DNA of 45,709 nt from contig CACZVC010000003.1 of NCBI GenBank assembly GCA_902784545.1, positions 1-45,709 on the forward strand. The letters are read 5' to 3'. The notes under the pieces were generated by a model. It saw only the letters and a list, made by a program, of their open reading frames with translations, was not told the DNA's origin and did not search any database. Below are positions 1 to 45,709 of this stretch, piece after piece (within the stretch, counting starts at the first letter, position 1; every line of letters starts with the position of its first letter). The DNA comes from an uncultured Ruminococcus sp. (lineage in GTDB: Bacteria; Bacillota; Clostridia; Oscillospirales; CAG-272). The position numbers were made by a program, and so were the translations under genes.

Positions 1-161
1 ATGATGATTTGCGGTTTCACCGCAAAATGATGAAATGAGTTCCGCTTCATGCGCCGAAGGCGCTCATCATTCGGCGAAGCCGTTCATCATGCGCGAAAGA
101 GCTCATCATGTGCCGCGTAAGCGGAACTCATAACTGCCGACTGTCCTTCAGAACAGTCGGC
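1..161. repeat. Micro-hairpin array A: ATGATGA/TCATCAT spacer motif alternating with short GC-rich hairpins; cut by the window edge
   Basis: TCATCAT occurs at 64-70, 84-90 and 103-109; its reverse complement ATGATGA occurs at 1-7 and 27-33. Each copy is followed by a different small hairpin: gcgcc-gaa-ggcgc 51-63, cggc-gaa-gccg 72-82, ccgc-gtaa-gcgg 113-124, gccgactg..cagtcggc 136-161. An outer perfect 11-bp inverted repeat joins atgagttccgc 35-45 to gcggaactcat 121-131. No credible ORF. Confidence 0.75.
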
Positions 162-207
162 ATATGGGCGGTCTTATTTTACAGACAAAACGTCTATTCT
201 TTAAACA

Positions 208-321
208 ACTCCTTCCGTCACGACGTAACGTCGTGCCACCTCCCTCAAAGAGGGAGGCAAATCAAGGCTCCCTCCCCGAGGGAGCTGTCAGCGTCAGCTG
301 ACTGAAGGAGTTTTTCTTCAG
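208..321. repeat. Structured intergenic repeat, family 2 (ccttccgtc - hairpin - gccacctccctc hairpin), inverted copy of 31458-31504
   Basis: Positions 211-257 match the reverse complement of 31458-31504 at 43/47 positions. Consecutive hairpins: acgacg-taa-cgtcgt 220-234, cctccctc-aaa-gagggagg 239-257, gctccctc-ccc-gagggagc 267-285, ctgaag..cttcag 302-321. Confidence 0.75.
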
Positions 322-347
322 TTTGTGCAGATTTATCAACAGTTATA

Positions 348-450
348 CGCATTCGGGCGCCGCCCCCACGGTGTGAACCCCCATTGCTCACCGGTTCGCA
401 ATGGGGAACCCCATAGCACCGAATGCGATGTTCCGACAGGGTCGGAACAT
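348..450. repeat. Structured intergenic repeat, family 3 (cgcattcgggcgcc... + ccgaatgcgaYgttccg hairpin)
   Basis: Positions 348-371 match the reverse complement of 31665-31688 at 23/24. A 10-bp hairpin atgttccgac-agg-gtcggaacat lies at 428-450, preceded by ccgaatgcg. An extra internal hairpin ccccattgc..gcaatgggg lies at about 379-406. Confidence 0.7.
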
Positions 451-552
451 AAAAGAAAATCGAACGCGGTCTTTCTGCGCGCAGCACCGCGGTCGGCGTC
501 CCCCCCCACCGCCCGACCGCGCGAATATTAAATATCAATAAACCTCTGTACG

Positions 553-584
553 CCGAATGCGATGTTCCGGTATTGCCGGAACAT
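553..584. repeat. Second copy of the ccgaatgcgatgttccg-loop-cggaacat hairpin module
   Basis: ccgaatgcgatgttccgg-tattg-ccggaacat has the same 17-nt 5' part as 419-435 but a different loop. Confidence 0.7.
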
Positions 585-616
585 AAAAACGCCCGTTGGC
601 AATCCGGGCGTTTTTT
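585..616. terminator. Bidirectional rho-independent terminator (serves the sigma/anti-sigma operon on the minus strand)
   Basis: aaaaacgcccg-ttggcaatc-cgggcgtttttt: an 8-bp GC stem flanked by an A-run and a T-run, 18 nt beyond the stop at 634. Confidence 0.75.
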
Positions 617-633
617 ATTCTTCGGGCCTTATT

Positions 634-1470
634 TTATTTCAGAAAATGATCCTTGAAATACTGTGAGGAAGCGGCGAGGCTGAAAAGCTCGTCTTCATAC
701 GCGGAATCAAATGCGTCGGCGGGATATACTAAATAATTGTAAACGACCTGCCAGCCGTCCGTCGTATTCCACGCGATCGAATAACACGCGCCGCTCTTCA
801 TACCGTATCTGTCGTTGCCTGTCTGAAAGAACCTTTTTTCAATGTCGTCGATCGACAGCTCCTCCGTCGGAGCGAAGCCGGAGTCCGCCATCAATATCTG
901 CAGTTCAACGTAACCGCCCTGTTCAAAGGCTTCAATATATCCGTCGTCATGTATTGTAGTATCTTTATCGCGCAGGCTAATGTGTATTCTTTCTTTGAAC
1001 GGGCGGTATACGCCGTCGCCGCACTCATATTCGCCGGGAACAAACCGGCTGTTTCTGACGTATGTCAGATTTTCGGGTATTTTTTCCGGCAGAAAATCCT
1101 TTATATGCGCAAACGTGTAGATTTCCTTTAACGACGGATGTTCGACTTTTAAGTTTATAAAAGTCCTCGGATCTCCGTTTTTTGTATCCGCCGCAGTCAC
1201 CTCGTCCGTATCGACCACTTTGACATCGTCCGTTTCAGCCTTTGTACCGTCAGTTGCGGTGTTATTTACGTTTTTACGCGATACGGCGGACAAGATGAAC
1301 GACGCCGCTATGAAAGCGCAGATAAGGACCACACACGCCGCCGCTTCGATCACGCCGACCGGGAAACGTTTATTTTTTCCTGTATTTACGTTTGTACTTT
1401 CAATCGCGTCGCATAAAAGATCGTCGTCTATCAATTCAATAGCAGATCTCACATCATCGTGTTTACTCAT
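634..1470 (-). CDS. Putative anti-sigma factor (single-pass membrane protein, unknown extracytoplasmic domain)
   Basis: An 8-nt ATGAGTAA stop/start overlap with the sigma gene and AAGGAGG 9 nt upstream of the ATG. One TM helix (VIEAAACVVLICAFIAASFILSAV) follows a short N-terminal segment. The C-terminal roughly 200 aa has no motif I recognise. Confidence 0.7.
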   Translation of the reverse strand: MSKHDDVRSAIELIDDDLLCDAIESTNVNTGKNKRFPVGVIEAAACVVLICAFIAASFILSAVSRKNVNNTATDGTKAETDDVKVVDTDEVTAADTKNGDPRTFINLKVEHPSLKEIYTFAHIKDFLPEKIPENLTYVRNSRFVPGEYECGDGVYRPFKERIHISLRDKDTTIHDDGYIEAFEQGGYVELQILMADSGFAPTEELSIDDIEKRFFQTGNDRYGMKSGACYSIAWNTTDGWQVVYNYLVYPADAFDSAYEDELFSLAASSQYFKDHFLK

Positions 1471-2023
1471 TATAATAACCCTCCTTTGATAATATCTCTT
1501 TCAGTTTTTTGCGGCTTCTCAAAAGCGACATTTTAACGCGGCTCGAGCCGACGCCGTATTTTTTCGCTATGTCCTTAACGTCCATTCCCGAAAAATAGCG
1601 GCATATGAATATCCTTCTGTCCTGCTCGGGTCTGTCGCGCAGAAAAGAGTTGATTATCTGCGACAATTCTCTTCCCTCGTATTGAGTATGCGTATCGGTA
1701 CCCGACGGTATGCAGTCCTCCAGCTCCGACAAAGGTATGGCTTCCGCGGCGCGGCGTTTGCCGGCGTTTATCGCGTCATATCTTGTCAGCGCCTGATTTC
1801 TGACTATCCGGTAAAGAAACGCGGGCAGACTTTTAGGGACTTGATATTCCGTCAGCTCCCACAAAGAAAGATAAGAATCTGAAACGACTTCCTCTGCGTC
1901 CTGCCGGTTTTTAAGTATACCGCAGGCTATCTGCATACATTTATCGCCGTATCTTGCGCGTGTCTGCTCTATCGCGCTCTCGTCTCTTTGAAGAAACAGC
2001 TTCAGTATTTCATAGTCGCTCAA
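1463..2023 (-). CDS. ECF-type sigma-70 family RNA polymerase sigma factor
   Basis: 186 aa. Region-2-like DAEEVVSDSYLSLW...FLYRIVRNQALT and region-4 HTH MDVKDIAKKYGVGSSRVKMSLLRSRKKL. TTG start with GGGAGGTG 7 nt upstream. Confidence 0.9.
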   Translation of the reverse strand: MSDYEILKLFLQRDESAIEQTRARYGDKCMQIACGILKNRQDAEEVVSDSYLSLWELTEYQVPKSLPAFLYRIVRNQALTRYDAINAGKRRAAEAIPLSELEDCIPSGTDTHTQYEGRELSQIINSFLRDRPEQDRRIFICRYFSGMDVKDIAKKYGVGSSRVKMSLLRSRKKLKEILSKEGYYNE

Positions 2024-2226
2024 ATAATCACCTCCCTTGCCCGTACTAAAAGCGCTTTCAACTATTATGTAGGATTTTATGCCGTTTCGGTCACCGGATT
2101 TTTGATATTCGGGTATATTATAATTTCAAAATGATCAAAAGGCTCCCTTGCCGAGAGAGCCTTGAATCTGAATATGGTAATAAATCCTCCCGTCGCGCTT
2201 TGCACACTGTATAAAGACGATGAGGT

Positions 2227-2934
2227 TTACTGCTTGCCGCGCTTTTTGGCGGCGGGACAGCGGGATTTTATGTAATTTGCGACGAAATCGAAGTCCTCGC
2301 GCTCCGCGTAGACCTGATTACGCTGAAAAACTCCGTTTACCTTTATGAGGCGGCGGCGCGGGTATGATATCACCTTTTTCACCTGTGAAAACTGCGAATA
2401 CATTTCCGTCCGAGCGGCGCCGATCCCCGCCGCGGTCGTCGAAAGACTGCCAGACATCATACCGGCGGTGCGCGTCAGCTCCGAAATGAGATGTGCTTTT
2501 TTCGCCTGCTTCGGCATCTGCCTGTGATTTACGCCTTTTTCGTCCATCTCAAACATAACGCAGTATTTGCCGCCCATTAACGCCGCGTATATCAGGTACG
2601 AGATAAGAACGATAACGGTCATGCCGAGCGTTATTATACCGAAAACTTTTAAATTATTCAAAAAGCTTTGTAAAAACGCTTCTCTCCACTCGATGAGATC
2701 GACTATATTCGTAAACGCGAATATGCCGAGGATCACAAAAAACAGTATCTTCCAGACGAGTAAAAACACGGTCGGGGTTTTAAAGAGATTAAGCTCATAC
2801 ACCCATCTGTATTTACCGTCTTCGCACAGCGTTATATTGCCGCCGTGCTTTTTTATCACGGCTTTGCCGCAATGCTCGCAGAATTTCGCCGTGTCGGGTA
2901 TCATTTTTCCGCAGTCCGCGCAATACGCTGCCAT
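2227..2934 (-). CDS. Zinc-ribbon domain membrane protein, function unknown
   Basis: N-terminal CADCG-x11-CEHCG zinc ribbon and two hydrophobic helices (VFLLVWKILFFVILGIFAF; VFGIITLGMTVIVLISYLIYAAL). Starts 4 nt after the stop of the upstream gene. Confidence 0.8.
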   Translation of the reverse strand: MAAYCADCGKMIPDTAKFCEHCGKAVIKKHGGNITLCEDGKYRWVYELNLFKTPTVFLLVWKILFFVILGIFAFTNIVDLIEWREAFLQSFLNNLKVFGIITLGMTVIVLISYLIYAALMGGKYCVMFEMDEKGVNHRQMPKQAKKAHLISELTRTAGMMSGSLSTTAAGIGAARTEMYSQFSQVKKVISYPRRRLIKVNGVFQRNQVYAEREDFDFVANYIKSRCPAAKKRGKQ

Positions 2935-2937
2935 ATC

Positions 2938-5088
2938 CTATTTTTTCCTTTTGACAATTATTACGCCGACTACGGCAATAACGACGCCCGCCGCCACTAT
3001 ACCGATTATAATAAACGGATTCAGCGGCTCGCCCTTTGTCTGCTCCGGCTCGGTTTCGGCGCCGGTCGTGACCGCTTCTGTCGTTTGCGCCTCCGTCTCC
3101 TGCGCCGTCGTTTCGGGCGCGGACGTTGTTTCCGCCGTGGTTTCCGTTATCTCCTCCGTCGTTTCGGGCTCGGTCGTCTCCGGCTCCGTTTCCGTTACCG
3201 TCGTTTCCTCGATCTCTCCGTTCAGCACGCCGCAGATATGCGCCGCTTTTTCGTCCGCTTCCTCAACGGTCTTGCTGAACATTATGTTATGCACGTACAT
3301 CACGTCGCCCTCAGTCGCGCCGGTAAAGAAGTCGAGGCGCAGACCCGTGCCCTCTCCTTTCCATTTTGAAACGCGGCTTGCGTTGATGTTGACGTACTCG
3401 TATCTGCCGGTACGCTTTACGCCTCCCGACGCGGATTGACCGCCCTCGGCGCCGCCGCCGTTCGCCATAAAGAATATCTCGGTCGAATACGAGGTGCGCG
3501 CGTTCGTCTCAGGCAGTTTATACACTACCGTCGCTATTTTGTATTCGTCCGCGTTTACATAGCTTTCCGCGAACTGATAGTTCAGACTTATATAGGGGTC
3601 GTTTGTTTTAAGGCCCGTTGCCGTGAGCTTGAGCGCGTTTTCCTCCCACTCGTACGTACATTCGTTCATCGCTCCCGCGACCGCGTCGGCGTACGATTTT
3701 TTCGGGAAGGTCAGATTTTCCATATCTATGCTGACCTTTTCCGGCACTTCTATCTTGAATTCGCCCTGCGGCGCGCGCTCCGCGCCGACCGACAGGATTA
3801 TCGAATTGTTTACAGTCCTGTCGCTTCCGTCCGACGGTTTGTTTATCGTTTGCAGGTTTTTATAATCCGAGCCGCGCGCCACGGTCATGGTCGTGGAGCC
3901 GCCGCCGTCCACAAGGAACGCGTCGTACAAGTCGAGGTCCTTTGCGAGCTGTGTGAGCGTAGACGTGCTCGCGCCGACGGAATATCCCTTCTGCCTGCCG
4001 TCTATCGTTATCATAACGATCTTTTTCTCGGTCGTATAGCCGATTATCGTCGAGGGATAGTTCGCGCCGTCGCCGACGCCCAGACCCGTCAGCTTACCGC
4101 CGACGACGAACTGGATATGGCCGCCGACACAGTTTGTAACGCGCTGCCACAAATCGGTTTTGCCCTGCTGATCCCTTATCTCGCAGGTTATATTGATCTT
4201 ATCGCCTGTTTTGAATTCGTTTATATACGATACTCTGCTTCCCCTCGCGGTAAGTATCATCTGCTTTTCGTTCAGAAGCGGAGGATCGTCGTCGCCGGGG
4301 CCGTAGATCGCCTTGACCGTGCCGGTAAAATCGGCGCCGTGACACATTTTATAATCCGCGTCGAATTCTATCATGACCTCATAAGCGTCGTCGAGCGCGA
4401 ATTTGTTCAGTCCCTTCATCGCCTTGTCTGTATAAACGACGAGCGCGTTGTTGGCGGGAAGACGGTTTATGCCGTCCGCTTTGACCTCTTTGCCGGTAGT
4501 TTCGTCCTTTATCACGACCTTTGCCTGCGGATTGCCCATTACGGGAATAAAATCGTCCGTAACGCCGAAGGACCAGAAATCGCCTTCATACGGCGTTTCC
4601 TGCGTCATATGAGCCGTGGAATATATCTCTCCGTCCGACATATTGAAGCCGCGCGACACGGGAAAGCTCTTTTTGACCACGGCGTCGGAACGACCGCCGT
4701 AACTCGTACCCGCGCCCTCGACGCGTGCGTGCGCGTACGTAACCATCCACAAATCGCCGTTTACGCCGGCTATCGCCTGCTTGCCGTTGTCCTTTTTCGT
4801 AAAGTCGAGCATTACGTTTTTCGTCGTTGCGAGCTTTACGGCGCAGTCGTTCGGATAAACGACGTCAAGGTACAGGTCACGCTGCGCCAGATCGAACTCG
4901 ACCACGTTTATTTTTTGCAGCTTATACGGCGAATCCGCCGGGGTCTCGTAATAATACCGCATAACGCCGGGGTAGATCTCGACCTCCCTTTTCGGATCCT
5001 GCTTGTTCAGCTTCGGTGCGGCGCAGACCGCCGCGGATAAAACGAACGTAAATAAAAGTATTACAGATATGATCCTGATCTTCTTCAT
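2938..5088 (-). CDS. Membrane-anchored phosphodiester glycosidase (NAGPA/DUF2233) family protein
   Basis: Signal peptide MKKIRIISVILLFTFVLSAAVCA. Family motifs GVNGDLW and IDGRQKGYSVGAST..LAKDLDLYDAFLVDGGGSTTM. These are followed by a beta-rich module, a T/E/P-rich linker and a C-terminal TM helix + KRKK. Confidence 0.85.
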   Translation of the reverse strand: MKKIRIISVILLFTFVLSAAVCAAPKLNKQDPKREVEIYPGVMRYYYETPADSPYKLQKINVVEFDLAQRDLYLDVVYPNDCAVKLATTKNVMLDFTKKDNGKQAIAGVNGDLWMVTYAHARVEGAGTSYGGRSDAVVKKSFPVSRGFNMSDGEIYSTAHMTQETPYEGDFWSFGVTDDFIPVMGNPQAKVVIKDETTGKEVKADGINRLPANNALVVYTDKAMKGLNKFALDDAYEVMIEFDADYKMCHGADFTGTVKAIYGPGDDDPPLLNEKQMILTARGSRVSYINEFKTGDKINITCEIRDQQGKTDLWQRVTNCVGGHIQFVVGGKLTGLGVGDGANYPSTIIGYTTEKKIVMITIDGRQKGYSVGASTSTLTQLAKDLDLYDAFLVDGGGSTTMTVARGSDYKNLQTINKPSDGSDRTVNNSIILSVGAERAPQGEFKIEVPEKVSIDMENLTFPKKSYADAVAGAMNECTYEWEENALKLTATGLKTNDPYISLNYQFAESYVNADEYKIATVVYKLPETNARTSYSTEIFFMANGGGAEGGQSASGGVKRTGRYEYVNINASRVSKWKGEGTGLRLDFFTGATEGDVMYVHNIMFSKTVEEADEKAAHICGVLNGEIEETTVTETEPETTEPETTEEITETTAETTSAPETTAQETEAQTTEAVTTGAETEPEQTKGEPLNPFIIIGIVAAGVVIAVVGVIIVKRKK

Positions 5089-5228
5089 AACGATATCCTC
5101 CTGCCGTTTATTCTACCATAAAAAAGCCGAAATGTCAATAATAAAACGCCCGTTTGCCCGCCGATATCATAACTTATGGTCTTACAAGCTTTTATAAGCG
5201 ATTTTTTTATAAAAATCCGAAAAGATTA

Positions 5229-5257
5229 TTGAATTTGATCTCCGTTTGTGATATACT
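5229..5257 (+). promoter_or_regulatory. Sigma-70-type promoter for the EamA gene
   Basis: TTGAAT (5229-5234), 17 nt, TATACT (5252-5257), with TGa directly upstream of the -10. Confidence 0.5.
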
Positions 5258-5309
5258 TAACGCAATATTGATATTATATTTGAACGACCTGTTTCAAAGG
5301 GGTTTTACA

Positions 5310-6200
5310 ATGCGCAAAAAAAGCCGGATCTTTGTGATACTCGCCGGGATCCTTTGGGGAACTACGGGAATATTCGTAAAACTGTTGTCGGAATACGGCT
5401 TCAACTCCGTATCGCTCACCTCGTTTCGCGGGCTTATCGCTTTTACATGCATCGCGGTATTCTGTCTTTTACGCGACCGTTCGGCTTTCAGAATAAAAAA
5501 AGCGGACCGGCTTCTTTACGCGGGGATAGGGCTGACACAGTTCGCCACGGCGGGATGCTATTTTGTCAGTATGCAGATGACGTCGGTATCGACCGCCGTT
5601 ATACTTATGTATACCGCTCCTATATACGTGACGCTGTTTTCGGTTTTTGTCTGGAAAGAAAGGTTTTCATATCTTAAAGGGCTTGCCGTCGCGGGGATGC
5701 TGATCGGATGCGTTTTCGTATCCGGCGTTATAGGCGGCGGCAAATTCAACGCTTTGGGCGTCGCTGTCGGCATTATATCCGGCATTACGTACGGCGGTTA
5801 CAGCATTTTATCGAAAAAAGCTCTTTTGAAAGGATATTCCCCGCTCTCAACGGTCTTATACGGCTCGCTTTCAATGGGCGTGCTCGGACTGCCCGCAACT
5901 CGTCCGGATGTGACCGCCGCCGCGTTTGAAAAATCGCCCTTAACGGTCCTTTTACTGCTTTTGGGGCTCGGTATAATCACGTTTTTCCTTCCGTTTTTCT
6001 TATACAACAAAGGACTTGAAAAGCTGCCCGCCGGGACCGCTTCCAGTCTGTCCGTTATAGAGCCTATGGCGGCGGCGATATTCAGCGTTCTGATCTTTCA
6101 CGAGTCGCTCGATGTTATTTCCGTTATCGGCATAGGATTGATAATGCTTTCCGTCGTTTTGCTCGGCATAGCCGACAAGCCGGAAAAAAGCAAAAACTGA
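5310..6200 (+). CDS. EamA/DMT family transporter
   Basis: About 10 predicted TM helices in two similar halves; N-terminus MRKKSRIFVILAGILWGTTGIFVKLL is typical of EamA. I moved the start to the ATG at 5310; the upstream part of the ORF-track frame lies in promoter DNA. Confidence 0.85.
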   Translation: MRKKSRIFVILAGILWGTTGIFVKLLSEYGFNSVSLTSFRGLIAFTCIAVFCLLRDRSAFRIKKADRLLYAGIGLTQFATAGCYFVSMQMTSVSTAVILMYTAPIYVTLFSVFVWKERFSYLKGLAVAGMLIGCVFVSGVIGGGKFNALGVAVGIISGITYGGYSILSKKALLKGYSPLSTVLYGSLSMGVLGLPATRPDVTAAAFEKSPLTVLLLLLGLGIITFFLPFFLYNKGLEKLPAGTASSLSVIEPMAAAIFSVLIFHESLDVISVIGIGLIMLSVVLLGIADKPEKSKN

Positions 6201-6220
6201 AAATCCGTTTGGTCAATCAC

Positions 6221-6495
6221 AAAGGGGATGCACGAAAGCAAGGTGCTCTAAAGGACAGTAAATAAAAACCGGCTGAGGTAAGGATAGTTGATCCTTATTC
6301 CAGCCGGTTTTTTGCCGCATGCCTCTGCAAGCAGGACGTTTGTGTGCCAAACGTCAAAGAAACAGTTTACAGTTATGATTGCACGCGATGCGTGCAAGTT
6401 ATGAGTTGAGGCTTCGCCTCAACGTTATGATATGAGTTCCGCAAACGTGCCGCAGGCACTCATAACTTGCGAAGCTCGGCTAAAGCATCCCCTTT
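6221..6495. repeat. 275-bp intergenic element bounded by perfect 11-bp inverted repeats; contains a terminator and a 26-nt-unit hairpin array (MITE/BIME-like)
   Basis: aaaggggatgc 6221-6231 pairs with gcatccccttt 6485-6495. Inside are two 26-nt units: agttatgat+tgcacgc-gat-gcgtgca (6371-6396) and agttatgag+ttgaggc-ttc-gcctcaa (6397-6422), then cgttatgat (6423-6431). atgagttccgc (6432-6442) and gtgccgc..tcataact (6447-6467) are shared with array A. Confidence 0.7.
6264..6313. terminator. Bidirectional terminator between the convergent EamA and ABC-operon genes
   Basis: aaaaaccggctg ... cagccggtttttt with an inner hairpin taaggat-agttg-atcctta; A-run on the left, T-run on the right. Confidence 0.75.
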
Positions 6496-6512
6496 ATGTT
6501 TTTCCTTACGTA

Positions 6513-7577
6513 TCAGTCGGCTGTCATACCGGAACGCTCGATACCCTGGATAAGGTATCTCTGGCAGAACAGGTAGATTATTACCAGCGGAGCTATTATC
6601 ATAAGACCGCAGGTATTTCTTATCGCCGCGTTATACATATTAGAGCCGGCGTACGTTATATTCAGCGATTCGGGTATCGCTATAACGTTTTTCATCAGTA
6701 CCATCGACGTCCTTGTGAAGAACAGCGAGGTGTAGAACGTGTCGGTCCACTGCCATGAGAACGCGAACAGGAATATCGTTATCATCATAGGCACGGACAG
6801 CGGCAGTATGATCTTGATGAACGTCTTGAATATACCGGAGCCGTCGATGTAGGCGGATTCCTCAAGCTCGTTCGGGACGCCGCGGTAGAACTGACTCATC
6901 ATGAAGATATACAGACCGTTCTTGAACGCGAGACCCGTCGCCGACAGGATAGCCAACGGAGCGTAGGTATTCGTCAGGTTGATGCTCGTTACGCCTCCCG
7001 TGATATTCAGATGCGGGAACCAGCTCGCGCCTCCGCCCAGCAGCTGCATGATACCGAGTACGTCGAAGTAACGGAATTTCATGAACAGCGAGAGCTGCAG
7101 CGTCTGGTGCGGGATTATCATCGTGAAGATAACGAGTAAGAACAGTATCTTATTGCCCTTGAATTTGAACTTTGCAAGACCGTAACCTATCATGGCGCAG
7201 ATGAACGTCTGTATCAAAGCCGCCGAGATCGACAGCAGAGCGGTGTTGCCGAGCGCCTGCATATACTTGTTTTCTAAGAATATGTATTTATAGGTATCAA
7301 GCGTAAAGTTCTTGGGTATGAGCTTGACCGTCGCGTCGACGAAGTCCTCGGGTCCCATAAAGGACGAGGAAACCTTCGAGAAGAACGGGAACAGTATTAT
7401 GTACGAAATACCGATCAGTATAACGTAACGGAATATCGTCCATATAACCTTTGACAAAAAGTTTTTATTGATGAACTTTGCTTTCATTCTCTGCCAGAAA
7501 GGAGTTCTGTCAAATTCCACCTTTATGGTGTTCTTTGTTTCCCTCTTGACTCTGGGTTCAGCCTGTGAGTTATTCAT
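6513..7577 (-). CDS. Carbohydrate ABC transporter permease (MalG-like), pair 2
   Basis: 354 aa, multi-TM, with EAA loop ELEESAYIDGSGIFKTFIKIILPLSVP. GAGGAGG RBS. Confidence 0.9.
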   Translation of the reverse strand: MNNSQAEPRVKRETKNTIKVEFDRTPFWQRMKAKFINKNFLSKVIWTIFRYVILIGISYIILFPFFSKVSSSFMGPEDFVDATVKLIPKNFTLDTYKYIFLENKYMQALGNTALLSISAALIQTFICAMIGYGLAKFKFKGNKILFLLVIFTMIIPHQTLQLSLFMKFRYFDVLGIMQLLGGGASWFPHLNITGGVTSINLTNTYAPLAILSATGLAFKNGLYIFMMSQFYRGVPNELEESAYIDGSGIFKTFIKIILPLSVPMMITIFLFAFSWQWTDTFYTSLFFTRTSMVLMKNVIAIPESLNITYAGSNMYNAAIRNTCGLMIIAPLVIIYLFCQRYLIQGIERSGMTAD

Positions 7578-7590
7578 TAGCTACACCTCC

Positions 7591-8574
7591 TCAGTCTCTT
7601 CTCTGATAGAAGACGAACAGCGACATCAACAGCGCGGCGACAATGACGGCTACGATAACTATGGCGAAGTAGATCCACGCCATGGCGACCGAAAGTGTGT
7701 CTTTGCCGGCTTCGCCGTAGACCTGGTTGATATATACCATAACGGAGTTTGTCGACGAGGTCAGCGCGTCTATTATGGTGTATATGAAGTTGACAAGTAT
7801 CATCGGGCTTATCATCGGGAACGTTATTTTCCAGAAGGTCTCCCAAGCGGACGCGCCCTCAACGCTGCAGGACTCATATATAGCCGGGGAAATCGACTGC
7901 AGACCCGCTAAGAATATAAGCATCTGAACGCCGGAACGGTTTACTATGTTGTAAATGTTGTTCAGTATAGACGAAACGTATTTCGCCATACCGCCGCCGA
8001 CCTTCATGTTGCTGAACAGATACTCTATATCCATTGCGGAAACTATTTCCGCGACGCTTGTGGTTTGTGCCGCGTTCGTTCCTATACCCTCGGAGTCAGA
8101 CATGTAGCTCATAAGGCTTGTGTTGCTGACGTCGATCTGTAATATAAGACCCGTTGACAATATGACCGGTACGAAGAATATCGCACGGAACGCGGCTCTG
8201 CCCACGATCTTCTGGTTGAGCAGGACTGCGATGAACAGTGAGAATATCAGTATCGCCGGTACGTCGAGCAGAAGCTGCTGCAGACCGGATACAAGCACCT
8301 GGCTGTAGTTCGGGTCCGTAAACAGAGCTTCCTTGTAGTTGGCAAGTCCCGCCCAGACGAGCTGGTAGGATTCGCCGGCGTTTATTCTTTCTATCGTGGT
8401 GACGCTGTATAAAAACGATTCAAATACGACAGGAAGATATATAACGATAAATCCGATTATGAACGGAAGCGTGAACAGATAACCGCCGCGCGCAGTCTTT
8501 TTCTCAAGAGAATGAACTTTTTTGCGCTTTTTGGGGGTATTCTGAACGAGCTTTACATCAGCTTGTTTATTCAT
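7591..8574 (-). CDS. Sugar ABC transporter permease (MalF-like), pair 2
   Basis: 327 aa with EAA loop IYESCSVEGASAWETFWKITFPMISP. The start overlaps the upstream stop as TAATG at 8572-8576. Confidence 0.9.
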   Translation of the reverse strand: MNKQADVKLVQNTPKKRKKVHSLEKKTARGGYLFTLPFIIGFIVIYLPVVFESFLYSVTTIERINAGESYQLVWAGLANYKEALFTDPNYSQVLVSGLQQLLLDVPAILIFSLFIAVLLNQKIVGRAAFRAIFFVPVILSTGLILQIDVSNTSLMSYMSDSEGIGTNAAQTTSVAEIVSAMDIEYLFSNMKVGGGMAKYVSSILNNIYNIVNRSGVQMLIFLAGLQSISPAIYESCSVEGASAWETFWKITFPMISPMILVNFIYTIIDALTSSTNSVMVYINQVYGEAGKDTLSVAMAWIYFAIVIVAVIVAALLMSLFVFYQRRD

Positions 8575-11500
8575 TATTCAGCCTCCTGCAAAAAATATGT
8601 TACGAATCCGAGCGGAGCGATCTCTCCGTCGTAACCGTCGACCTTAACGGCGTAGTTGTTATAGTTCAGAACGAACGTCTTGCCGCCCTCGTAGGTCACG
8701 CGGACAATCTTGCCGTTGGCGACGATGTCCTCGGGGTTAGCGTCGTCGATGATGGATTTGGGCTCGTCATCGCCGGCGGGCTCGGTCGTTTCAGCCTCGG
8801 TCTCCGTCTCCGTTTCGGCTTCGGTCTCCTCCGGTTCGGTTTCGGGAACTTCCTCGGCGGTCGCGCCTTCTTCGACTGTTTCGTCGGGAGCCTCGGTCAC
8901 GTCGTCAGCCGTCTTGGCGTCAAGCTCGGCCTGAGCTCTGCTTTCCTCGTCAAGTCTTCTCTGCTCGTCGTCCTCACGCTCTTTTATCTCGGCGGGTGTA
9001 AGAACGCGCACGCCCTTGACAAATTCGTGATTTACGATTATCTTATCCTGAACGTCCTTCAACGCTTCGTTCAAGATCTTGTACTTCTCAACAAGACCGG
9101 ATTCAGCCCAGATCTTGAAGTTTACGGAGTACATCTTCTTATATTCAGTGTCTTTCTTCAGGATATCCGTGTTTTCGTATGCAAGCAGGAAGTACGGGAC
9201 AGCGCCGTTTTCAATGGCTTTGAGCAGCTCGTAGTCGATGTCGCCCGCCATATTGAGCGCCGTGCCGGAGAACTGGACGTAGCCGTGTAAGACCATGCCC
9301 ATAAACGGTATCGCGTCGCTCGTTCTCAGGTACTGGCTGGAATCGAGCGGAGCGCCCAATATGTAGTCAACGTCCTTGAACGAGTACATATTGCCGCCGT
9401 TTACCATTACGTTGCCGAAATCCTCCTGCATCTTTGCGAGCAGATCCTTTACGAGGCTCTTCGAGTCCTCTCTGTTGTACGCGTCCTTCTTATCGAAGTC
9501 GGAGTTCAGATCGGAGCCGAGCGTACCTACCGATATACCGGAGGGCGCGTATTTGAGGAGTCTCGGAGCAAAATGCTCGTAGAAATACTCGAATACCGAC
9601 GTTGATATGAGGTTGGGACCCCATCTTCTCGTCATCTGGTACGCGGGATCGTAGTAGTAGGTCCTCGGATAACGGTTATCCATCGTCTTTGCGGCGTGCT
9701 TCTTATAAGAGAAGCCGTCGAACATCTTTGTTTTCTGCAGATACGTGAACTCGAATTCGGGGAATATCTCGATACCCTTCTCGTTCGCGTAATTCATGAG
9801 ATCTTCAAAGCCCTTGTTTCCGCCGACCTTGCTCTCCCACTTGACGTTGTACGGCACCGTGGCGTACAAGCCGCCGTTTGCGTAACCGGTCAGCTTGAAC
9901 TTGACGTTCTGAATGCCTTTTCCGGAAAGCTGTTCGTACATCGCCTTTATATCCTCGAACGAGGTAAGAGGCTTTTTGACCGTTACGGGAACGCTGAGTA
10001 TCGTGTCCTCGGTCTCTATCGTGCCGAGAGTTTCAAGCACGAGCGGGATATCGGATTTGAGATCCTCTTTTTTGAGTCTTGTTATCAGTCCGGCTGATTC
10101 AAGGTAATCGCGGCAGGCGTTGACCATGCCCATGTAATCCGCGTTGTAGAACTTGGATTTAGTATCCGCCTTGCCCGCTTCGGTCTCGTAGTATTCATCG
10201 ACCTTCGTCGCGTCGGAGAGCAGATAGTATTTTACCGTGTAGTTGCCGGTGTATTTTCTCTTCGCGGAGACCGTCCACATCGCGTCGTCAGCGGCGGCGC
10301 CCATCGCTTCTCTCAAGCTGTAGGAGTCGGTAGGTCTCGGGAAGAATTTAGTCTGAACGGAGCTGTAAATGTGCGTCGATCCGCCGCCGTTTATGGTGGA
10401 GATCTGCGCAAGCGCGTCGCCCTCGGTCAGGACCGCGAAGTAACCTCTGTTGTCCGTGACTATGGTTGAGCGCATCTCGGTCTTGGTCTTTATCCAGTAG
10501 CCGTAGGGGTCGAGGTACCATTCCTCGGGAGGAAGGTCGACCGTGACCGCCTTGACCGTTCTGCTGTAATAGTTTTCAACGACGCCGTATACCGGCATTC
10601 TCATCGTCTGGCGGTGCGCCGGGTCCGTGGTGTAATACGCGTAGTCGGGACCGTAGACGTTTGAGGTGATGTTCAGCGGTTTTGTGACGTCCTCGAATCT
10701 CGTGATAGCGCCGCTGCCGTCCGGTATGAACGTGAAGCCCTGATACGAGCTGTTGCCGCAGCCGAACCACGGGTTGATCTGCAGGTAGTCGAGGGTGTAG
10801 ACGTTCTCGTCGAAGCTTATGCTGTTGGCGGCGAGCCTCTGAGTTATGCCGTCCTCGTTCAGTGTGTACTCGATAGCCATGCTGAACAGCGGCTGCGATA
10901 CGGCTGCTACCTCAAATTCCGTTATATCGTGGTCGTAGTCGAGATCTTCATAGCTGTAATCGGGGGCGTACATTTTGATATAGCCCTCAAGCATGTTGTA
11001 CTCACGGTCCTTCGTATCGGTACCGAGTATCCAGACGCACGGATATTTTTTCAGTATCGGCCACTGAGAAATCATCTGGTCGCGCTGAGTTTTCGTTATA
11101 GTCGGGTCGTTTATGTCCTTCGGCGAATAGAAGCCGCCTACGAACTTGTTAAGAACGAACTCACGGGTCTTCTCGGGGAGATCCGCCGTGTTTTCATTCA
11201 TCGGGTCGACTATTTTTTCCTTGAAGCGCTCGTCGGTGATCATCTGCGGGACGAGCCATCTCGTCTGTGTCTTACCGAGCGTGTACTCGACGCGGACGCC
11301 GTTTTTGATGTTCTTTACGATTATCTGTTCACGAAGGGCGGCTTCCGTATAGCTGTTGTACACGGTCGTTTTCGAGCCGGAGGTGAACTGAAGGATTATC
11401 TGGGACATCAGCTCGGCTTTCGTATCGGCGGAGCCCTTTGTTGAGCCTATATCGTAGGGGTTTGAGAAAAGGATCTGACCCGTTCTCTTATCCTTTACAG

Positions 11501-11765
11501 CGATCTCGCCGTACATTGCGCGGACGTAAAGCTCGTAATTGTCGTTTTCGATACGCTTTCTCATGTCCTTGAGCTTATCCTCGGGCGTCTTGTAGACGAC
11601 TTTAAGGATATCGACGCTCTTGTCCTCGGGGGTGTTGTCGTCTTCTTCCTCGGTCGTTTCCGCCTCCGCGGCTTTAGCCTCGACCTTCAGATTGGTGCTG
11701 AAGATCACCGTGAAGACTGACAAAGCCATTAAAACGGCAAGCAAGGTTGAGAGTATTTTTTTCAT
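8574..11765 (-). CDS. Large secreted protein, DUF5696-like (assignment from memory, needs an HMM check)
   Basis: Start set at the ATG at 11765 (GGGAGGA 8 nt upstream); the ORF-track start 11783 lacks an RBS. Signal peptide MKKILSTLLAVLMALSVFTVIFS and an acidic linker. Central region has GFTFIPDGSGAI and KFKLTGYANGGLYATVPYNVKWESKVGG..GIEIFPEFEF motifs, followed by a C-terminal E/T-rich linker and a small beta domain. Confidence 0.8.
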   Translation of the reverse strand: MKKILSTLLAVLMALSVFTVIFSTNLKVEAKAAEAETTEEEDDNTPEDKSVDILKVVYKTPEDKLKDMRKRIENDNYELYVRAMYGEIAVKDKRTGQILFSNPYDIGSTKGSADTKAELMSQIILQFTSGSKTTVYNSYTEAALREQIIVKNIKNGVRVEYTLGKTQTRWLVPQMITDERFKEKIVDPMNENTADLPEKTREFVLNKFVGGFYSPKDINDPTITKTQRDQMISQWPILKKYPCVWILGTDTKDREYNMLEGYIKMYAPDYSYEDLDYDHDITEFEVAAVSQPLFSMAIEYTLNEDGITQRLAANSISFDENVYTLDYLQINPWFGCGNSSYQGFTFIPDGSGAITRFEDVTKPLNITSNVYGPDYAYYTTDPAHRQTMRMPVYGVVENYYSRTVKAVTVDLPPEEWYLDPYGYWIKTKTEMRSTIVTDNRGYFAVLTEGDALAQISTINGGGSTHIYSSVQTKFFPRPTDSYSLREAMGAAADDAMWTVSAKRKYTGNYTVKYYLLSDATKVDEYYETEAGKADTKSKFYNADYMGMVNACRDYLESAGLITRLKKEDLKSDIPLVLETLGTIETEDTILSVPVTVKKPLTSFEDIKAMYEQLSGKGIQNVKFKLTGYANGGLYATVPYNVKWESKVGGNKGFEDLMNYANEKGIEIFPEFEFTYLQKTKMFDGFSYKKHAAKTMDNRYPRTYYYDPAYQMTRRWGPNLISTSVFEYFYEHFAPRLLKYAPSGISVGTLGSDLNSDFDKKDAYNREDSKSLVKDLLAKMQEDFGNVMVNGGNMYSFKDVDYILGAPLDSSQYLRTSDAIPFMGMVLHGYVQFSGTALNMAGDIDYELLKAIENGAVPYFLLAYENTDILKKDTEYKKMYSVNFKIWAESGLVEKYKILNEALKDVQDKIIVNHEFVKGVRVLTPAEIKEREDDEQRRLDEESRAQAELDAKTADDVTEAPDETVEEGATAEEVPETEPEETEAETETETEAETTEPAGDDEPKSIIDDANPEDIVANGKIVRVTYEGGKTFVLNYNNYAVKVDGYDGEIAPLGFVTYFLQEAE

Positions 11766-11784
11766 ATTCGGTTTTCCTCCCATC

Positions 11785-13923
11785 CTATATTCGATACGAC
11801 AGCTCTGTGACTATGTTTGCCACGAAGCCTACGATCTTCTGAATCAGGTTCGTAAACAGAAGCGCTACGAACATTATAAACGCCATACCCACGACGGTAC
11901 CTGCCGACGTGATGATGTTTTTGATAAATGAATAGTCGTGAGTTACCTGCGAGCCGAACAGCACCAGCATACCGACCCACGCCCACATAACGCCGACGAT
12001 AAGTCCGAGCACCTTGCCCTCGGAGAGGCTCAGGATGTGGGACAGAAGCGTGTGCGGGATTATGCAGAGCGGTATCGGAACGAGCGCGTAGCACGTCGCG
12101 ATGAATATATCTTTAAGGCTGCCCTCGCCCTCGAACAGAGTGGTAAGACACCAGTTGGATATGACCCACAGACCGACAGGAACGACTATCGAGATTATCT
12201 GACCGAAAATGCTCTGATAGCCTCTTGACGGGTTGAACAGGTAAGCCGTGCCTATGCCGTTGTAGGTGAAGGACGCTATCGCTATCGCCAGCCACGTTAC
12301 GGCGCCTCTTATGGATCCGCGCTTTTCATGCTTCAGATCCCAGAAGCCGTCGAACGGGTGCATCATAAGGTGGAAGGCGAATATGACCTCCTCGCCGTAC
12401 GACCTGCGTCCGCCCGGTCTCGTCGCGACCTCCTTGTTCCTCTTGCCGACGAAGCGGAAGAAGAAGTAAAGTCCTACTACGACCACGATTACCACGAGCG
12501 GAACGACCAGCGCGTATTTGGCTACCCATTCCTTTCTGTACTGCTTGAACGCGGTGGAGTAGTTCGTCGTTTCGTACGCCGCCTCATACATCTTCATGGC
12601 TTCCTGATATTCGCCTTCTCTGTAATGGGCTTTGCCTATACCGACGTACGCCTCGTCGAAGTTGTTGTTTCTCATAAGGATGCCGCGCCAGTTGTCGGCA
12701 GCCTCTTCATAGTTAAGGCTCTTCTGGTTCTGCAGAGCGCTTATAAGGATGTTGCCGTATTCCGTTCTCTTGAACACCGTGATATTGTCGGCGGTGTTGT
12801 CGAGCACGAGCAGGTCGGCGCCCTTGTAAACGACGCTGTTGACCGTTTCCATATTTCCGAGCTGGGAGCCCTGGTCACCGAAGATGAACAGAAGCGAGCC
12901 GTTCTCGTCGTATGTGTATACCTTGGATCTCGTCTTGTCTATGATCGACCACGTTCCTATCGGTCCGAGAGTTACGTCGACGATCTTCGACGGTCCGTAA
13001 ATGCTTGAGCTTGTGGAAGCGCTGCGGTTGATCCTGACCTCGCCGGACGGCGGGTAGAAGCCGTTACGCTTAAGGATCTCGTTACCCTGGGTATTGAGCA
13101 TCTTGACCGGCGCGTATTCGCCGCTCGTGCTCTTGCCCTCGATTGCGCTCTGCTGCGCGCCCTCGTCAAGGTTTATGTTCGTAACGTAGATCATACCGTT
13201 ATCGTCTATCGTGATGTTTTCATACTCGGACGATATGGTCTTCTGCTGCTGGTCTATCTGCTCCTGCGTCTGGAATCTTCTCCAGAAGATCTGCCAGGCG
13301 GAAAGCGGAGCCTTCTGTGCGCCGATGAAGCCCTGGAACACGCCGTCGCTGTCCATGGCGATGATGCCCTGATACGTGGAGGTCGAAACGACGTACATTC
13401 TTCCCGATCTGTCGACCGCGACCGCTTTCGGGCGGTAGAGGTCGTCTACCGAGAATTCGTCGGCTATCGGCTTTTCAACCACCTTTACAAAGTTGGCGTC
13501 ACGGTCGAATATTACTATTCTGTTGTTGTCCGTATCGCAGACGTAAATATTGTTCTCCGTTACGAAGACGCCCTGCGGGTTGTTGAATTTGTCCTGGATT
13601 CCCTGGGAGTTCACAAACTTCTCTATGTAGTAGCGGAGCTTGTATCTCTTGTTGAGAACTATTATTCTGTTATTGCCGGCGTCGGCGATATAAACGTTCT
13701 GCTTATCGTCGACGAACAGGTCTGACGGGTTTTCAAGCGCCGGGGACACGCCCATCGTTTCGCTTGTAACTATCTCGTCCGGAACGTAGGCGTCCGGAGA
13801 TTCCATATAGTTTCCGTTTATATCGTACGTGTAGCTCTGGTAGGAGTAGTACGACGCTGCGGCAGGCGCGAGCATGAGCAGTACGGCAAATACGACCGCG
13901 GCGGCTTTAATAATATTTTTCAT
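11785..13923 (-). CDS. NHL-repeat beta-propeller / TPR / Yip1-domain multi-pass membrane protein
   Basis: True start is the ATG at 13923 (AAGGAGG RBS, signal peptide MKNIIKAAAVVFAVLLMLAPAAA). The ORF-track extension to 14181 overlaps the upstream permease gene. NHL motifs: NVYIADAGNNRIIVL, NIYVCDTDNNRIVIFD, RMYVVSTSTYQGIIAMD. TPR-like: EAYVGIGKAHYREGEYQEAMKMYEAAY. Yip1-type C-terminus: HPFDGFWDLKHEKRGS plus 5 TM helices. Confidence 0.85.
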   Translation of the reverse strand: MKNIIKAAAVVFAVLLMLAPAAASYYSYQSYTYDINGNYMESPDAYVPDEIVTSETMGVSPALENPSDLFVDDKQNVYIADAGNNRIIVLNKRYKLRYYIEKFVNSQGIQDKFNNPQGVFVTENNIYVCDTDNNRIVIFDRDANFVKVVEKPIADEFSVDDLYRPKAVAVDRSGRMYVVSTSTYQGIIAMDSDGVFQGFIGAQKAPLSAWQIFWRRFQTQEQIDQQQKTISSEYENITIDDNGMIYVTNINLDEGAQQSAIEGKSTSGEYAPVKMLNTQGNEILKRNGFYPPSGEVRINRSASTSSSIYGPSKIVDVTLGPIGTWSIIDKTRSKVYTYDENGSLLFIFGDQGSQLGNMETVNSVVYKGADLLVLDNTADNITVFKRTEYGNILISALQNQKSLNYEEAADNWRGILMRNNNFDEAYVGIGKAHYREGEYQEAMKMYEAAYETTNYSTAFKQYRKEWVAKYALVVPLVVIVVVVGLYFFFRFVGKRNKEVATRPGGRRSYGEEVIFAFHLMMHPFDGFWDLKHEKRGSIRGAVTWLAIAIASFTYNGIGTAYLFNPSRGYQSIFGQIISIVVPVGLWVISNWCLTTLFEGEGSLKDIFIATCYALVPIPLCIIPHTLLSHILSLSEGKVLGLIVGVMWAWVGMLVLFGSQVTHDYSFIKNIITSAGTVVGMAFIMFVALLFTNLIQKIVGFVANIVTELSYRI

Positions 13924-13937
13924 TATTATATACCTCC

Positions 13938-14813
13938 TTAGTCTTTCATACCGGAAGACGCCATCGTCTCGATTATGTTGCTCTGCGAGATAATGAAGAC
14001 CGTTACCGGTACTATCATCATTATGACCATCGCGGCGGTACTTGCGCCGGCGCGGACGATACCCGCGGACAATATCTGCTGTATGGCGTAGTTGAACGTC
14101 TTTAACTGCTCCGACTGGATGTAGACGGAGGAACCCGTGTTCCACAGTCCCTGGAACGAATACACGATAAGCGTGAGCCACGCGGGCTTGACCATCGGCA
14201 TCGCTATGGACCAGAACACCTTGAATTCGCTCGCGCCGTCCAGACGCGCGCTTTCAAGCGCTTCGTTTGAAACGGATGAATCCATGAACTGCTTCATCAG
14301 GTACAGACCCAGAGTCGAGCAGCAGGCAGGCAGGATGATCGCCAGCAGGTTGTCGATGAGTCCCAAGAACGAGAACGTGATGAAGTTTGCTATACCGGTT
14401 ACCGTGGAAACGAACATAAGCGATAAAACTATCATCTGGAATATCGTCTTTCTGCCCGGGAACGGTATCTTCGACAGCGCGTACGCCGCGAGAGAACCCA
14501 AGCAGAGGTTTCCGAAAGTACCGGCAGCCGTGATGAGCACGGTGTTGAATATGTACCTTGAGAAAGGCACCCACGACGTGTTCATCAGCTTGAACAGGTC
14601 TGCGTAATTCTTGAACGTCGGGTTTATGACGTAGAATTTCGGCGGGAATATCCAGAGCTCGTCAAGAGGCTTCAGCGACGTCATTACCGAGAAGTACATC
14701 GGTATGAACATCAGTACACCCAATATGACAAGCACTACGGTGATACCCGCGTCGCCCCCGGCAGACCGGTTAAGGACGACCTTGTGATTTCTGACACGCA
14801 TTTTTCTTGCCAT
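13938..14813 (-). CDS. Carbohydrate ABC transporter permease (MalG-like), pair 1
   Basis: 291 aa with EAA loop EALESARLDGASEFKVFWSIAMPMVKP. Confidence 0.9.
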   Translation of the reverse strand: MARKMRVRNHKVVLNRSAGGDAGITVVLVILGVLMFIPMYFSVMTSLKPLDELWIFPPKFYVINPTFKNYADLFKLMNTSWVPFSRYIFNTVLITAAGTFGNLCLGSLAAYALSKIPFPGRKTIFQMIVLSLMFVSTVTGIANFITFSFLGLIDNLLAIILPACCSTLGLYLMKQFMDSSVSNEALESARLDGASEFKVFWSIAMPMVKPAWLTLIVYSFQGLWNTGSSVYIQSEQLKTFNYAIQQILSAGIVRAGASTAAMVIMMIVPVTVFIISQSNIIETMASSGMKD

Positions 14814-14814
14814 A

Positions 14815-15774
14815 TTACTGTCCCACCTTTGATAAGAGTTTCTTGATAAGCATATTCGAGCCTATCATCATCAGGAACAGTATCGTTGCGATAGCGGACG
14901 AATATCCGACCTCGAAACGCTGTCCTCCGTAGTCCTCCAAGTGGTGCATGATGGTCCATGCACAGTAGTCGACGGACGGGAAGCCGGCGAGCGCCGTAAC
15001 TATACCGCCGAAGCCGAAGGAACCGGTTATACTCATAACGGCGCCGAACATCAGCTGTTCCTTCATCGCGGGCAGGGTTATGTACCAAAGCTCCTGCCAG
15101 CGGTTCTTTACGCCGTCGAGCGCGCCCGCCTCGTAAAGGCTGTTATCGACTATCTGAAGACCCGCGATAAACGAAAGGAACGTAGTACCGAGCGAGGTCC
15201 ACAGAGCGACGATTATGCACAGCGGCATAACGTACCGCGCGTCCTGGAAGAACTGAACAGGCTCCGTTATGAAGTTGTACTCGATCAGGAAGCCGTTTAC
15301 GTAACCGTAACGGTCCGACGAGAAGAAGATACCGAATATCTGATACATCGAGCCGGCGATGGACGGAGCGTAGAATATAAGTGTTACGAACGCTCTCATC
15401 TTCGGGGGCAGCTCGTTTATGAACCATGCTACGAACAGCGACAACAAGTACGAAACAGGTCCCGTGACAACCGCGAATATAAGCGTGTTCTGTATGGCGG
15501 TAAGGAATATATCGTCGTCGAGGAACAGTCTTATGTAGTTGTCAAGTCCAACGAATTTCGGCCATTCGAGCAGGTTGAAGGATGTAAAGCTCAGTATCAT
15601 GGAAAGAAAGACCGGAACGACCGTGAATACGAAGAAGAGTATGAAGAACGGAGCTATCATTATGTAACCCGCTTTGTTCTTCTTCATCTCCTTGAGCGTC
15701 CACTGGGCTTTCGTCATGTCCTTTCTTGCCACCGGCTTTGCTTTTCTCTCTTTTACTGCCGTATTCTGTGACAT
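14815..15774 (-). CDS. Sugar ABC transporter permease (MalF-like), pair 1
   Basis: 319 aa with EAA loop LYEAGALDGVKNRWQELWYITLPAMKE. Confidence 0.9.
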   Translation of the reverse strand: MSQNTAVKERKAKPVARKDMTKAQWTLKEMKKNKAGYIMIAPFFILFFVFTVVPVFLSMILSFTSFNLLEWPKFVGLDNYIRLFLDDDIFLTAIQNTLIFAVVTGPVSYLLSLFVAWFINELPPKMRAFVTLIFYAPSIAGSMYQIFGIFFSSDRYGYVNGFLIEYNFITEPVQFFQDARYVMPLCIIVALWTSLGTTFLSFIAGLQIVDNSLYEAGALDGVKNRWQELWYITLPAMKEQLMFGAVMSITGSFGFGGIVTALAGFPSVDYCAWTIMHHLEDYGGQRFEVGYSSAIATILFLMMIGSNMLIKKLLSKVGQ

Positions 15775-15833
15775 GTTGATTCTCTCCTGTTTAAAAATTT
15801 GCGTTTATACTATATGAATAAATATTATACCGT

Positions 15834-18800
15834 TCATTTGAACCATTCGGGATGCGCTTCCTTGTTTTCATCCCTGAAATCTTCATAAGTAATCAGACCA
15901 AACTCTTTGCGCTTGCGCGAAAGCTCGTTGTTGATGTACTGTATCTGGTCAAGCAGCGAGTCCGTCGCGTCCGCGTTGTTGTTATAGCAGTTAAGGAAGG
16001 CAAAGTCAACGTAACGCGTGATGATGTAGCCGCCCGGGAATTCCGGAGTGCCTTTCAGATGCGCGAACTGGGCTTCGAGATTCTTTCTCTCCTGGTTGGT
16101 CCACGACATATTGCGGAGAGCCTCGGTGTTTGCGGTGTTGAATTTCGCCGCCATACCGATTATGGCCTCATACTGCTTTGCGTAAGAGGACTGAGCCTGC
16201 GCTCCCGTCCACCACTTCATGTACTCCCAGCAGTTCTTGCGAAGCTCCTCGGATCTTCCCTTCTTGTCTCTCATTATGACCGTAGCGGAGACCGAGCAAG
16301 GAGCGTTGCTGTTTATTACGGGCAGTCCGTCGTCGCCTATAATGTCGTTGCCGTTCTCATCCTTCTGGATGGTTCCGGGCAGAAGCGTGAATTCCCACAG
16401 ACCGCGGAGCTCTGTCGCGTAAATGGTGAACTGGTTGTACGTCAGGTAATCCGCCACGGCTATCGGCATCTCGCCCATACGGAAGTACGTCGCAAGGTCG
16501 TAAGCACGCGGGAACTTGAACGTCTGGAACAGAGTTACAAGCTCGTTGAAGCATTCAAGAGACGTTTTTGAATCAATGTTTATCTGCATACCGTCAAGCA
16601 CGCCGTCGCCGTCGATATCGGAATAGAGGTCCTCGTCACGCTGATACATCAGCATCATCAGACCGCCCAAGCTCGACGGGAAGCCGACCTTACGGTAGTT
16701 TATCTGCAAGGCGGGAACTATATCGTAGAGATCACTCCAGGTTTGCGGAACTTCAAGATCGAGCTCCGCGAATATGTCTTTGCGGTAGAACAGCATCGAG
16801 AAGCCGAGACGCTCCGGAATGCCGTAGTAAATGTATGAACCGAGGTGGTCCGGGTTTTCAAGACGGAGACCTACGAGCGCCTGATCGCTGAATCTGTCGG
16901 CGCAGACCTGCGGGTAATCGGAGTAGAGGTTGTTCGCCCCGTCCGATTCTATGTAAAGCGGCTCTATGGCGCTCCTTATGGCGTAGTTGATAACGTCCGT
17001 CTGACCCATGGCGAGCGATATGTCGGGACCGTCGCCCGCGAGCGTCGCGGGAAGCAGCGTGCCGGCGGCGACCAGTTTAAGGTTGACCTTGACCGGGCAG
17101 TCGACGTCTATCAGCTCACGCATGACCTGCGCTTCCTCACGGCTGGTGGATATCCAGACCTCAACGGGCTCGACCGTGCTGTTGTCCTCGATGGCGCCGA
17201 GCGAGTTGTAATCGGTGAAGAAGCTGGCGAAGAAGGCGCTTACCTCAAAGCCGAGGGACTTGAAGAAGCCTGCCGCCGCCTTCGGATAATCCTTGGCGTC
17301 CTTGCCCGCGGGCTGTAAGGAGATGTAGTCTATATTCAGCGCCTGCAGCTTGGTGTTCATGACCCAGGTGCCGAGGTAACCGGTGTTGACCTTCAGGTTA
17401 TCGAGGTTCTTCGCTATCTCGGACTCCTTGCTGCTCATCTTCTGCAGTAAGTACGCTATTTTTTCAAGTGTCGCTATATCGGACGCGGATTTGCCGCCCA
17501 GGATCTTTTTGAACTGTTCGGCGACATCCGTGATTTTTAACTGCGTCGATCTCATGAGAAGGATCGTGTCGTAGATGACCTCGGCGAAGCCGTATGAAAC
17601 GAATTCGTCCGGGTTCGGACCGGTGATCCTTATGATCGAGCGGTATATCGAGTTCATATCGTCGATACAGTCGCCTATCTGACGGAGCGTATCCGACATG
17701 TTGCCGTAGCCGACTTCCATTTTGATCTTGTAGTCCTTGCCTGCTTCAAACCAGAACTTAAGATCCTTTTCGCCGTCGTTCAGCGGACTGCACTGCCAGT
17801 CGTCGTCATAGTTGAACTGCAGTCTGTAACAGTTTTCAAACGGTATCTCGCCGTTTATGTAAAGCACGCGGGAAACGTACAGACCTTCGCGTATGGACTG
17901 CTTGAATCTCGGCACGATGTAGTAGTAGCCGTCCTCGGTTATCTCGGAGCCGGGTATCGTCCACTCTATCCACTGACCGAACGTCTGCCACTTGTTGTCG
18001 CCTATCGTGTTGAGAAGCTGACGCGAAGCGTGCTGCGGCTCGGTTATCGACGACGTTCTGTCGTTCAGCGCGTATATGGTAAGGTCGGACGTCGAGCTCG
18101 GCGTTTCGGCCTGTACCTTCGGCGCGTTCGCCGAAGCCGAGGCGTCCTTCGTTCCGTGGCTCTCAAGGTATTCCTCATATGAGGGCAGACCCTTGTACGG
18201 CTCGACGTGGATCTCGGAGATTATGATGTCGTTCATCGTAGCGTTGAACGATATCGTATGCTCGCCCTTGGTCAGCGCGTATTTGAGCGGCTGCAGCTCG
18301 TAGCCCTGCGAGTCGCGCAGATATGATTCCGACCATTCGTAAATCTGCTGCTTCTGCGGCTTCTTTTCGTTCTGGTTCTTGTCAAGCGTAAAGCCCTGGG
18401 TGCCGTCCTCCCGCTTAACGTCGGCATCCAACATATCAACGAATTTTCTCGTGAATTCGAAGTAGTAGGATTCGCTGAACGGAGCCGTTCCGTCAACGAA
18501 AAACTCACGCTTGATGTTAGACGTGTTTATGTTCTTTGTCTCGAAGGGCTTGTATTCGATGCGGACGACGTAGTAGCCGGTCTCCGGCACGTCTATCTTC
18601 CAGCTCGTTACGCCCGCTTCGGGCATGTGAAGGACGCTGCCCTTCTCCGGGTCGTTCATTACCTCGGCCTTCTGCTCGGGGTAGTCCGGGTCAGGCTCGA
18701 AGGTGTACCCTTCCGCCGCCTTTACCGTGACGCCGGCGCCTGTCGCGTCGTGCCAGTTCTGGGCGTTCCTTTCTTCGATATAGGTATGGTAGTCCTCGCT

Positions 18801-18947
18801 GTAGAGGTACTCCTTTACCTGGTCCATGGTCGTCTTTTCCGTTTTTGTGCCGGTCTCGGCGGCAGGTGCGGCTAAGACGCCCGTAGAGAGTAGCATAAGC
18901 GCCGCAAGCAGGACTGCTAACGCTTTTGCCGTTTTGGATGATCTCAT
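15834..18947 (-). CDS. Giant extracellular solute-binding protein: two CBM-like beta-sandwich modules + family-1 sugar SBP fold
   Basis: 1037 aa with signal peptide MRSSKTAKALAVLLAALMLLSTGVLAAPA. Two similar modules (WKIDVPETGYYVVRIEYKPF...FFVDG and WIEWTIPGSEITEDGYYYIVPRFKQ...LYINGE). The C-terminal roughly 450-500 aa resembles a sugar-binding protein (VEVWISTSREEAQVMRELID...VAAGTLLPATLAGDGPDI). Confidence 0.8.
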   Translation of the reverse strand: MRSSKTAKALAVLLAALMLLSTGVLAAPAAETGTKTEKTTMDQVKEYLYSEDYHTYIEERNAQNWHDATGAGVTVKAAEGYTFEPDPDYPEQKAEVMNDPEKGSVLHMPEAGVTSWKIDVPETGYYVVRIEYKPFETKNINTSNIKREFFVDGTAPFSESYYFEFTRKFVDMLDADVKREDGTQGFTLDKNQNEKKPQKQQIYEWSESYLRDSQGYELQPLKYALTKGEHTISFNATMNDIIISEIHVEPYKGLPSYEEYLESHGTKDASASANAPKVQAETPSSTSDLTIYALNDRTSSITEPQHASRQLLNTIGDNKWQTFGQWIEWTIPGSEITEDGYYYIVPRFKQSIREGLYVSRVLYINGEIPFENCYRLQFNYDDDWQCSPLNDGEKDLKFWFEAGKDYKIKMEVGYGNMSDTLRQIGDCIDDMNSIYRSIIRITGPNPDEFVSYGFAEVIYDTILLMRSTQLKITDVAEQFKKILGGKSASDIATLEKIAYLLQKMSSKESEIAKNLDNLKVNTGYLGTWVMNTKLQALNIDYISLQPAGKDAKDYPKAAAGFFKSLGFEVSAFFASFFTDYNSLGAIEDNSTVEPVEVWISTSREEAQVMRELIDVDCPVKVNLKLVAAGTLLPATLAGDGPDISLAMGQTDVINYAIRSAIEPLYIESDGANNLYSDYPQVCADRFSDQALVGLRLENPDHLGSYIYYGIPERLGFSMLFYRKDIFAELDLEVPQTWSDLYDIVPALQINYRKVGFPSSLGGLMMLMYQRDEDLYSDIDGDGVLDGMQINIDSKTSLECFNELVTLFQTFKFPRAYDLATYFRMGEMPIAVADYLTYNQFTIYATELRGLWEFTLLPGTIQKDENGNDIIGDDGLPVINSNAPCSVSATVIMRDKKGRSEELRKNCWEYMKWWTGAQAQSSYAKQYEAIIGMAAKFNTANTEALRNMSWTNQERKNLEAQFAHLKGTPEFPGGYIITRYVDFAFLNCYNNNADATDSLLDQIQYINNELSRKRKEFGLITYEDFRDENKEAHPEWFK

Positions 18948-19039
18948 TGGCTTTTCCTCCTGATGAATATCGACGATACCGCGATGCGGTAAAGGTCACG
19001 CGCGCTGAAACGAGAAACAACGCGCTATAATTTAAATAT

Positions 19040-19068
19040 AATATATCACAAGATTTTTATATTGTCAA
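19040..19068 (-). promoter_or_regulatory. Sigma-70-type promoter of the seven-gene operon
   Basis: On the minus strand: TTGACA (19068-19063), 17 nt, TATATT (19045-19040), preceded by TGa. This leaves a leader of about 85 nt before the ATG at 18947. Confidence 0.6.
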
Positions 19069-19439
19069 TACCGATTTTTTTAAATAAATATCATCATTCT
19101 TTCATACGGTTTTCAGAATAATGCCCAAAACGGTCATCCGCGTTTTTTGTGTAAATTCCCCAAACCGTTTTTCGGCGTCTGAGCGCGCGCGATACGGCCG
19201 TTTTTTTGCGTTTTTTCGGCGTATTTTGTATCTTTTTGAATCCGCAAATTTAAAAATATTTTGCGCATTATATTAAAATATTTACGGAAACTGAAAATCG
19301 CGCCGTGTTTGACGTCGTTTTTCGCGATTTTTGCGGCCGGGTTGATTTGTAGGTTTTGCACAATTTTAAGCGCGAAATTTCTACATTTGTGCAATTTTCA
19401 CAAAATTTCGGATTTTTTATCGAAATTCGGAAAATCGTC

Positions 19440-19468
19440 TTTACAAACGCGCTTTTTCGCTGTATAAT
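19440..19468 (+). promoter_or_regulatory. Sigma-70-type promoter upstream of the GNAT remnant
   Basis: TTTACA (19440-19445), 17 nt, TATAAT (19463-19468). Confidence 0.5.
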
Positions 19469-19499
19469 GGGGGAAAATTCCATACGGCAAACAACACTT

Positions 19500-19943
19500 A
19501 TGAAAAAAGAAAACGTAATCAAAAAATTCAAAAACATACCCGTTATAAAGACGGAAAGGCTGACTCTGCGCCGTATGCGCGTCGAGGACTGCCACGATAT
19601 GTACGAGTATTCCAAACGCGAAGACGTGACGGAATATCTGCTGTGGTCGCCGCATCCAAACCGCACGCACACGAGAAAATACCTTGAATATATAAAAACG
19701 CGATACGACGACGGCGAGTTTTACGACTGGGCGGTACAGCTCGATTCCGAGCAGAAGATGATAGGCACCTGCGGCTTTTCGTCGATAGATTTCGCAAACA
19801 ACTCCGCCGAGGTCGGCTACGTCATAAACCCGGCGTACCGCGGAAGGGGCTACGCGCCGGAGGCTCTGCTCGAAATAATGATGTTCGGCTTCCTTGAGCT
19901 GAATCTCCACAGGATTGAGGCGAGGTATATGGACGGCGAATAG
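19500..19943 (+). pseudogene. GNAT (RimJ/RimL-like) N-acetyltransferase, 3'-truncated
   Basis: The N-terminus TERLTLRRMRVEDCHDMYEY and QKMIGTCGF..ANNSAEVGYVINPAYRGRGYAPEA..LHRIEARYMDGE are typical. The frame stops exactly where the conserved N..S..v.eK.GF..EG C-terminal block (about 40 aa) should begin. No SD lies close to the ATG at 19500. Confidence 0.55.
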
Positions 19944-20059
19944 CTGCCCCCCACGAGCCAGTACGCCACGACAGCCAGCGCCCAGGCCCCGGCAATGCAC
20001 GCGGCGTCCGCCAGCGCCAGCGCCAAATTCATCAAAACACGCTAAAATATAGGAAAATA

Positions 20060-20160
20060 AAACATTGGGGAGCTTGGTGAAACGCCCGGCTGAGAGGAAA
20101 CACAGTTTCGACCCGTAACCTGATCCGGATAATGCCGGCGTAGGGAATGAGTACCTGAAA
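20060..20160 (+). promoter_or_regulatory. TPP (THI-box) riboswitch
   Basis: ggggagc...ggctgagagg...acccgtaacctgatccggataatgccggcgtagggaa matches the TPP aptamer consensus (CUGAGA; ACCUGAUCnGGAUAAUGCCnGCGnAGGGAA). It sits upstream of thiT. Confidence 0.93.
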
Positions 20161-20174
20161 TTGGGATGAGCTTG

Positions 20175-20200
20175 AACGCCGCGTTTTTACGCGGCGTTTT
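20175..20200 (+). terminator. Riboswitch expression-platform terminator
   Basis: aacgccgcg-ttttta-cgcggcgtttt lies directly between the aptamer and the thiT RBS. Confidence 0.75.
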
Positions 20201-20242
20201 ATGTTCACCCGTCCCCTTTTCCTCAAGAGAAAGGAAAACAAA

Positions 20243-20956
20243 ATGACAGAACAACAGACAGAAAAAACAAATCAGAACAAAAACAGGATCCGCACAAGAA
20301 GACTTGTGGAATGCGCCGCAATGGTGGCGCTCGGCACGGTGCTTTCGCTTATCAAGATACCCGTCGGGCATCTCGGCGGCAGTATCACGCTGCTCTCCGC
20401 CCTGCCGCTCGTTTACGTATGCTACAAGCACGGCGTCAAATGGGGCTTCGCCTCCGCTTTCGTCTATTCGATACTCCAGATGCTCGTCGACATACCGACG
20501 GTCGTTAAGATCTTCGCGCCGGGCGAGGGGCTCGTGTGGTACATGGCTCTGCTCTCCATAGCGCTCGACTACATCGTTGCGTTTACCGCCATCGGTCTCG
20601 CCTCGCTTTTCAGCAATATGAAAAATCCGACGGCGGCGCTCGGTTTAGGCGCGTTCGTCGGACTTATGGCAAGATACATATCAAGCTTCTTCTCCGGCTG
20701 GATATTCTACGGCGCGTGGGCAAGCTGGTATTTCGACCCGTCCGAAACGGATAACTTCGCCAGCATAAGCGAAGGCACGGCGAAATTCGGCGCGTGGGTG
20801 CTTTCCACCTTCGGCGACGGACAGGGGCTCGCGGCGTTCTACTCCGCGTTCTATAACGGTCTTTATATGATACCTGAAATAATAATCACCGTTATCGGCG
20901 CCGTCGGAATATCGTTTATCCCGTTCGTGAAAGACAAAAACAGAAATCTCAGGTAA
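20243..20956 (+). CDS. thiT: Energy-coupling-factor transporter S component for thiamine (ThiT)
   Basis: Riboswitch context. About 6 TM helices; TRRLVECAAMVALGTVLSLIKIPVGHLGGSITLLSALPLVYVCY is ThiT-like. ATG at 20243 with GAAAGGAAAA upstream. Confidence 0.85.
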   Translation: MTEQQTEKTNQNKNRIRTRRLVECAAMVALGTVLSLIKIPVGHLGGSITLLSALPLVYVCYKHGVKWGFASAFVYSILQMLVDIPTVVKIFAPGEGLVWYMALLSIALDYIVAFTAIGLASLFSNMKNPTAALGLGAFVGLMARYISSFFSGWIFYGAWASWYFDPSETDNFASISEGTAKFGAWVLSTFGDGQGLAAFYSAFYNGLYMIPEIIITVIGAVGISFIPFVKDKNRNLR

Positions 20957-21506
20957 AATACGAAACGATCCCGTTGTATATGCCCTGCGCGTATGACGCG
21001 GGATCGTTATTCATAGCCGCGGCTTCGGCGGCGTTCGTTATGAAGCCCATTTCTATAAGCGCCGCCGGCATGACGGTCTTGCGCAGAACGTACAGCGTCG
21101 GCCTTGCGAAAACGCCTCTCGACACGGTACCGGTCCTGTCGTACAGTCCTTTCAGAATGCTCTGTGCGAAAGGATAAGCGGGCGAGGAAAGCGAGTAAAC
21201 GTAGCCCTCGCTGCCCGTCGCCGTCGTTATCTCCGAAGCGTTGCAGTGAAGGCTTATGAAATAATCGGCGCCCCACGAGTTTGCGGCGGAGGTCCTCGCC
21301 GCAAGCGACGTCGCGTTGCTTGTGCCAAGTATCTCGTCGGGCGCGTTTCTCGACGTTATCGACTGAAAGCCGGGGTTTGAGTTGAGCAGATCGCGCAGCT
21401 TTACGCCTATTTTGTACGTGAGATCCGCCTCCTGCAGGCCGTTCCCCTCGGCGCCGGAATTCGGGTTTCTCGGGTTGTGTCCCTGGTCTATAAATATCTT
21501 TATCAT
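20949..21506 (-). CDS. N-acetylmuramoyl-L-alanine amidase (Amidase_3 family), catalytic domain only
   Basis: IFIDQGHNP..GAEG..E, DYFISLHCNA and MPAALIEMGFITN motifs. 185 aa, with no signal peptide or wall-binding domain. Confidence 0.85.
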   Translation of the reverse strand: MIKIFIDQGHNPRNPNSGAEGNGLQEADLTYKIGVKLRDLLNSNPGFQSITSRNAPDEILGTSNATSLAARTSAANSWGADYFISLHCNASEITTATGSEGYVYSLSSPAYPFAQSILKGLYDRTGTVSRGVFARPTLYVLRKTVMPAALIEMGFITNAAEAAAMNNDPASYAQGIYNGIVSYFT

Positions 21507-21551
21507 AACAAATCTCCTTTTTTATTATGATATGCGAGGTGAGCTTTTACC

Positions 21552-22277
21552 GTGAGTACGAAAACGGATATACTCCTGTCAAATCTGCGTAAATGCGCGG
21601 ACAGATACGGAATGATAAAAAACGGCGACCGGGTGCTCTGCGCCGTGTCGGGCGGCAAGGATTCGCTTGCGCTCGCGTACGGGCTGAAGCGGCTTTCCGC
21701 GTTTTATCCCGAAAAATTCACCGTTTCCGCCGTGACGGTCGATATGGGCTTCGACGCCGTTTTTTCCCCGCTTTACGATTTTATGAAGCGTGAGGAAATA
21801 CCGTACGAAATAATAAAAACCGATATAGGCAAGGCGATAGATGGGTTGGAAAAGCCGTGCTCCCTCTGCGCCAGACTGCGCCGCGCGGCGCTCTGCAATT
21901 ACGCTTATGAAAAAGGCTTCGGCAAGCTTGCGTTGGGTCACACCGAGGACGACGCTGCGGAGACCGCGCTTATGAATCTGCTTTTCGGCGGACAGATATA
22001 CACGCTTGAACCGACGACCGTGTACGCGGACAAATCGCTTACTCTCATACGCCCGCTTTCGTTTACGAACGAGCGGCTGATATCGTCGCTTGCGAAGGAG
22101 CTTTCGCTCCCCGTGATAAAAAACCCCTGCGGCCGCGAGAGCGACTCCGCAAGGGCTTACGTCAGGGAAATTATAAAAAATACGGACAGGATATGCCGCG
22201 GCACCGCACACAGGACAGCGAAAGCGTATTTTGACGATGACCGGGCAGTTAATATAAACGATTTGAAAAAGACTTGA
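21552..22277 (+). CDS. PP-loop ATPase, TtcA-like tRNA thiolation family
   Basis: SGGKDS PP-loop, CSLCARLRR and LALGHTEDDAAETALMNL. GTG start. Confidence 0.8.
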   Translation: MSTKTDILLSNLRKCADRYGMIKNGDRVLCAVSGGKDSLALAYGLKRLSAFYPEKFTVSAVTVDMGFDAVFSPLYDFMKREEIPYEIIKTDIGKAIDGLEKPCSLCARLRRAALCNYAYEKGFGKLALGHTEDDAAETALMNLLFGGQIYTLEPTTVYADKSLTLIRPLSFTNERLISSLAKELSLPVIKNPCGRESDSARAYVREIIKNTDRICRGTAHRTAKAYFDDDRAVNINDLKKT

Positions 22278-22360
22278 TCCGCCTGACGTCAAAACAGTTC
22301 AAGAGAAAAAATAAAACGCGTTTTTTCTCGTTCTTCTGCGGCTTCAGATGTGCGCTTGTT

Positions 22361-22552
22361 TTACTTTGTTTTTTTCTGATTCTCGTTTGACTTACAGTTT
22401 TCGCGGCAGAGGTTCGAGGACATACAGGTGAACTCGCCGTCCGTGCCGAGCTCGCGGCGCATTATCACGTTTCCGTCGAGCTTTGAGCAGTAGCGCTGCT
22501 TTATTTCGTAAAAAGGCGCCTTTTCCGATCTTCCGTTTACAAATTCAGACAT
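22361..22552 (-). CDS. Small Cys-containing hypothetical protein (63 aa)
   Basis: Start moved to the ATG at 22552, which has AAGGAGA 7 nt upstream. Sequence: MSEFVNGRSEKAPFYEIKQRYCSKLDGNVIMRRELGTDGEFTCMSSNLCRENCKSNENQKKTK. No family recognised. Confidence 0.55.
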   Translation of the reverse strand: MSEFVNGRSEKAPFYEIKQRYCSKLDGNVIMRRELGTDGEFTCMSSNLCRENCKSNENQKKTK

Positions 22553-22601
22553 AAAAATTCTCCTTACCGGTTTTTTATTATTGTACCCGGTAAGGAGATT
22601 T

Positions 22602-23225
22602 TTAGTTACTTGTTCCAAAGCGATTTTTTAAAAAATCATACTCTTTTTTTTCATCTGCGTAAAACAAGATCATAGCGACAAGCAAAGCCGAAAAAAGAGT
22701 CACCATTACGGAACAAACGATTATAACTGTTTTTGTATCTTTTAACGTCTGCTGAAATCCGTATTCCTCGTCTATAATTACTTCGCCGTTATGTTCAAAA
22801 CCTAAAACGCGATTCTCTTTGCTCGGTATCAAAAGCAGGTTTGAATATGTGATATACCGTAACTTTATCTCGTCGCCTGACTGTAAGATTTCCATAATCC
22901 TGTGTTGTCCGCCTTCGATCTTTCTGTAATCGGTATCTAATACATATCGTTCCGATTTGATTTCAAAGGACGTATAGTGGGAGCCTCTTCTCCAGTATTC
23001 ATTTCTCACGGAGCCTTTATCCGCGGTCGCTGTAATGTTCTTTATCGTACCGTCTGAAATCGCGTTATAGAATTTCGCGTCCCTTACTATAACATAGGAA
23101 AAGATCAAAACCAAAATAAAGCAAAATGCGATGGGAGTGTACAAGCCGCGGAGGCTTTTTTTACGCTGTTCAAGGGTTTTTGTTTTTGAGACGCGTTTTG
23201 TTTTTTTGTTCGCCTTTTTTGCCAT
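22602..23225 (-). CDS. Two-TM membrane protein, function unknown (AT-rich gene)
   Basis: The start ATG overlaps the galE stop as TAATG (23223-23227). A basic N-terminus is followed by a TM helix (IAFCFILVLIFSYVIV), a roughly 130-aa loop and a second TM helix (VIIVCSVMVTLFSALLVAMILFY). Confidence 0.75.
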   Translation of the reverse strand: MAKKANKKTKRVSKTKTLEQRKKSLRGLYTPIAFCFILVLIFSYVIVRDAKFYNAISDGTIKNITATADKGSVRNEYWRRGSHYTSFEIKSERYVLDTDYRKIEGGQHRIMEILQSGDEIKLRYITYSNLLLIPSKENRVLGFEHNGEVIIDEEYGFQQTLKDTKTVIIVCSVMVTLFSALLVAMILFYADEKKEYDFLKNRFGTSN

Positions 23226-24220
23226 TACAATTTGAGCGCCCAACGGGCGTTATCTCGGCACATATCGTCAATATCGTACTTCGCCTGCCAGCCGAGGACC
23301 TCTTTCGCCTTCGATACGTCGGCGTAGCACTCCGCGATATCGCCGGGGCGGCGCGGAGCTATGACGTACGGCACCTTTTTGCCCGACGCCTTTTCAAACG
23401 CGCGGACGAGCTCGAGCACGGACGTTCCCTTGCCCGTTCCGAGATTGACTGTCTGCACTCCCCTGTTCTTTCTCGCGTAGGAAAGAGCCGCGAGATGACC
23501 GTCCGCAAGGTCGACGACGTGGATGTAGTCGCGCACGCCGGTGCCGTCGACGGTATCGTAATCGTCGCCGAAAACGTTCAGGTGATCGTATTCGCCGTTC
23601 GCGACCTTCACGATATACGGCATAAGATTGTTCGGTATGCCGTTAGGCTTTTCGCCTATAAGTCCGCTTTTATGCGCGCCTATCGGGTTGAAATAGCGGA
23701 GCAGTACGGCGGAAAAATCCTTATCCGAGGCGCACACGCCCTCAAGTATGTGTTCTATGAACACCTTCGTCCAGCCGTAGGGATTCGTCGCGCTCGTTTT
23801 CATCCCCTCGACGAACGGCACGGGATTGTCGTTTCCGTAGACAGTTGCGGACGACGAGAATATCATTATCTCACAGCCGTGCTTTTTCATCGCTTCAAGC
23901 ACCGTGAGCGTTCCGTTTATGTTGTTGTCGTAGTATTCGAGCGGTTTTTCCACCGATTCGCCGACGGCTTTCAAGCCCGCGAAATGTATGACCGCCTCGA
24001 TTTTGTTTTCGGTAAATATCGTATCGAGTTTACCGGCGTCGCGCATATCGGCGCGGTAAAATCCAAAGTCTTTGCCGCTTATCTGCCTGATTTTATCAAG
24101 CACGTCGGGCGAGCTGTTTGAAAAATTGTCAAGGATAACTATATCCTCGCCCTTTTCAAGCAGCTGAACGACAGTATGAGAGCCGATGAATCCGGCTCCG
24201 CCGGTAACAAGAACAGACAT
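23225..24220 (-). CDS. galE: UDP-glucose 4-epimerase
   Basis: MSVLVTGGAGFIGSHTV, NPYGWTK (YxxxK) and full-length resemblance to GalE. Confidence 0.93.
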   Translation of the reverse strand: MSVLVTGGAGFIGSHTVVQLLEKGEDIVILDNFSNSSPDVLDKIRQISGKDFGFYRADMRDAGKLDTIFTENKIEAVIHFAGLKAVGESVEKPLEYYDNNINGTLTVLEAMKKHGCEIMIFSSSATVYGNDNPVPFVEGMKTSATNPYGWTKVFIEHILEGVCASDKDFSAVLLRYFNPIGAHKSGLIGEKPNGIPNNLMPYIVKVANGEYDHLNVFGDDYDTVDGTGVRDYIHVVDLADGHLAALSYARKNRGVQTVNLGTGKGTSVLELVRAFEKASGKKVPYVIAPRRPGDIAECYADVSKAKEVLGWQAKYDIDDMCRDNARWALKL

Positions 24221-25117
24221 TTAATCCCTCCACAGATCCTTTTTGTATTCGCCTTTGTCGGTGAGCTCCTTTATCGAGGCTACGACCTGCTCCCTGTCCT
24301 CACGGTACGTCACGCCGAACCATTTCGAGCTTGTTTTGAGCACCTTTACGGTCGCGCCCCCGGTCATCGCTTCCTTTACCGCGGCGGGCAGATAATACTC
24401 GTCTTTGAGCGGTCTTTCGGCGTTGTTTATATTCATTACGAAGTTTTTGAAGCCTTTTGCGAGCACGTCCTTGAATTCCGGCGTGAAGCCCCAGAAATTC
24501 ATAGATACGGGAACGTGCGGATCGAGCGGGAATCTCTCTTCCTTTTCTATATACTCTATGCCGTTTTCCGTGACCTCTATCTTCGTCCTCTCGACAACGT
24601 CGGTAAGCATTCCGTTCTCATCGACGGAGCAGATGCCGCGCGATACGGAGCCGTGCTCGGTAACGGTGTTGTCAAGACGGAAGCCCGCCATGCAGTACTG
24701 ACCTTTTTTCGCCGTTCTGAGATAATCGGCAACGACCTCAAACGATTCCCTGCCGTAAAAGTCGTCCGCGTTTATGACCGCGAAATTATCGTCTATCAGC
24801 TCTCTCGCCGAATATACCGCGTGGCCCGTGCCCCACGGCTTTACTCTGCCCTCTGGGATCACCGCGCCCTCCGGTACGTCGTCTATCGTCTGATAAGCAT
24901 ATTCGACCTTCATTCCGGTTATGCGTTTGCCTATCGTTTCCTCAAAATCGGCTCTGTGCTCCGGCTTGATAATGAATATCACTTTGTTGAAGCCCGCCCT
25001 TTTCGCATCGTATATGGAGTAGTCCACTATGAATTCTCCGGCTTCCGAAACGGGCTCTATTTGTTTCATACCGCCGTAACGCGAGCCTAATCCCGCCGCC
25101 ATGATCACAAGTATCAT
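24221..25117 (-). CDS. Sugar-1-phosphate nucleotidylyltransferase family protein (specificity unknown)
   Basis: N-terminal MAAGLGSRYGGMKQ nucleotide-binding loop, KPWGTGHAV and INADDFYG. Abuts galE with no gap. Confidence 0.8.
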   Translation of the reverse strand: MILVIMAAGLGSRYGGMKQIEPVSEAGEFIVDYSIYDAKRAGFNKVIFIIKPEHRADFEETIGKRITGMKVEYAYQTIDDVPEGAVIPEGRVKPWGTGHAVYSARELIDDNFAVINADDFYGRESFEVVADYLRTAKKGQYCMAGFRLDNTVTEHGSVSRGICSVDENGMLTDVVERTKIEVTENGIEYIEKEERFPLDPHVPVSMNFWGFTPEFKDVLAKGFKNFVMNINNAERPLKDEYYLPAAVKEAMTGGATVKVLKTSSKWFGVTYREDREQVVASIKELTDKGEYKKDLWRD

Positions 25118-25132
25118 ATTTTTTACCTCATA

Positions 25133-27214
25133 TCATAATTTTATTGTTATTCCGTATTTATCGGAAAGCGCTTTAAGGAATACCGATTCGACCTGAGCTA
25201 TCTCCTCAAAGTCGAGCGTCCTTGTGGGATCGTTGTACTCGACTCTGATAAGCACGGACGTAAAGCCCTTCGGTACGCCCGCACCGACGTAAACGTCGCG
25301 CGGAGATACGTTGACGACTATATCCGACGCCGCTTTTATCTCGGGTGAATAATCGGTGAAATGAAGTCCGTTTTTGACTAAGAAATTGTATTCTCTCGTA
25401 ACTGACGGATACGCGCTGTCGAATTCTATGCTGCGCTTCGTTTCCTCAAAGCCCTCGAAGCAGAATTCGAGATACGCCGCGTCGTCGCGCGCGAGCTTAC
25501 CGTTTTCGAATTCAAGCAGCACCTTCGGGTCTATCTTTCCGATATAGCCGATGCGTCTGCCGTTCACGTAAATGTCGCCGCCCGCGCCCTGCTCGAACAT
25601 GCCGAGCCCGTCGGTGGGTCTGATCTCGTATTTTATGTTGAATTCGCGCATTATCGCGTCGAGCAGGCTGACCGCGTCGTAAACGCTGAACTTCGCGTCC
25701 TTGGCTATGCCGAAGCCGCGTCCGAGCTTGACGCCGGTCATAAGCGCGGCGAACACGTTTTTCTCGTTATAGCCGTCCTCGTGATCCTTCTGACGGAAGA
25801 AGCGCTTGCCGACCTCGAATATGCGGAGGTCGTTTTTGCCGACGGACATATTCGACACCGCGGTCGAGATAAGACCGTAGGCGAGGGACGGACGCATAAG
25901 CTCGTAGAAGTTGTTCAACGGATTGAGTATCTTTATATCTCCGTAATACTCAGAATCTTCTTTTATATGGAGCATCTGCATCGCGCTGCCGGGTATGAAG
26001 CCGTACGTCAGCACCTCGATGAAGCCGAAGCCGACCATTATATCGCGCAGCTTGTTAGCGTTTTTGTTGACCGGGTTTTCAACGTAGGGAGCGTACAGCT
26101 TGATGGGCTGAGGCTCTATGTTGTGATATCCGTACATACGCCCGACCTCTTCGATTATATCGACGTCGTATTCGATATCGAGGCGGAAATCCGGCACCGT
26201 GATCTTTATGTTCTCGCCGTCATCGCACTCCGTGCCGAAGAAGCAGTCGTTTAAATATTTGCAGATCTGCGGAATATCGAGATCGGAGCCTAAAACGGAG
26301 TTGATGCGCTTTTTCGTCACGGTTATCGTCTGCGGCCCGGCGGACGTGCCGTCCGTGTACATATATCCCGTTTTATTGTATTCGCCGCCGCAGAGCTCCG
26401 TTATCATTTTTATGCAGATAAGAGCGCCGGGCAGAGCCGTGGCGGGCGAAACGCCGCGCTCGAAGCGGTAGGAAGCCGCGGTCTGAACGTGGGTCTTCTT
26501 GCTCGTAACGCGCTCGATGATGTGGTCGAAGTTCGCGGATTCGATTATGATGTTTTTCGTTTCCGCCGTTACCTCCGGAGCGTGACCGCCGATTATACCG
26601 GCTACGCAGAGCGGATTTTCGTCGTCGGATATGAGCAGAGCGCCGGTCGGCAGCTCTATCTCGGTCGAGGCGAGCGTCGTGAATTTCGTCGGCGCGTGGA
26701 CGTTTTCTATCCTAATATCGCCCTTGACCTTGTCCGCGTCGAAAATGTGTATCGGCTGACCTATCTGCAAAAGCACGTAGTTGCTTATATCGACTATCGG
26801 GTTTATGCAGGCAATGCCGGATTTCATCAGCCTGTCTTTTATATATTCCGGCGTTTCGCCGGTGTTGTCCACGCCGCGTATCTCCGCCGCGCAGTATCTG
26901 TGCACGTCCTTTGAGTCTACGACTATCCTGTGCGAAAGCACGCCGTTGTCGTCAGTAAGCTCAAGCGGTACGTCGGGCGTGAAATTTTTCGTTTCCCTTC
27001 TTCCCCTGCCCGCGTAGTATTCGCGGAGCACGCCGGCGACGGAAAGCATATCCGGTCTGTTCGCCTTTACCTCTATTTCAACGGCTTTGTCGTCGCCGTA
27101 ATCCTCGATCGAGGCTATCTCGAAGCCCTGTAAATTGAGCCATTCAAGCAGGCCGTCGTAATCGGCTCCTATCTCGGATTCAGCCTTGAGCCAGTTATAT
27201 GAAAATTTGAACAT
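25133..27214 (-). CDS. pheT: Phenylalanine--tRNA ligase beta subunit, short form lacking the N-terminal OB-fold tRNA-binding domain
   Basis: MFKFSYNWLK start; B3/4 (NPIVDISNYVLLQIGQPIHIFDADK), B5, the catalytic-like core and a C-terminal FDX-ACB-like domain are all present. After about 45 aa the sequence jumps straight to EIEVKANRPDMLSVAGVLRE. Confidence 0.9.
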   Translation of the reverse strand: MFKFSYNWLKAESEIGADYDGLLEWLNLQGFEIASIEDYGDDKAVEIEVKANRPDMLSVAGVLREYYAGRGRRETKNFTPDVPLELTDDNGVLSHRIVVDSKDVHRYCAAEIRGVDNTGETPEYIKDRLMKSGIACINPIVDISNYVLLQIGQPIHIFDADKVKGDIRIENVHAPTKFTTLASTEIELPTGALLISDDENPLCVAGIIGGHAPEVTAETKNIIIESANFDHIIERVTSKKTHVQTAASYRFERGVSPATALPGALICIKMITELCGGEYNKTGYMYTDGTSAGPQTITVTKKRINSVLGSDLDIPQICKYLNDCFFGTECDDGENIKITVPDFRLDIEYDVDIIEEVGRMYGYHNIEPQPIKLYAPYVENPVNKNANKLRDIMVGFGFIEVLTYGFIPGSAMQMLHIKEDSEYYGDIKILNPLNNFYELMRPSLAYGLISTAVSNMSVGKNDLRIFEVGKRFFRQKDHEDGYNEKNVFAALMTGVKLGRGFGIAKDAKFSVYDAVSLLDAIMREFNIKYEIRPTDGLGMFEQGAGGDIYVNGRRIGYIGKIDPKVLLEFENGKLARDDAAYLEFCFEGFEETKRSIEFDSAYPSVTREYNFLVKNGLHFTDYSPEIKAASDIVVNVSPRDVYVGAGVPKGFTSVLIRVEYNDPTRTLDFEEIAQVESVFLKALSDKYGITIKL

Positions 27215-27231
27215 TTATTTTCTCCTCCTTA

Positions 27232-28230
27232 TCAAAGCTGTTCCCAAAGAGATATCTCGTTCTCGAAAAGCTTGCGCATTTCAAGTATCTTGTAGTAAAG
27301 CATGGGCAGACGGTTGAGTCCCCAGCCGAACGCGAAGCCCACGGTCTCGCGCGAATAGCCGACAGCCTCGAACACGTTCGGATGCACCATACCGGCGCCC
27401 GCGACTCTCATCCAGCCCGTGCCCTTGCACGTTCTGCAGCCCTTGCCGCCGCACATAATACAGCCCATATCGACCGCCGCCGACGGCTCCGTGTACGGAT
27501 AGTAGCAGGGTGAGAATTTCACCTTGTATTCGGGACCGAAAACGCGCTTTACGCTCTCCATGACCGCCCATTTGAGGTTGGCGAGGTTTATTCCCTCTCC
27601 GACGACAAGACCCTCGACCTGATAGAAGCACGGCGTGTGCTGCGGGTCTATCTCGTCGACTCTGTAAACGACGCCGGGGGAGATTATCATGAACGGCGGC
27701 TTGTGTTCAAGCATATATCTGACCTGAACGCAGGAGGTATGCGAGCGCAGAAGCACCTTCGGATATTCGAGATAAAACGTATCCTGCATATCTCTCGCCG
27801 GATGATAATACGGCATATTGAGCATTTCGTAGTTGTGGCGGTCGTTTTCTATCTCCGGACCGTAGGCGATGCTGAAGCCCATTTCCTTATAGACCTCCTC
27901 GAACATACGCCCCACGCGGATAAGCGGATGTATCTTTCCGCGTATGAATTCCGGCGACGGGACCGTAAGGTCGACCGCAAGATCCTTTTTGGATAATTCG
28001 GCTATCTTCTTTTTCGCCGCGGCTATCCTCTCCTCAAAATCCTTTTTAAAGTCGTTGATCGCCGCGCCGACTTCCTTTTTCTGTTCGTTCGGCAGAGCCT
28101 TCATTTCCGCGAAAAGCTCCTTCATCACCTTGCGGAACGCCGTTTCAACGCCCTGAAGCTTGTCCGGCGCGTCGCTTTGCTCGAGTTTCTCGGCAAGCTC
28201 CCGCTTTTTGTCGTCAATAAACTGTGCCAT
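27232..28230 (-). CDS. pheS: Phenylalanine--tRNA ligase alpha subunit
   Basis: HPARDMQDTFY, LLRSHTS and class-II motifs. Start set at the ATG at 28230 (AAGGAG 8 nt upstream), not the ORF-track 28260. Confidence 0.93.
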   Translation of the reverse strand: MAQFIDDKKRELAEKLEQSDAPDKLQGVETAFRKVMKELFAEMKALPNEQKKEVGAAINDFKKDFEERIAAAKKKIAELSKKDLAVDLTVPSPEFIRGKIHPLIRVGRMFEEVYKEMGFSIAYGPEIENDRHNYEMLNMPYYHPARDMQDTFYLEYPKVLLRSHTSCVQVRYMLEHKPPFMIISPGVVYRVDEIDPQHTPCFYQVEGLVVGEGINLANLKWAVMESVKRVFGPEYKVKFSPCYYPYTEPSAAVDMGCIMCGGKGCRTCKGTGWMRVAGAGMVHPNVFEAVGYSRETVGFAFGWGLNRLPMLYYKILEMRKLFENEISLWEQL

Positions 28231-28281
28231 AATGCGCACTCCTTCTGTTATATTCGTCATAAAATTATCATATTAAATTGT

Positions 28282-28310
28282 ATATTATCACATTTAAATC
28301 TAAATGTCAA
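28282..28310 (-). promoter_or_regulatory. Sigma-70-type promoter of pheS
   Basis: On the minus strand: TTGACA (28310-28305), 17 nt, TAATAT (28287-28282) with an extended TGa. This leaves a leader of only about 45 nt. Confidence 0.6.
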
Positions 28311-28508
28311 GAACATTTTTGTTAAATCGGGTATCGATGCGGGAAAACGTAAAAATACGTATCAAACAAGACCTTTACGAAGCGCGGCGGCGGCTTATAA
28401 CGCGATTGATGCAAATTTTACCTGACAGCATGGGCGAATACCTCTCTTTTTGTCGATTTTCCACAAAAAACGCGCCGTATTTTCTACAACCGCAAAATCA
28501 AAACTGCC

Positions 28509-28537
28509 TTGATTTGCTTATAATTTCAATTTATAAT
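28509..28537 (+). promoter_or_regulatory. Sigma-70-type promoter of the MBOAT/DHHW pair
   Basis: TTGATT (28509-28514), 17 nt, TATAAT (28532-28537). Confidence 0.55.
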
Positions 28538-28577
28538 AGGAAAAGCAAGATAAAAGGAGAGCCGCTTTGCGGCGTAT

Positions 28578-30002
28578 TTGCTTATGGTTTTTTCAACGCT
28601 TGAGTTTTTGTTCCTGTATCTTATTATCGCGCTCGGGTTTTATTACCTGTTCCCGCGGAAGATACGGAACATCTGGCTGCTTATCATCAGCCTTGTTTTC
28701 TACGGCTGGGGAGAGCCTATCTATCTGTTCCTTATGATATTCACGATAGTCGTCGACTACGTCTGCGGCTATATGGTGGACAAATTCAGGGCGGATAAAA
28801 AGAAAGCCAAGACCGCGCTCGTTATAAGCGTCATACTGAATCTCGCGATACTCGGATTTTTCAAGTATTACGACTTCATCGTCGGCAGTATAATCAACCT
28901 CATACCGGGTGTGAACATACCGCTGCTCGGTCTTTCGCTGCCTATCGGTATATCGTTCTACACGTTCCAGGCTCTGTCGTACGTCATAGACGTTTACAGA
29001 GGCGACGCGTCCGTGCAGAAGAAGATAACGTCCTTCGGCGCCTACGTAACGCTGTTCCCGCAGCTTATTGCCGGTCCTATCGTCAGATACAAGGACGTTG
29101 ACGACGCGCTGAACGAACGTACCGAAACTGTCGACCTTTTCGCCTCCGGCATACGCACGTTCATGGCGGGTCTGGGCAAAAAGATACTTTTCGCAAACGT
29201 TGTCGGTCAGCTCTGGGCGAACATACGCGACGTGCCTATGGGCGAGCGTACCGTCGTCGCCGCGTGGCTCGGAATAATCTTTTACTCATTACAGCTTTAT
29301 TTCGACTTTTCCGCGTATTCCGATATGGCCATAGGTCTGGGCAAGATGATGGGCTTCAGATTCTTGGAGAACTTCAACTACCCGTACATAGCCGACTCGA
29401 TAACGGACTTCTGGCGCAGATGGCATATGTCGCTTTCCACGTGGTTCCGCGACAACGTGTATTTCCCGCTCGGCGGCTCGCGCTGTTCCCTTTTCAAGAC
29501 TTACAGGAATCTTTTCATCGTATGGATGCTCACCGGCATATGGCACGGCGCCTACTGGAATTACATTTTATGGGGCGTGTTCTACGGCGTGATACTTATG
29601 ATGGAAAAGGGCTTTCTGCTCAAATGGCTTGAAAAGATACCGAAAGCCCTGCGCCACGTTTACACGCTTATAATCGTGCTTTTCGGCTGGCTGATATTCG
29701 TGTTCGAGAACACGAGCGAGGGCTTCGCGTATCTTAAAAATATGTTCGGCGTCGGCGCCGCGGGCTTTGCAAGCACGGCGGACGCGTATCTTGTACTGCG
29801 CAACCTGATCTTCATAGCGATACTCATAATCGCCTGCACGCCGCTGCCGAAAAAGCTGTTCTACAAGCTTTATTTCAACGAATTCAAGCCCGGCAAGGTC
29901 TGGCGCGTTCTCGTACCGGTCGGCTGCGTCGCTCTGCTCGTCGTCTGCACGGCGTACATGGTGGACAGCAGCTTCAACCCGTTTTTGTATTTCAGGTTTT
30001 AG
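28578..30002 (+). CDS. MBOAT family O-acyltransferase (AlgI/DltB/PatA-like)
   Basis: Multi-TM, with FYTFQALSYVIDVYRG and the catalytic-His region FWRRWHMSLSTWFRDNVYFPLGG. The start is either TTG 28578 or ATG 28584. Confidence 0.9.
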   Translation: MLMVFSTLEFLFLYLIIALGFYYLFPRKIRNIWLLIISLVFYGWGEPIYLFLMIFTIVVDYVCGYMVDKFRADKKKAKTALVISVILNLAILGFFKYYDFIVGSIINLIPGVNIPLLGLSLPIGISFYTFQALSYVIDVYRGDASVQKKITSFGAYVTLFPQLIAGPIVRYKDVDDALNERTETVDLFASGIRTFMAGLGKKILFANVVGQLWANIRDVPMGERTVVAAWLGIIFYSLQLYFDFSAYSDMAIGLGKMMGFRFLENFNYPYIADSITDFWRRWHMSLSTWFRDNVYFPLGGSRCSLFKTYRNLFIVWMLTGIWHGAYWNYILWGVFYGVILMMEKGFLLKWLEKIPKALRHVYTLIIVLFGWLIFVFENTSEGFAYLKNMFGVGAAGFASTADAYLVLRNLIFIAILIIACTPLPKKLFYKLYFNEFKPGKVWRVLVPVGCVALLVVCTAYMVDSSFNPFLYFRF

Positions 30003-30017
30003 AAGGAGGAGGATATA

Positions 30018-31454
30018 ATGGATAACAACGAAATCAAAGTTGAGAATCCGGTGAAAAAACCGAAGAAAAAGCCGGAAGCCGAAATTCTTCTCGACCGCCA
30101 GCTTGAAATGAAAACGAAAACAAGAAAAACGGATATCGCAATACTTGCGTCGTTCTGCGCTTTTATACTCTTTTTCGGCATAATGTTCTTCGTAATGCCC
30201 GACAAGGAGTATTCCGAAACGGAAAAACGCCCGCTGAAGCAGGCGCCGTCAATGACGTTTTCGAGGATAGGCGAGGATCTCAAACGCGACCTTAAGCTTA
30301 TGACGATGACCGAGACGGAAAAGAAGGCTTATATAGCCGAGCTCGGCGACAAGTATCTCGTCTTTTCCGACGAGATAGGCGATTATTACGCCGACCAGTT
30401 CCCGTTCCGCGACCAGCTCCGCACGGTCAAAGCCGCGGTCGAGATCGGGATGTTAAAGCAGGAGAACAACGACGTTTTGTTCGTCGGGAATTATCTTATC
30501 AAAAAAGACAGCGTATCCGGCGTGACGAAGGACGAGGACGGCACGTTCCGCGACAGAACGTATGAGGACGCCGCGGAGACGATAAAAACGAACGTCCATC
30601 TGCTTTCCGGTATCGAACAGAGCCTGCCCGAAGGCATAGATCTGCGCACCGCGGTAGCCGGAAGGACGGTTGACGCGGCAAAATCAAAGCTTCCCGCGGT
30701 ATTTCCGTACGAGGACACGCACGCGGACGTTTACTGGAAAGCTTATTCCGATCAGATAAACGCGGACTCGGTCAGCGCCGTTGAGCTCAAGGAAATGCTG
30801 AAAGCGCACTTTGAGAACGGCGAATACGTTTACTACAAGACCGACCACCACTGGACGTCGCTCGGCGCGTATTACGCGTACTGCGAGATAATAAAGTCGT
30901 ACGGGCTTGAGCCGTACCCGATAGATTCGTTCACAAGAGAAACGTATACGACGTCGTTTATCGGCACAACGTACGCAAAAGCCGGCGCCGCTTTCGGAGG
31001 AGCCGACACGATAGAGCTTTTCCGCTTCGAGGGCGACGAGGATTACACGACTAAGATCGTCAAAGGCGACAAGCTCACAACGCTCAAAGGCTTTTACAAC
31101 AAGGAAAAATACAGGGATATAAACGATAAATACAGCGTTTTCATCGGCTCCGACGACACGGGCGACGGCGGCAACAACGCCGTTACGCTCGTCACCAAAA
31201 ACGGCGAGAGCAGAAAGAAGCTGATACTTATAAAAGACAGCTTCGGCAACAGTATCGTTCCGTTCCTTGCAAGGCATTTCGACCTCGTGATACTCGACCT
31301 CAGAACGAGCTCGGAGGATTTCACGGGCTATCTGCAGGACCCCGACCTTGCGCATATCCTGGTACTGTATAATATGGAGACGTTCATGAACGACGCGAAG
31401 ATCTCAGACGCCGCGTCAAGGATCATCCCGTATTACAGAACGAAATCGCAATAA
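30018..31454 (+). CDS. DHHW family protein (AlgX/AlgJ-like SGNH partner of the MBOAT)
   Basis: GGAGGAGG RBS, an N-terminal TM anchor, the YYKTDHHWTSLGAYYAY signature and IKDSFGNSIVPF. Confidence 0.88.
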   Translation: MDNNEIKVENPVKKPKKKPEAEILLDRQLEMKTKTRKTDIAILASFCAFILFFGIMFFVMPDKEYSETEKRPLKQAPSMTFSRIGEDLKRDLKLMTMTETEKKAYIAELGDKYLVFSDEIGDYYADQFPFRDQLRTVKAAVEIGMLKQENNDVLFVGNYLIKKDSVSGVTKDEDGTFRDRTYEDAAETIKTNVHLLSGIEQSLPEGIDLRTAVAGRTVDAAKSKLPAVFPYEDTHADVYWKAYSDQINADSVSAVELKEMLKAHFENGEYVYYKTDHHWTSLGAYYAYCEIIKSYGLEPYPIDSFTRETYTTSFIGTTYAKAGAAFGGADTIELFRFEGDEDYTTKIVKGDKLTTLKGFYNKEKYRDINDKYSVFIGSDDTGDGGNNAVTLVTKNGESRKKLILIKDSFGNSIVPFLARHFDLVILDLRTSSEDFTGYLQDPDLAHILVLYNMETFMNDAKISDAASRIIPYYRTKSQ

Positions 31455-31456
31455 AA

Positions 31457-31554
31457 GCCTCCCTCCTTGAGGGAGGTGGCTCGACGGTACGTCGAGACGG
31501 AAGGAGCAGCCTTCCCCCGTTGGGGAAGGTGGCACGCAAAGCGTGACGGATGAG
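31457..31554. repeat. Tandem pair of family-2 structured repeat units (about 52 nt each)
   Basis: Unit 1 (31457-31508): gcctccctcc-ttga-gggaggtggc + tcgacg-gta-cgtcga + gacggaaggagca. Unit 2 (31509-31554): gccttcccc-gtt-ggggaaggtggc + acgc-aaa-gcgt + gacggatgagg. Unit 1 is the inverted homologue of 211-257. Confidence 0.75.
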
Positions 31555-31596
31555 GCGAACACCAGCCTCGCGGTCGTACCCATATCTGATGAGACT

Positions 31597-31630
31597 AAAA
31601 AAGCAACCTGACAAACCCGGTTGCTTTTTT
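31597..31630. terminator. Bidirectional terminator between DHHW and the AT-rich islet
   Basis: aaaaaagcaacc-tgacaaaccc-ggttgctttttt. Confidence 0.75.
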
Positions 31631-31631
31631 C

Positions 31632-31688
31632 ACGTTCCGCTCTGGCGGAACGTCGCATTCGGCGCCGTGGGGGTGGCGCCCGAATGCG
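31632..31688. repeat. Family-3 structured repeat, inverted orientation relative to 348-450
   Basis: acgttccgc-tctg-gcggaacgt (31632-31653) followed by cgcattcggcgcc-gtgggggt-ggcgcccgaatgcg (31654-31688). Confidence 0.75.
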
Positions 31689-31708
31689 CTTTTATGGGCG
31701 GATTACAC

Positions 31709-32146
31709 TTATAGTTGTTTAATCAATTCAATCAGTTCCTTTACTTGTGCTTCGTTTGCTTTTTGTCTGACAACTTGAAGCGCATTGAATTGTCCCGATG
31801 ACCAAATCGCCATTTTTTCAAATGTAATTCTCAAATCATTTGCATAATTTGAATCTATCCAGTCAGTGGTATCGCCTCTCGTTCTGCAGGCAAAAACAAG
31901 AATATCACAATAATCTGGAAACAATTTTAAACCTTTGTCATAGAATTCTGCGTAGTCGCCGGCAGTTATTATACCTATCTTTTTTCCGTTAAACTCTAAT
32001 TCCGCGGCTTCGTCGCCGGGCGAATCAACAATTGCCCCTCTTGCCAATTGTTTTGCGCCTTGATTTATCAATTCTTGAATTAAAAGCTTTAATGTCGTTG
32101 TTTTTCCGCTATTTCCTATACCGCGAAGTTTAATAATAATCGGCAT
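31709..32146 (-). CDS. Small stand-alone P-loop NTPase (145 aa), family not recognised
   Basis: Walker A GIGNSGKTT at residues 9-17 and a Walker-B-like CDILVFACRTRGD. AAGGAGA RBS. AT-rich. Confidence 0.75.
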   Translation of the reverse strand: MPIIIKLRGIGNSGKTTTLKLLIQELINQGAKQLARGAIVDSPGDEAAELEFNGKKIGIITAGDYAEFYDKGLKLFPDYCDILVFACRTRGDTTDWIDSNYANDLRITFEKMAIWSSGQFNALQVVRQKANEAQVKELIELIKQL

Positions 32147-32196
32147 ATTATTTCTCCTTTTTATAATTTGTTTTTATGAATCTTCAAAACATTTTA

Positions 32197-32904
32197 CTAT
32201 CTTGTTACTGTAATTATCACGCAAGTGTTTAAGCTGTCATTAACCTCCAACACCTGATAACCTACATAATTTGCATCATTATCATAAACAAGCGCAATTC
32301 TCAAAACCGTGGTTTCATCAGTCATCAAAAATCCGACCATCGGATTTTTCATTACTTTTCCGGTGATTTGATATATGAAAATATTATATGATGATAGACC
32401 TTTGGAATTGTTTAGCAGATTCCTTTTTTCAGAGCTTGATAAAGCGCCTTTTTTTACCGCTTCGTCACAGATGTAAATCGAAGTATTCTTGTTTTTTACA
32501 AATCTTGATATTGCATCGGAATAACTCATAAAAAATACATTTCCGGGAGATATTCCATCGTTCTGTAAAACACTGTCCACGTCTTGTGAGATCCTGTTAC
32601 GTATCTTTCTTGTATCAATGGTTTCAGTATAAGAATAAAAGCATTTTTTACACGTATATGAGATTTTTCCGTTGTTTTCAATCGTCGGTTCAACAATTAC
32701 TTTCTTTTCAAACTCGTGATTTTCAACAGCCGGGATTTTTTCGGTATAACTATAACCGCATTTTGTGCAATAATACGTCTTTTCGCCGTCTGCACACGTT
32801 GGCTCTCTTGTAATTTTTGAGGAGAATGTATGACTGCATGAACACGATGTAATAGCATATGTCAAAATCATAACAATTAAAATAAGAAAACATATTTTTT
32901 TCAC
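32197..32904 (-). CDS. Lipoprotein with two Cys-rich zinc-ribbon-like repeats, function unknown
   Basis: GTG start with a GGAGAA RBS and lipobox-like LTYAITSCSC. Repeats: EPTCADGEKTYYCTKCGYSYTEKI and EPTIENNGKISYTCKKCFYSYTETI. Confidence 0.75.
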   Translation of the reverse strand: MKKICFLILIVMILTYAITSCSCSHTFSSKITREPTCADGEKTYYCTKCGYSYTEKIPAVENHEFEKKVIVEPTIENNGKISYTCKKCFYSYTETIDTRKIRNRISQDVDSVLQNDGISPGNVFFMSYSDAISRFVKNKNTSIYICDEAVKKGALSSSEKRNLLNNSKGLSSYNIFIYQITGKVMKNPMVGFLMTDETTVLRIALVYDNDANYVGYQVLEVNDSLNTCVIITVTR

Positions 32905-32961
32905 TTTTGTATTCTCCTATCTTCTTTACGATTTTTGTAAGAAATTATGATTTATCAAACT

Positions 32962-33951
32962 TTAATCGGTTCTTAAATTTATGCCTAATTCATTTTCAAA
33001 AGTTTTTTTGAAGCTGTCAAAATATTCTTGTGATTTGTCAATATCAATATAAAATATTATCTGTTCTATAGCATTCCATCCGTATTCAGCGAGTTCCGCA
33101 CCGACAGAGCCACTTTCAAAATGTGATAAGTAACCTAATGCAACGAAAAAATGGTTAACGGTAGCGTCTTCATCATCATACATAGCTTCCAGACCGCTGT
33201 TGTATAAATACGGAAATCCGTCAACTATCCAATCAGTAACTGTACTGTTGTTCCCATTCGTTTGTTCGTATTCGGCGGTTAATTCAACATAATACTTTTT
33301 CAAGCCGTCAAACCTGTCGCGCCTTGTATCAATCTCTTTTTTTGCCGCTTTTTTCCACAAATTTGCAGTTTTTTTAAAAAACCAATCGGGATCGGACGAT
33401 ACAAATGTATATGTTCCACTGACCTTAACACTCTTACCGCCTGTTATTTCTATATTTCCCTCGTCAGTAATTTTTATTGTTGCTGCAAGATCTTCTGAAC
33501 CCCCATTCCAAACCCCATCCACCGTTTTATCTGCAAGATTAACGTCTTCCTTATAAAAGCCTAAACCGAGTGATTGTTTTATATCGTAACTTAAGGGAAT
33601 TAAACAACTAACTACATTATCTTCTGAATAAAAATTATTATCAACTAAATCAGCGTAATGAATTAGTCCTAAGTATGCATTTGAGAACAAGTTATCCCAA
33701 TTTGCTTTTGCAGGATATGAATACATATCAATTGAAATGCTATAAAAAATGGTTTCACCGTTTTGTTCTTCTTTGTATCTCATAGCAATATAAGTTTTGT
33801 CTTCGACACATTCCCATGTGCCCTCAAGAAACTTTAGTAAATCCGTATCGGTGCTGAAATTTGTGTTGCGTTTGCCGCAAGAAAATAAAACGGGTAAGAG
33901 CATAAAAACTACAATCAAAGCAACGGTGACTTTTTTTAATTCTTTTTTCAT
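32962..33951 (-). CDS. Lipoprotein, function unknown
   Basis: MKKELKKVTVALIVVFMLLPVLFSCGK (lipobox LFSC). 329 aa with no recognised domain. AT-rich. Confidence 0.75.
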   Translation of the reverse strand: MKKELKKVTVALIVVFMLLPVLFSCGKRNTNFSTDTDLLKFLEGTWECVEDKTYIAMRYKEEQNGETIFYSISIDMYSYPAKANWDNLFSNAYLGLIHYADLVDNNFYSEDNVVSCLIPLSYDIKQSLGLGFYKEDVNLADKTVDGVWNGGSEDLAATIKITDEGNIEITGGKSVKVSGTYTFVSSDPDWFFKKTANLWKKAAKKEIDTRRDRFDGLKKYYVELTAEYEQTNGNNSTVTDWIVDGFPYLYNSGLEAMYDDEDATVNHFFVALGYLSHFESGSVGAELAEYGWNAIEQIIFYIDIDKSQEYFDSFKKTFENELGINLRTD

Positions 33952-34223
33952 CTTCTTTTCCTCTCATTTAAATAAAAAAGTGCGCCAACCGAGGTCAGCG
34001 CACCGAAAAACGCAAACCCCAATTGTCGCCAAACAAATCCAACAGTAATGGAATTCTCTCCATATAACAGCCGTGAAGTTTACGTTTTTACCGTTCTTTA
34101 TAGCTGTTATATCCGGAATGAGATTTTTTATTCAGAACAAATTAAAGCAAAAAAGCAAAATGCGAAAAAAGTCCAAATAAAAAACGGACAGAAATACACA
34201 TTACTTATTATGGATTGTTTGGC
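33952..34223 (-). promoter_or_regulatory. Long (about 270 nt) structured 5' leader of the islet operon, with an intrinsic-terminator-like hairpin just before the RBS
   Basis: Closing helix: ggattgtttggc 34212-34223 pairs with gccaaacaaatcc 34028-34040 (12 bp, 1 bulge). Inner helix: 34059-34071 pairs with 34103-34117 (13 bp, 2-nt bulge). On the minus strand, gtgcgc-N12-gcgcac followed by a T-run (TTTTTTATT) lies at 33971-34003. Confidence 0.45.
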
Positions 34224-34229
34224 AAATTA

Positions 34230-34258
34230 ATATTACCACATATACTTAAGCTTGTCAA
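34230..34258 (-). promoter_or_regulatory. Sigma-70-type promoter of the islet operon
   Basis: On the minus strand: TTGACA (34258-34253), 17 nt, TAATAT (34235-34230) with an extended TGg. Confidence 0.6.
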
Positions 34259-34364
34259 GTGTTTTTATAAAATTTATAAAATATTACAATTGGAACTCAG
34301 TCATTTAACTTATTACAGTTAATTGCATCGCACGCTGATTTCAATTATTTATTAACCGCAAATC

Positions 34365-34393
34365 TTGACAAAGGCGGATTTATATGGTAAAAT
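34365..34393 (+). promoter_or_regulatory. Sigma-70-type promoter of the first HD-GYP gene
   Basis: TTGACA (34365-34370), 17 nt, TAAAAT (34388-34393) with an extended TGg. Confidence 0.6.
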
Positions 34394-34444
34394 CAATATG
34401 ATCCATATTTCCCGCGCCGCGCGCACGATCACAGAGAGTTTGGT

Positions 34445-36277
34445 ATGAATTACACATATCCGATAGAAGAATACCGCAGACGGCTGTTTGAATACGTCGA
34501 GCTTGAAAAGCTTTCCTTTTCGCCCGCGGACAGCCGCGAATACGTGCTTGAAAAGCTGGAGGAGCGCTCAAAAAAGAAGCGCGTTATCGCCGACGCCGCA
34601 AACACGATGATACGCGAGTATCTGGAGACGTTTGAAAAGGAACCCGATAAAATAACGCCCGAAGACGCGGACGTTTTATACCGTTTTCTCAAGCTTATCG
34701 TTCCCGAGGGGCTGTATACCGGACAGGCGACGGATTTCGGCGTTTTGTACCGTCTGGCAAAGATACTCTCCGCGTATTACAAAAACAAGGATATCGACCG
34801 CTATTCCACGGCGCTGAACCGCTGTTCGTACGGATACCGCGCGTATATACAAAGCCATTCTCTCAAACTTCAGGATTCGCCTTATACCGACGACTGCCTC
34901 GAGCTTGTCACGCACATAGAAGAGATGACGGATGAGGAAAAAACGACGGCGTTATACGCGCTTTCGCGCTGCGTCGTAATGAATATCGAGCGTTTCCCTC
35001 TCGAATTCTATCAAACCGTCAACGATACGATCCTTTCAAACCTCAAAAAGCCTTATTCCGAGCGCGAGGAGCTTATGCTGCTTATCATGTACGGCAGTAT
35101 TCTCGACGGCTTCTGCGATTACTGCCTGTACGCGAGAGACAACGGCATAGACGTGGACGTTTCAGTTTACCGCCCGTTTCTTAAAGGCGTCTGCGCGCAC
35201 GTGCGCGAATGCATAGATGAAGACCGCACCTGCGGACTCGGAAATCTGAAGCTTGAAAGAGTGCTTATGATAACGGATTTCCATTTCGGCGTAATAACGC
35301 TCGACGAGCTGCTTGACGGACTGACGGAAATACAGAACGAGGCGTCGAAAAGCGGGAGCACGGGGATGCAGGGCTTCGGTCTCGGCACGGTCAACTATCT
35401 GTATTTGACGTATCTGTATAAATACAGCCCGAAGCCGAAGGAGGAGATCGTGCGGCTCAGCAGAAAGCGGATTTACGAAGTTTTGCCTAAGCTTTTGCCG
35501 CTGTCGCGTAAGGTCAACAACCCGCAGTTCGGGCGTTTTCTCGTCACGTTTCTGAACGCCGCTTCGCTTACCGGCAATTTCGCCGACTTCGAGGACGTCA
35601 TACTCGAGGCGACCGTTTACGCGGACCGCGCTCTGTTCATACATACCGTTATGGTGCGGGAGATGAGCCGGGCGATATTCGACTATATGATAGAAAAAAC
35701 GCCCGAAGCGTTTGACGGCACGGCGGGTCACGACGCGGAATATATACGCACGCACAAGGAAGAAATGAAAAAACTGCTCGAGGACTGCTGTATGTATCAC
35801 GATATCGGCAAGTTTTTCGTGCTTGACATCGTGGAGAATTCGATGCGGCGCCTCTCCGACGACGAATTTCAGCTGATAAAGGGTCATCCGAAGGGATTTG
35901 ACGGGATATACAGTATGAACGACGAGCACGACGAGCGCGTCGTATGCATACGCGACTGCGCGCTTACGCATCATTTATGGCACGACGGAACGCGCGGTTA
36001 TCCCGATATAAAGCAGACGAAAAACAGACCGTTTGCGGATATCTTAGCGATCGCGGACAGTATCGACGCCGCAACGGATTTTCTCGGGCGCCCGTACAAC
36101 AGCGGAAAGACGATAGATCAGCTGATCGCCGAGTTTCAGGCGGGCGCGGGAACGCACTACGGTCCCGAAGCCGCCGCGGCGCTCTCCGCTCCGGAGGTGC
36201 GCGACCGCCTGCATTACCTGATAACCGAAGGACGCAGGGATATTTATTACAGGATATACGCATTTAATAAACTTTGA
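34445..36277 (+). CDS. Cytoplasmic HD-GYP domain protein with a roughly 400-aa unrecognised N-terminal domain
   Basis: C-terminal YHDIGKF, KGHP, HHLWHDGTRGYP and ADSIDAATD, which is the HD-GYP signature. The N-terminal helical region has no motif I recognise. Confidence 0.85.
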   Translation: MNYTYPIEEYRRRLFEYVELEKLSFSPADSREYVLEKLEERSKKKRVIADAANTMIREYLETFEKEPDKITPEDADVLYRFLKLIVPEGLYTGQATDFGVLYRLAKILSAYYKNKDIDRYSTALNRCSYGYRAYIQSHSLKLQDSPYTDDCLELVTHIEEMTDEEKTTALYALSRCVVMNIERFPLEFYQTVNDTILSNLKKPYSEREELMLLIMYGSILDGFCDYCLYARDNGIDVDVSVYRPFLKGVCAHVRECIDEDRTCGLGNLKLERVLMITDFHFGVITLDELLDGLTEIQNEASKSGSTGMQGFGLGTVNYLYLTYLYKYSPKPKEEIVRLSRKRIYEVLPKLLPLSRKVNNPQFGRFLVTFLNAASLTGNFADFEDVILEATVYADRALFIHTVMVREMSRAIFDYMIEKTPEAFDGTAGHDAEYIRTHKEEMKKLLEDCCMYHDIGKFFVLDIVENSMRRLSDDEFQLIKGHPKGFDGIYSMNDEHDERVVCIRDCALTHHLWHDGTRGYPDIKQTKNRPFADILAIADSIDAATDFLGRPYNSGKTIDQLIAEFQAGAGTHYGPEAAAALSAPEVRDRLHYLITEGRRDIYYRIYAFNKL

Positions 36278-36307
36278 AATAATGCCGCAGTTTTTTAAAA
36301 AAACATC

Positions 36308-36336
36308 TTGACAAAACTTATGTTTTGTGGTATTAT
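36308..36336 (+). promoter_or_regulatory. Sigma-70-type promoter of tRNA-Leu
   Basis: TTGACA (36308-36313), 17 nt, TATTAT (36331-36336) with an extended TGg. Confidence 0.65.
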
Positions 36337-36354
36337 ATCAAAGCGACCTGATAA

Positions 36355-36441
36355 GCGGGCGTGGCGGAACTGGCAGACGCGCAAGATTCAGGTTCTTGTG
36401 TTCGCAAGGACATGCAGGTTCAATTCCTGTCGCCCGCACCA
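36355..36441 (+). tRNA. tRNA-Leu (anticodon CAG), type II with a long variable arm and encoded CCA
   Basis: Acceptor gcgggcg/cgcccgc. D stem gcg/cgc with an 11-nt loop. Anticodon stem caaga/tcttg with loop ttCAGgt. 15-nt variable arm. T arm gcagg-ttcaatt-cctgt. Discriminator A + CCA. Confidence 0.93.
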
Positions 36442-36495
36442 ATACAATAAGGACTCCCCTTGCGGGAGTCCATATTGTATGGATAAAGCAAAAAA

Positions 36496-36636
36496 ACAGG
36501 GTTCGAAGGGCGCGTGTTGAATGACAGCCCGGTGGGCTATCAGACCGCGCCACCGCTCCGCCCGCAGGCGGGCGAACCCTGTCATTCCGACCATAAAAGA
36601 AACCTCTTTTGTCTACCACGACAAAAGGGGTTTTTT
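36496..36636 (+). ncRNA. Candidate small structured RNA (or decayed att/tRNA-like remnant) ending in an intrinsic terminator
   Basis: Competing helices: acagggttcg 36496-36505 / cgaaccctgt 36573-36582, and gaatgacag 36519-27 / ctgtcattc 36579-87. Internal GC hairpins. Terminator cctcttttgtc-N6-gacaaaagggg + T6 at 36603-36636. Confidence 0.3.
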
Positions 36637-36676
36637 CTTGCATTTTGGGCAAAAATCGGGCAAATATAGGTAAAAT

Positions 36677-36722
36677 CGGGCTTTCAGACGGTTGATCAGC
36701 CGTCCGGAAGCCCGTTTTTTTT
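36677..36722 (+). terminator. Intrinsic terminator
   Basis: cgggctttcagacgg-ttgatcag-ccgtccggaagcccg followed by T8. Confidence 0.65.
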
Positions 36723-36943
36723 GTTTTCAGGTAGCAAAAACGACGAAAAATGCTGGTGTACTTTTTGCGTTTCTTTGCTCTGCAAAGAACTACAAAAAAA
36801 TACAGGGTGGGTGGATTTGAACCCCGAAACACACGAAAGAGTGTATGAAAGCGTCAATTTTGACGCGCTCACTACTTGATTTTTGCATTAGAATATGTTA
36901 TAATATATATGTATTTTTATGTTCGCCGGAATGGGGAGCAACC

Positions 36944-37275
36944 ATGGCAGAAAACAGCAACAAGATCAAACTGCTGAAACTCTACGAGTTACTCCAAAAG
37001 GATACCGACGAAGACCGCCCCCTTTCGCGTCAAGAGCTGGTTCGTCTGCTCTGCGAACAAGGCGTGCCTGTTGGCATCAGAACAATAGATAGAGACATCG
37101 ACGCTCTGACCGAGTTTGGCTTCGAGATCATTACATTTAAGAAGGATCACGAATGATACTACTATGTGCCAGAGCGCGAGTTTTCGATACCAGAATTGAA
37201 GATCCTGATGGACGCGGTGCAGGCAGCGAGCTTCGTAACAGAAAAGAAAACGAAGGATCTCATTGATAAGATATT
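36944..37275 (+). pseudogene. Remnant of a WYL/DeoR-HTH type transcriptional regulator (in-frame TGA, 3' part missing)
   Basis: Own promoter: TTGATT 36876-81, 17 nt, TATAAT 36899-904. The HTH part is MAENSNKIKLLKLYELLQKDTDEDRPLSRQELVRLLCEQGVPVGIRTIDRDIDALTEFGFEI. A TGA stop at 37154-37156 is followed in the same frame by YYYVPEREFSIPELKILMDAVQAASFVTEKKTKDLIDKI. Resemblance is lost from about 37275, and no WYL domain is present in any frame. Confidence 0.6.
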
Positions 37276-37440
37276 CTGTTTTCGCGGCGAGTTGAGATTG
37301 AGAATGCCCGGCGGGGGTGCGAAGGCGACCGGAAGAGGCGGGCGATTTTTGAGCCGGGGGCTGCGGGAGGGCTTGCATTGCTTTACGGAGCGGTGTATGA
37401 TACACCCGTAGTTACGAATACTTGTGCAAGGAGGAATCCG

Positions 37441-38577
37441 ATGAACCGGACGATTGACCTGAAAAAAGCAAAGCTGTTGGGTTACGGACTGTCATGCTGC
37501 TTTCTGCTGATCCACGTTGTCATGTTTTTGCTGTTTTTCTCCTACAAAGTGACACCCATGGCGTATTTCAACATCTTCTCGATCGCGTTCTATCTGTTTT
37601 CCTTACTGCTGATCAAACAGGAACGCGTGTGGCTTTACTCGGTTCTGATTCATCTTGAGGTCGTCGCGCACATGTCGCTGGCGGTGTGCTTTGTCGGCGT
37701 GGACGGCGGATTCCACGTGACGCTGATCGGCATGAGTGCGCTGGCGTTTTATGCGGAGTACGTAAGCGTCAATCTCAAATCGCGGCGCGTGTCGGGTCTT
37801 GCACTGAGCGGCTTGAGTATGGTTGCCTATCTCGGCTGCTATATTTTCAGTCAGCTTCACCCCACCGGTTATGCGCTGCCGCACAGCGTGTGCTTCTGGC
37901 TGCAGATTGCTTGGGGCGTGATTGTTTTCGGCATCAGTTGCTTCTTTTTGCAGCTCTTTATGACAAACACACTACGCTCGGAACGCACGATCGACGTGGT
38001 GCAGGCGCTGACGGAGGCGATCGACGCCAAAGATACCTATACAAACGGTCATTCCGGACGCGTCGCAAAGTATTCCCGGGAGATCGCGAAACGGGCGGGG
38101 ATGAGCGAAAAGGCGCAGAATGAGATCTACATAATGGCGCTTGTACACGACGTCGGAAAGATCGGCGTGCCGGACGCGGTCATCAATAAACGAGGCAGTC
38201 TGACCGAGGAGGAGTTCGGGGAGATCAAAATGCATACCGTGACGGGCGAGCGCATTCTGGAGAAAATCGAGTATATGCCGGAGCTCGCTGTCGGCGCGCA
38301 CCTGCACCACGAACGGATCGACGGAAGCGGATACCCCGAGGGTCTGACGGGAGAACACATCCCGGCGGCAGCCCGGATTATCGCCGTTGCGGACGCCTAC
38401 GACGCCATGAGCAGCAATCGCAGTTACCGCGAAGCGATGCCGCAGAGCCGCGTGCGCGAAGAGATTGAGCACGGACTCGGGACGCAGTTCGATCCAAAAT
38501 ACGGAAAAATCATGCTCGAAATGATCGACGAGGATACAGAATACAGGCTGCGGGAGGGCGGAGGGCGCCCCGCTTGA
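37441..38577 (+). CDS. Membrane-bound HD-GYP domain protein (about 6 TM sensor + HD-GYP)
   Basis: ATG at 37441 with an AGGAGG RBS and six hydrophobic helices. HD-GYP signature: TNGHSGRV, LVHDVGKIGVP, HLHHERIDGSGYP, AVADAYDAM. Confidence 0.88.
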   Translation: MNRTIDLKKAKLLGYGLSCCFLLIHVVMFLLFFSYKVTPMAYFNIFSIAFYLFSLLLIKQERVWLYSVLIHLEVVAHMSLAVCFVGVDGGFHVTLIGMSALAFYAEYVSVNLKSRRVSGLALSGLSMVAYLGCYIFSQLHPTGYALPHSVCFWLQIAWGVIVFGISCFFLQLFMTNTLRSERTIDVVQALTEAIDAKDTYTNGHSGRVAKYSREIAKRAGMSEKAQNEIYIMALVHDVGKIGVPDAVINKRGSLTEEEFGEIKMHTVTGERILEKIEYMPELAVGAHLHHERIDGSGYPEGLTGEHIPAAARIIAVADAYDAMSSNRSYREAMPQSRVREEIEHGLGTQFDPKYGKIMLEMIDEDTEYRLREGGGRPA

Positions 38578-38600
38578 AGCCATACGGAATGCGTTTTTTG

Positions 38601-38634
38601 AAAGAGGACGCGCTGCGGAGCAGCGCGTCCTCTT
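38601..38634 (+). terminator. Strong GC hairpin after the HD-GYP gene (weak T-run)
   Basis: aagaggacgcgctgc-ggag-cagcgcgtcctctt, a 14-15 bp stem, followed only by gtatat. Confidence 0.5.
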
Positions 38635-38719
38635 GTATATACGGGTACGGCGGGATTCGTCGGCGCCGCGGTTGCAGGCGGACGCGCAGGAGGAAGGCGG
38701 GCGGGGAAGCCTTGAAGTG

Positions 38720-39080
38720 CTCGATTTCATCTGAGGGCTTCGCCCGAAGATTTCACCGAGGCGCCCCTTAGGGTCCCCAAAACGAGCTTGCCGAGTTATG
38801 GGGAAAGGGGCAATGCCTCGATTTCACTTATCATACGATTTTGCGTTTGAATATGGGCTGTTCGGCTCCGGCAGAAATGTGTTTTAGTCAAGTCCGTTAT
38901 CGATATCCGCACTAGAAAAAGTCCGACGCGCAAGCGCCGGACTTTTTCAACTAAATCCGTCCTGGCGGACGGGTTAAATCCACTTCGTGGATGAAATCGC
39001 TTTCGCGATGAAATCCGCACTAACGTGCGGGATAAAGAGGACGGATTTGATCTCACCGCGGCGCCGCCGCGATTTCATTT
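38720..39080. repeat. Micro-hairpin array D: GATTTCAY / RTGAAATC spacer motif alternating with small GC hairpins
   Basis: GATTTCAT/C occurs at 38723, 38749, 38820 and 39071; the complement (T/A)(A/G)AATC occurs at 38952, 38974, 38991 and 39008. Hairpins: ccgtcc-tggc-ggacgg 38957-72, ccac-ttc-gtgg 38980-90, cgc-tttc-gcg 38998-39007, ccgcac-taac-gtgcgg 39015-30. Outer perfect 10-bp inverted repeat: aaatccgtcc 38953-62 / ggacggattt 39039-48. Confidence 0.7.
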
Positions 39081-39105
39081 TTCCGGCGTCGGGCGTTAAG
39101 CATAG

Positions 39106-39131
39106 AAAAAGGGACTGTTTTTCAGCCCCTT
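39106..39131 (-). terminator. Intrinsic terminator after the mini-ORF / giant gene
   Basis: On the minus strand: aggggctg-aaaaa-cagtccct followed by TTTTT. Confidence 0.65.
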
Positions 39132-39140
39132 TATTCATTG

Positions 39141-39260
39141 TCAGGGATTATCAAGCGGGTCTTCCGGCAAAGTTATATCACTACATTTCAGTATATCTTC
39201 CGAGGTGAACACGATTATTTCAAGCTCAGGAGTTTTATACTCTTCTTTATTCTGTTTCAT
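39141..39260 (-). CDS. Unannotated 39-codon ORF immediately downstream of the giant gene
   Basis: Below the ORF-track length cutoff. ATG at 39260 with GAAGGGAGAA 6 nt upstream, 14 nt after the giant gene's TGA. Sequence MKQNKEEYKTPELEIIVFTSEDILKCSDITLPEDPLDNP, then TGA at 39141-43, then the terminator. Confidence 0.5.
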   Translation of the reverse strand: MKQNKEEYKTPELEIIVFTSEDILKCSDITLPEDPLDNP

Positions 39261-39273
39261 GACCGTTCTCCCT

Positions 39274-42200
39274 TCAGTTTGAAGCGTATGCGGTTGCCGA
39301 GGCGCCGTATTTCATCATCGCTTTTACGAGATTCGAAAGCTTGTCGGCGGGATCGGCCGTCGCTTTTGACGCGGCGTACGATTCAATGCTGTATCTCAGC
39401 GTGTTGCTGACCGCGGTACCTGAGCGGTACACCGTGACGAACACCGTATCCTTCATCTGCTTTGCAGTCAGCTCCCTGAATCTTATCTTGAATCTGCCGT
39501 CGTCGGTCGGCGTTATCTCATCTCCCGAAAATTCTTTCAGCAGAGCTCCGTTTTTATCTCTGATCTCTATCGAAAGACCGGTCGTATCTGCCGCCGTGAA
39601 CTTGAATTCCATAATGACTGAATCGCTCAGAGACAGCGATACTGCTTTCCAGACCGCCTCGGGCGACGCGATCACGGAATAACCGTCCTCCGCGTATTTC
39701 GTATCGGTCGACGATTTGAGCACCGGATCGGCAGACGTGCCGTAAGCGAGCTGTTCCGCGGTAAGATCGCCGTTTGCGGGATTCGCCGTGTTGCGATCCG
39801 TATACTCCTGCGAAGCCGCGCCGTAGTTGAGCAGATCCACGAGAAGCGTGCGGAGACGGAACGCTTTTTCTTTTTCTCCTAAGTCTTTCATACTGTCGAT
39901 CTTTTCGCCGGTAAGGCCATTCAAAAGACCGCTGCAATACCGGGTTATACTGTAGTCAAGCGTTTCTCCGGCGAACGTCAAGCCGTTCTTTTCGCCGTGG
40001 AGCGTGGCGTACATAACGTCGTTCATCTGGTTCGGCGCGATGCCGCTGTAGCTGAACACGTAGTAAGTACCGGACGTATCCTCGCTGTAATCGGTTGTCG
40101 TTACGGTTTTGCCGTTCCATTCGAACTCAGCGTAAAGATCCGTAAGTCCCGCGGATATTATCGTATCTTTTTTCACGTAGTAGTTTATCTTCAGATCGTT
40201 CTGCAAAGTCACGGAAGCGGCGTAGAACGAGAGCTCGGACATGATTCCCGTCGATCTGAACGAGGCGTTCAGCGTAACGTTTGCCTCGGGCATCGTGAAG
40301 CTGTATACTCCGGTAACGGCGTCCACCGTGACGGTATATGTTTCGCCGCCTTCAACTGTGTATGTAACGCTTTCCGGCTCGTAGCCGCTTTCCGGGGTGA
40401 TGATCAGCGTGACCGTCTCGCCCGGCTCGGCGGTCGATTTGTTCGCGCCGACCGCGCCGTTTGCGGCGCCCGCGGCCGTCACTTCATAGCGCGCCGTTCC
40501 GCTCGGCGTTATCGTGAAATCGGTTGTGCCGACGTAAGCCGTCTCATACGTATTTCTCTGAACGACGAGCCTGTAGCTTCCGGGCTCCGTAGGCTTTATG
40601 GCGCTCATGTAATTCGTAGCGCCCGTACCGGTATAGATCATCGTCGTCTCTCCGGCCCATTTGTCCACCGGTATCAACGGCAGCGTTATATCGGGATCGG
40701 GCAGGACTTCGTTTTCGGAGCAGCCCTCCTGTTTCACGCGCAGAGAGGTCGTATCAGTATTTCTGCTCCAGCGCGCGTAAAGCACGGTGTCTGCGTCGAA
40801 GACCGTCGCGGTATCCGCGTCGACCTCGGCGCCGTCTACGTCGATACTGTACCAGCCGTTAAAGGTATAGCCTTTGGCTGTCGGTACGGGATACTCGTCT
40901 ATTGTACGCGGACCGTCAGCCGGAACACGGATCTCGCCGACTGTGACGCTGCCCTGTCCCGCGTTGAACACGACCGTGAAGTAGGGACTCCAGCGTGCGT
41001 AAAGCACCGCGTCGCTTGTGAATACGGTATCCTCCGTTACAAGGCTTCCGCCGGATTCCGCCGTAAACCAGCCCGTGAATATCTGATTTTCCTTTACGAT
41101 CTTAGGCGATTCGAGCGCGCCTGCCCTCCTGCCTGATTTTGCGGGGAACTCGGCGACCGTCACGCCGTTTTCATAATACGTTATTTTGACGGATTCGACC
41201 CAGCGGGCGTATATCGAGGTATCGCTCGTGAACGCCGTGGCGGCTGTTACGTCGATCTCGGCGCCGTTTGCGTCGATATAATACCATCCGTCGAACAGTT
41301 TACTTACGTCTGAGAAATAGGGCTCAGGCAGTTTTCCGACGGGCTCGCCGGACGCAACGCCTATCGCTCCGGTGGAGCAAACGGCGTTTGCGTCGTTCGG
41401 TACGAGGTTTATCGTGACCTGCGAATCCGCAAACGTTATGCTCATCGGCGCCGAAGCGTTGCCCGCGGCGTCCGTCGCTATAACGCAGTAAAGGTCGTTT
41501 TCTCCGGGCTTTGAATCGAAGCGTAACGGAATACTGAACGTTCCGTTCTCACCTGCGATCACGCCCGCGATAAAGTTCTTGTATGAATTATCATTCGAGT
41601 CATCCTTCTGATATACCAGAACGGAGGCTCCGCCCTCGGCGGTGCCGGTGATGTTCGCCGCGTAACCGGTCTCGGTGAGGTTCAGCGCATATACGCCGAG
41701 CTTGTCGAGCATAAGCGGCGGCGCTATCGTATCTATGCTTACGTTTATCCTGTCAAGCGCGTAGTCGTGCGTTGCCGTGTTGACGGCGAGGACCTGAAGC
41801 GTAATCGGCTTGGCGTCCGCGCCCTGCGCGGATATCGCGCAGTCGAGCGACGTAACGCCGCTTCCGCTTGCGAGGACCGCGCCCGTCTCGGTATTCGTAA
41901 CGGTCATATCGAGCTGTATGTCGCTTCTGACTGTGAAAGTAACGCCGTTTGCGCCGACCGTCAGATTATGGCTGTTCCCCTCTCCGCTCATGACGTTACC
42001 GGAGTAGGTCACGACGGGACGCACCGCGTCGTTGAGCGCGGCGGGATCAGATACGCCCTCGTAGCTCAGCTTATACGTGCTTTTTACCGTATCGGTCGGA
42101 TCGTCGTATATCAGCGCTTTTACGCCCGCTCTGTAATTCTTTCCGGCTTCAAGCGAGGAAAGATCGAGTATCATCGATAAAGACGCGTCGTTCGTGCGGA

Positions 42201-45200
42201 AACGAAGCCCTGTATCATTGCCGTTTTCGTCGTATACGGATATCTGATACGCGTTTGCGTCCTGCACGCCGTTCCAGCTCGCGGTCATCGTTTTGTTGCC
42301 CGAATAGACGAGCTCAACGTTTTCCGGAGCGTCGGGTATCACGTTGTTCGTATAATGTACCGTTTGTTCAAAGCTCTTCTGATCGACAAGCGTCCAGGTC
42401 TTTACGACCTCGCCGTTTTCGCCTTCGACTTCTATGTATTCGGTCAGAAGCACGCTCGGATAGTAGTCTCCGTCGGGAGCAAGGCTTCCGGTGAGATCAA
42501 AGCTCAACGCGTCCTCATACGACGCGGAACCGGTAAGCTCGGCAGTCTCCGCTAAAAGACAGTCTCCGTCGCCTTTTTCTTTTCCGAGCACGAGCTGTAC
42601 TTTGTATTTCGTGTTTTCATCGGCTTCTTTTACGCTGTAATTCGCGGCGGAACCCGATATGGTCGTTTCGTCCGGATCAAGCGACGCGAACGCCGTCGTC
42701 TGTATAACGTCGACTTTGTCGATCTCCGACGTGCTCGTTATCGTATAAGTACCGGCGGCGCCGGGCGCAAAGTAGACTACGCCCGCGTCGGCAAAGAAGT
42801 TTGCGGTATTCGTCTGATTTCCTTCGTCGTCGTACGTCGCCGCGGTCAGCGCGACGGGTTCGCCTCCGAAGGTCACCGTCAGATCGTTCGTCGTAAGGAT
42901 CGCATTGGCGTTGCTTAACGTGATCGCCAGGAACGTACTGCCGACGACCGCGCTCGCCACGTCCGCGCTGAAGCTGTTGCCGGATCTCAGCCGCATCAGT
43001 CTGACGCCCGCGCCGAGGTCTCCGCCGGACGCGCCGTTTCTGTTATTGCCGGAGATCTGAAGCTGCGCTATGTTCTTCGCCGCCATTTCCACGACGGCGG
43101 GAACACGTTCTCCGGTTTCCGGATCCTCTAATTCTCCTATCATTTTATATGATTTTCCCGTGACCGCGGAACGGTTGCTTATGCCGCTCAGGTCAAGGTC
43201 GCTGCCTTCGCCGTATCCGGCGCTGAGTCTCGGCGCTTTCTCGCCGAAAACGTAGACCGCGCGCAGATAGAAGCGGAACGCTCCCGTACCGATCACAAGC
43301 TTTGCGCCGACCGCGGCGTCAAAGCTCAGCTTGGCGTTGGAAGCAAGGTCGCGAAGCACTTTCGAGGGAGATCCGGACACTTTGTCGGAGCTGGAGTCGA
43401 CCTTGCTGCTTGCGTTAGCGGCGGCGTAGAAGCCTATCTCCGCGTTCGCGAGGTTCACGCTCTTGAACGGAAACACACCGCCTACAAGCTTTTTGGGTAT
43501 GGTGATGCTGCCTTTAAGGCTTCCCGAGGCGTGGAGCTGATAAATGAAGTATATCCAGCCGTCCTCCTCGTAATAGCCGGTAAAGCCGCCGAAGCCTATC
43601 GTGCCCGTCGCCGAGAACAGCATGGGAAGCTCATCGTCCTCGCCGCCGTAGTGGCTGGCGACGGTCGCCGGTACGGCTATTACCATATACTGTTCAAGAT
43701 CGGCGCTGAGACCCCAGTATGTCTTTCCTTTTATTTCGCGCTCTCCGGCGTCCCATTTGGCGCTGACGCCGAATTCCTTTATGAAATCCATATCCGCGAT
43801 CTCGATATCCTCCATTGTGAGGTCGAAGCCGTCAAGACCTACGGATAAGCGTATCCATCCTTCTATAACGTCCACGATGCTGCCCTTGGCGGCGACGTTG
43901 AGGCGTACGGGAGGCGCGCCGAAGCTGTCCATAGCCACAGTATCGGCGAGGCCGCTGATGCCGAGACCGCCGCCCTGGATATAACCTATGACAGTAGGCG
44001 GTACGAGAGGTATGCCGCCCTCGTCGACGGAAAGCTCCGCGTAGAGCGTGTCGAGCAGGATTATGCCGCGCACCTCCTTGAACGAGGTCTCGAAAGCGCC
44101 GGAGAATATCGGCGTTTCAAGCTCGACGCTGAGGGAGATCATGCGGTGCGGCGCAAAGGTGTTGAGCTGCATGCTCGCGCCGCCGCTCACCGGGAAGCCG
44201 GCGATAGAGGGTACGTTGACGCTGCCGCCGCCCTCGATACCGGTGATCTGCGTACCGTTGCCGTATTTGAGCTGCAGCTGATTTATCGTTATGTTTCCGA
44301 AATCCGCAAACGGCGTGGAAAAGCTCAGGCATCCGCCGAAGCGTACCGCGCATTTGTCGCGGAGCGGAGAGACGCTGTCAAGTCTGAATTCGCTTCCCGA
44401 GAAGGAAGGCACCGAGAAGACGGCGTCGTTGTTTACGACCTGTTCGTCGTCGAAGTTTATTCTGAACGCCATACTGCTGTTCGGGTTTTCAAGCAGCAGT
44501 TCAAGCTGATCGTCCGTACCGTGGGGCTTGTATACCGTATATTCCGGAGTGTGCAGATTTACGCTCTGAAGCGTTATCGTGACGTCTCCTTCGTTGTCGT
44601 CGCGCACGATCAGATCGGGATTGTAATTCGTATGATTACCGGGCGTTGCGGTCAGAGCTCCGTTTTCAAGCAGGGATATGACGGTGTCCGCGCTCCTGGT
44701 GTTGAGCTTCCAGGTCGTGACGCCGGATATGGTTTCGCCCCTGAAGCCGTCCGTTCCCGCGCTGAACACGGTCAGCACCGGAAGACCGAGGGCGCTCGCA
44801 CGGCTTTTTACCGTTTCCGCGCCGTTTCCGGGGATTACCATCATCCCGTCGCCCGTTCTCACGATTGCGAGATGCGTTACGACGACCGGCGCGTCGGGGT
44901 TGGCGGAGGTCTCGTTTCCGAACGTCGCCAGAAGCGAGCGCACCTGCGCCGTGCTCGGAGCGGACTCGGGCTCAGCCGGTTTGCCCGGCCAGCGTCCCTT
45001 GCCCTGCACCACGGCGCTCTCCTCCACTCTGAACTGGCTCATATCCGCCGCCATGACCGCCATATGCTCCGGCACGTTCAGTACCGAGCCGGGCAGCAGA
45101 TCAAGAGCTGTGCCGGAGGGCAGCGTCAGGGTATAGATCCCGTCGCCGCTCTCGTTATACGGCAGGTCGGGGAAATTCATCTGTCCGCGTACGCGGTAGG

Positions 45201-45709
45201 TGTAGTTGCCGTTCAGGATCAGGGGCTTTGCGGTATAGCCCTCGCTGCCGCTGATGCATTGCCACGTTGTGTCGTCATAAATGCGGGTATCCTCCCAGCC
45301 TGCGCCGAGAATGAAACAGGCGCCGGTGATAAGGGCGGGATCAAACAGCGTATCGTGGTAGAGATCATCCGGATTCGGGTCTCTTCCCAGCGCGTCCTGA
45401 GTCATGACCCCCTGGGGATTCTGCTTACGGTAGAAGTTGTCCCAGGAAACGTTCACCGCGCCGCCGTAGAGTGAATTCTTGTTCTGCTGCAGCAGCAGTA
45501 CCGGATTGCAGTCTATATGACCCATTTTGAGGATCTCGGTGGTATTCTCATAGTAGGAGTTGGCGTTCTCACAGGTCGAGCCGATAACGTAGCCCGGCAT
45601 CCGTCCGGTGTATACGCCGTCTTCAAAGGAGAGGACGTATTCCTGATCCGTATATGTGTAATACGTATTCCAGACCCATTCGTCGGCGTCGGGATCGAAT
45701 TCCTTCGGA
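39274..45709 (-). CDS. Giant secreted/surface protein, 5'-partial (more than 2140 codons in the window): Ig/FN3-like modules and three Listeria-Bacteroides (Flg_new) repeats
   Basis: The frame stays open from 45600 to the window edge, so the listed Met is internal. Flg_new-type repeats at about 40760-41350: FDGWYYIDANG..IYARW, FTGWFTAESGG..LYARW, FNGWYSIDVDG..LYARW. FN3-like APENVELVYSGNKTMTASWNGVQDANAYQISVYD at about 42230-42340. No LPXTG motif or C-terminal TM helix. Confidence 0.85.
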   Translation of the reverse strand, partial: PKEFDPDADEWVWNTYYTYTDQEYVLSFEDGVYTGRMPGYVIGSTCENANSYYENTTEILKMGHIDCNPVLLLQQNKNSLYGGAVNVSWDNFYRKQNPQGVMTQDALGRDPNPDDLYHDTLFDPALITGACFILGAGWEDTRIYDDTTWQCISGSEGYTAKPLILNGNYTYRVRGQMNFPDLPYNESGDGIYTLTLPSGTALDLLPGSVLNVPEHMAVMAADMSQFRVEESAVVQGKGRWPGKPAEPESAPSTAQVRSLLATFGNETSANPDAPVVVTHLAIVRTGDGMMVIPGNGAETVKSRASALGLPVLTVFSAGTDGFRGETISGVTTWKLNTRSADTVISLLENGALTATPGNHTNYNPDLIVRDDNEGDVTITLQSVNLHTPEYTVYKPHGTDDQLELLLENPNSSMAFRINFDDEQVVNNDAVFSVPSFSGSEFRLDSVSPLRDKCAVRFGGCLSFSTPFADFGNITINQLQLKYGNGTQITGIEGGGSVNVPSIAGFPVSGGASMQLNTFAPHRMISLSVELETPIFSGAFETSFKEVRGIILLDTLYAELSVDEGGIPLVPPTVIGYIQGGGLGISGLADTVAMDSFGAPPVRLNVAAKGSIVDVIEGWIRLSVGLDGFDLTMEDIEIADMDFIKEFGVSAKWDAGEREIKGKTYWGLSADLEQYMVIAVPATVASHYGGEDDELPMLFSATGTIGFGGFTGYYEEDGWIYFIYQLHASGSLKGSITIPKKLVGGVFPFKSVNLANAEIGFYAAANASSKVDSSSDKVSGSPSKVLRDLASNAKLSFDAAVGAKLVIGTGAFRFYLRAVYVFGEKAPRLSAGYGEGSDLDLSGISNRSAVTGKSYKMIGELEDPETGERVPAVVEMAAKNIAQLQISGNNRNGASGGDLGAGVRLMRLRSGNSFSADVASAVVGSTFLAITLSNANAILTTNDLTVTFGGEPVALTAATYDDEGNQTNTANFFADAGVVYFAPGAAGTYTITSTSEIDKVDVIQTTAFASLDPDETTISGSAANYSVKEADENTKYKVQLVLGKEKGDGDCLLAETAELTGSASYEDALSFDLTGSLAPDGDYYPSVLLTEYIEVEGENGEVVKTWTLVDQKSFEQTVHYTNNVIPDAPENVELVYSGNKTMTASWNGVQDANAYQISVYDENGNDTGLRFRTNDASLSMILDLSSLEAGKNYRAGVKALIYDDPTDTVKSTYKLSYEGVSDPAALNDAVRPVVTYSGNVMSGEGNSHNLTVGANGVTFTVRSDIQLDMTVTNTETGAVLASGSGVTSLDCAISAQGADAKPITLQVLAVNTATHDYALDRINVSIDTIAPPLMLDKLGVYALNLTETGYAANITGTAEGGASVLVYQKDDSNDNSYKNFIAGVIAGENGTFSIPLRFDSKPGENDLYCVIATDAAGNASAPMSITFADSQVTINLVPNDANAVCSTGAIGVASGEPVGKLPEPYFSDVSKLFDGWYYIDANGAEIDVTAATAFTSDTSIYARWVESVKITYYENGVTVAEFPAKSGRRAGALESPKIVKENQIFTGWFTAESGGSLVTEDTVFTSDAVLYARWSPYFTVVFNAGQGSVTVGEIRVPADGPRTIDEYPVPTAKGYTFNGWYSIDVDGAEVDADTATVFDADTVLYARWSRNTDTTSLRVKQEGCSENEVLPDPDITLPLIPVDKWAGETTMIYTGTGATNYMSAIKPTEPGSYRLVVQRNTYETAYVGTTDFTITPSGTARYEVTAAGAANGAVGANKSTAEPGETVTLIITPESGYEPESVTYTVEGGETYTVTVDAVTGVYSFTMPEANVTLNASFRSTGIMSELSFYAASVTLQNDLKINYYVKKDTIISAGLTDLYAEFEWNGKTVTTTDYSEDTSGTYYVFSYSGIAPNQMNDVMYATLHGEKNGLTFAGETLDYSITRYCSGLLNGLTGEKIDSMKDLGEKEKAFRLRTLLVDLLNYGAASQEYTDRNTANPANGDLTAEQLAYGTSADPVLKSSTDTKYAEDGYSVIASPEAVWKAVSLSLSDSVIMEFKFTAADTTGLSIEIRDKNGALLKEFSGDEITPTDDGRFKIRFRELTAKQMKDTVFVTVYRSGTAVSNTLRYSIESYAASKATADPADKLSNLVKAMMKYGASATAYASN

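Follow-up and report, generated by a model that had tools for sequence, protein, structure and literature searches.

The 630-bp ORF-free region at the left end of the window (the whole 45,709-nt stretch analysed, contig C3 of its assembly) and its partner at 31.4-31.7 kb are, with a probability that we put at roughly 70 %, an accumulation site of small, gene-less, mobile palindromic DNA repeats beside terminators (Table 1). The assembly comprises 263 contigs (2.65 Mb, 51 % G+C) and is 96 % complete, its nearest relatives with a name being uncultured rumen Clostridia; all genomes compared are fragmented metagenome-assembled genomes. A first-pass annotation had described structured repeat families here with inverted homologues 31 kb away, and its sequence matches were recovered: 209-258 pairs with 31457-31506 (50 nt, 92 % complementary) and 348-371 with 31665-31688 (24 nt, 96 %), and the module CCGAATGCGAYGTTCCG-loop-CGGAACRT has three exact copies, at 419-450, at 553-584 and, inverted, at 31632-31662 (0 expected in 100 dinucleotide shuffles). 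The 47-nt pattern of the first family finds exactly 211-257 and 31458-31504, again with 0 expected in dinucleotide shuffles. The division into families has to be redrawn, however. The arms CGCATTCGG/CCGAATGCG are common to families 2 and 3, which make up the halves of one ~62-nt element, here called BC, and family 1 is a sub-unit of a ~150-nt composite.

Table 1. Repeats and terminators at the two loci of the window
Feature	Position	Strand	Remarks
MITE-like composite, subfamily 2	174..325	+	Aligned with 17 other copies in the genome; ends approximate, placed by analogy with copies on C75, C19, C87 and C25
Composite unit 1 (family 1)	208..258	+	Best R1 match, 78.5 bits
Unit 1, third segment	208-216	+	ACTCCTTCC
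Unit 1, variable hairpin H4	217-235	+	
Unit 1, hairpin H5	239-257	+	CCTCCCTCaaaGAGGGAGG; CCA between H4 and H5
Composite unit 2, inverted homologue of unit 1	266..311	-	R1 match 266-310, 35.7 bits
Unit 2, hairpin H1	267-285		GCTCCCTCcccGAGGGAGC; arms GCTCCCTC..GAGGGAGC
Unit 2, hairpin H2	287-302		GTCAGCgtcaGCTGAC; GTCAGC..GCTGAC
Unit 2, third segment	303-311		TGAAGGAGT
BC two-hairpin element, long form (families 2 and 3)	347..450	+	Fold z -5.7
Long BC, arms of hairpin 1	348-361 and 419-427		
Long BC, hairpin 2	428-450		
Nested 37-nt hairpin module	376..412	+	AACCCCC..GGGGAACCCC; within the loop of BC hairpin 1
Hairpin with C8 loop	488..522	.	Core GGCGTCCCCCCCCACCGC, common to five other loci
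Solo 3' half of BC (3' arm of hairpin 1 and hairpin 2)	551..584	+	Fold z -5.0; abuts terminator
Bidirectional intrinsic terminator	585..616	.	A-tract, CGCCCG..CGGGCG, T-tract; read from sequence
Solo A-type unit, inverted copy of 209-258	31457..31506	-	R1 match, 73.9 bits
Solo P-type unit	31509..31555	-	CCTTCCCC..GGGGAAGG, small hairpin, GGATGAGG; R1 match, 36.9 bits
Bidirectional terminator between convergent genes	31597..31630	.	Read from sequence
Short canonical BC	31632..31690	-	13-bp hairpin with C-rich loop, and hairpin 2; fold z -7.1

Several further repeats crowd the left locus. Window positions 1-135 hold an array of TCATCAT plus mini-hairpin units, with near-identical copies on C101 (13478-13612, 98 %), C190, C84, C78 and C173; on another sample's contig the array reaches ~45 nt further left. 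Positions 135-162 form a 28-nt hairpin (TGCCGACTG..CAGTCGGCA), the first ~28-34 nt of which recur at seven other loci, at least five of them directly adjoining the TCATCAT array. The 18-nt core of the C8-loop hairpin is found exact at its five other loci, framed there by GCGCGCGCG arms and a conserved upstream block. The terminator at 585-616 serves an anti-sigma-like gene (634-1470, - strand).

Family 1 is a ~50-nt, triplex-type unit in which a pyrimidine/purine hairpin is combined with a small, variable one and with a third segment that mirrors the purine arm. Two such units, set back to back in inverted orientation and bounded by short outer arms, make up the composite (~135-150 nt), the ends of which, CAGCTTGAAGACAAA and CAGAGTGCAGACAAA (reverse complement), are terminal inverted repeats matching at 12 of 15 positions. 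When folded as a single DNA strand, the composite at 174-325 gives four hairpins within a closing stem of 9 bp (-36.3 kcal/mol, z -7.2; other strand z -6.6), and the fold z-scores of the repeats are -5 to -7 on both strands. About 45 composite loci were found with nhmmer in the 2.65-Mb genome, many of them at contig ends. The main subfamily (135-137 nt) is nearly identical between loci; composite copies are 91-100 % identical within the genome, and their best matches in other species reach 76-93 %. A covariance model of the unit, R1, gives 72 matches in this genome and 1-85 per genome in eleven congeners. Unit arms are of the types CCTCCCTC/GAGGGAGG, GCTCCCTC/GAGGGAGC and CCTTCCCC/GGGGAAGG; the second loop is 14-31 nt long and contains a hairpin of 11-30 nt. 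The two dominant types in the genome, A (CCTCCCTC) and P (CCTTCCCC), stand in tandem as solo units at 31457-31555. No T-tract follows the hairpins of the units, which therefore do not qualify as intrinsic terminators; the true terminators at 585-616 and 31597-31630 adjoin them.

The mirror segment is a consistent part of this design. When allowed triads are defined as G.G, A.A or T.A in antiparallel arrangement, nine arm types found beside DUF559 genes (see below) have 7-8 of 8 triads allowed, against 3-6 when the wrong side is taken. Unit 1 of the window's composite has 7 of 8. In a permutation test of the mirror match, 6 of 2000 trials came up to the observed value. A census of mirror units in the genome returned 196, of which 94 have an intervening hairpin; the corresponding numbers for a shuffled genome are 12 and 1.

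The compensatory differences that had first drawn attention to these repeats are as described, with CACGACG..CGTCGTG in one copy of the first family against CTCGACG..CGTCGAG in the other, and ATGTTCCG..CGGAACAT against ACGTTCCG..CGGAACGT in the second. Larger alignments extend the pattern. Among 116 distinct unit rows, which are related to one another and were, in this first alignment, fitted to the R1 model, 92.9 % of cells are paired (78 % in shuffles, 39-66 % in slid controls), changes on both sides are seen in 13 of 17 pairs, and compensatory cells number 230 against 64 expected. The BC alignment (15 rows) is 96.8 % paired, with double changes in five pairs. Since substitutions keep the stems in these larger sets, the central claim of the first-pass annotation, that change between copies is compensatory, survives.

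The flanks of the composites carry a clear signature of insertion. Six full-length copies (on C12, C36, C53 and C198, and at two loci of the congener genome G008) lie between flawless direct repeats of 20-31 bp, each of which is a complete, locus-specific, terminator-like hairpin adjoining the element's ends. Between the left duplicate and the CTTG motif that marks the left arm lie 3 nt (CAA or CAG, the first bases of the element), and nothing separates the right duplicate from the last base of the composite; the upstream A-tract stays with the left duplicate and the T-tract with the right one. Two more copies have 10-bp duplications, one of them 9/10, so that clean duplications (10 bp or 20-31 bp) are present in 8 of 15 full-length copies; three further ones have diverged hairpin duplicates and four have no flanking duplication. 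The window's own composite shows none. As a control, none of 300 random positions reached 15 matches. It is very improbable, in our estimate, that the repeats are passive debris, that is, palindromes multiplied at terminators by gene conversion or replication slippage, with compensatory changes arising through repair within the palindrome and with no dedicated enzyme. Internal deletions between short direct repeats do occur, as do chimeric copies and flipped loops, and TMECO sites, a class of triplex-forming repeat, are tied to genome instability (PMC4666352); but such processes would hardly produce the precise ends just described, the identical 135-137-nt copies at unrelated loci, or the same insertion signature in two other species.

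Comparison between genomes is in keeping with insertion. At the site corresponding to 31.4 kb, A and P units are confined to this genome (G000), G001 and G002, while BC is common to G000, G002 and G003, the contig of G001 ending before that position; G003 keeps only BC, and six other congeners have neither units nor BC. The A-type unit is thus absent at the orthologous site in G003, G007, G010 and others. In congeners, one plain terminator stands at each of the orthologous gene ends, among them the orthologues of the C12 insertion site, which are too diverged to give the exact pre-insertion sequence. A search for allelic empty sites by exact-protein matching recovered none, the only other strain found being filled as well, and we therefore infer insertion from the duplications together with the cross-species comparison. 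In a strain sampled elsewhere (locus L064, sample ERZ28613008), where the neighbouring protein is identical, the left half of the composite differs from that in the window and 30 nt of the nested 37-nt module are missing. The upstream neighbour of the L064 composite is a GGGtGRT-type gene with a terminator rather than the TCATCAT array; the breakpoint lies within the composite between H1 and H2 and reflects either a repeat rearrangement or an assembly join. At a further locus, C36:5272-5390, the composite lacks 28 internal nt (AGACAAA..AAACGGCG) that are present in the full-length copy which another strain has at this site.

The position of the composites relative to genes bears on what they do. 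All copies had been said to lie at the 3' ends of genes in convergent intergenic regions; copies do lie downstream of genes and both window loci are convergent, but genome-wide only about half are, with 11 convergent, 10 tandem and no divergent contexts among 21 loci classifiable by crude ORF calls (background gaps, 19 % convergent and 24 % divergent). REP elements are known to have roles at mRNA 3' ends, and the modules might likewise be functional 3' UTR RNAs, acting as 3'-end protectors or terminator enhancers with the fold under selection; RNA was one of the forms, beside cruciform/ssDNA, that the first-pass annotation had named. The avoidance of divergent gaps, the very stable hairpins and the clear compensatory change would all suit such a role, which we nevertheless consider unlikely. 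There is no orientation preference with respect to neighbouring genes (seven same, six opposite in tandem contexts) and both strands fold equally well. Unit stems are Watson-Crick in 1614 of 1752 cells (92 %), with G.T pairs (14) no commoner than A.C (35), a comparison that is weak as a test for RNA in that one amplified subfamily dominates it. Matches range from one to 85 among congeners, and orthologous genes manage without units; the target duplications mark the repeats as insertions, and a model of RNA hairpins leaves the conserved mirror segment without a role. Finally, a search of 1-700 and 31400-31760 against Rfam 15 returned no match, even at E up to 10; elsewhere in the window a TPP riboswitch (20056-20163), a tRNA (36355-36438) and a Gut-1 RNA (38948-39019) score above the Rfam gathering thresholds. 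Taken together, the duplications, the 1-85 variation, the presence/absence pattern, the lack of orientation bias, the near-pure Watson-Crick stems and the mirror segment point to mobile DNA and not to strand-specific RNA, and they favour a DNA-level structure of mobile repeats over selection on a folded RNA.

BC is a separate element. Its hairpin 1 (13 bp) reads CGCATTCGG-GCGCC, a C-rich loop and GGCG-CCGAATGCG, and hairpin 2, YGTTCCG-loop-CGGAACR, follows directly. The compact form is found at 31632-31690 and on C179, and ~20 copies occur in congeners; at 347-450 hairpin 1 is interrupted by the 37-nt module at 376-412. The genome contains at least 14 copies of this module, as a rule within the loops of other hairpin modules. 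In several congeners some BC copies are orthologous, some have flipped loops and some a different hairpin 2. We note that in G011 the orthologue of the window's left end (L207, G011:C26:4500-10500) has a 3-kb insert between its GGGtGRT-type gene and its sigma/anti-sigma pair. A BC copy stands at either end of the insert, the two being in direct orientation and identical in their left flanks. This segment between the copies encodes SHOCT-domain and unknown proteins and provides no partner gene for BC. BC lacks a candidate partner, and different species share many of its copies at orthologous positions; the case for its mobility is therefore a weak one.

No autonomous element with the composite's ends was found in this genome. 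Transposases of the Y1/RAYT (PF01797), IS110 and DUF772/IS1182 types are absent from this 96 %-complete assembly, and two other candidates were rejected: the ends of the IS30-family (rve) element are unrelated and it is itself inserted into a composite, and DDE_Tnp_1 is represented by one broken copy. The IS30-family gene lies at C201:3020-4137, with its own inverted ends, right after H5 of the composite that it interrupts.

A different kind of gene keeps company with the units. DUF559 (PF04480) genes are found in this genome on C113, C177 and C103, all flanked by triplex-type units: that on C113 lies within an array of A-type units with a period of 117 nt, and those on C177 and C103 are flanked by P-type units, the same type as at 31509-31555. 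Crude ORF calls for the whole genome give no case among 2204 with units on both sides, and 2.4 % with units on one side. In relatives (41 genomes), units flank 20 of the 21 DUF559 loci scanned, in most cases on both sides and otherwise on one, and the third segment usually faces the gene. On the DUF559 protein tree the repeat type takes 5 changes, the minimum, whereas shuffles average 10.2 and none of 200 was as low; genomes with two DUF559 lineages hold both repeat types. The proteins keep a D..E-x-D..Q-H core and match the uncharacterised 'endonuclease-like' structure 3HRL. DUF559 cassettes share the inner units of the composites but not their outer arms. The units on the two sides of the gene are inverted relative to each other in some lineages and directly repeated in others, which is at odds with a simple transposon bounded by terminal inverted repeats. 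Our literature searches found no account of DUF559-flanking repeats or of hairpin-sized duplications.

That DUF559 is the mover of the repeats is something we infer from this association, and the association has another possible reading, which we regard as doubtful: the genes could be homing-endonuclease-like parasites that settle in pre-existing arrays, the repeat type being their homing site, with the repeats spreading by other means. Repeat type would then follow DUF559 lineage, as it does; gene position within the unit arrays is variable, gene-less arrays with the same unit order lie beside the C113 gene, and no DUF559 was detected in two repeat-rich genomes, G010 (78 unit matches) and G003 (39), which counts against a strict partnership. 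These are 90 % and 78 % complete, however, and it is only in such incomplete, fragmented assemblies, where repeat-flanked genes assemble poorly, that DUF559 is missing. Moreover, this genome offers no other mobilizing enzyme with matching ends, and variable, structure-sized duplications fit a junction-cutting nuclease and not a classical DDE transposase. G010 also contains a species-specific ~205-nt repeat in identical copies at L105 (G010:C13:1-420) and eight other contig ends; it combines two triplex-type units that differ in their arms (GGAGAAGG and GGGGAAGG) and has the same outer-arm motif, AGACAAAG.

The PD-(D/E)XK fold is that of both Vsr and the junction resolvases. If the repeats are mobile DNA, the composite would insert next to terminators and duplicate either 10 bp or the entire target hairpin, and BC would be a second, older two-hairpin element with the third module nested within its loop. 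The insertion or recombination machinery would recognize folded DNA (hairpin, cruciform or triplex) and in this way keep the stems paired, although the palindromes may also correct themselves. For the structure to be recognized it would have to form in DNA in vivo, and cleavage would fall at the two bases of the extruded target hairpin: if an extruded cruciform were nicked twice at its base, the duplication would be as long as the target palindrome, the two points being 20-30 bp apart in B-form DNA but adjacent in a four-way junction. The DUF559 PD-(D/E)XK nuclease would be the candidate enzyme. We thus offer, tentatively and with a small chance of its being right, the proposal of an undescribed class of mobile DNA in which a DUF559 (Vsr-like) protein recognizes a lineage-specific hairpin/triplex repeat and cuts at the two bases of the extruded hairpin or cruciform. 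This would provide a joint function for orphan repeats of the BoxC/PIT/TMECO type, for which some 30 years have brought to light neither a mechanism of spread nor a partner protein, and for DUF559, a very large family without an assigned function. The Clostridial triplex-type variant has a clear insertion signature, in that the whole hairpin of the target is duplicated, and this, combined with the lineage-specific DUF559 linkage, leads to a bench-testable prediction of the nuclease cut site. On a practical level, stacks of such repeats break metagenome assemblies (12 of 34 loci are at contig ends) and give rise to spurious small ORFs.

Parts of this picture are familiar from other systems. The REP/REPIN-RAYT systems, reportedly the subject of work by Nunvar in 2010 and by Bertels and Rainey in 2011, resemble the present one in having short extragenic palindromes downstream of genes, as single copies, inverted pairs and clusters, and a small enzyme gene flanked by its own repeat type. 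They differ in that this genome has no Y1 (IS200-like) transposase and its repeats no GTAG-type conserved head, in that the candidate partner here has an unrelated PD-(D/E)XK fold and, for REPINs, in that target duplications are present here. REP-targeting IS1397/IS110-type elements and class C group II introns also choose structured targets, and they encode their own enzyme; to our knowledge, they do not duplicate the target hairpin. MITEs such as Correia/NEMIS, RUP and ERIC (PMC3184786) are likewise gene-less elements of 100-200 nt with imperfect terminal inverted repeats, target duplications and long stem-loop folds that lie between genes and nest in one another, but the duplication here is variable in length, being 10 bp or the full target hairpin (20-31 bp), and no insertion sequence was found whose ends would make it the parent. 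IS1272, too, targets inverted-repeat or terminator structures of varying sequence; it replaces the target inverted repeat, leaving no duplication (PMC5678879), and encodes its own enzyme, unlike the gene-less composites. A comparable duplication arises in CRISPR adaptation (PMC4940900), where Cas1-Cas2 makes staggered nicks at the two edges of a palindromic repeat and the inserted DNA ends up between two full copies of it. In the present case no cas genes are involved, insertion is into terminators unrelated to one another, and what is inserted is a fixed element of 135-150 nt.

The unit itself is built like the BoxC/PIT/TMECO repeats of E. coli, other Proteobacteria and cyanobacteria (Holder et al. 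2015, PMC4666352; earlier work by Bergler, Bachellier and Hoyne/Maher is cited therein). Both have a G/C-rich pyrimidine arm, a loop, a purine arm and a second purine-type segment that mirrors the first; both are multi-copy, intergenic and without strand bias, differ sharply in copy number between close relatives, and are tied to locus variability with no transposase nearby. The purine-type triplex attributed to these repeats cannot form in RNA (PMC4666352). The units described here fall outside the published consensus, CCCTCNCCC-N3-6-GGGNGAGGG-N3-GGGNGAGGG, and their second loop contains a hairpin of 11-30 nt in place of 3 nt, so that the published finder, which allows loops of 1-6 nt, would miss them. 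The host is a rumen Clostridia bacterium, and the units build a composite with target duplications and flank DUF559 genes, neither of which features in PMC4666352. The question whether the families match an already described REP/BOX-type element therefore has a divided answer: they share with BoxC/PIT/TMECO a triplex design, the triplex being in this case a prediction, and carry it in sequences of their own.

Follow-up and report, generated by a model that had tools for sequence, protein, structure and literature searches.

Organization of the seven-gene cassette

On the minus strand of the window, a 45,709-nucleotide stretch of a contig from an uncultured Ruminococcus sp., lies a cassette of seven open reading frames (positions 6513–18947) with one strong promoter upstream and one strong terminator downstream. 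In order of transcription they encode a secreted substrate-binding protein (SBP), permeases P1 and P2, an NHL/TPR/Yip1 membrane protein, a secreted DUF5696 protein, and permeases P3 and P4. Pfam searches of all seven confirmed the domains predicted in the initial annotation: SBP_bac_8, four BPD_transp_1, NHL with TPR and Yip1, and DUF5696 (PF18952, E=5.6e-135). From the SBP gene to P4 the intergenic spacing is 59, 1, 14 and 19 nt, a 1-nt overlap and 13 nt. A single nucleotide separates the P1 stop from the P2 start, and the DUF5696/P3 overlap, TAATG at 8572–8576, agrees with the tight packing first described.

The sigma-70-type promoter (19040–19068, minus strand; TTGACA, a 17-nt spacer and TG-extended TATATT), which the initial annotation had picked out as the one good promoter, scores 11/12 and is the top minus-strand match within 6000–19600; it is conserved in the closest relatives (L001, L003–L006 and L048). 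Below it is a 5′ leader with two hairpins (18972–19026, minus strand; fold energy −22.1 kcal/mol, z=−3.2), matching no Rfam family. The loop of hairpin 1, TGTTTCTCGTT, is conserved, and its stem changes in sequence with pairing maintained; conservation of the leader is limited to the closest clade. At the other end of the cassette is an intrinsic terminator common to the cassette and a convergent EamA gene (6261–6312, minus strand), composed of a hairpin (~6312–6261; −27.4 kcal/mol, z=−6.4, 0/200 shuffles equally stable) and a U-run. The single promoter and terminator, the tight or overlapping junctions and the colinear conservation described below indicate that the seven genes are a single operon.

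Related loci were taken from 80 different genome assemblies, with five more loci obtained from public assemblies through exact-protein look-up (three NCBI, two ENA). All seven genes occur in the same order on one strand in 68/68 loci, a count that takes in only those on sufficiently long contigs; this colinearity exceeds chance by far and persists to about 34–40% identity. The view of the genes as one unit, and the recurrence of Yip1, DUF5696 and sugar permeases in shared neighbourhoods stated in the initial annotation, are borne out. Carriers are monoderm Clostridia of the gut, rumen and digesters; in the 80 assemblies that the search returned, each genome has a single copy of the cassette. 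Here the cassette is flanked by housekeeping or envelope genes; in relatives the flanks are unrelated housekeeping genes, no gene outside the cassette is conserved, and the envelope genes found next to it here are not kept beside it. The operon has neither an ATPase nor a regulator gene, as first noted; none is present in the window as a whole, and none is linked to the cassette in relatives. Searchable literature contained no mention of DUF5696 or of the seven-gene cassette, which, as the initial annotation had supposed, is without a functional description there.

Binding protein, permeases and membrane protein

The SBP (1037 residues; 15834–18947, minus strand) is composed of a signal peptide, a β-sandwich (residues 73–250), a second, CBM35-like β-sandwich (314–413), a helical bundle (417–533) and a MalE-like domain (537–1037). 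The β-sandwiches are predicted in the AF2 model (pLDDT 84.9). Among the Foldseek matches listed, target TM ranges from 0.63 to 0.79, the maximum being for MalE-type oligosaccharide binders, and binding proteins for cycloalternan, cycloisomalto-oligosaccharide and cyclodextrin are included; the nearest solved relatives of the SBP domain are oligosaccharide binders without exception. The top sequence match of its profile in the PDB is Lin1841 (E=8e-21). The earlier description of this protein as CBM-bearing has no Pfam support in the protein itself; its basis is the predicted β-sandwiches, sub-threshold CBM_35 matches in orthologs and a profile match (E=4.5e-7) to the region of chain 5x7g, a cycloisomaltooligosaccharide glucanotransferase (CITase), that we take to be its CBM35.

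The SBP and DUF5696 proteins both carry SPase-I-type signal peptides without a lipobox. No lipid anchor is predicted for the SBP, and a lipobox-like motif is found in only 2/69 of its orthologs; retention of the two proteins at the cell must therefore come from something else.

Two complete permease pairs are encoded, all on the minus strand. P1 (14815–15774; MalF/UgpA-like, NCBIfam top match UgpA; EAA loop EAGALDGVKNRWQELWYITLP) pairs with P2 (13938–14813; MalG/UgpE-like by NCBIfam; ESARLDGASEFKVFWSIAMP), and P3 (7591–8574; SugA/AlgM1-like; ESCSVEGASAWETFWKITFP) with P4 (6513–7577; SugB/AlgM2/MalG-like, also by NCBIfam; ESAYIDGSGIFKTFIKIILP). The closest solved relatives of P3 and P4 are SugA/SugB, AlgM1/AlgM2 and MalG. 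Both pairs had been judged intact, and their EAA loops are indeed conserved in orthologs (P1 n=72, P2 n=78, P3 n=80, P4 n=77), as are the whole proteins (majority-residue conservation 0.72–0.79); within P3 and P4, conservation is lowest in the additional loops that face outward (0.49–0.53). At 24–26% identity between pairs, the sequences point to ancient paralogs and no recent duplication.

With MalF-/MalG-like permeases, EAA loops and a family-1 SBP of MalE fold, the cassette resembles CUT1 importers (MalEFGK2, LpqY–SugABC, AlgQ–AlgM1M2SS) and the Gram-positive loci built on them; in Firmicutes the ATPase of such importers is often encoded elsewhere. Unlike these, it has two complete permease pairs per binding protein, an SBP of 1037 residues with two CBM-like modules, a helical bundle and no lipid anchor, and an obligatory Yip1/NHL/TPR membrane protein in the operon, and it has no regulator and no intracellular glycoside hydrolase (GH). 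The SBP's nearest solved relatives belong to the Listeria Lin1841 (sophoro-oligosaccharide) and Lmo0181 (cycloalternan) loci, in which a single permease pair is accompanied by lipoprotein SBPs, regulators and enzymes of known GH families. Identity among the structural matches listed is ~13–18%, and no substrate is transferable from these systems.

The only membrane-embedded non-transporter component of the cassette is the NHL/TPR/Yip1 protein (712 residues; 11785–13923, minus strand; Pfam Yip1 45.6 bits, NHL 43.4 bits). Its reading frame as listed extends to 14181; the location of the ribosome-binding site and signal peptide places the start at 13923. The signal peptide is followed by an NHL six-blade-type propeller, a TPR region, one transmembrane helix and a multi-pass Yip1 domain, and profile matches in the PDB are to the NHL propellers of PknD, Pizza and TRIM71 (profile positions 55–205) and to TPR (400–455). 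The ortholog alignment contains an invariant motif, HPFDGFWDLKHEKRGS, predicted from the transmembrane segments to be cytoplasmic.

The predicted glycosidase fold of the DUF5696 protein

The secreted DUF5696 protein (1063 residues; 8574–11765, minus strand) starts at an ATG at 11765 preceded by the ribosome-binding site GGGAGG. It comprises an N-terminal β-sandwich, a (β/α)8 barrel (~575–905), a helical/acidic insertion (924–1005) and a C-terminal β-domain (1018–1058). The first Foldseek match of its AF2 model (pLDDT 79.4, pTM 0.74) in the PDB is the GH129 enzyme DagB (5opq; E=1e-22, target TM 0.68), followed by NagBb (~1e-17) and then GH101, GH31 and GH36 enzymes; E values across the series run from 1e-22 to 1e-8. 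GH129 comprises NagBb, an α-N-acetylgalactosaminidase, and DagB, a 3,6-anhydro-D-galactosidase; GH101, GH31 and GH36 are related, and all four are α-glycosidase families. The three-domain fold of the model is shared with these families, and its domain order equals the β-sandwich, TIM barrel and C-terminal β-domain of DagB (PMC5698469).

Unlike these enzymes, to which identity is ~10% with no HMM-level relationship, the DUF5696 protein is ~400 residues larger and carries before its last β-domain a helical insertion rich in Ala, Glu and Lys. This insertion is ~80 residues long here; in three relatives of 1839–2545 residues that were read, an Ala-rich tail of ~900–1,600 residues lies beyond residue 950 and ends in the same C-terminal β-domain motif. 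No GH family was matched in Pfam (E<=10), a profile search of the PDB gave no match, and hhalign against E. coli YihQ returned a probability of 0.1. The statement that the locus holds no recognisable glycoside hydrolase therefore holds for sequence searches but not for the modelled fold; nor do those searches place the protein in an established GH family whose substrate has been assigned.

Four residues, D756, E578, R765 and H827, show no variation across 127 sequences. D756 falls within G[TS]DLNSDFD, the best-conserved motif of the protein, and in the model would lie just after the strand we read as barrel strand 4, where the nucleophile of GH31, GH36, GH101 and GH129 enzymes sits. D808 is Asp in 105/127 sequences; no residue is assignable as the general acid/base in this alignment, a further difference from those families. 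On the strength of the model, the protein is most likely a glycosidase of a new family, its linkage specificity probably α given the very distant structural kinship with GH129, GH101, GH31 and GH36.

Proposed function of the cassette

We consider it somewhat probable that the seven genes form a self-contained extracytoplasmic system capturing, cleaving and importing a glycan. The non-lipidated SBP would capture a glycan or oligosaccharide through its two CBM35-like modules and MalE-like domain, and the DUF5696 protein would cut the glycan extracellularly, probably at an α-linkage. Two separate CUT1-type heterodimers, P1P2 and P3P4, would then take up the product or products, energized by a shared MsmK-type ATPase presumably encoded elsewhere in the genome. 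The NHL/TPR/Yip1 protein may tether the soluble parts to the membrane, organize both translocators, or do both. A model for such a scaffold, by analogy, is YknW of Bacillus, whose YknXYZ partners form an ABC transporter; as in the cassette, a Yip1-family membrane protein is encoded together with ABC-transporter subunits, although YknYZ is a MacB-type exporter and the cassette permeases are of the type-I importer class. We know of no NHL propeller or TPR ectodomain in YknW. That protein has been reported to modulate assembly of the ABC-transporter complex (PMC4887032).

Counting against capture, cleavage and import are the missing sequence-level link of DUF5696 to any GH family, the failure to assign it a general acid/base, and the lack at the locus of an ATPase, a regulator or an intracellular enzyme for processing imported oligosaccharide. 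Against contact between the cassette proteins count the poor conservation of the P3/P4 outward loops and a negative length-correlation test.

With a single SBP beside two intact and anciently diverged permease pairs, the cassette could instead be two coupled modules, a conventional importer (SBP–P1–P2) and a unit of NHL/Yip1, DUF5696, P3 and P4 without a classical binding protein, an arrangement we regard as unlikely. The NHL/Yip1 and DUF5696 genes do occupy the positions expected of a binding-protein gene before P3P4, and the DUF5696 stop codon runs into the P3 start both in this locus and in L001–L017. The enzyme or the NHL propeller would dock on P3P4 and pass its product on directly. Weighing against this arrangement are the low conservation of the outward-facing insertions in both permeases and a DUF5696 model in which no SBP-like fold was seen; to our knowledge, no type-I importer functions without an SBP-fold binding protein. 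Rather improbable is a housekeeping role in place of foraging, with the cassette turning over a glycopolymer of the cell's own surface (wall polysaccharide, teichoic-acid glycan or capsule); the enzyme would trim the polymer and the transporters recycle its fragments. The single-copy look, housekeeping setting and strong, constitutive-looking promoter are unusual for a nutrient-specific utilization locus, and they fit turnover, as do the missing regulator, the housekeeping/envelope flanks and a fixed composition without the diversification typical of nutrient loci; yet binding proteins that carry CBMs, like oligosaccharide binders of the MalE type, typify foraging systems, and the neighbouring envelope genes are not conserved beside the cassette. 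Export or surface assembly of a polymer, entertained in the initial annotation, can be almost entirely discounted: the three large proteins that are secreted or sit at the surface, the Yip1 scaffold and the lack of catabolic genes would suit it, but each of the four membrane subunits is an importer permease of the BPD_transp_1 type with an EAA loop, the binding protein has a MalE-like fold, and we know of no exporter with type-I ABC architecture.

Under the favoured reading of capture, cleavage and import, there is a parallel in functional logic with the Sus-like systems of Bacteroidota, in which surface glycan binding, a surface glycosidase and a dedicated transporter are likewise encoded together. 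The likeness is one of analogy only, as the proteins are entirely different and a SusC/D TonB-dependent transporter takes the place of ABC permeases. Owing to the predicted GH129/GH101/GH31-type fold of DUF5696, the locus would resemble a glycan-utilization system far more than a mysterious envelope machine.

Organization and conservation of the cassette

Seven consecutive ORFs make up the cassette, which occupies positions 6513–18947 on the minus strand of the window. In order of transcription, their Pfam assignments are SBP_bac_8 (the 1037-residue binding protein, SBP), BPD_transp_1 twice (permeases P1 and P2), NHL, TPR and Yip1 combined in one protein, DUF5696 (E=5.6e-135) and BPD_transp_1 twice more (P3 and P4). 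Successive genes are separated by 59, 1 (P1 stop to P2 start), 14 and 19 nt, then overlap by 1 nt (TAATG at 8572–8576), and the last two are 13 nt apart. The start of the NHL/TPR/Yip1 gene was reset to 13923, where AAGGAGG is followed by an ATG and a signal peptide, giving a protein of 712 residues instead of the 798-residue ORF. That of the DUF5696 gene lies at 11765, preceded by GGGAGG, giving 1063 residues, the length also reported in the initial annotation. The single good promoter proposed there is borne out by a minus-strand site at 19068–19040, which scores 11/12, carries a TG extension and is the top minus-strand site of the region. At the end of the unit is a terminator (6312–6261, minus strand), in which a hairpin (-27.4 kcal/mol) leads into a U-run.

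Located in the 5′ leader (18972–19026, minus strand) is a hairpin with the invariant loop TGTTTCTCGTT, the stem of which varies in sequence while its pairing is kept; a second, variable hairpin follows it. The invariant-loop hairpin is limited to the nearest clade, comprising the window and the related loci L001, L003–L007, L018 and L048. An Rfam search detected no leader riboswitch at the cassette, and the leader hairpins have no match to any Rfam family.

Scanning 185,579 species-representative genomes (one per species) with a DUF5696 alignment identified 409 stretches encoding a relative. The best 80 of these 409 stretches, each from a different assembly, derive nearly all from MAGs of rumen, gut and anaerobic digesters, and are labelled Clostridia, Oscillospiraceae, Ruminococcus or Candidatus Flemingiibacterium. 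Five further loci were added through distant SBP and Yip1 homologs, and every ORF of the resulting 85 loci was classified against the seven window proteins. The complete set is present in 68 of the 85 loci, colinear and on a single strand in every case; the remaining 17 are truncated at contig ends. The lowest identities to the window proteins are about 40% (DUF5696) and 34–36% (SBP). The recurrence of Yip1-family, DUF5696 and sugar-permease neighbourhoods stated in the initial annotation is borne out by all 68 complete loci, each of which has the Yip1/NHL protein, DUF5696 and a double permease pair. Chance adjacency of two operons is ruled out by this colinearity.

Clustering of the flanking ORFs of 80 loci revealed no conserved gene beyond the seven, the commonest neighbour occurring in 15 loci at most. 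The neighbours are housekeeping genes (IscS/NifU, GNAT, CarB, RecG and helicase), with ROK in about seven loci. As no neighbour outside the seven genes is conserved, the cassette is a self-contained unit. By the same clustering, the locus does not extend beyond these genes, and neither a regulator nor an ATPase is linked to it.

The ROK-family gene, where present, is divergent and immediately upstream of the cassette (for example, at 964–2355 in locus L058 and 8530–9489 in L082/L083), and in this subset its product could be regulatory or a sugar kinase. In the window, a convergent EamA gene separates the 3′ side of the cassette from a nearby gene for a 716-residue NAGPA (phosphodiester glycosidase) protein (2938–5088, minus strand). 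This gene does not belong to the cassette, as its downstream position is conserved in no more than the four closest loci. Locus L050 (JAGARL010000319.1) is labelled Methanocorpusculum sp., yet contains a Clostridia-type cassette with the layout of locus L049; the contig probably entered the MAG as contamination during binning.

Elsewhere in the window, a TPP riboswitch (20056–20163, plus strand; 64.3 bits) precedes a gene for a thiamine transporter of the ThiT/YuaJ type (20201–20956), and an MBOAT gene and the DHHW/AlgX-like gene after it (28578–31454, plus strand) form a pair typical of glycopolymer O-acylation. The stretch 32001–34000, with a GC content of 0.34 against about 0.50 in the rest of the window, may be a foreign island; its two minus-strand ORFs (32197–32904 and 32962–33951) have no Pfam match. 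The 2108-residue ORF at 39274–45600 (minus strand) contains Listeria-Bacteroides repeats (Flg_new), Big_6 and fn3 domains, and hence encodes a giant surface protein. Adjoining the 5′ end of this gene, on the opposite strand, is a match to the Rfam Gut-1 sRNA (38948–39019, plus strand; 57.4 bits, gathering score 50).

The two secreted proteins

The DUF5696 protein matches PF18952 with 451.7 bits (cutoff 25.6), and all 46 aligned homologs also match this family. Sequence searches found nothing significant for other families, either in Pfam (46 members, E≤10) or in the PDB (single-sequence and profile searches), and the 46 members have no Pfam match to GH129, GH101 or GH31 at E≤10. The AlphaFold2 model (pLDDT 79.4, pTM 0.74) is composed of an N-terminal β-sandwich, a (β/α)8 TIM barrel and a C-terminal β-domain, a three-part layout shared with DagB (PMC5698469). 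Compared with the PDB using Foldseek, this model resembles GH129-like DagB (5opq; E=1e-22, target TM 0.68) and GH129 NagBb (5wz* entries, including 5wzn; E about 1e-17, target TM 0.69), followed by GH101 (E of 1e-12 to 1e-8, target TM 0.24–0.31), GH31 (E of 1e-10 to 1e-7, target TM 0.32–0.47) and GH36 (E about 1e-8, target TM 0.38–0.40). The model therefore has the fold of GH129, GH101 and GH31, but the protein lacks sequence-level membership of these families. The apparent absence of an enzyme, the biggest puzzle of the initial annotation, is explained by this GH-like fold.

In these glycoside hydrolase families the nucleophile sits after barrel strand 4; in GH129, GH101 and GH31 of CAZy it is an aspartate, with the acid/base after strand 6. 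Invariant among 127 aligned DUF5696 members are E578, D756, R765 and H827, and near-invariant are D767 and E852 (numbering of the window protein). D756 lies within G[TS]DLNSDFD, the top-conserved motif of DUF5696, following the strand read as barrel strand 4. D752 (Asp in 114/127) likewise follows presumed strand 4, and the tentative candidate after strand 6 for the acid/base position, D808, is Asp in only 105/127. Judged by its fold and conservation, the DUF5696 protein probably has glycosidase or transglycosidase activity, in a family that sequence comparison has not yet connected to any GH family.

The GH31 and GH36 nucleophile signatures are absent from the ORFs of at least 450 residues in the 85 loci, DUF5696 orthologs included, and the fetched flanks, searched for GH31 or GH36 genes as partners for hhalign, contain none. 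Alignment to E. coli YihQ (GH31) with hhalign is not significant (probability 0.1); the sole local alignment overlaps the YihQ nucleophile segment, which is a hint only.

The DUF5696 family comprises 5,536 clusters at 50% identity (E≤1e-3), and many of the representatives listed greatly exceed the window protein in length, reaching 2545 residues; P0369, P0393 and P0424 are among these long relatives. In three of them (1839–2545 residues), some 900–1,600 residues past position 950 form an Ala/Glu/Lys-rich helical extension, devoid of Pfam domains and ending in the C-terminal β-domain motif of the window protein, in which the matching insertion between the barrel and the last β-domain is about 80 residues. 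One DUF5696 homolog carries the JGI annotation 'Membrane protein involved in colicin uptake', perhaps reflecting a similar helical region.

The match of the SBP to SBP_bac_8 (34.8 bits, cutoff 27) spans only residues 629–928 of 1037. In the AlphaFold2 model (pLDDT 84.9) the signal peptide is followed by two β-sandwiches (residues 73–250 and 314–413), a helical bundle (417–533) and a MalE-like domain (537–1037). Foldseek groups the last of these with oligosaccharide binders (target TM 0.63–0.79 among the matches listed), among them Xanthomonas MalE and the binding proteins for cycloisomalto-oligosaccharide, sophoro-oligosaccharide, cycloalternan and cyclodextrin, and a profile of 46 SBP homologs matches Lin1841 (E=8e-21). 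The second sandwich matches a region of 5x7g (CITase; E=4.5e-7), which we take to be its CBM35, and the CBM_35, Golvesin_C and GH115_C matches of SBP orthologs are all sub-threshold. The term 'CBM-bearing' used in the initial annotation seems reasonable on this evidence, which is remote.

The signal peptide of the SBP lacks a lipobox, there being no cysteine in the N-terminus of the window protein, and a lipobox-like motif occurs in just 2/69 orthologs. This is unusual when compared with the SBP lipoproteins of monoderms, and retention of the SBP must be by something other than a lipid anchor.

The membrane proteins

All four BPD_transp_1 subunits exceed the Pfam gathering score, and each keeps its EAA coupling loop in 72–80 orthologs, in line with the initial annotation, to which neither pair looked decayed. 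Identity between the pairs is 26% for P1/P3 and 24% for P2/P4, marking them as ancient paralogs, and the majority-residue conservation of the permeases overall is 0.72–0.79. The closest solved structures to P3 and P4 are SugA/SugB, AlgM1/AlgM2 and MalG. Both pairs appear to be functional halves of type-I importers. CUT1 type-I importers (MalFGK2-E) have one pair per binding protein, whereas one SBP accompanies two pairs in 68/68 complete loci.

The cassette shares with CUT1 importers the permeases and a family-1 SBP of MalE fold, but has no co-encoded ATPase. As first noted from the sequence, ATPase and regulator genes are both missing: no ABC_tran ATPase is present among the window ORFs scanned or conserved beside the cassette in the 85 loci, and no regulator is present among the window ORFs scanned or consistently linked across loci. 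We assume an ATPase common to other systems and encoded elsewhere.

Between the two permease pairs is the gene for the NHL/TPR/Yip1 protein, composed of a signal peptide, an NHL propeller, TPR, one TM helix and a Yip1 domain. The Yip1 match (PF04893; 45.6 bits, cutoff 28.6) covers profile positions 2–172 of 173, with hydrophobic segments present; the NHL match scores 43.4 bits, and the propeller profile matches PknD, Pizza and TRIM71 (E down to 1e-27). After the TM helix comes the invariant motif HPFDGFWDLKHEKRGS, which would be cytoplasmic by the positive-inside rule. For its length this protein is conserved better than the SBP or DUF5696, its nearest database homologs among those looked up are in the same cassette, and it co-occurs obligatorily with the cassette transporter genes (68/68 complete loci). 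For bacterial Yip1 proteins, the literature searched offered a single functional precedent, YknW, which is reported to modulate how the YknXYZ ABC transporter assembles (PMC4887032). Like YknW, the cassette protein is encoded with ABC transporter subunits, and it is in this co-occurrence that the likeness lies.

A putative system for glycan capture, cleavage and import

The most parsimonious account of all the parts is that the cassette encodes an extracellular system by which a glycan is bound, cut and taken up. The SBP, with its CBM-like and MalE-like parts, would bind the glycan and the GH129-like DUF5696 protein would cleave it, with P1P2 and P3P4 forming two importer translocons powered by an ATPase encoded elsewhere. 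The NHL/TPR protein, anchored by Yip1, would serve as a scaffold, a role that would explain membrane retention of the two secreted, non-lipidated proteins, SBP and DUF5696. Length co-variation among the SBP, the NHL protein and DUF5696, taken as a proxy for co-adaptation, is not significant (Spearman 0.13–0.20), and scaffold contacts gain no support from it or from loop conservation. Set against a Gram-positive polysaccharide-utilization locus, the cassette has a transporter and a CAZyme-like fold but no consistently linked regulator.

This absence of a regulator points to another reading, in which recycling of surface glycan made by the cell itself is a housekeeping function; further pointers to it are the strength of the promoter, the housekeeping genes in the flanks and what looks like one copy of the cassette per genome. 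Alternatively, the cassette could comprise two modules, with the enzyme or the propeller, in place of the SBP, serving P3P4; within P3 and P4, conservation is lowest in the extra outward loops, which lend no support to a docking surface there. An export or assembly role, raised in the initial annotation, is very unlikely in view of the importer-type permeases and the MalE-like binder.

The capture, cleavage and import reading has a more ambitious form, which we regard as speculative and rather doubtful: a physically assembled surface machine of monoderms, a Gram-positive counterpart of the Bacteroidota utilisome. Here the Yip1-anchored NHL/TPR scaffold would hold the founding member of a new GH family, a non-lipidated CBM-bearing SBP and two different ABC translocons. 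Import of two products would be directly coupled to cleavage, and the supply of one translocon might not need a classical binding protein.

A search of the literature, in agreement with the initial annotation, found no mention of DUF5696 or PF18952 and no description of the cassette. Its overall scheme, a binder with a glycosidase and an ABC importer, is of an already known kind; the new features are the fixed seven-gene composition, the double permease pair, the obligatory Yip1/NHL/TPR subunit, the anchorless giant SBP and a GH-like family with no CAZy sequence link. The cassette is widespread in poorly studied Clostridia of gut, rumen and digesters, and its double permease pair poses the question of whether one binding protein serves two translocons. 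If the proposed system is correct, DUF5696 would be a new glycoside hydrolase family, and the Yip1 subunit would be the first bacterial Yip1 protein with a role in a nutrient importer. The cassette would then offer a test case for how, with neither lipid anchors nor cellulosome-type modules, secreted proteins that process glycans are retained and organized by monoderms.
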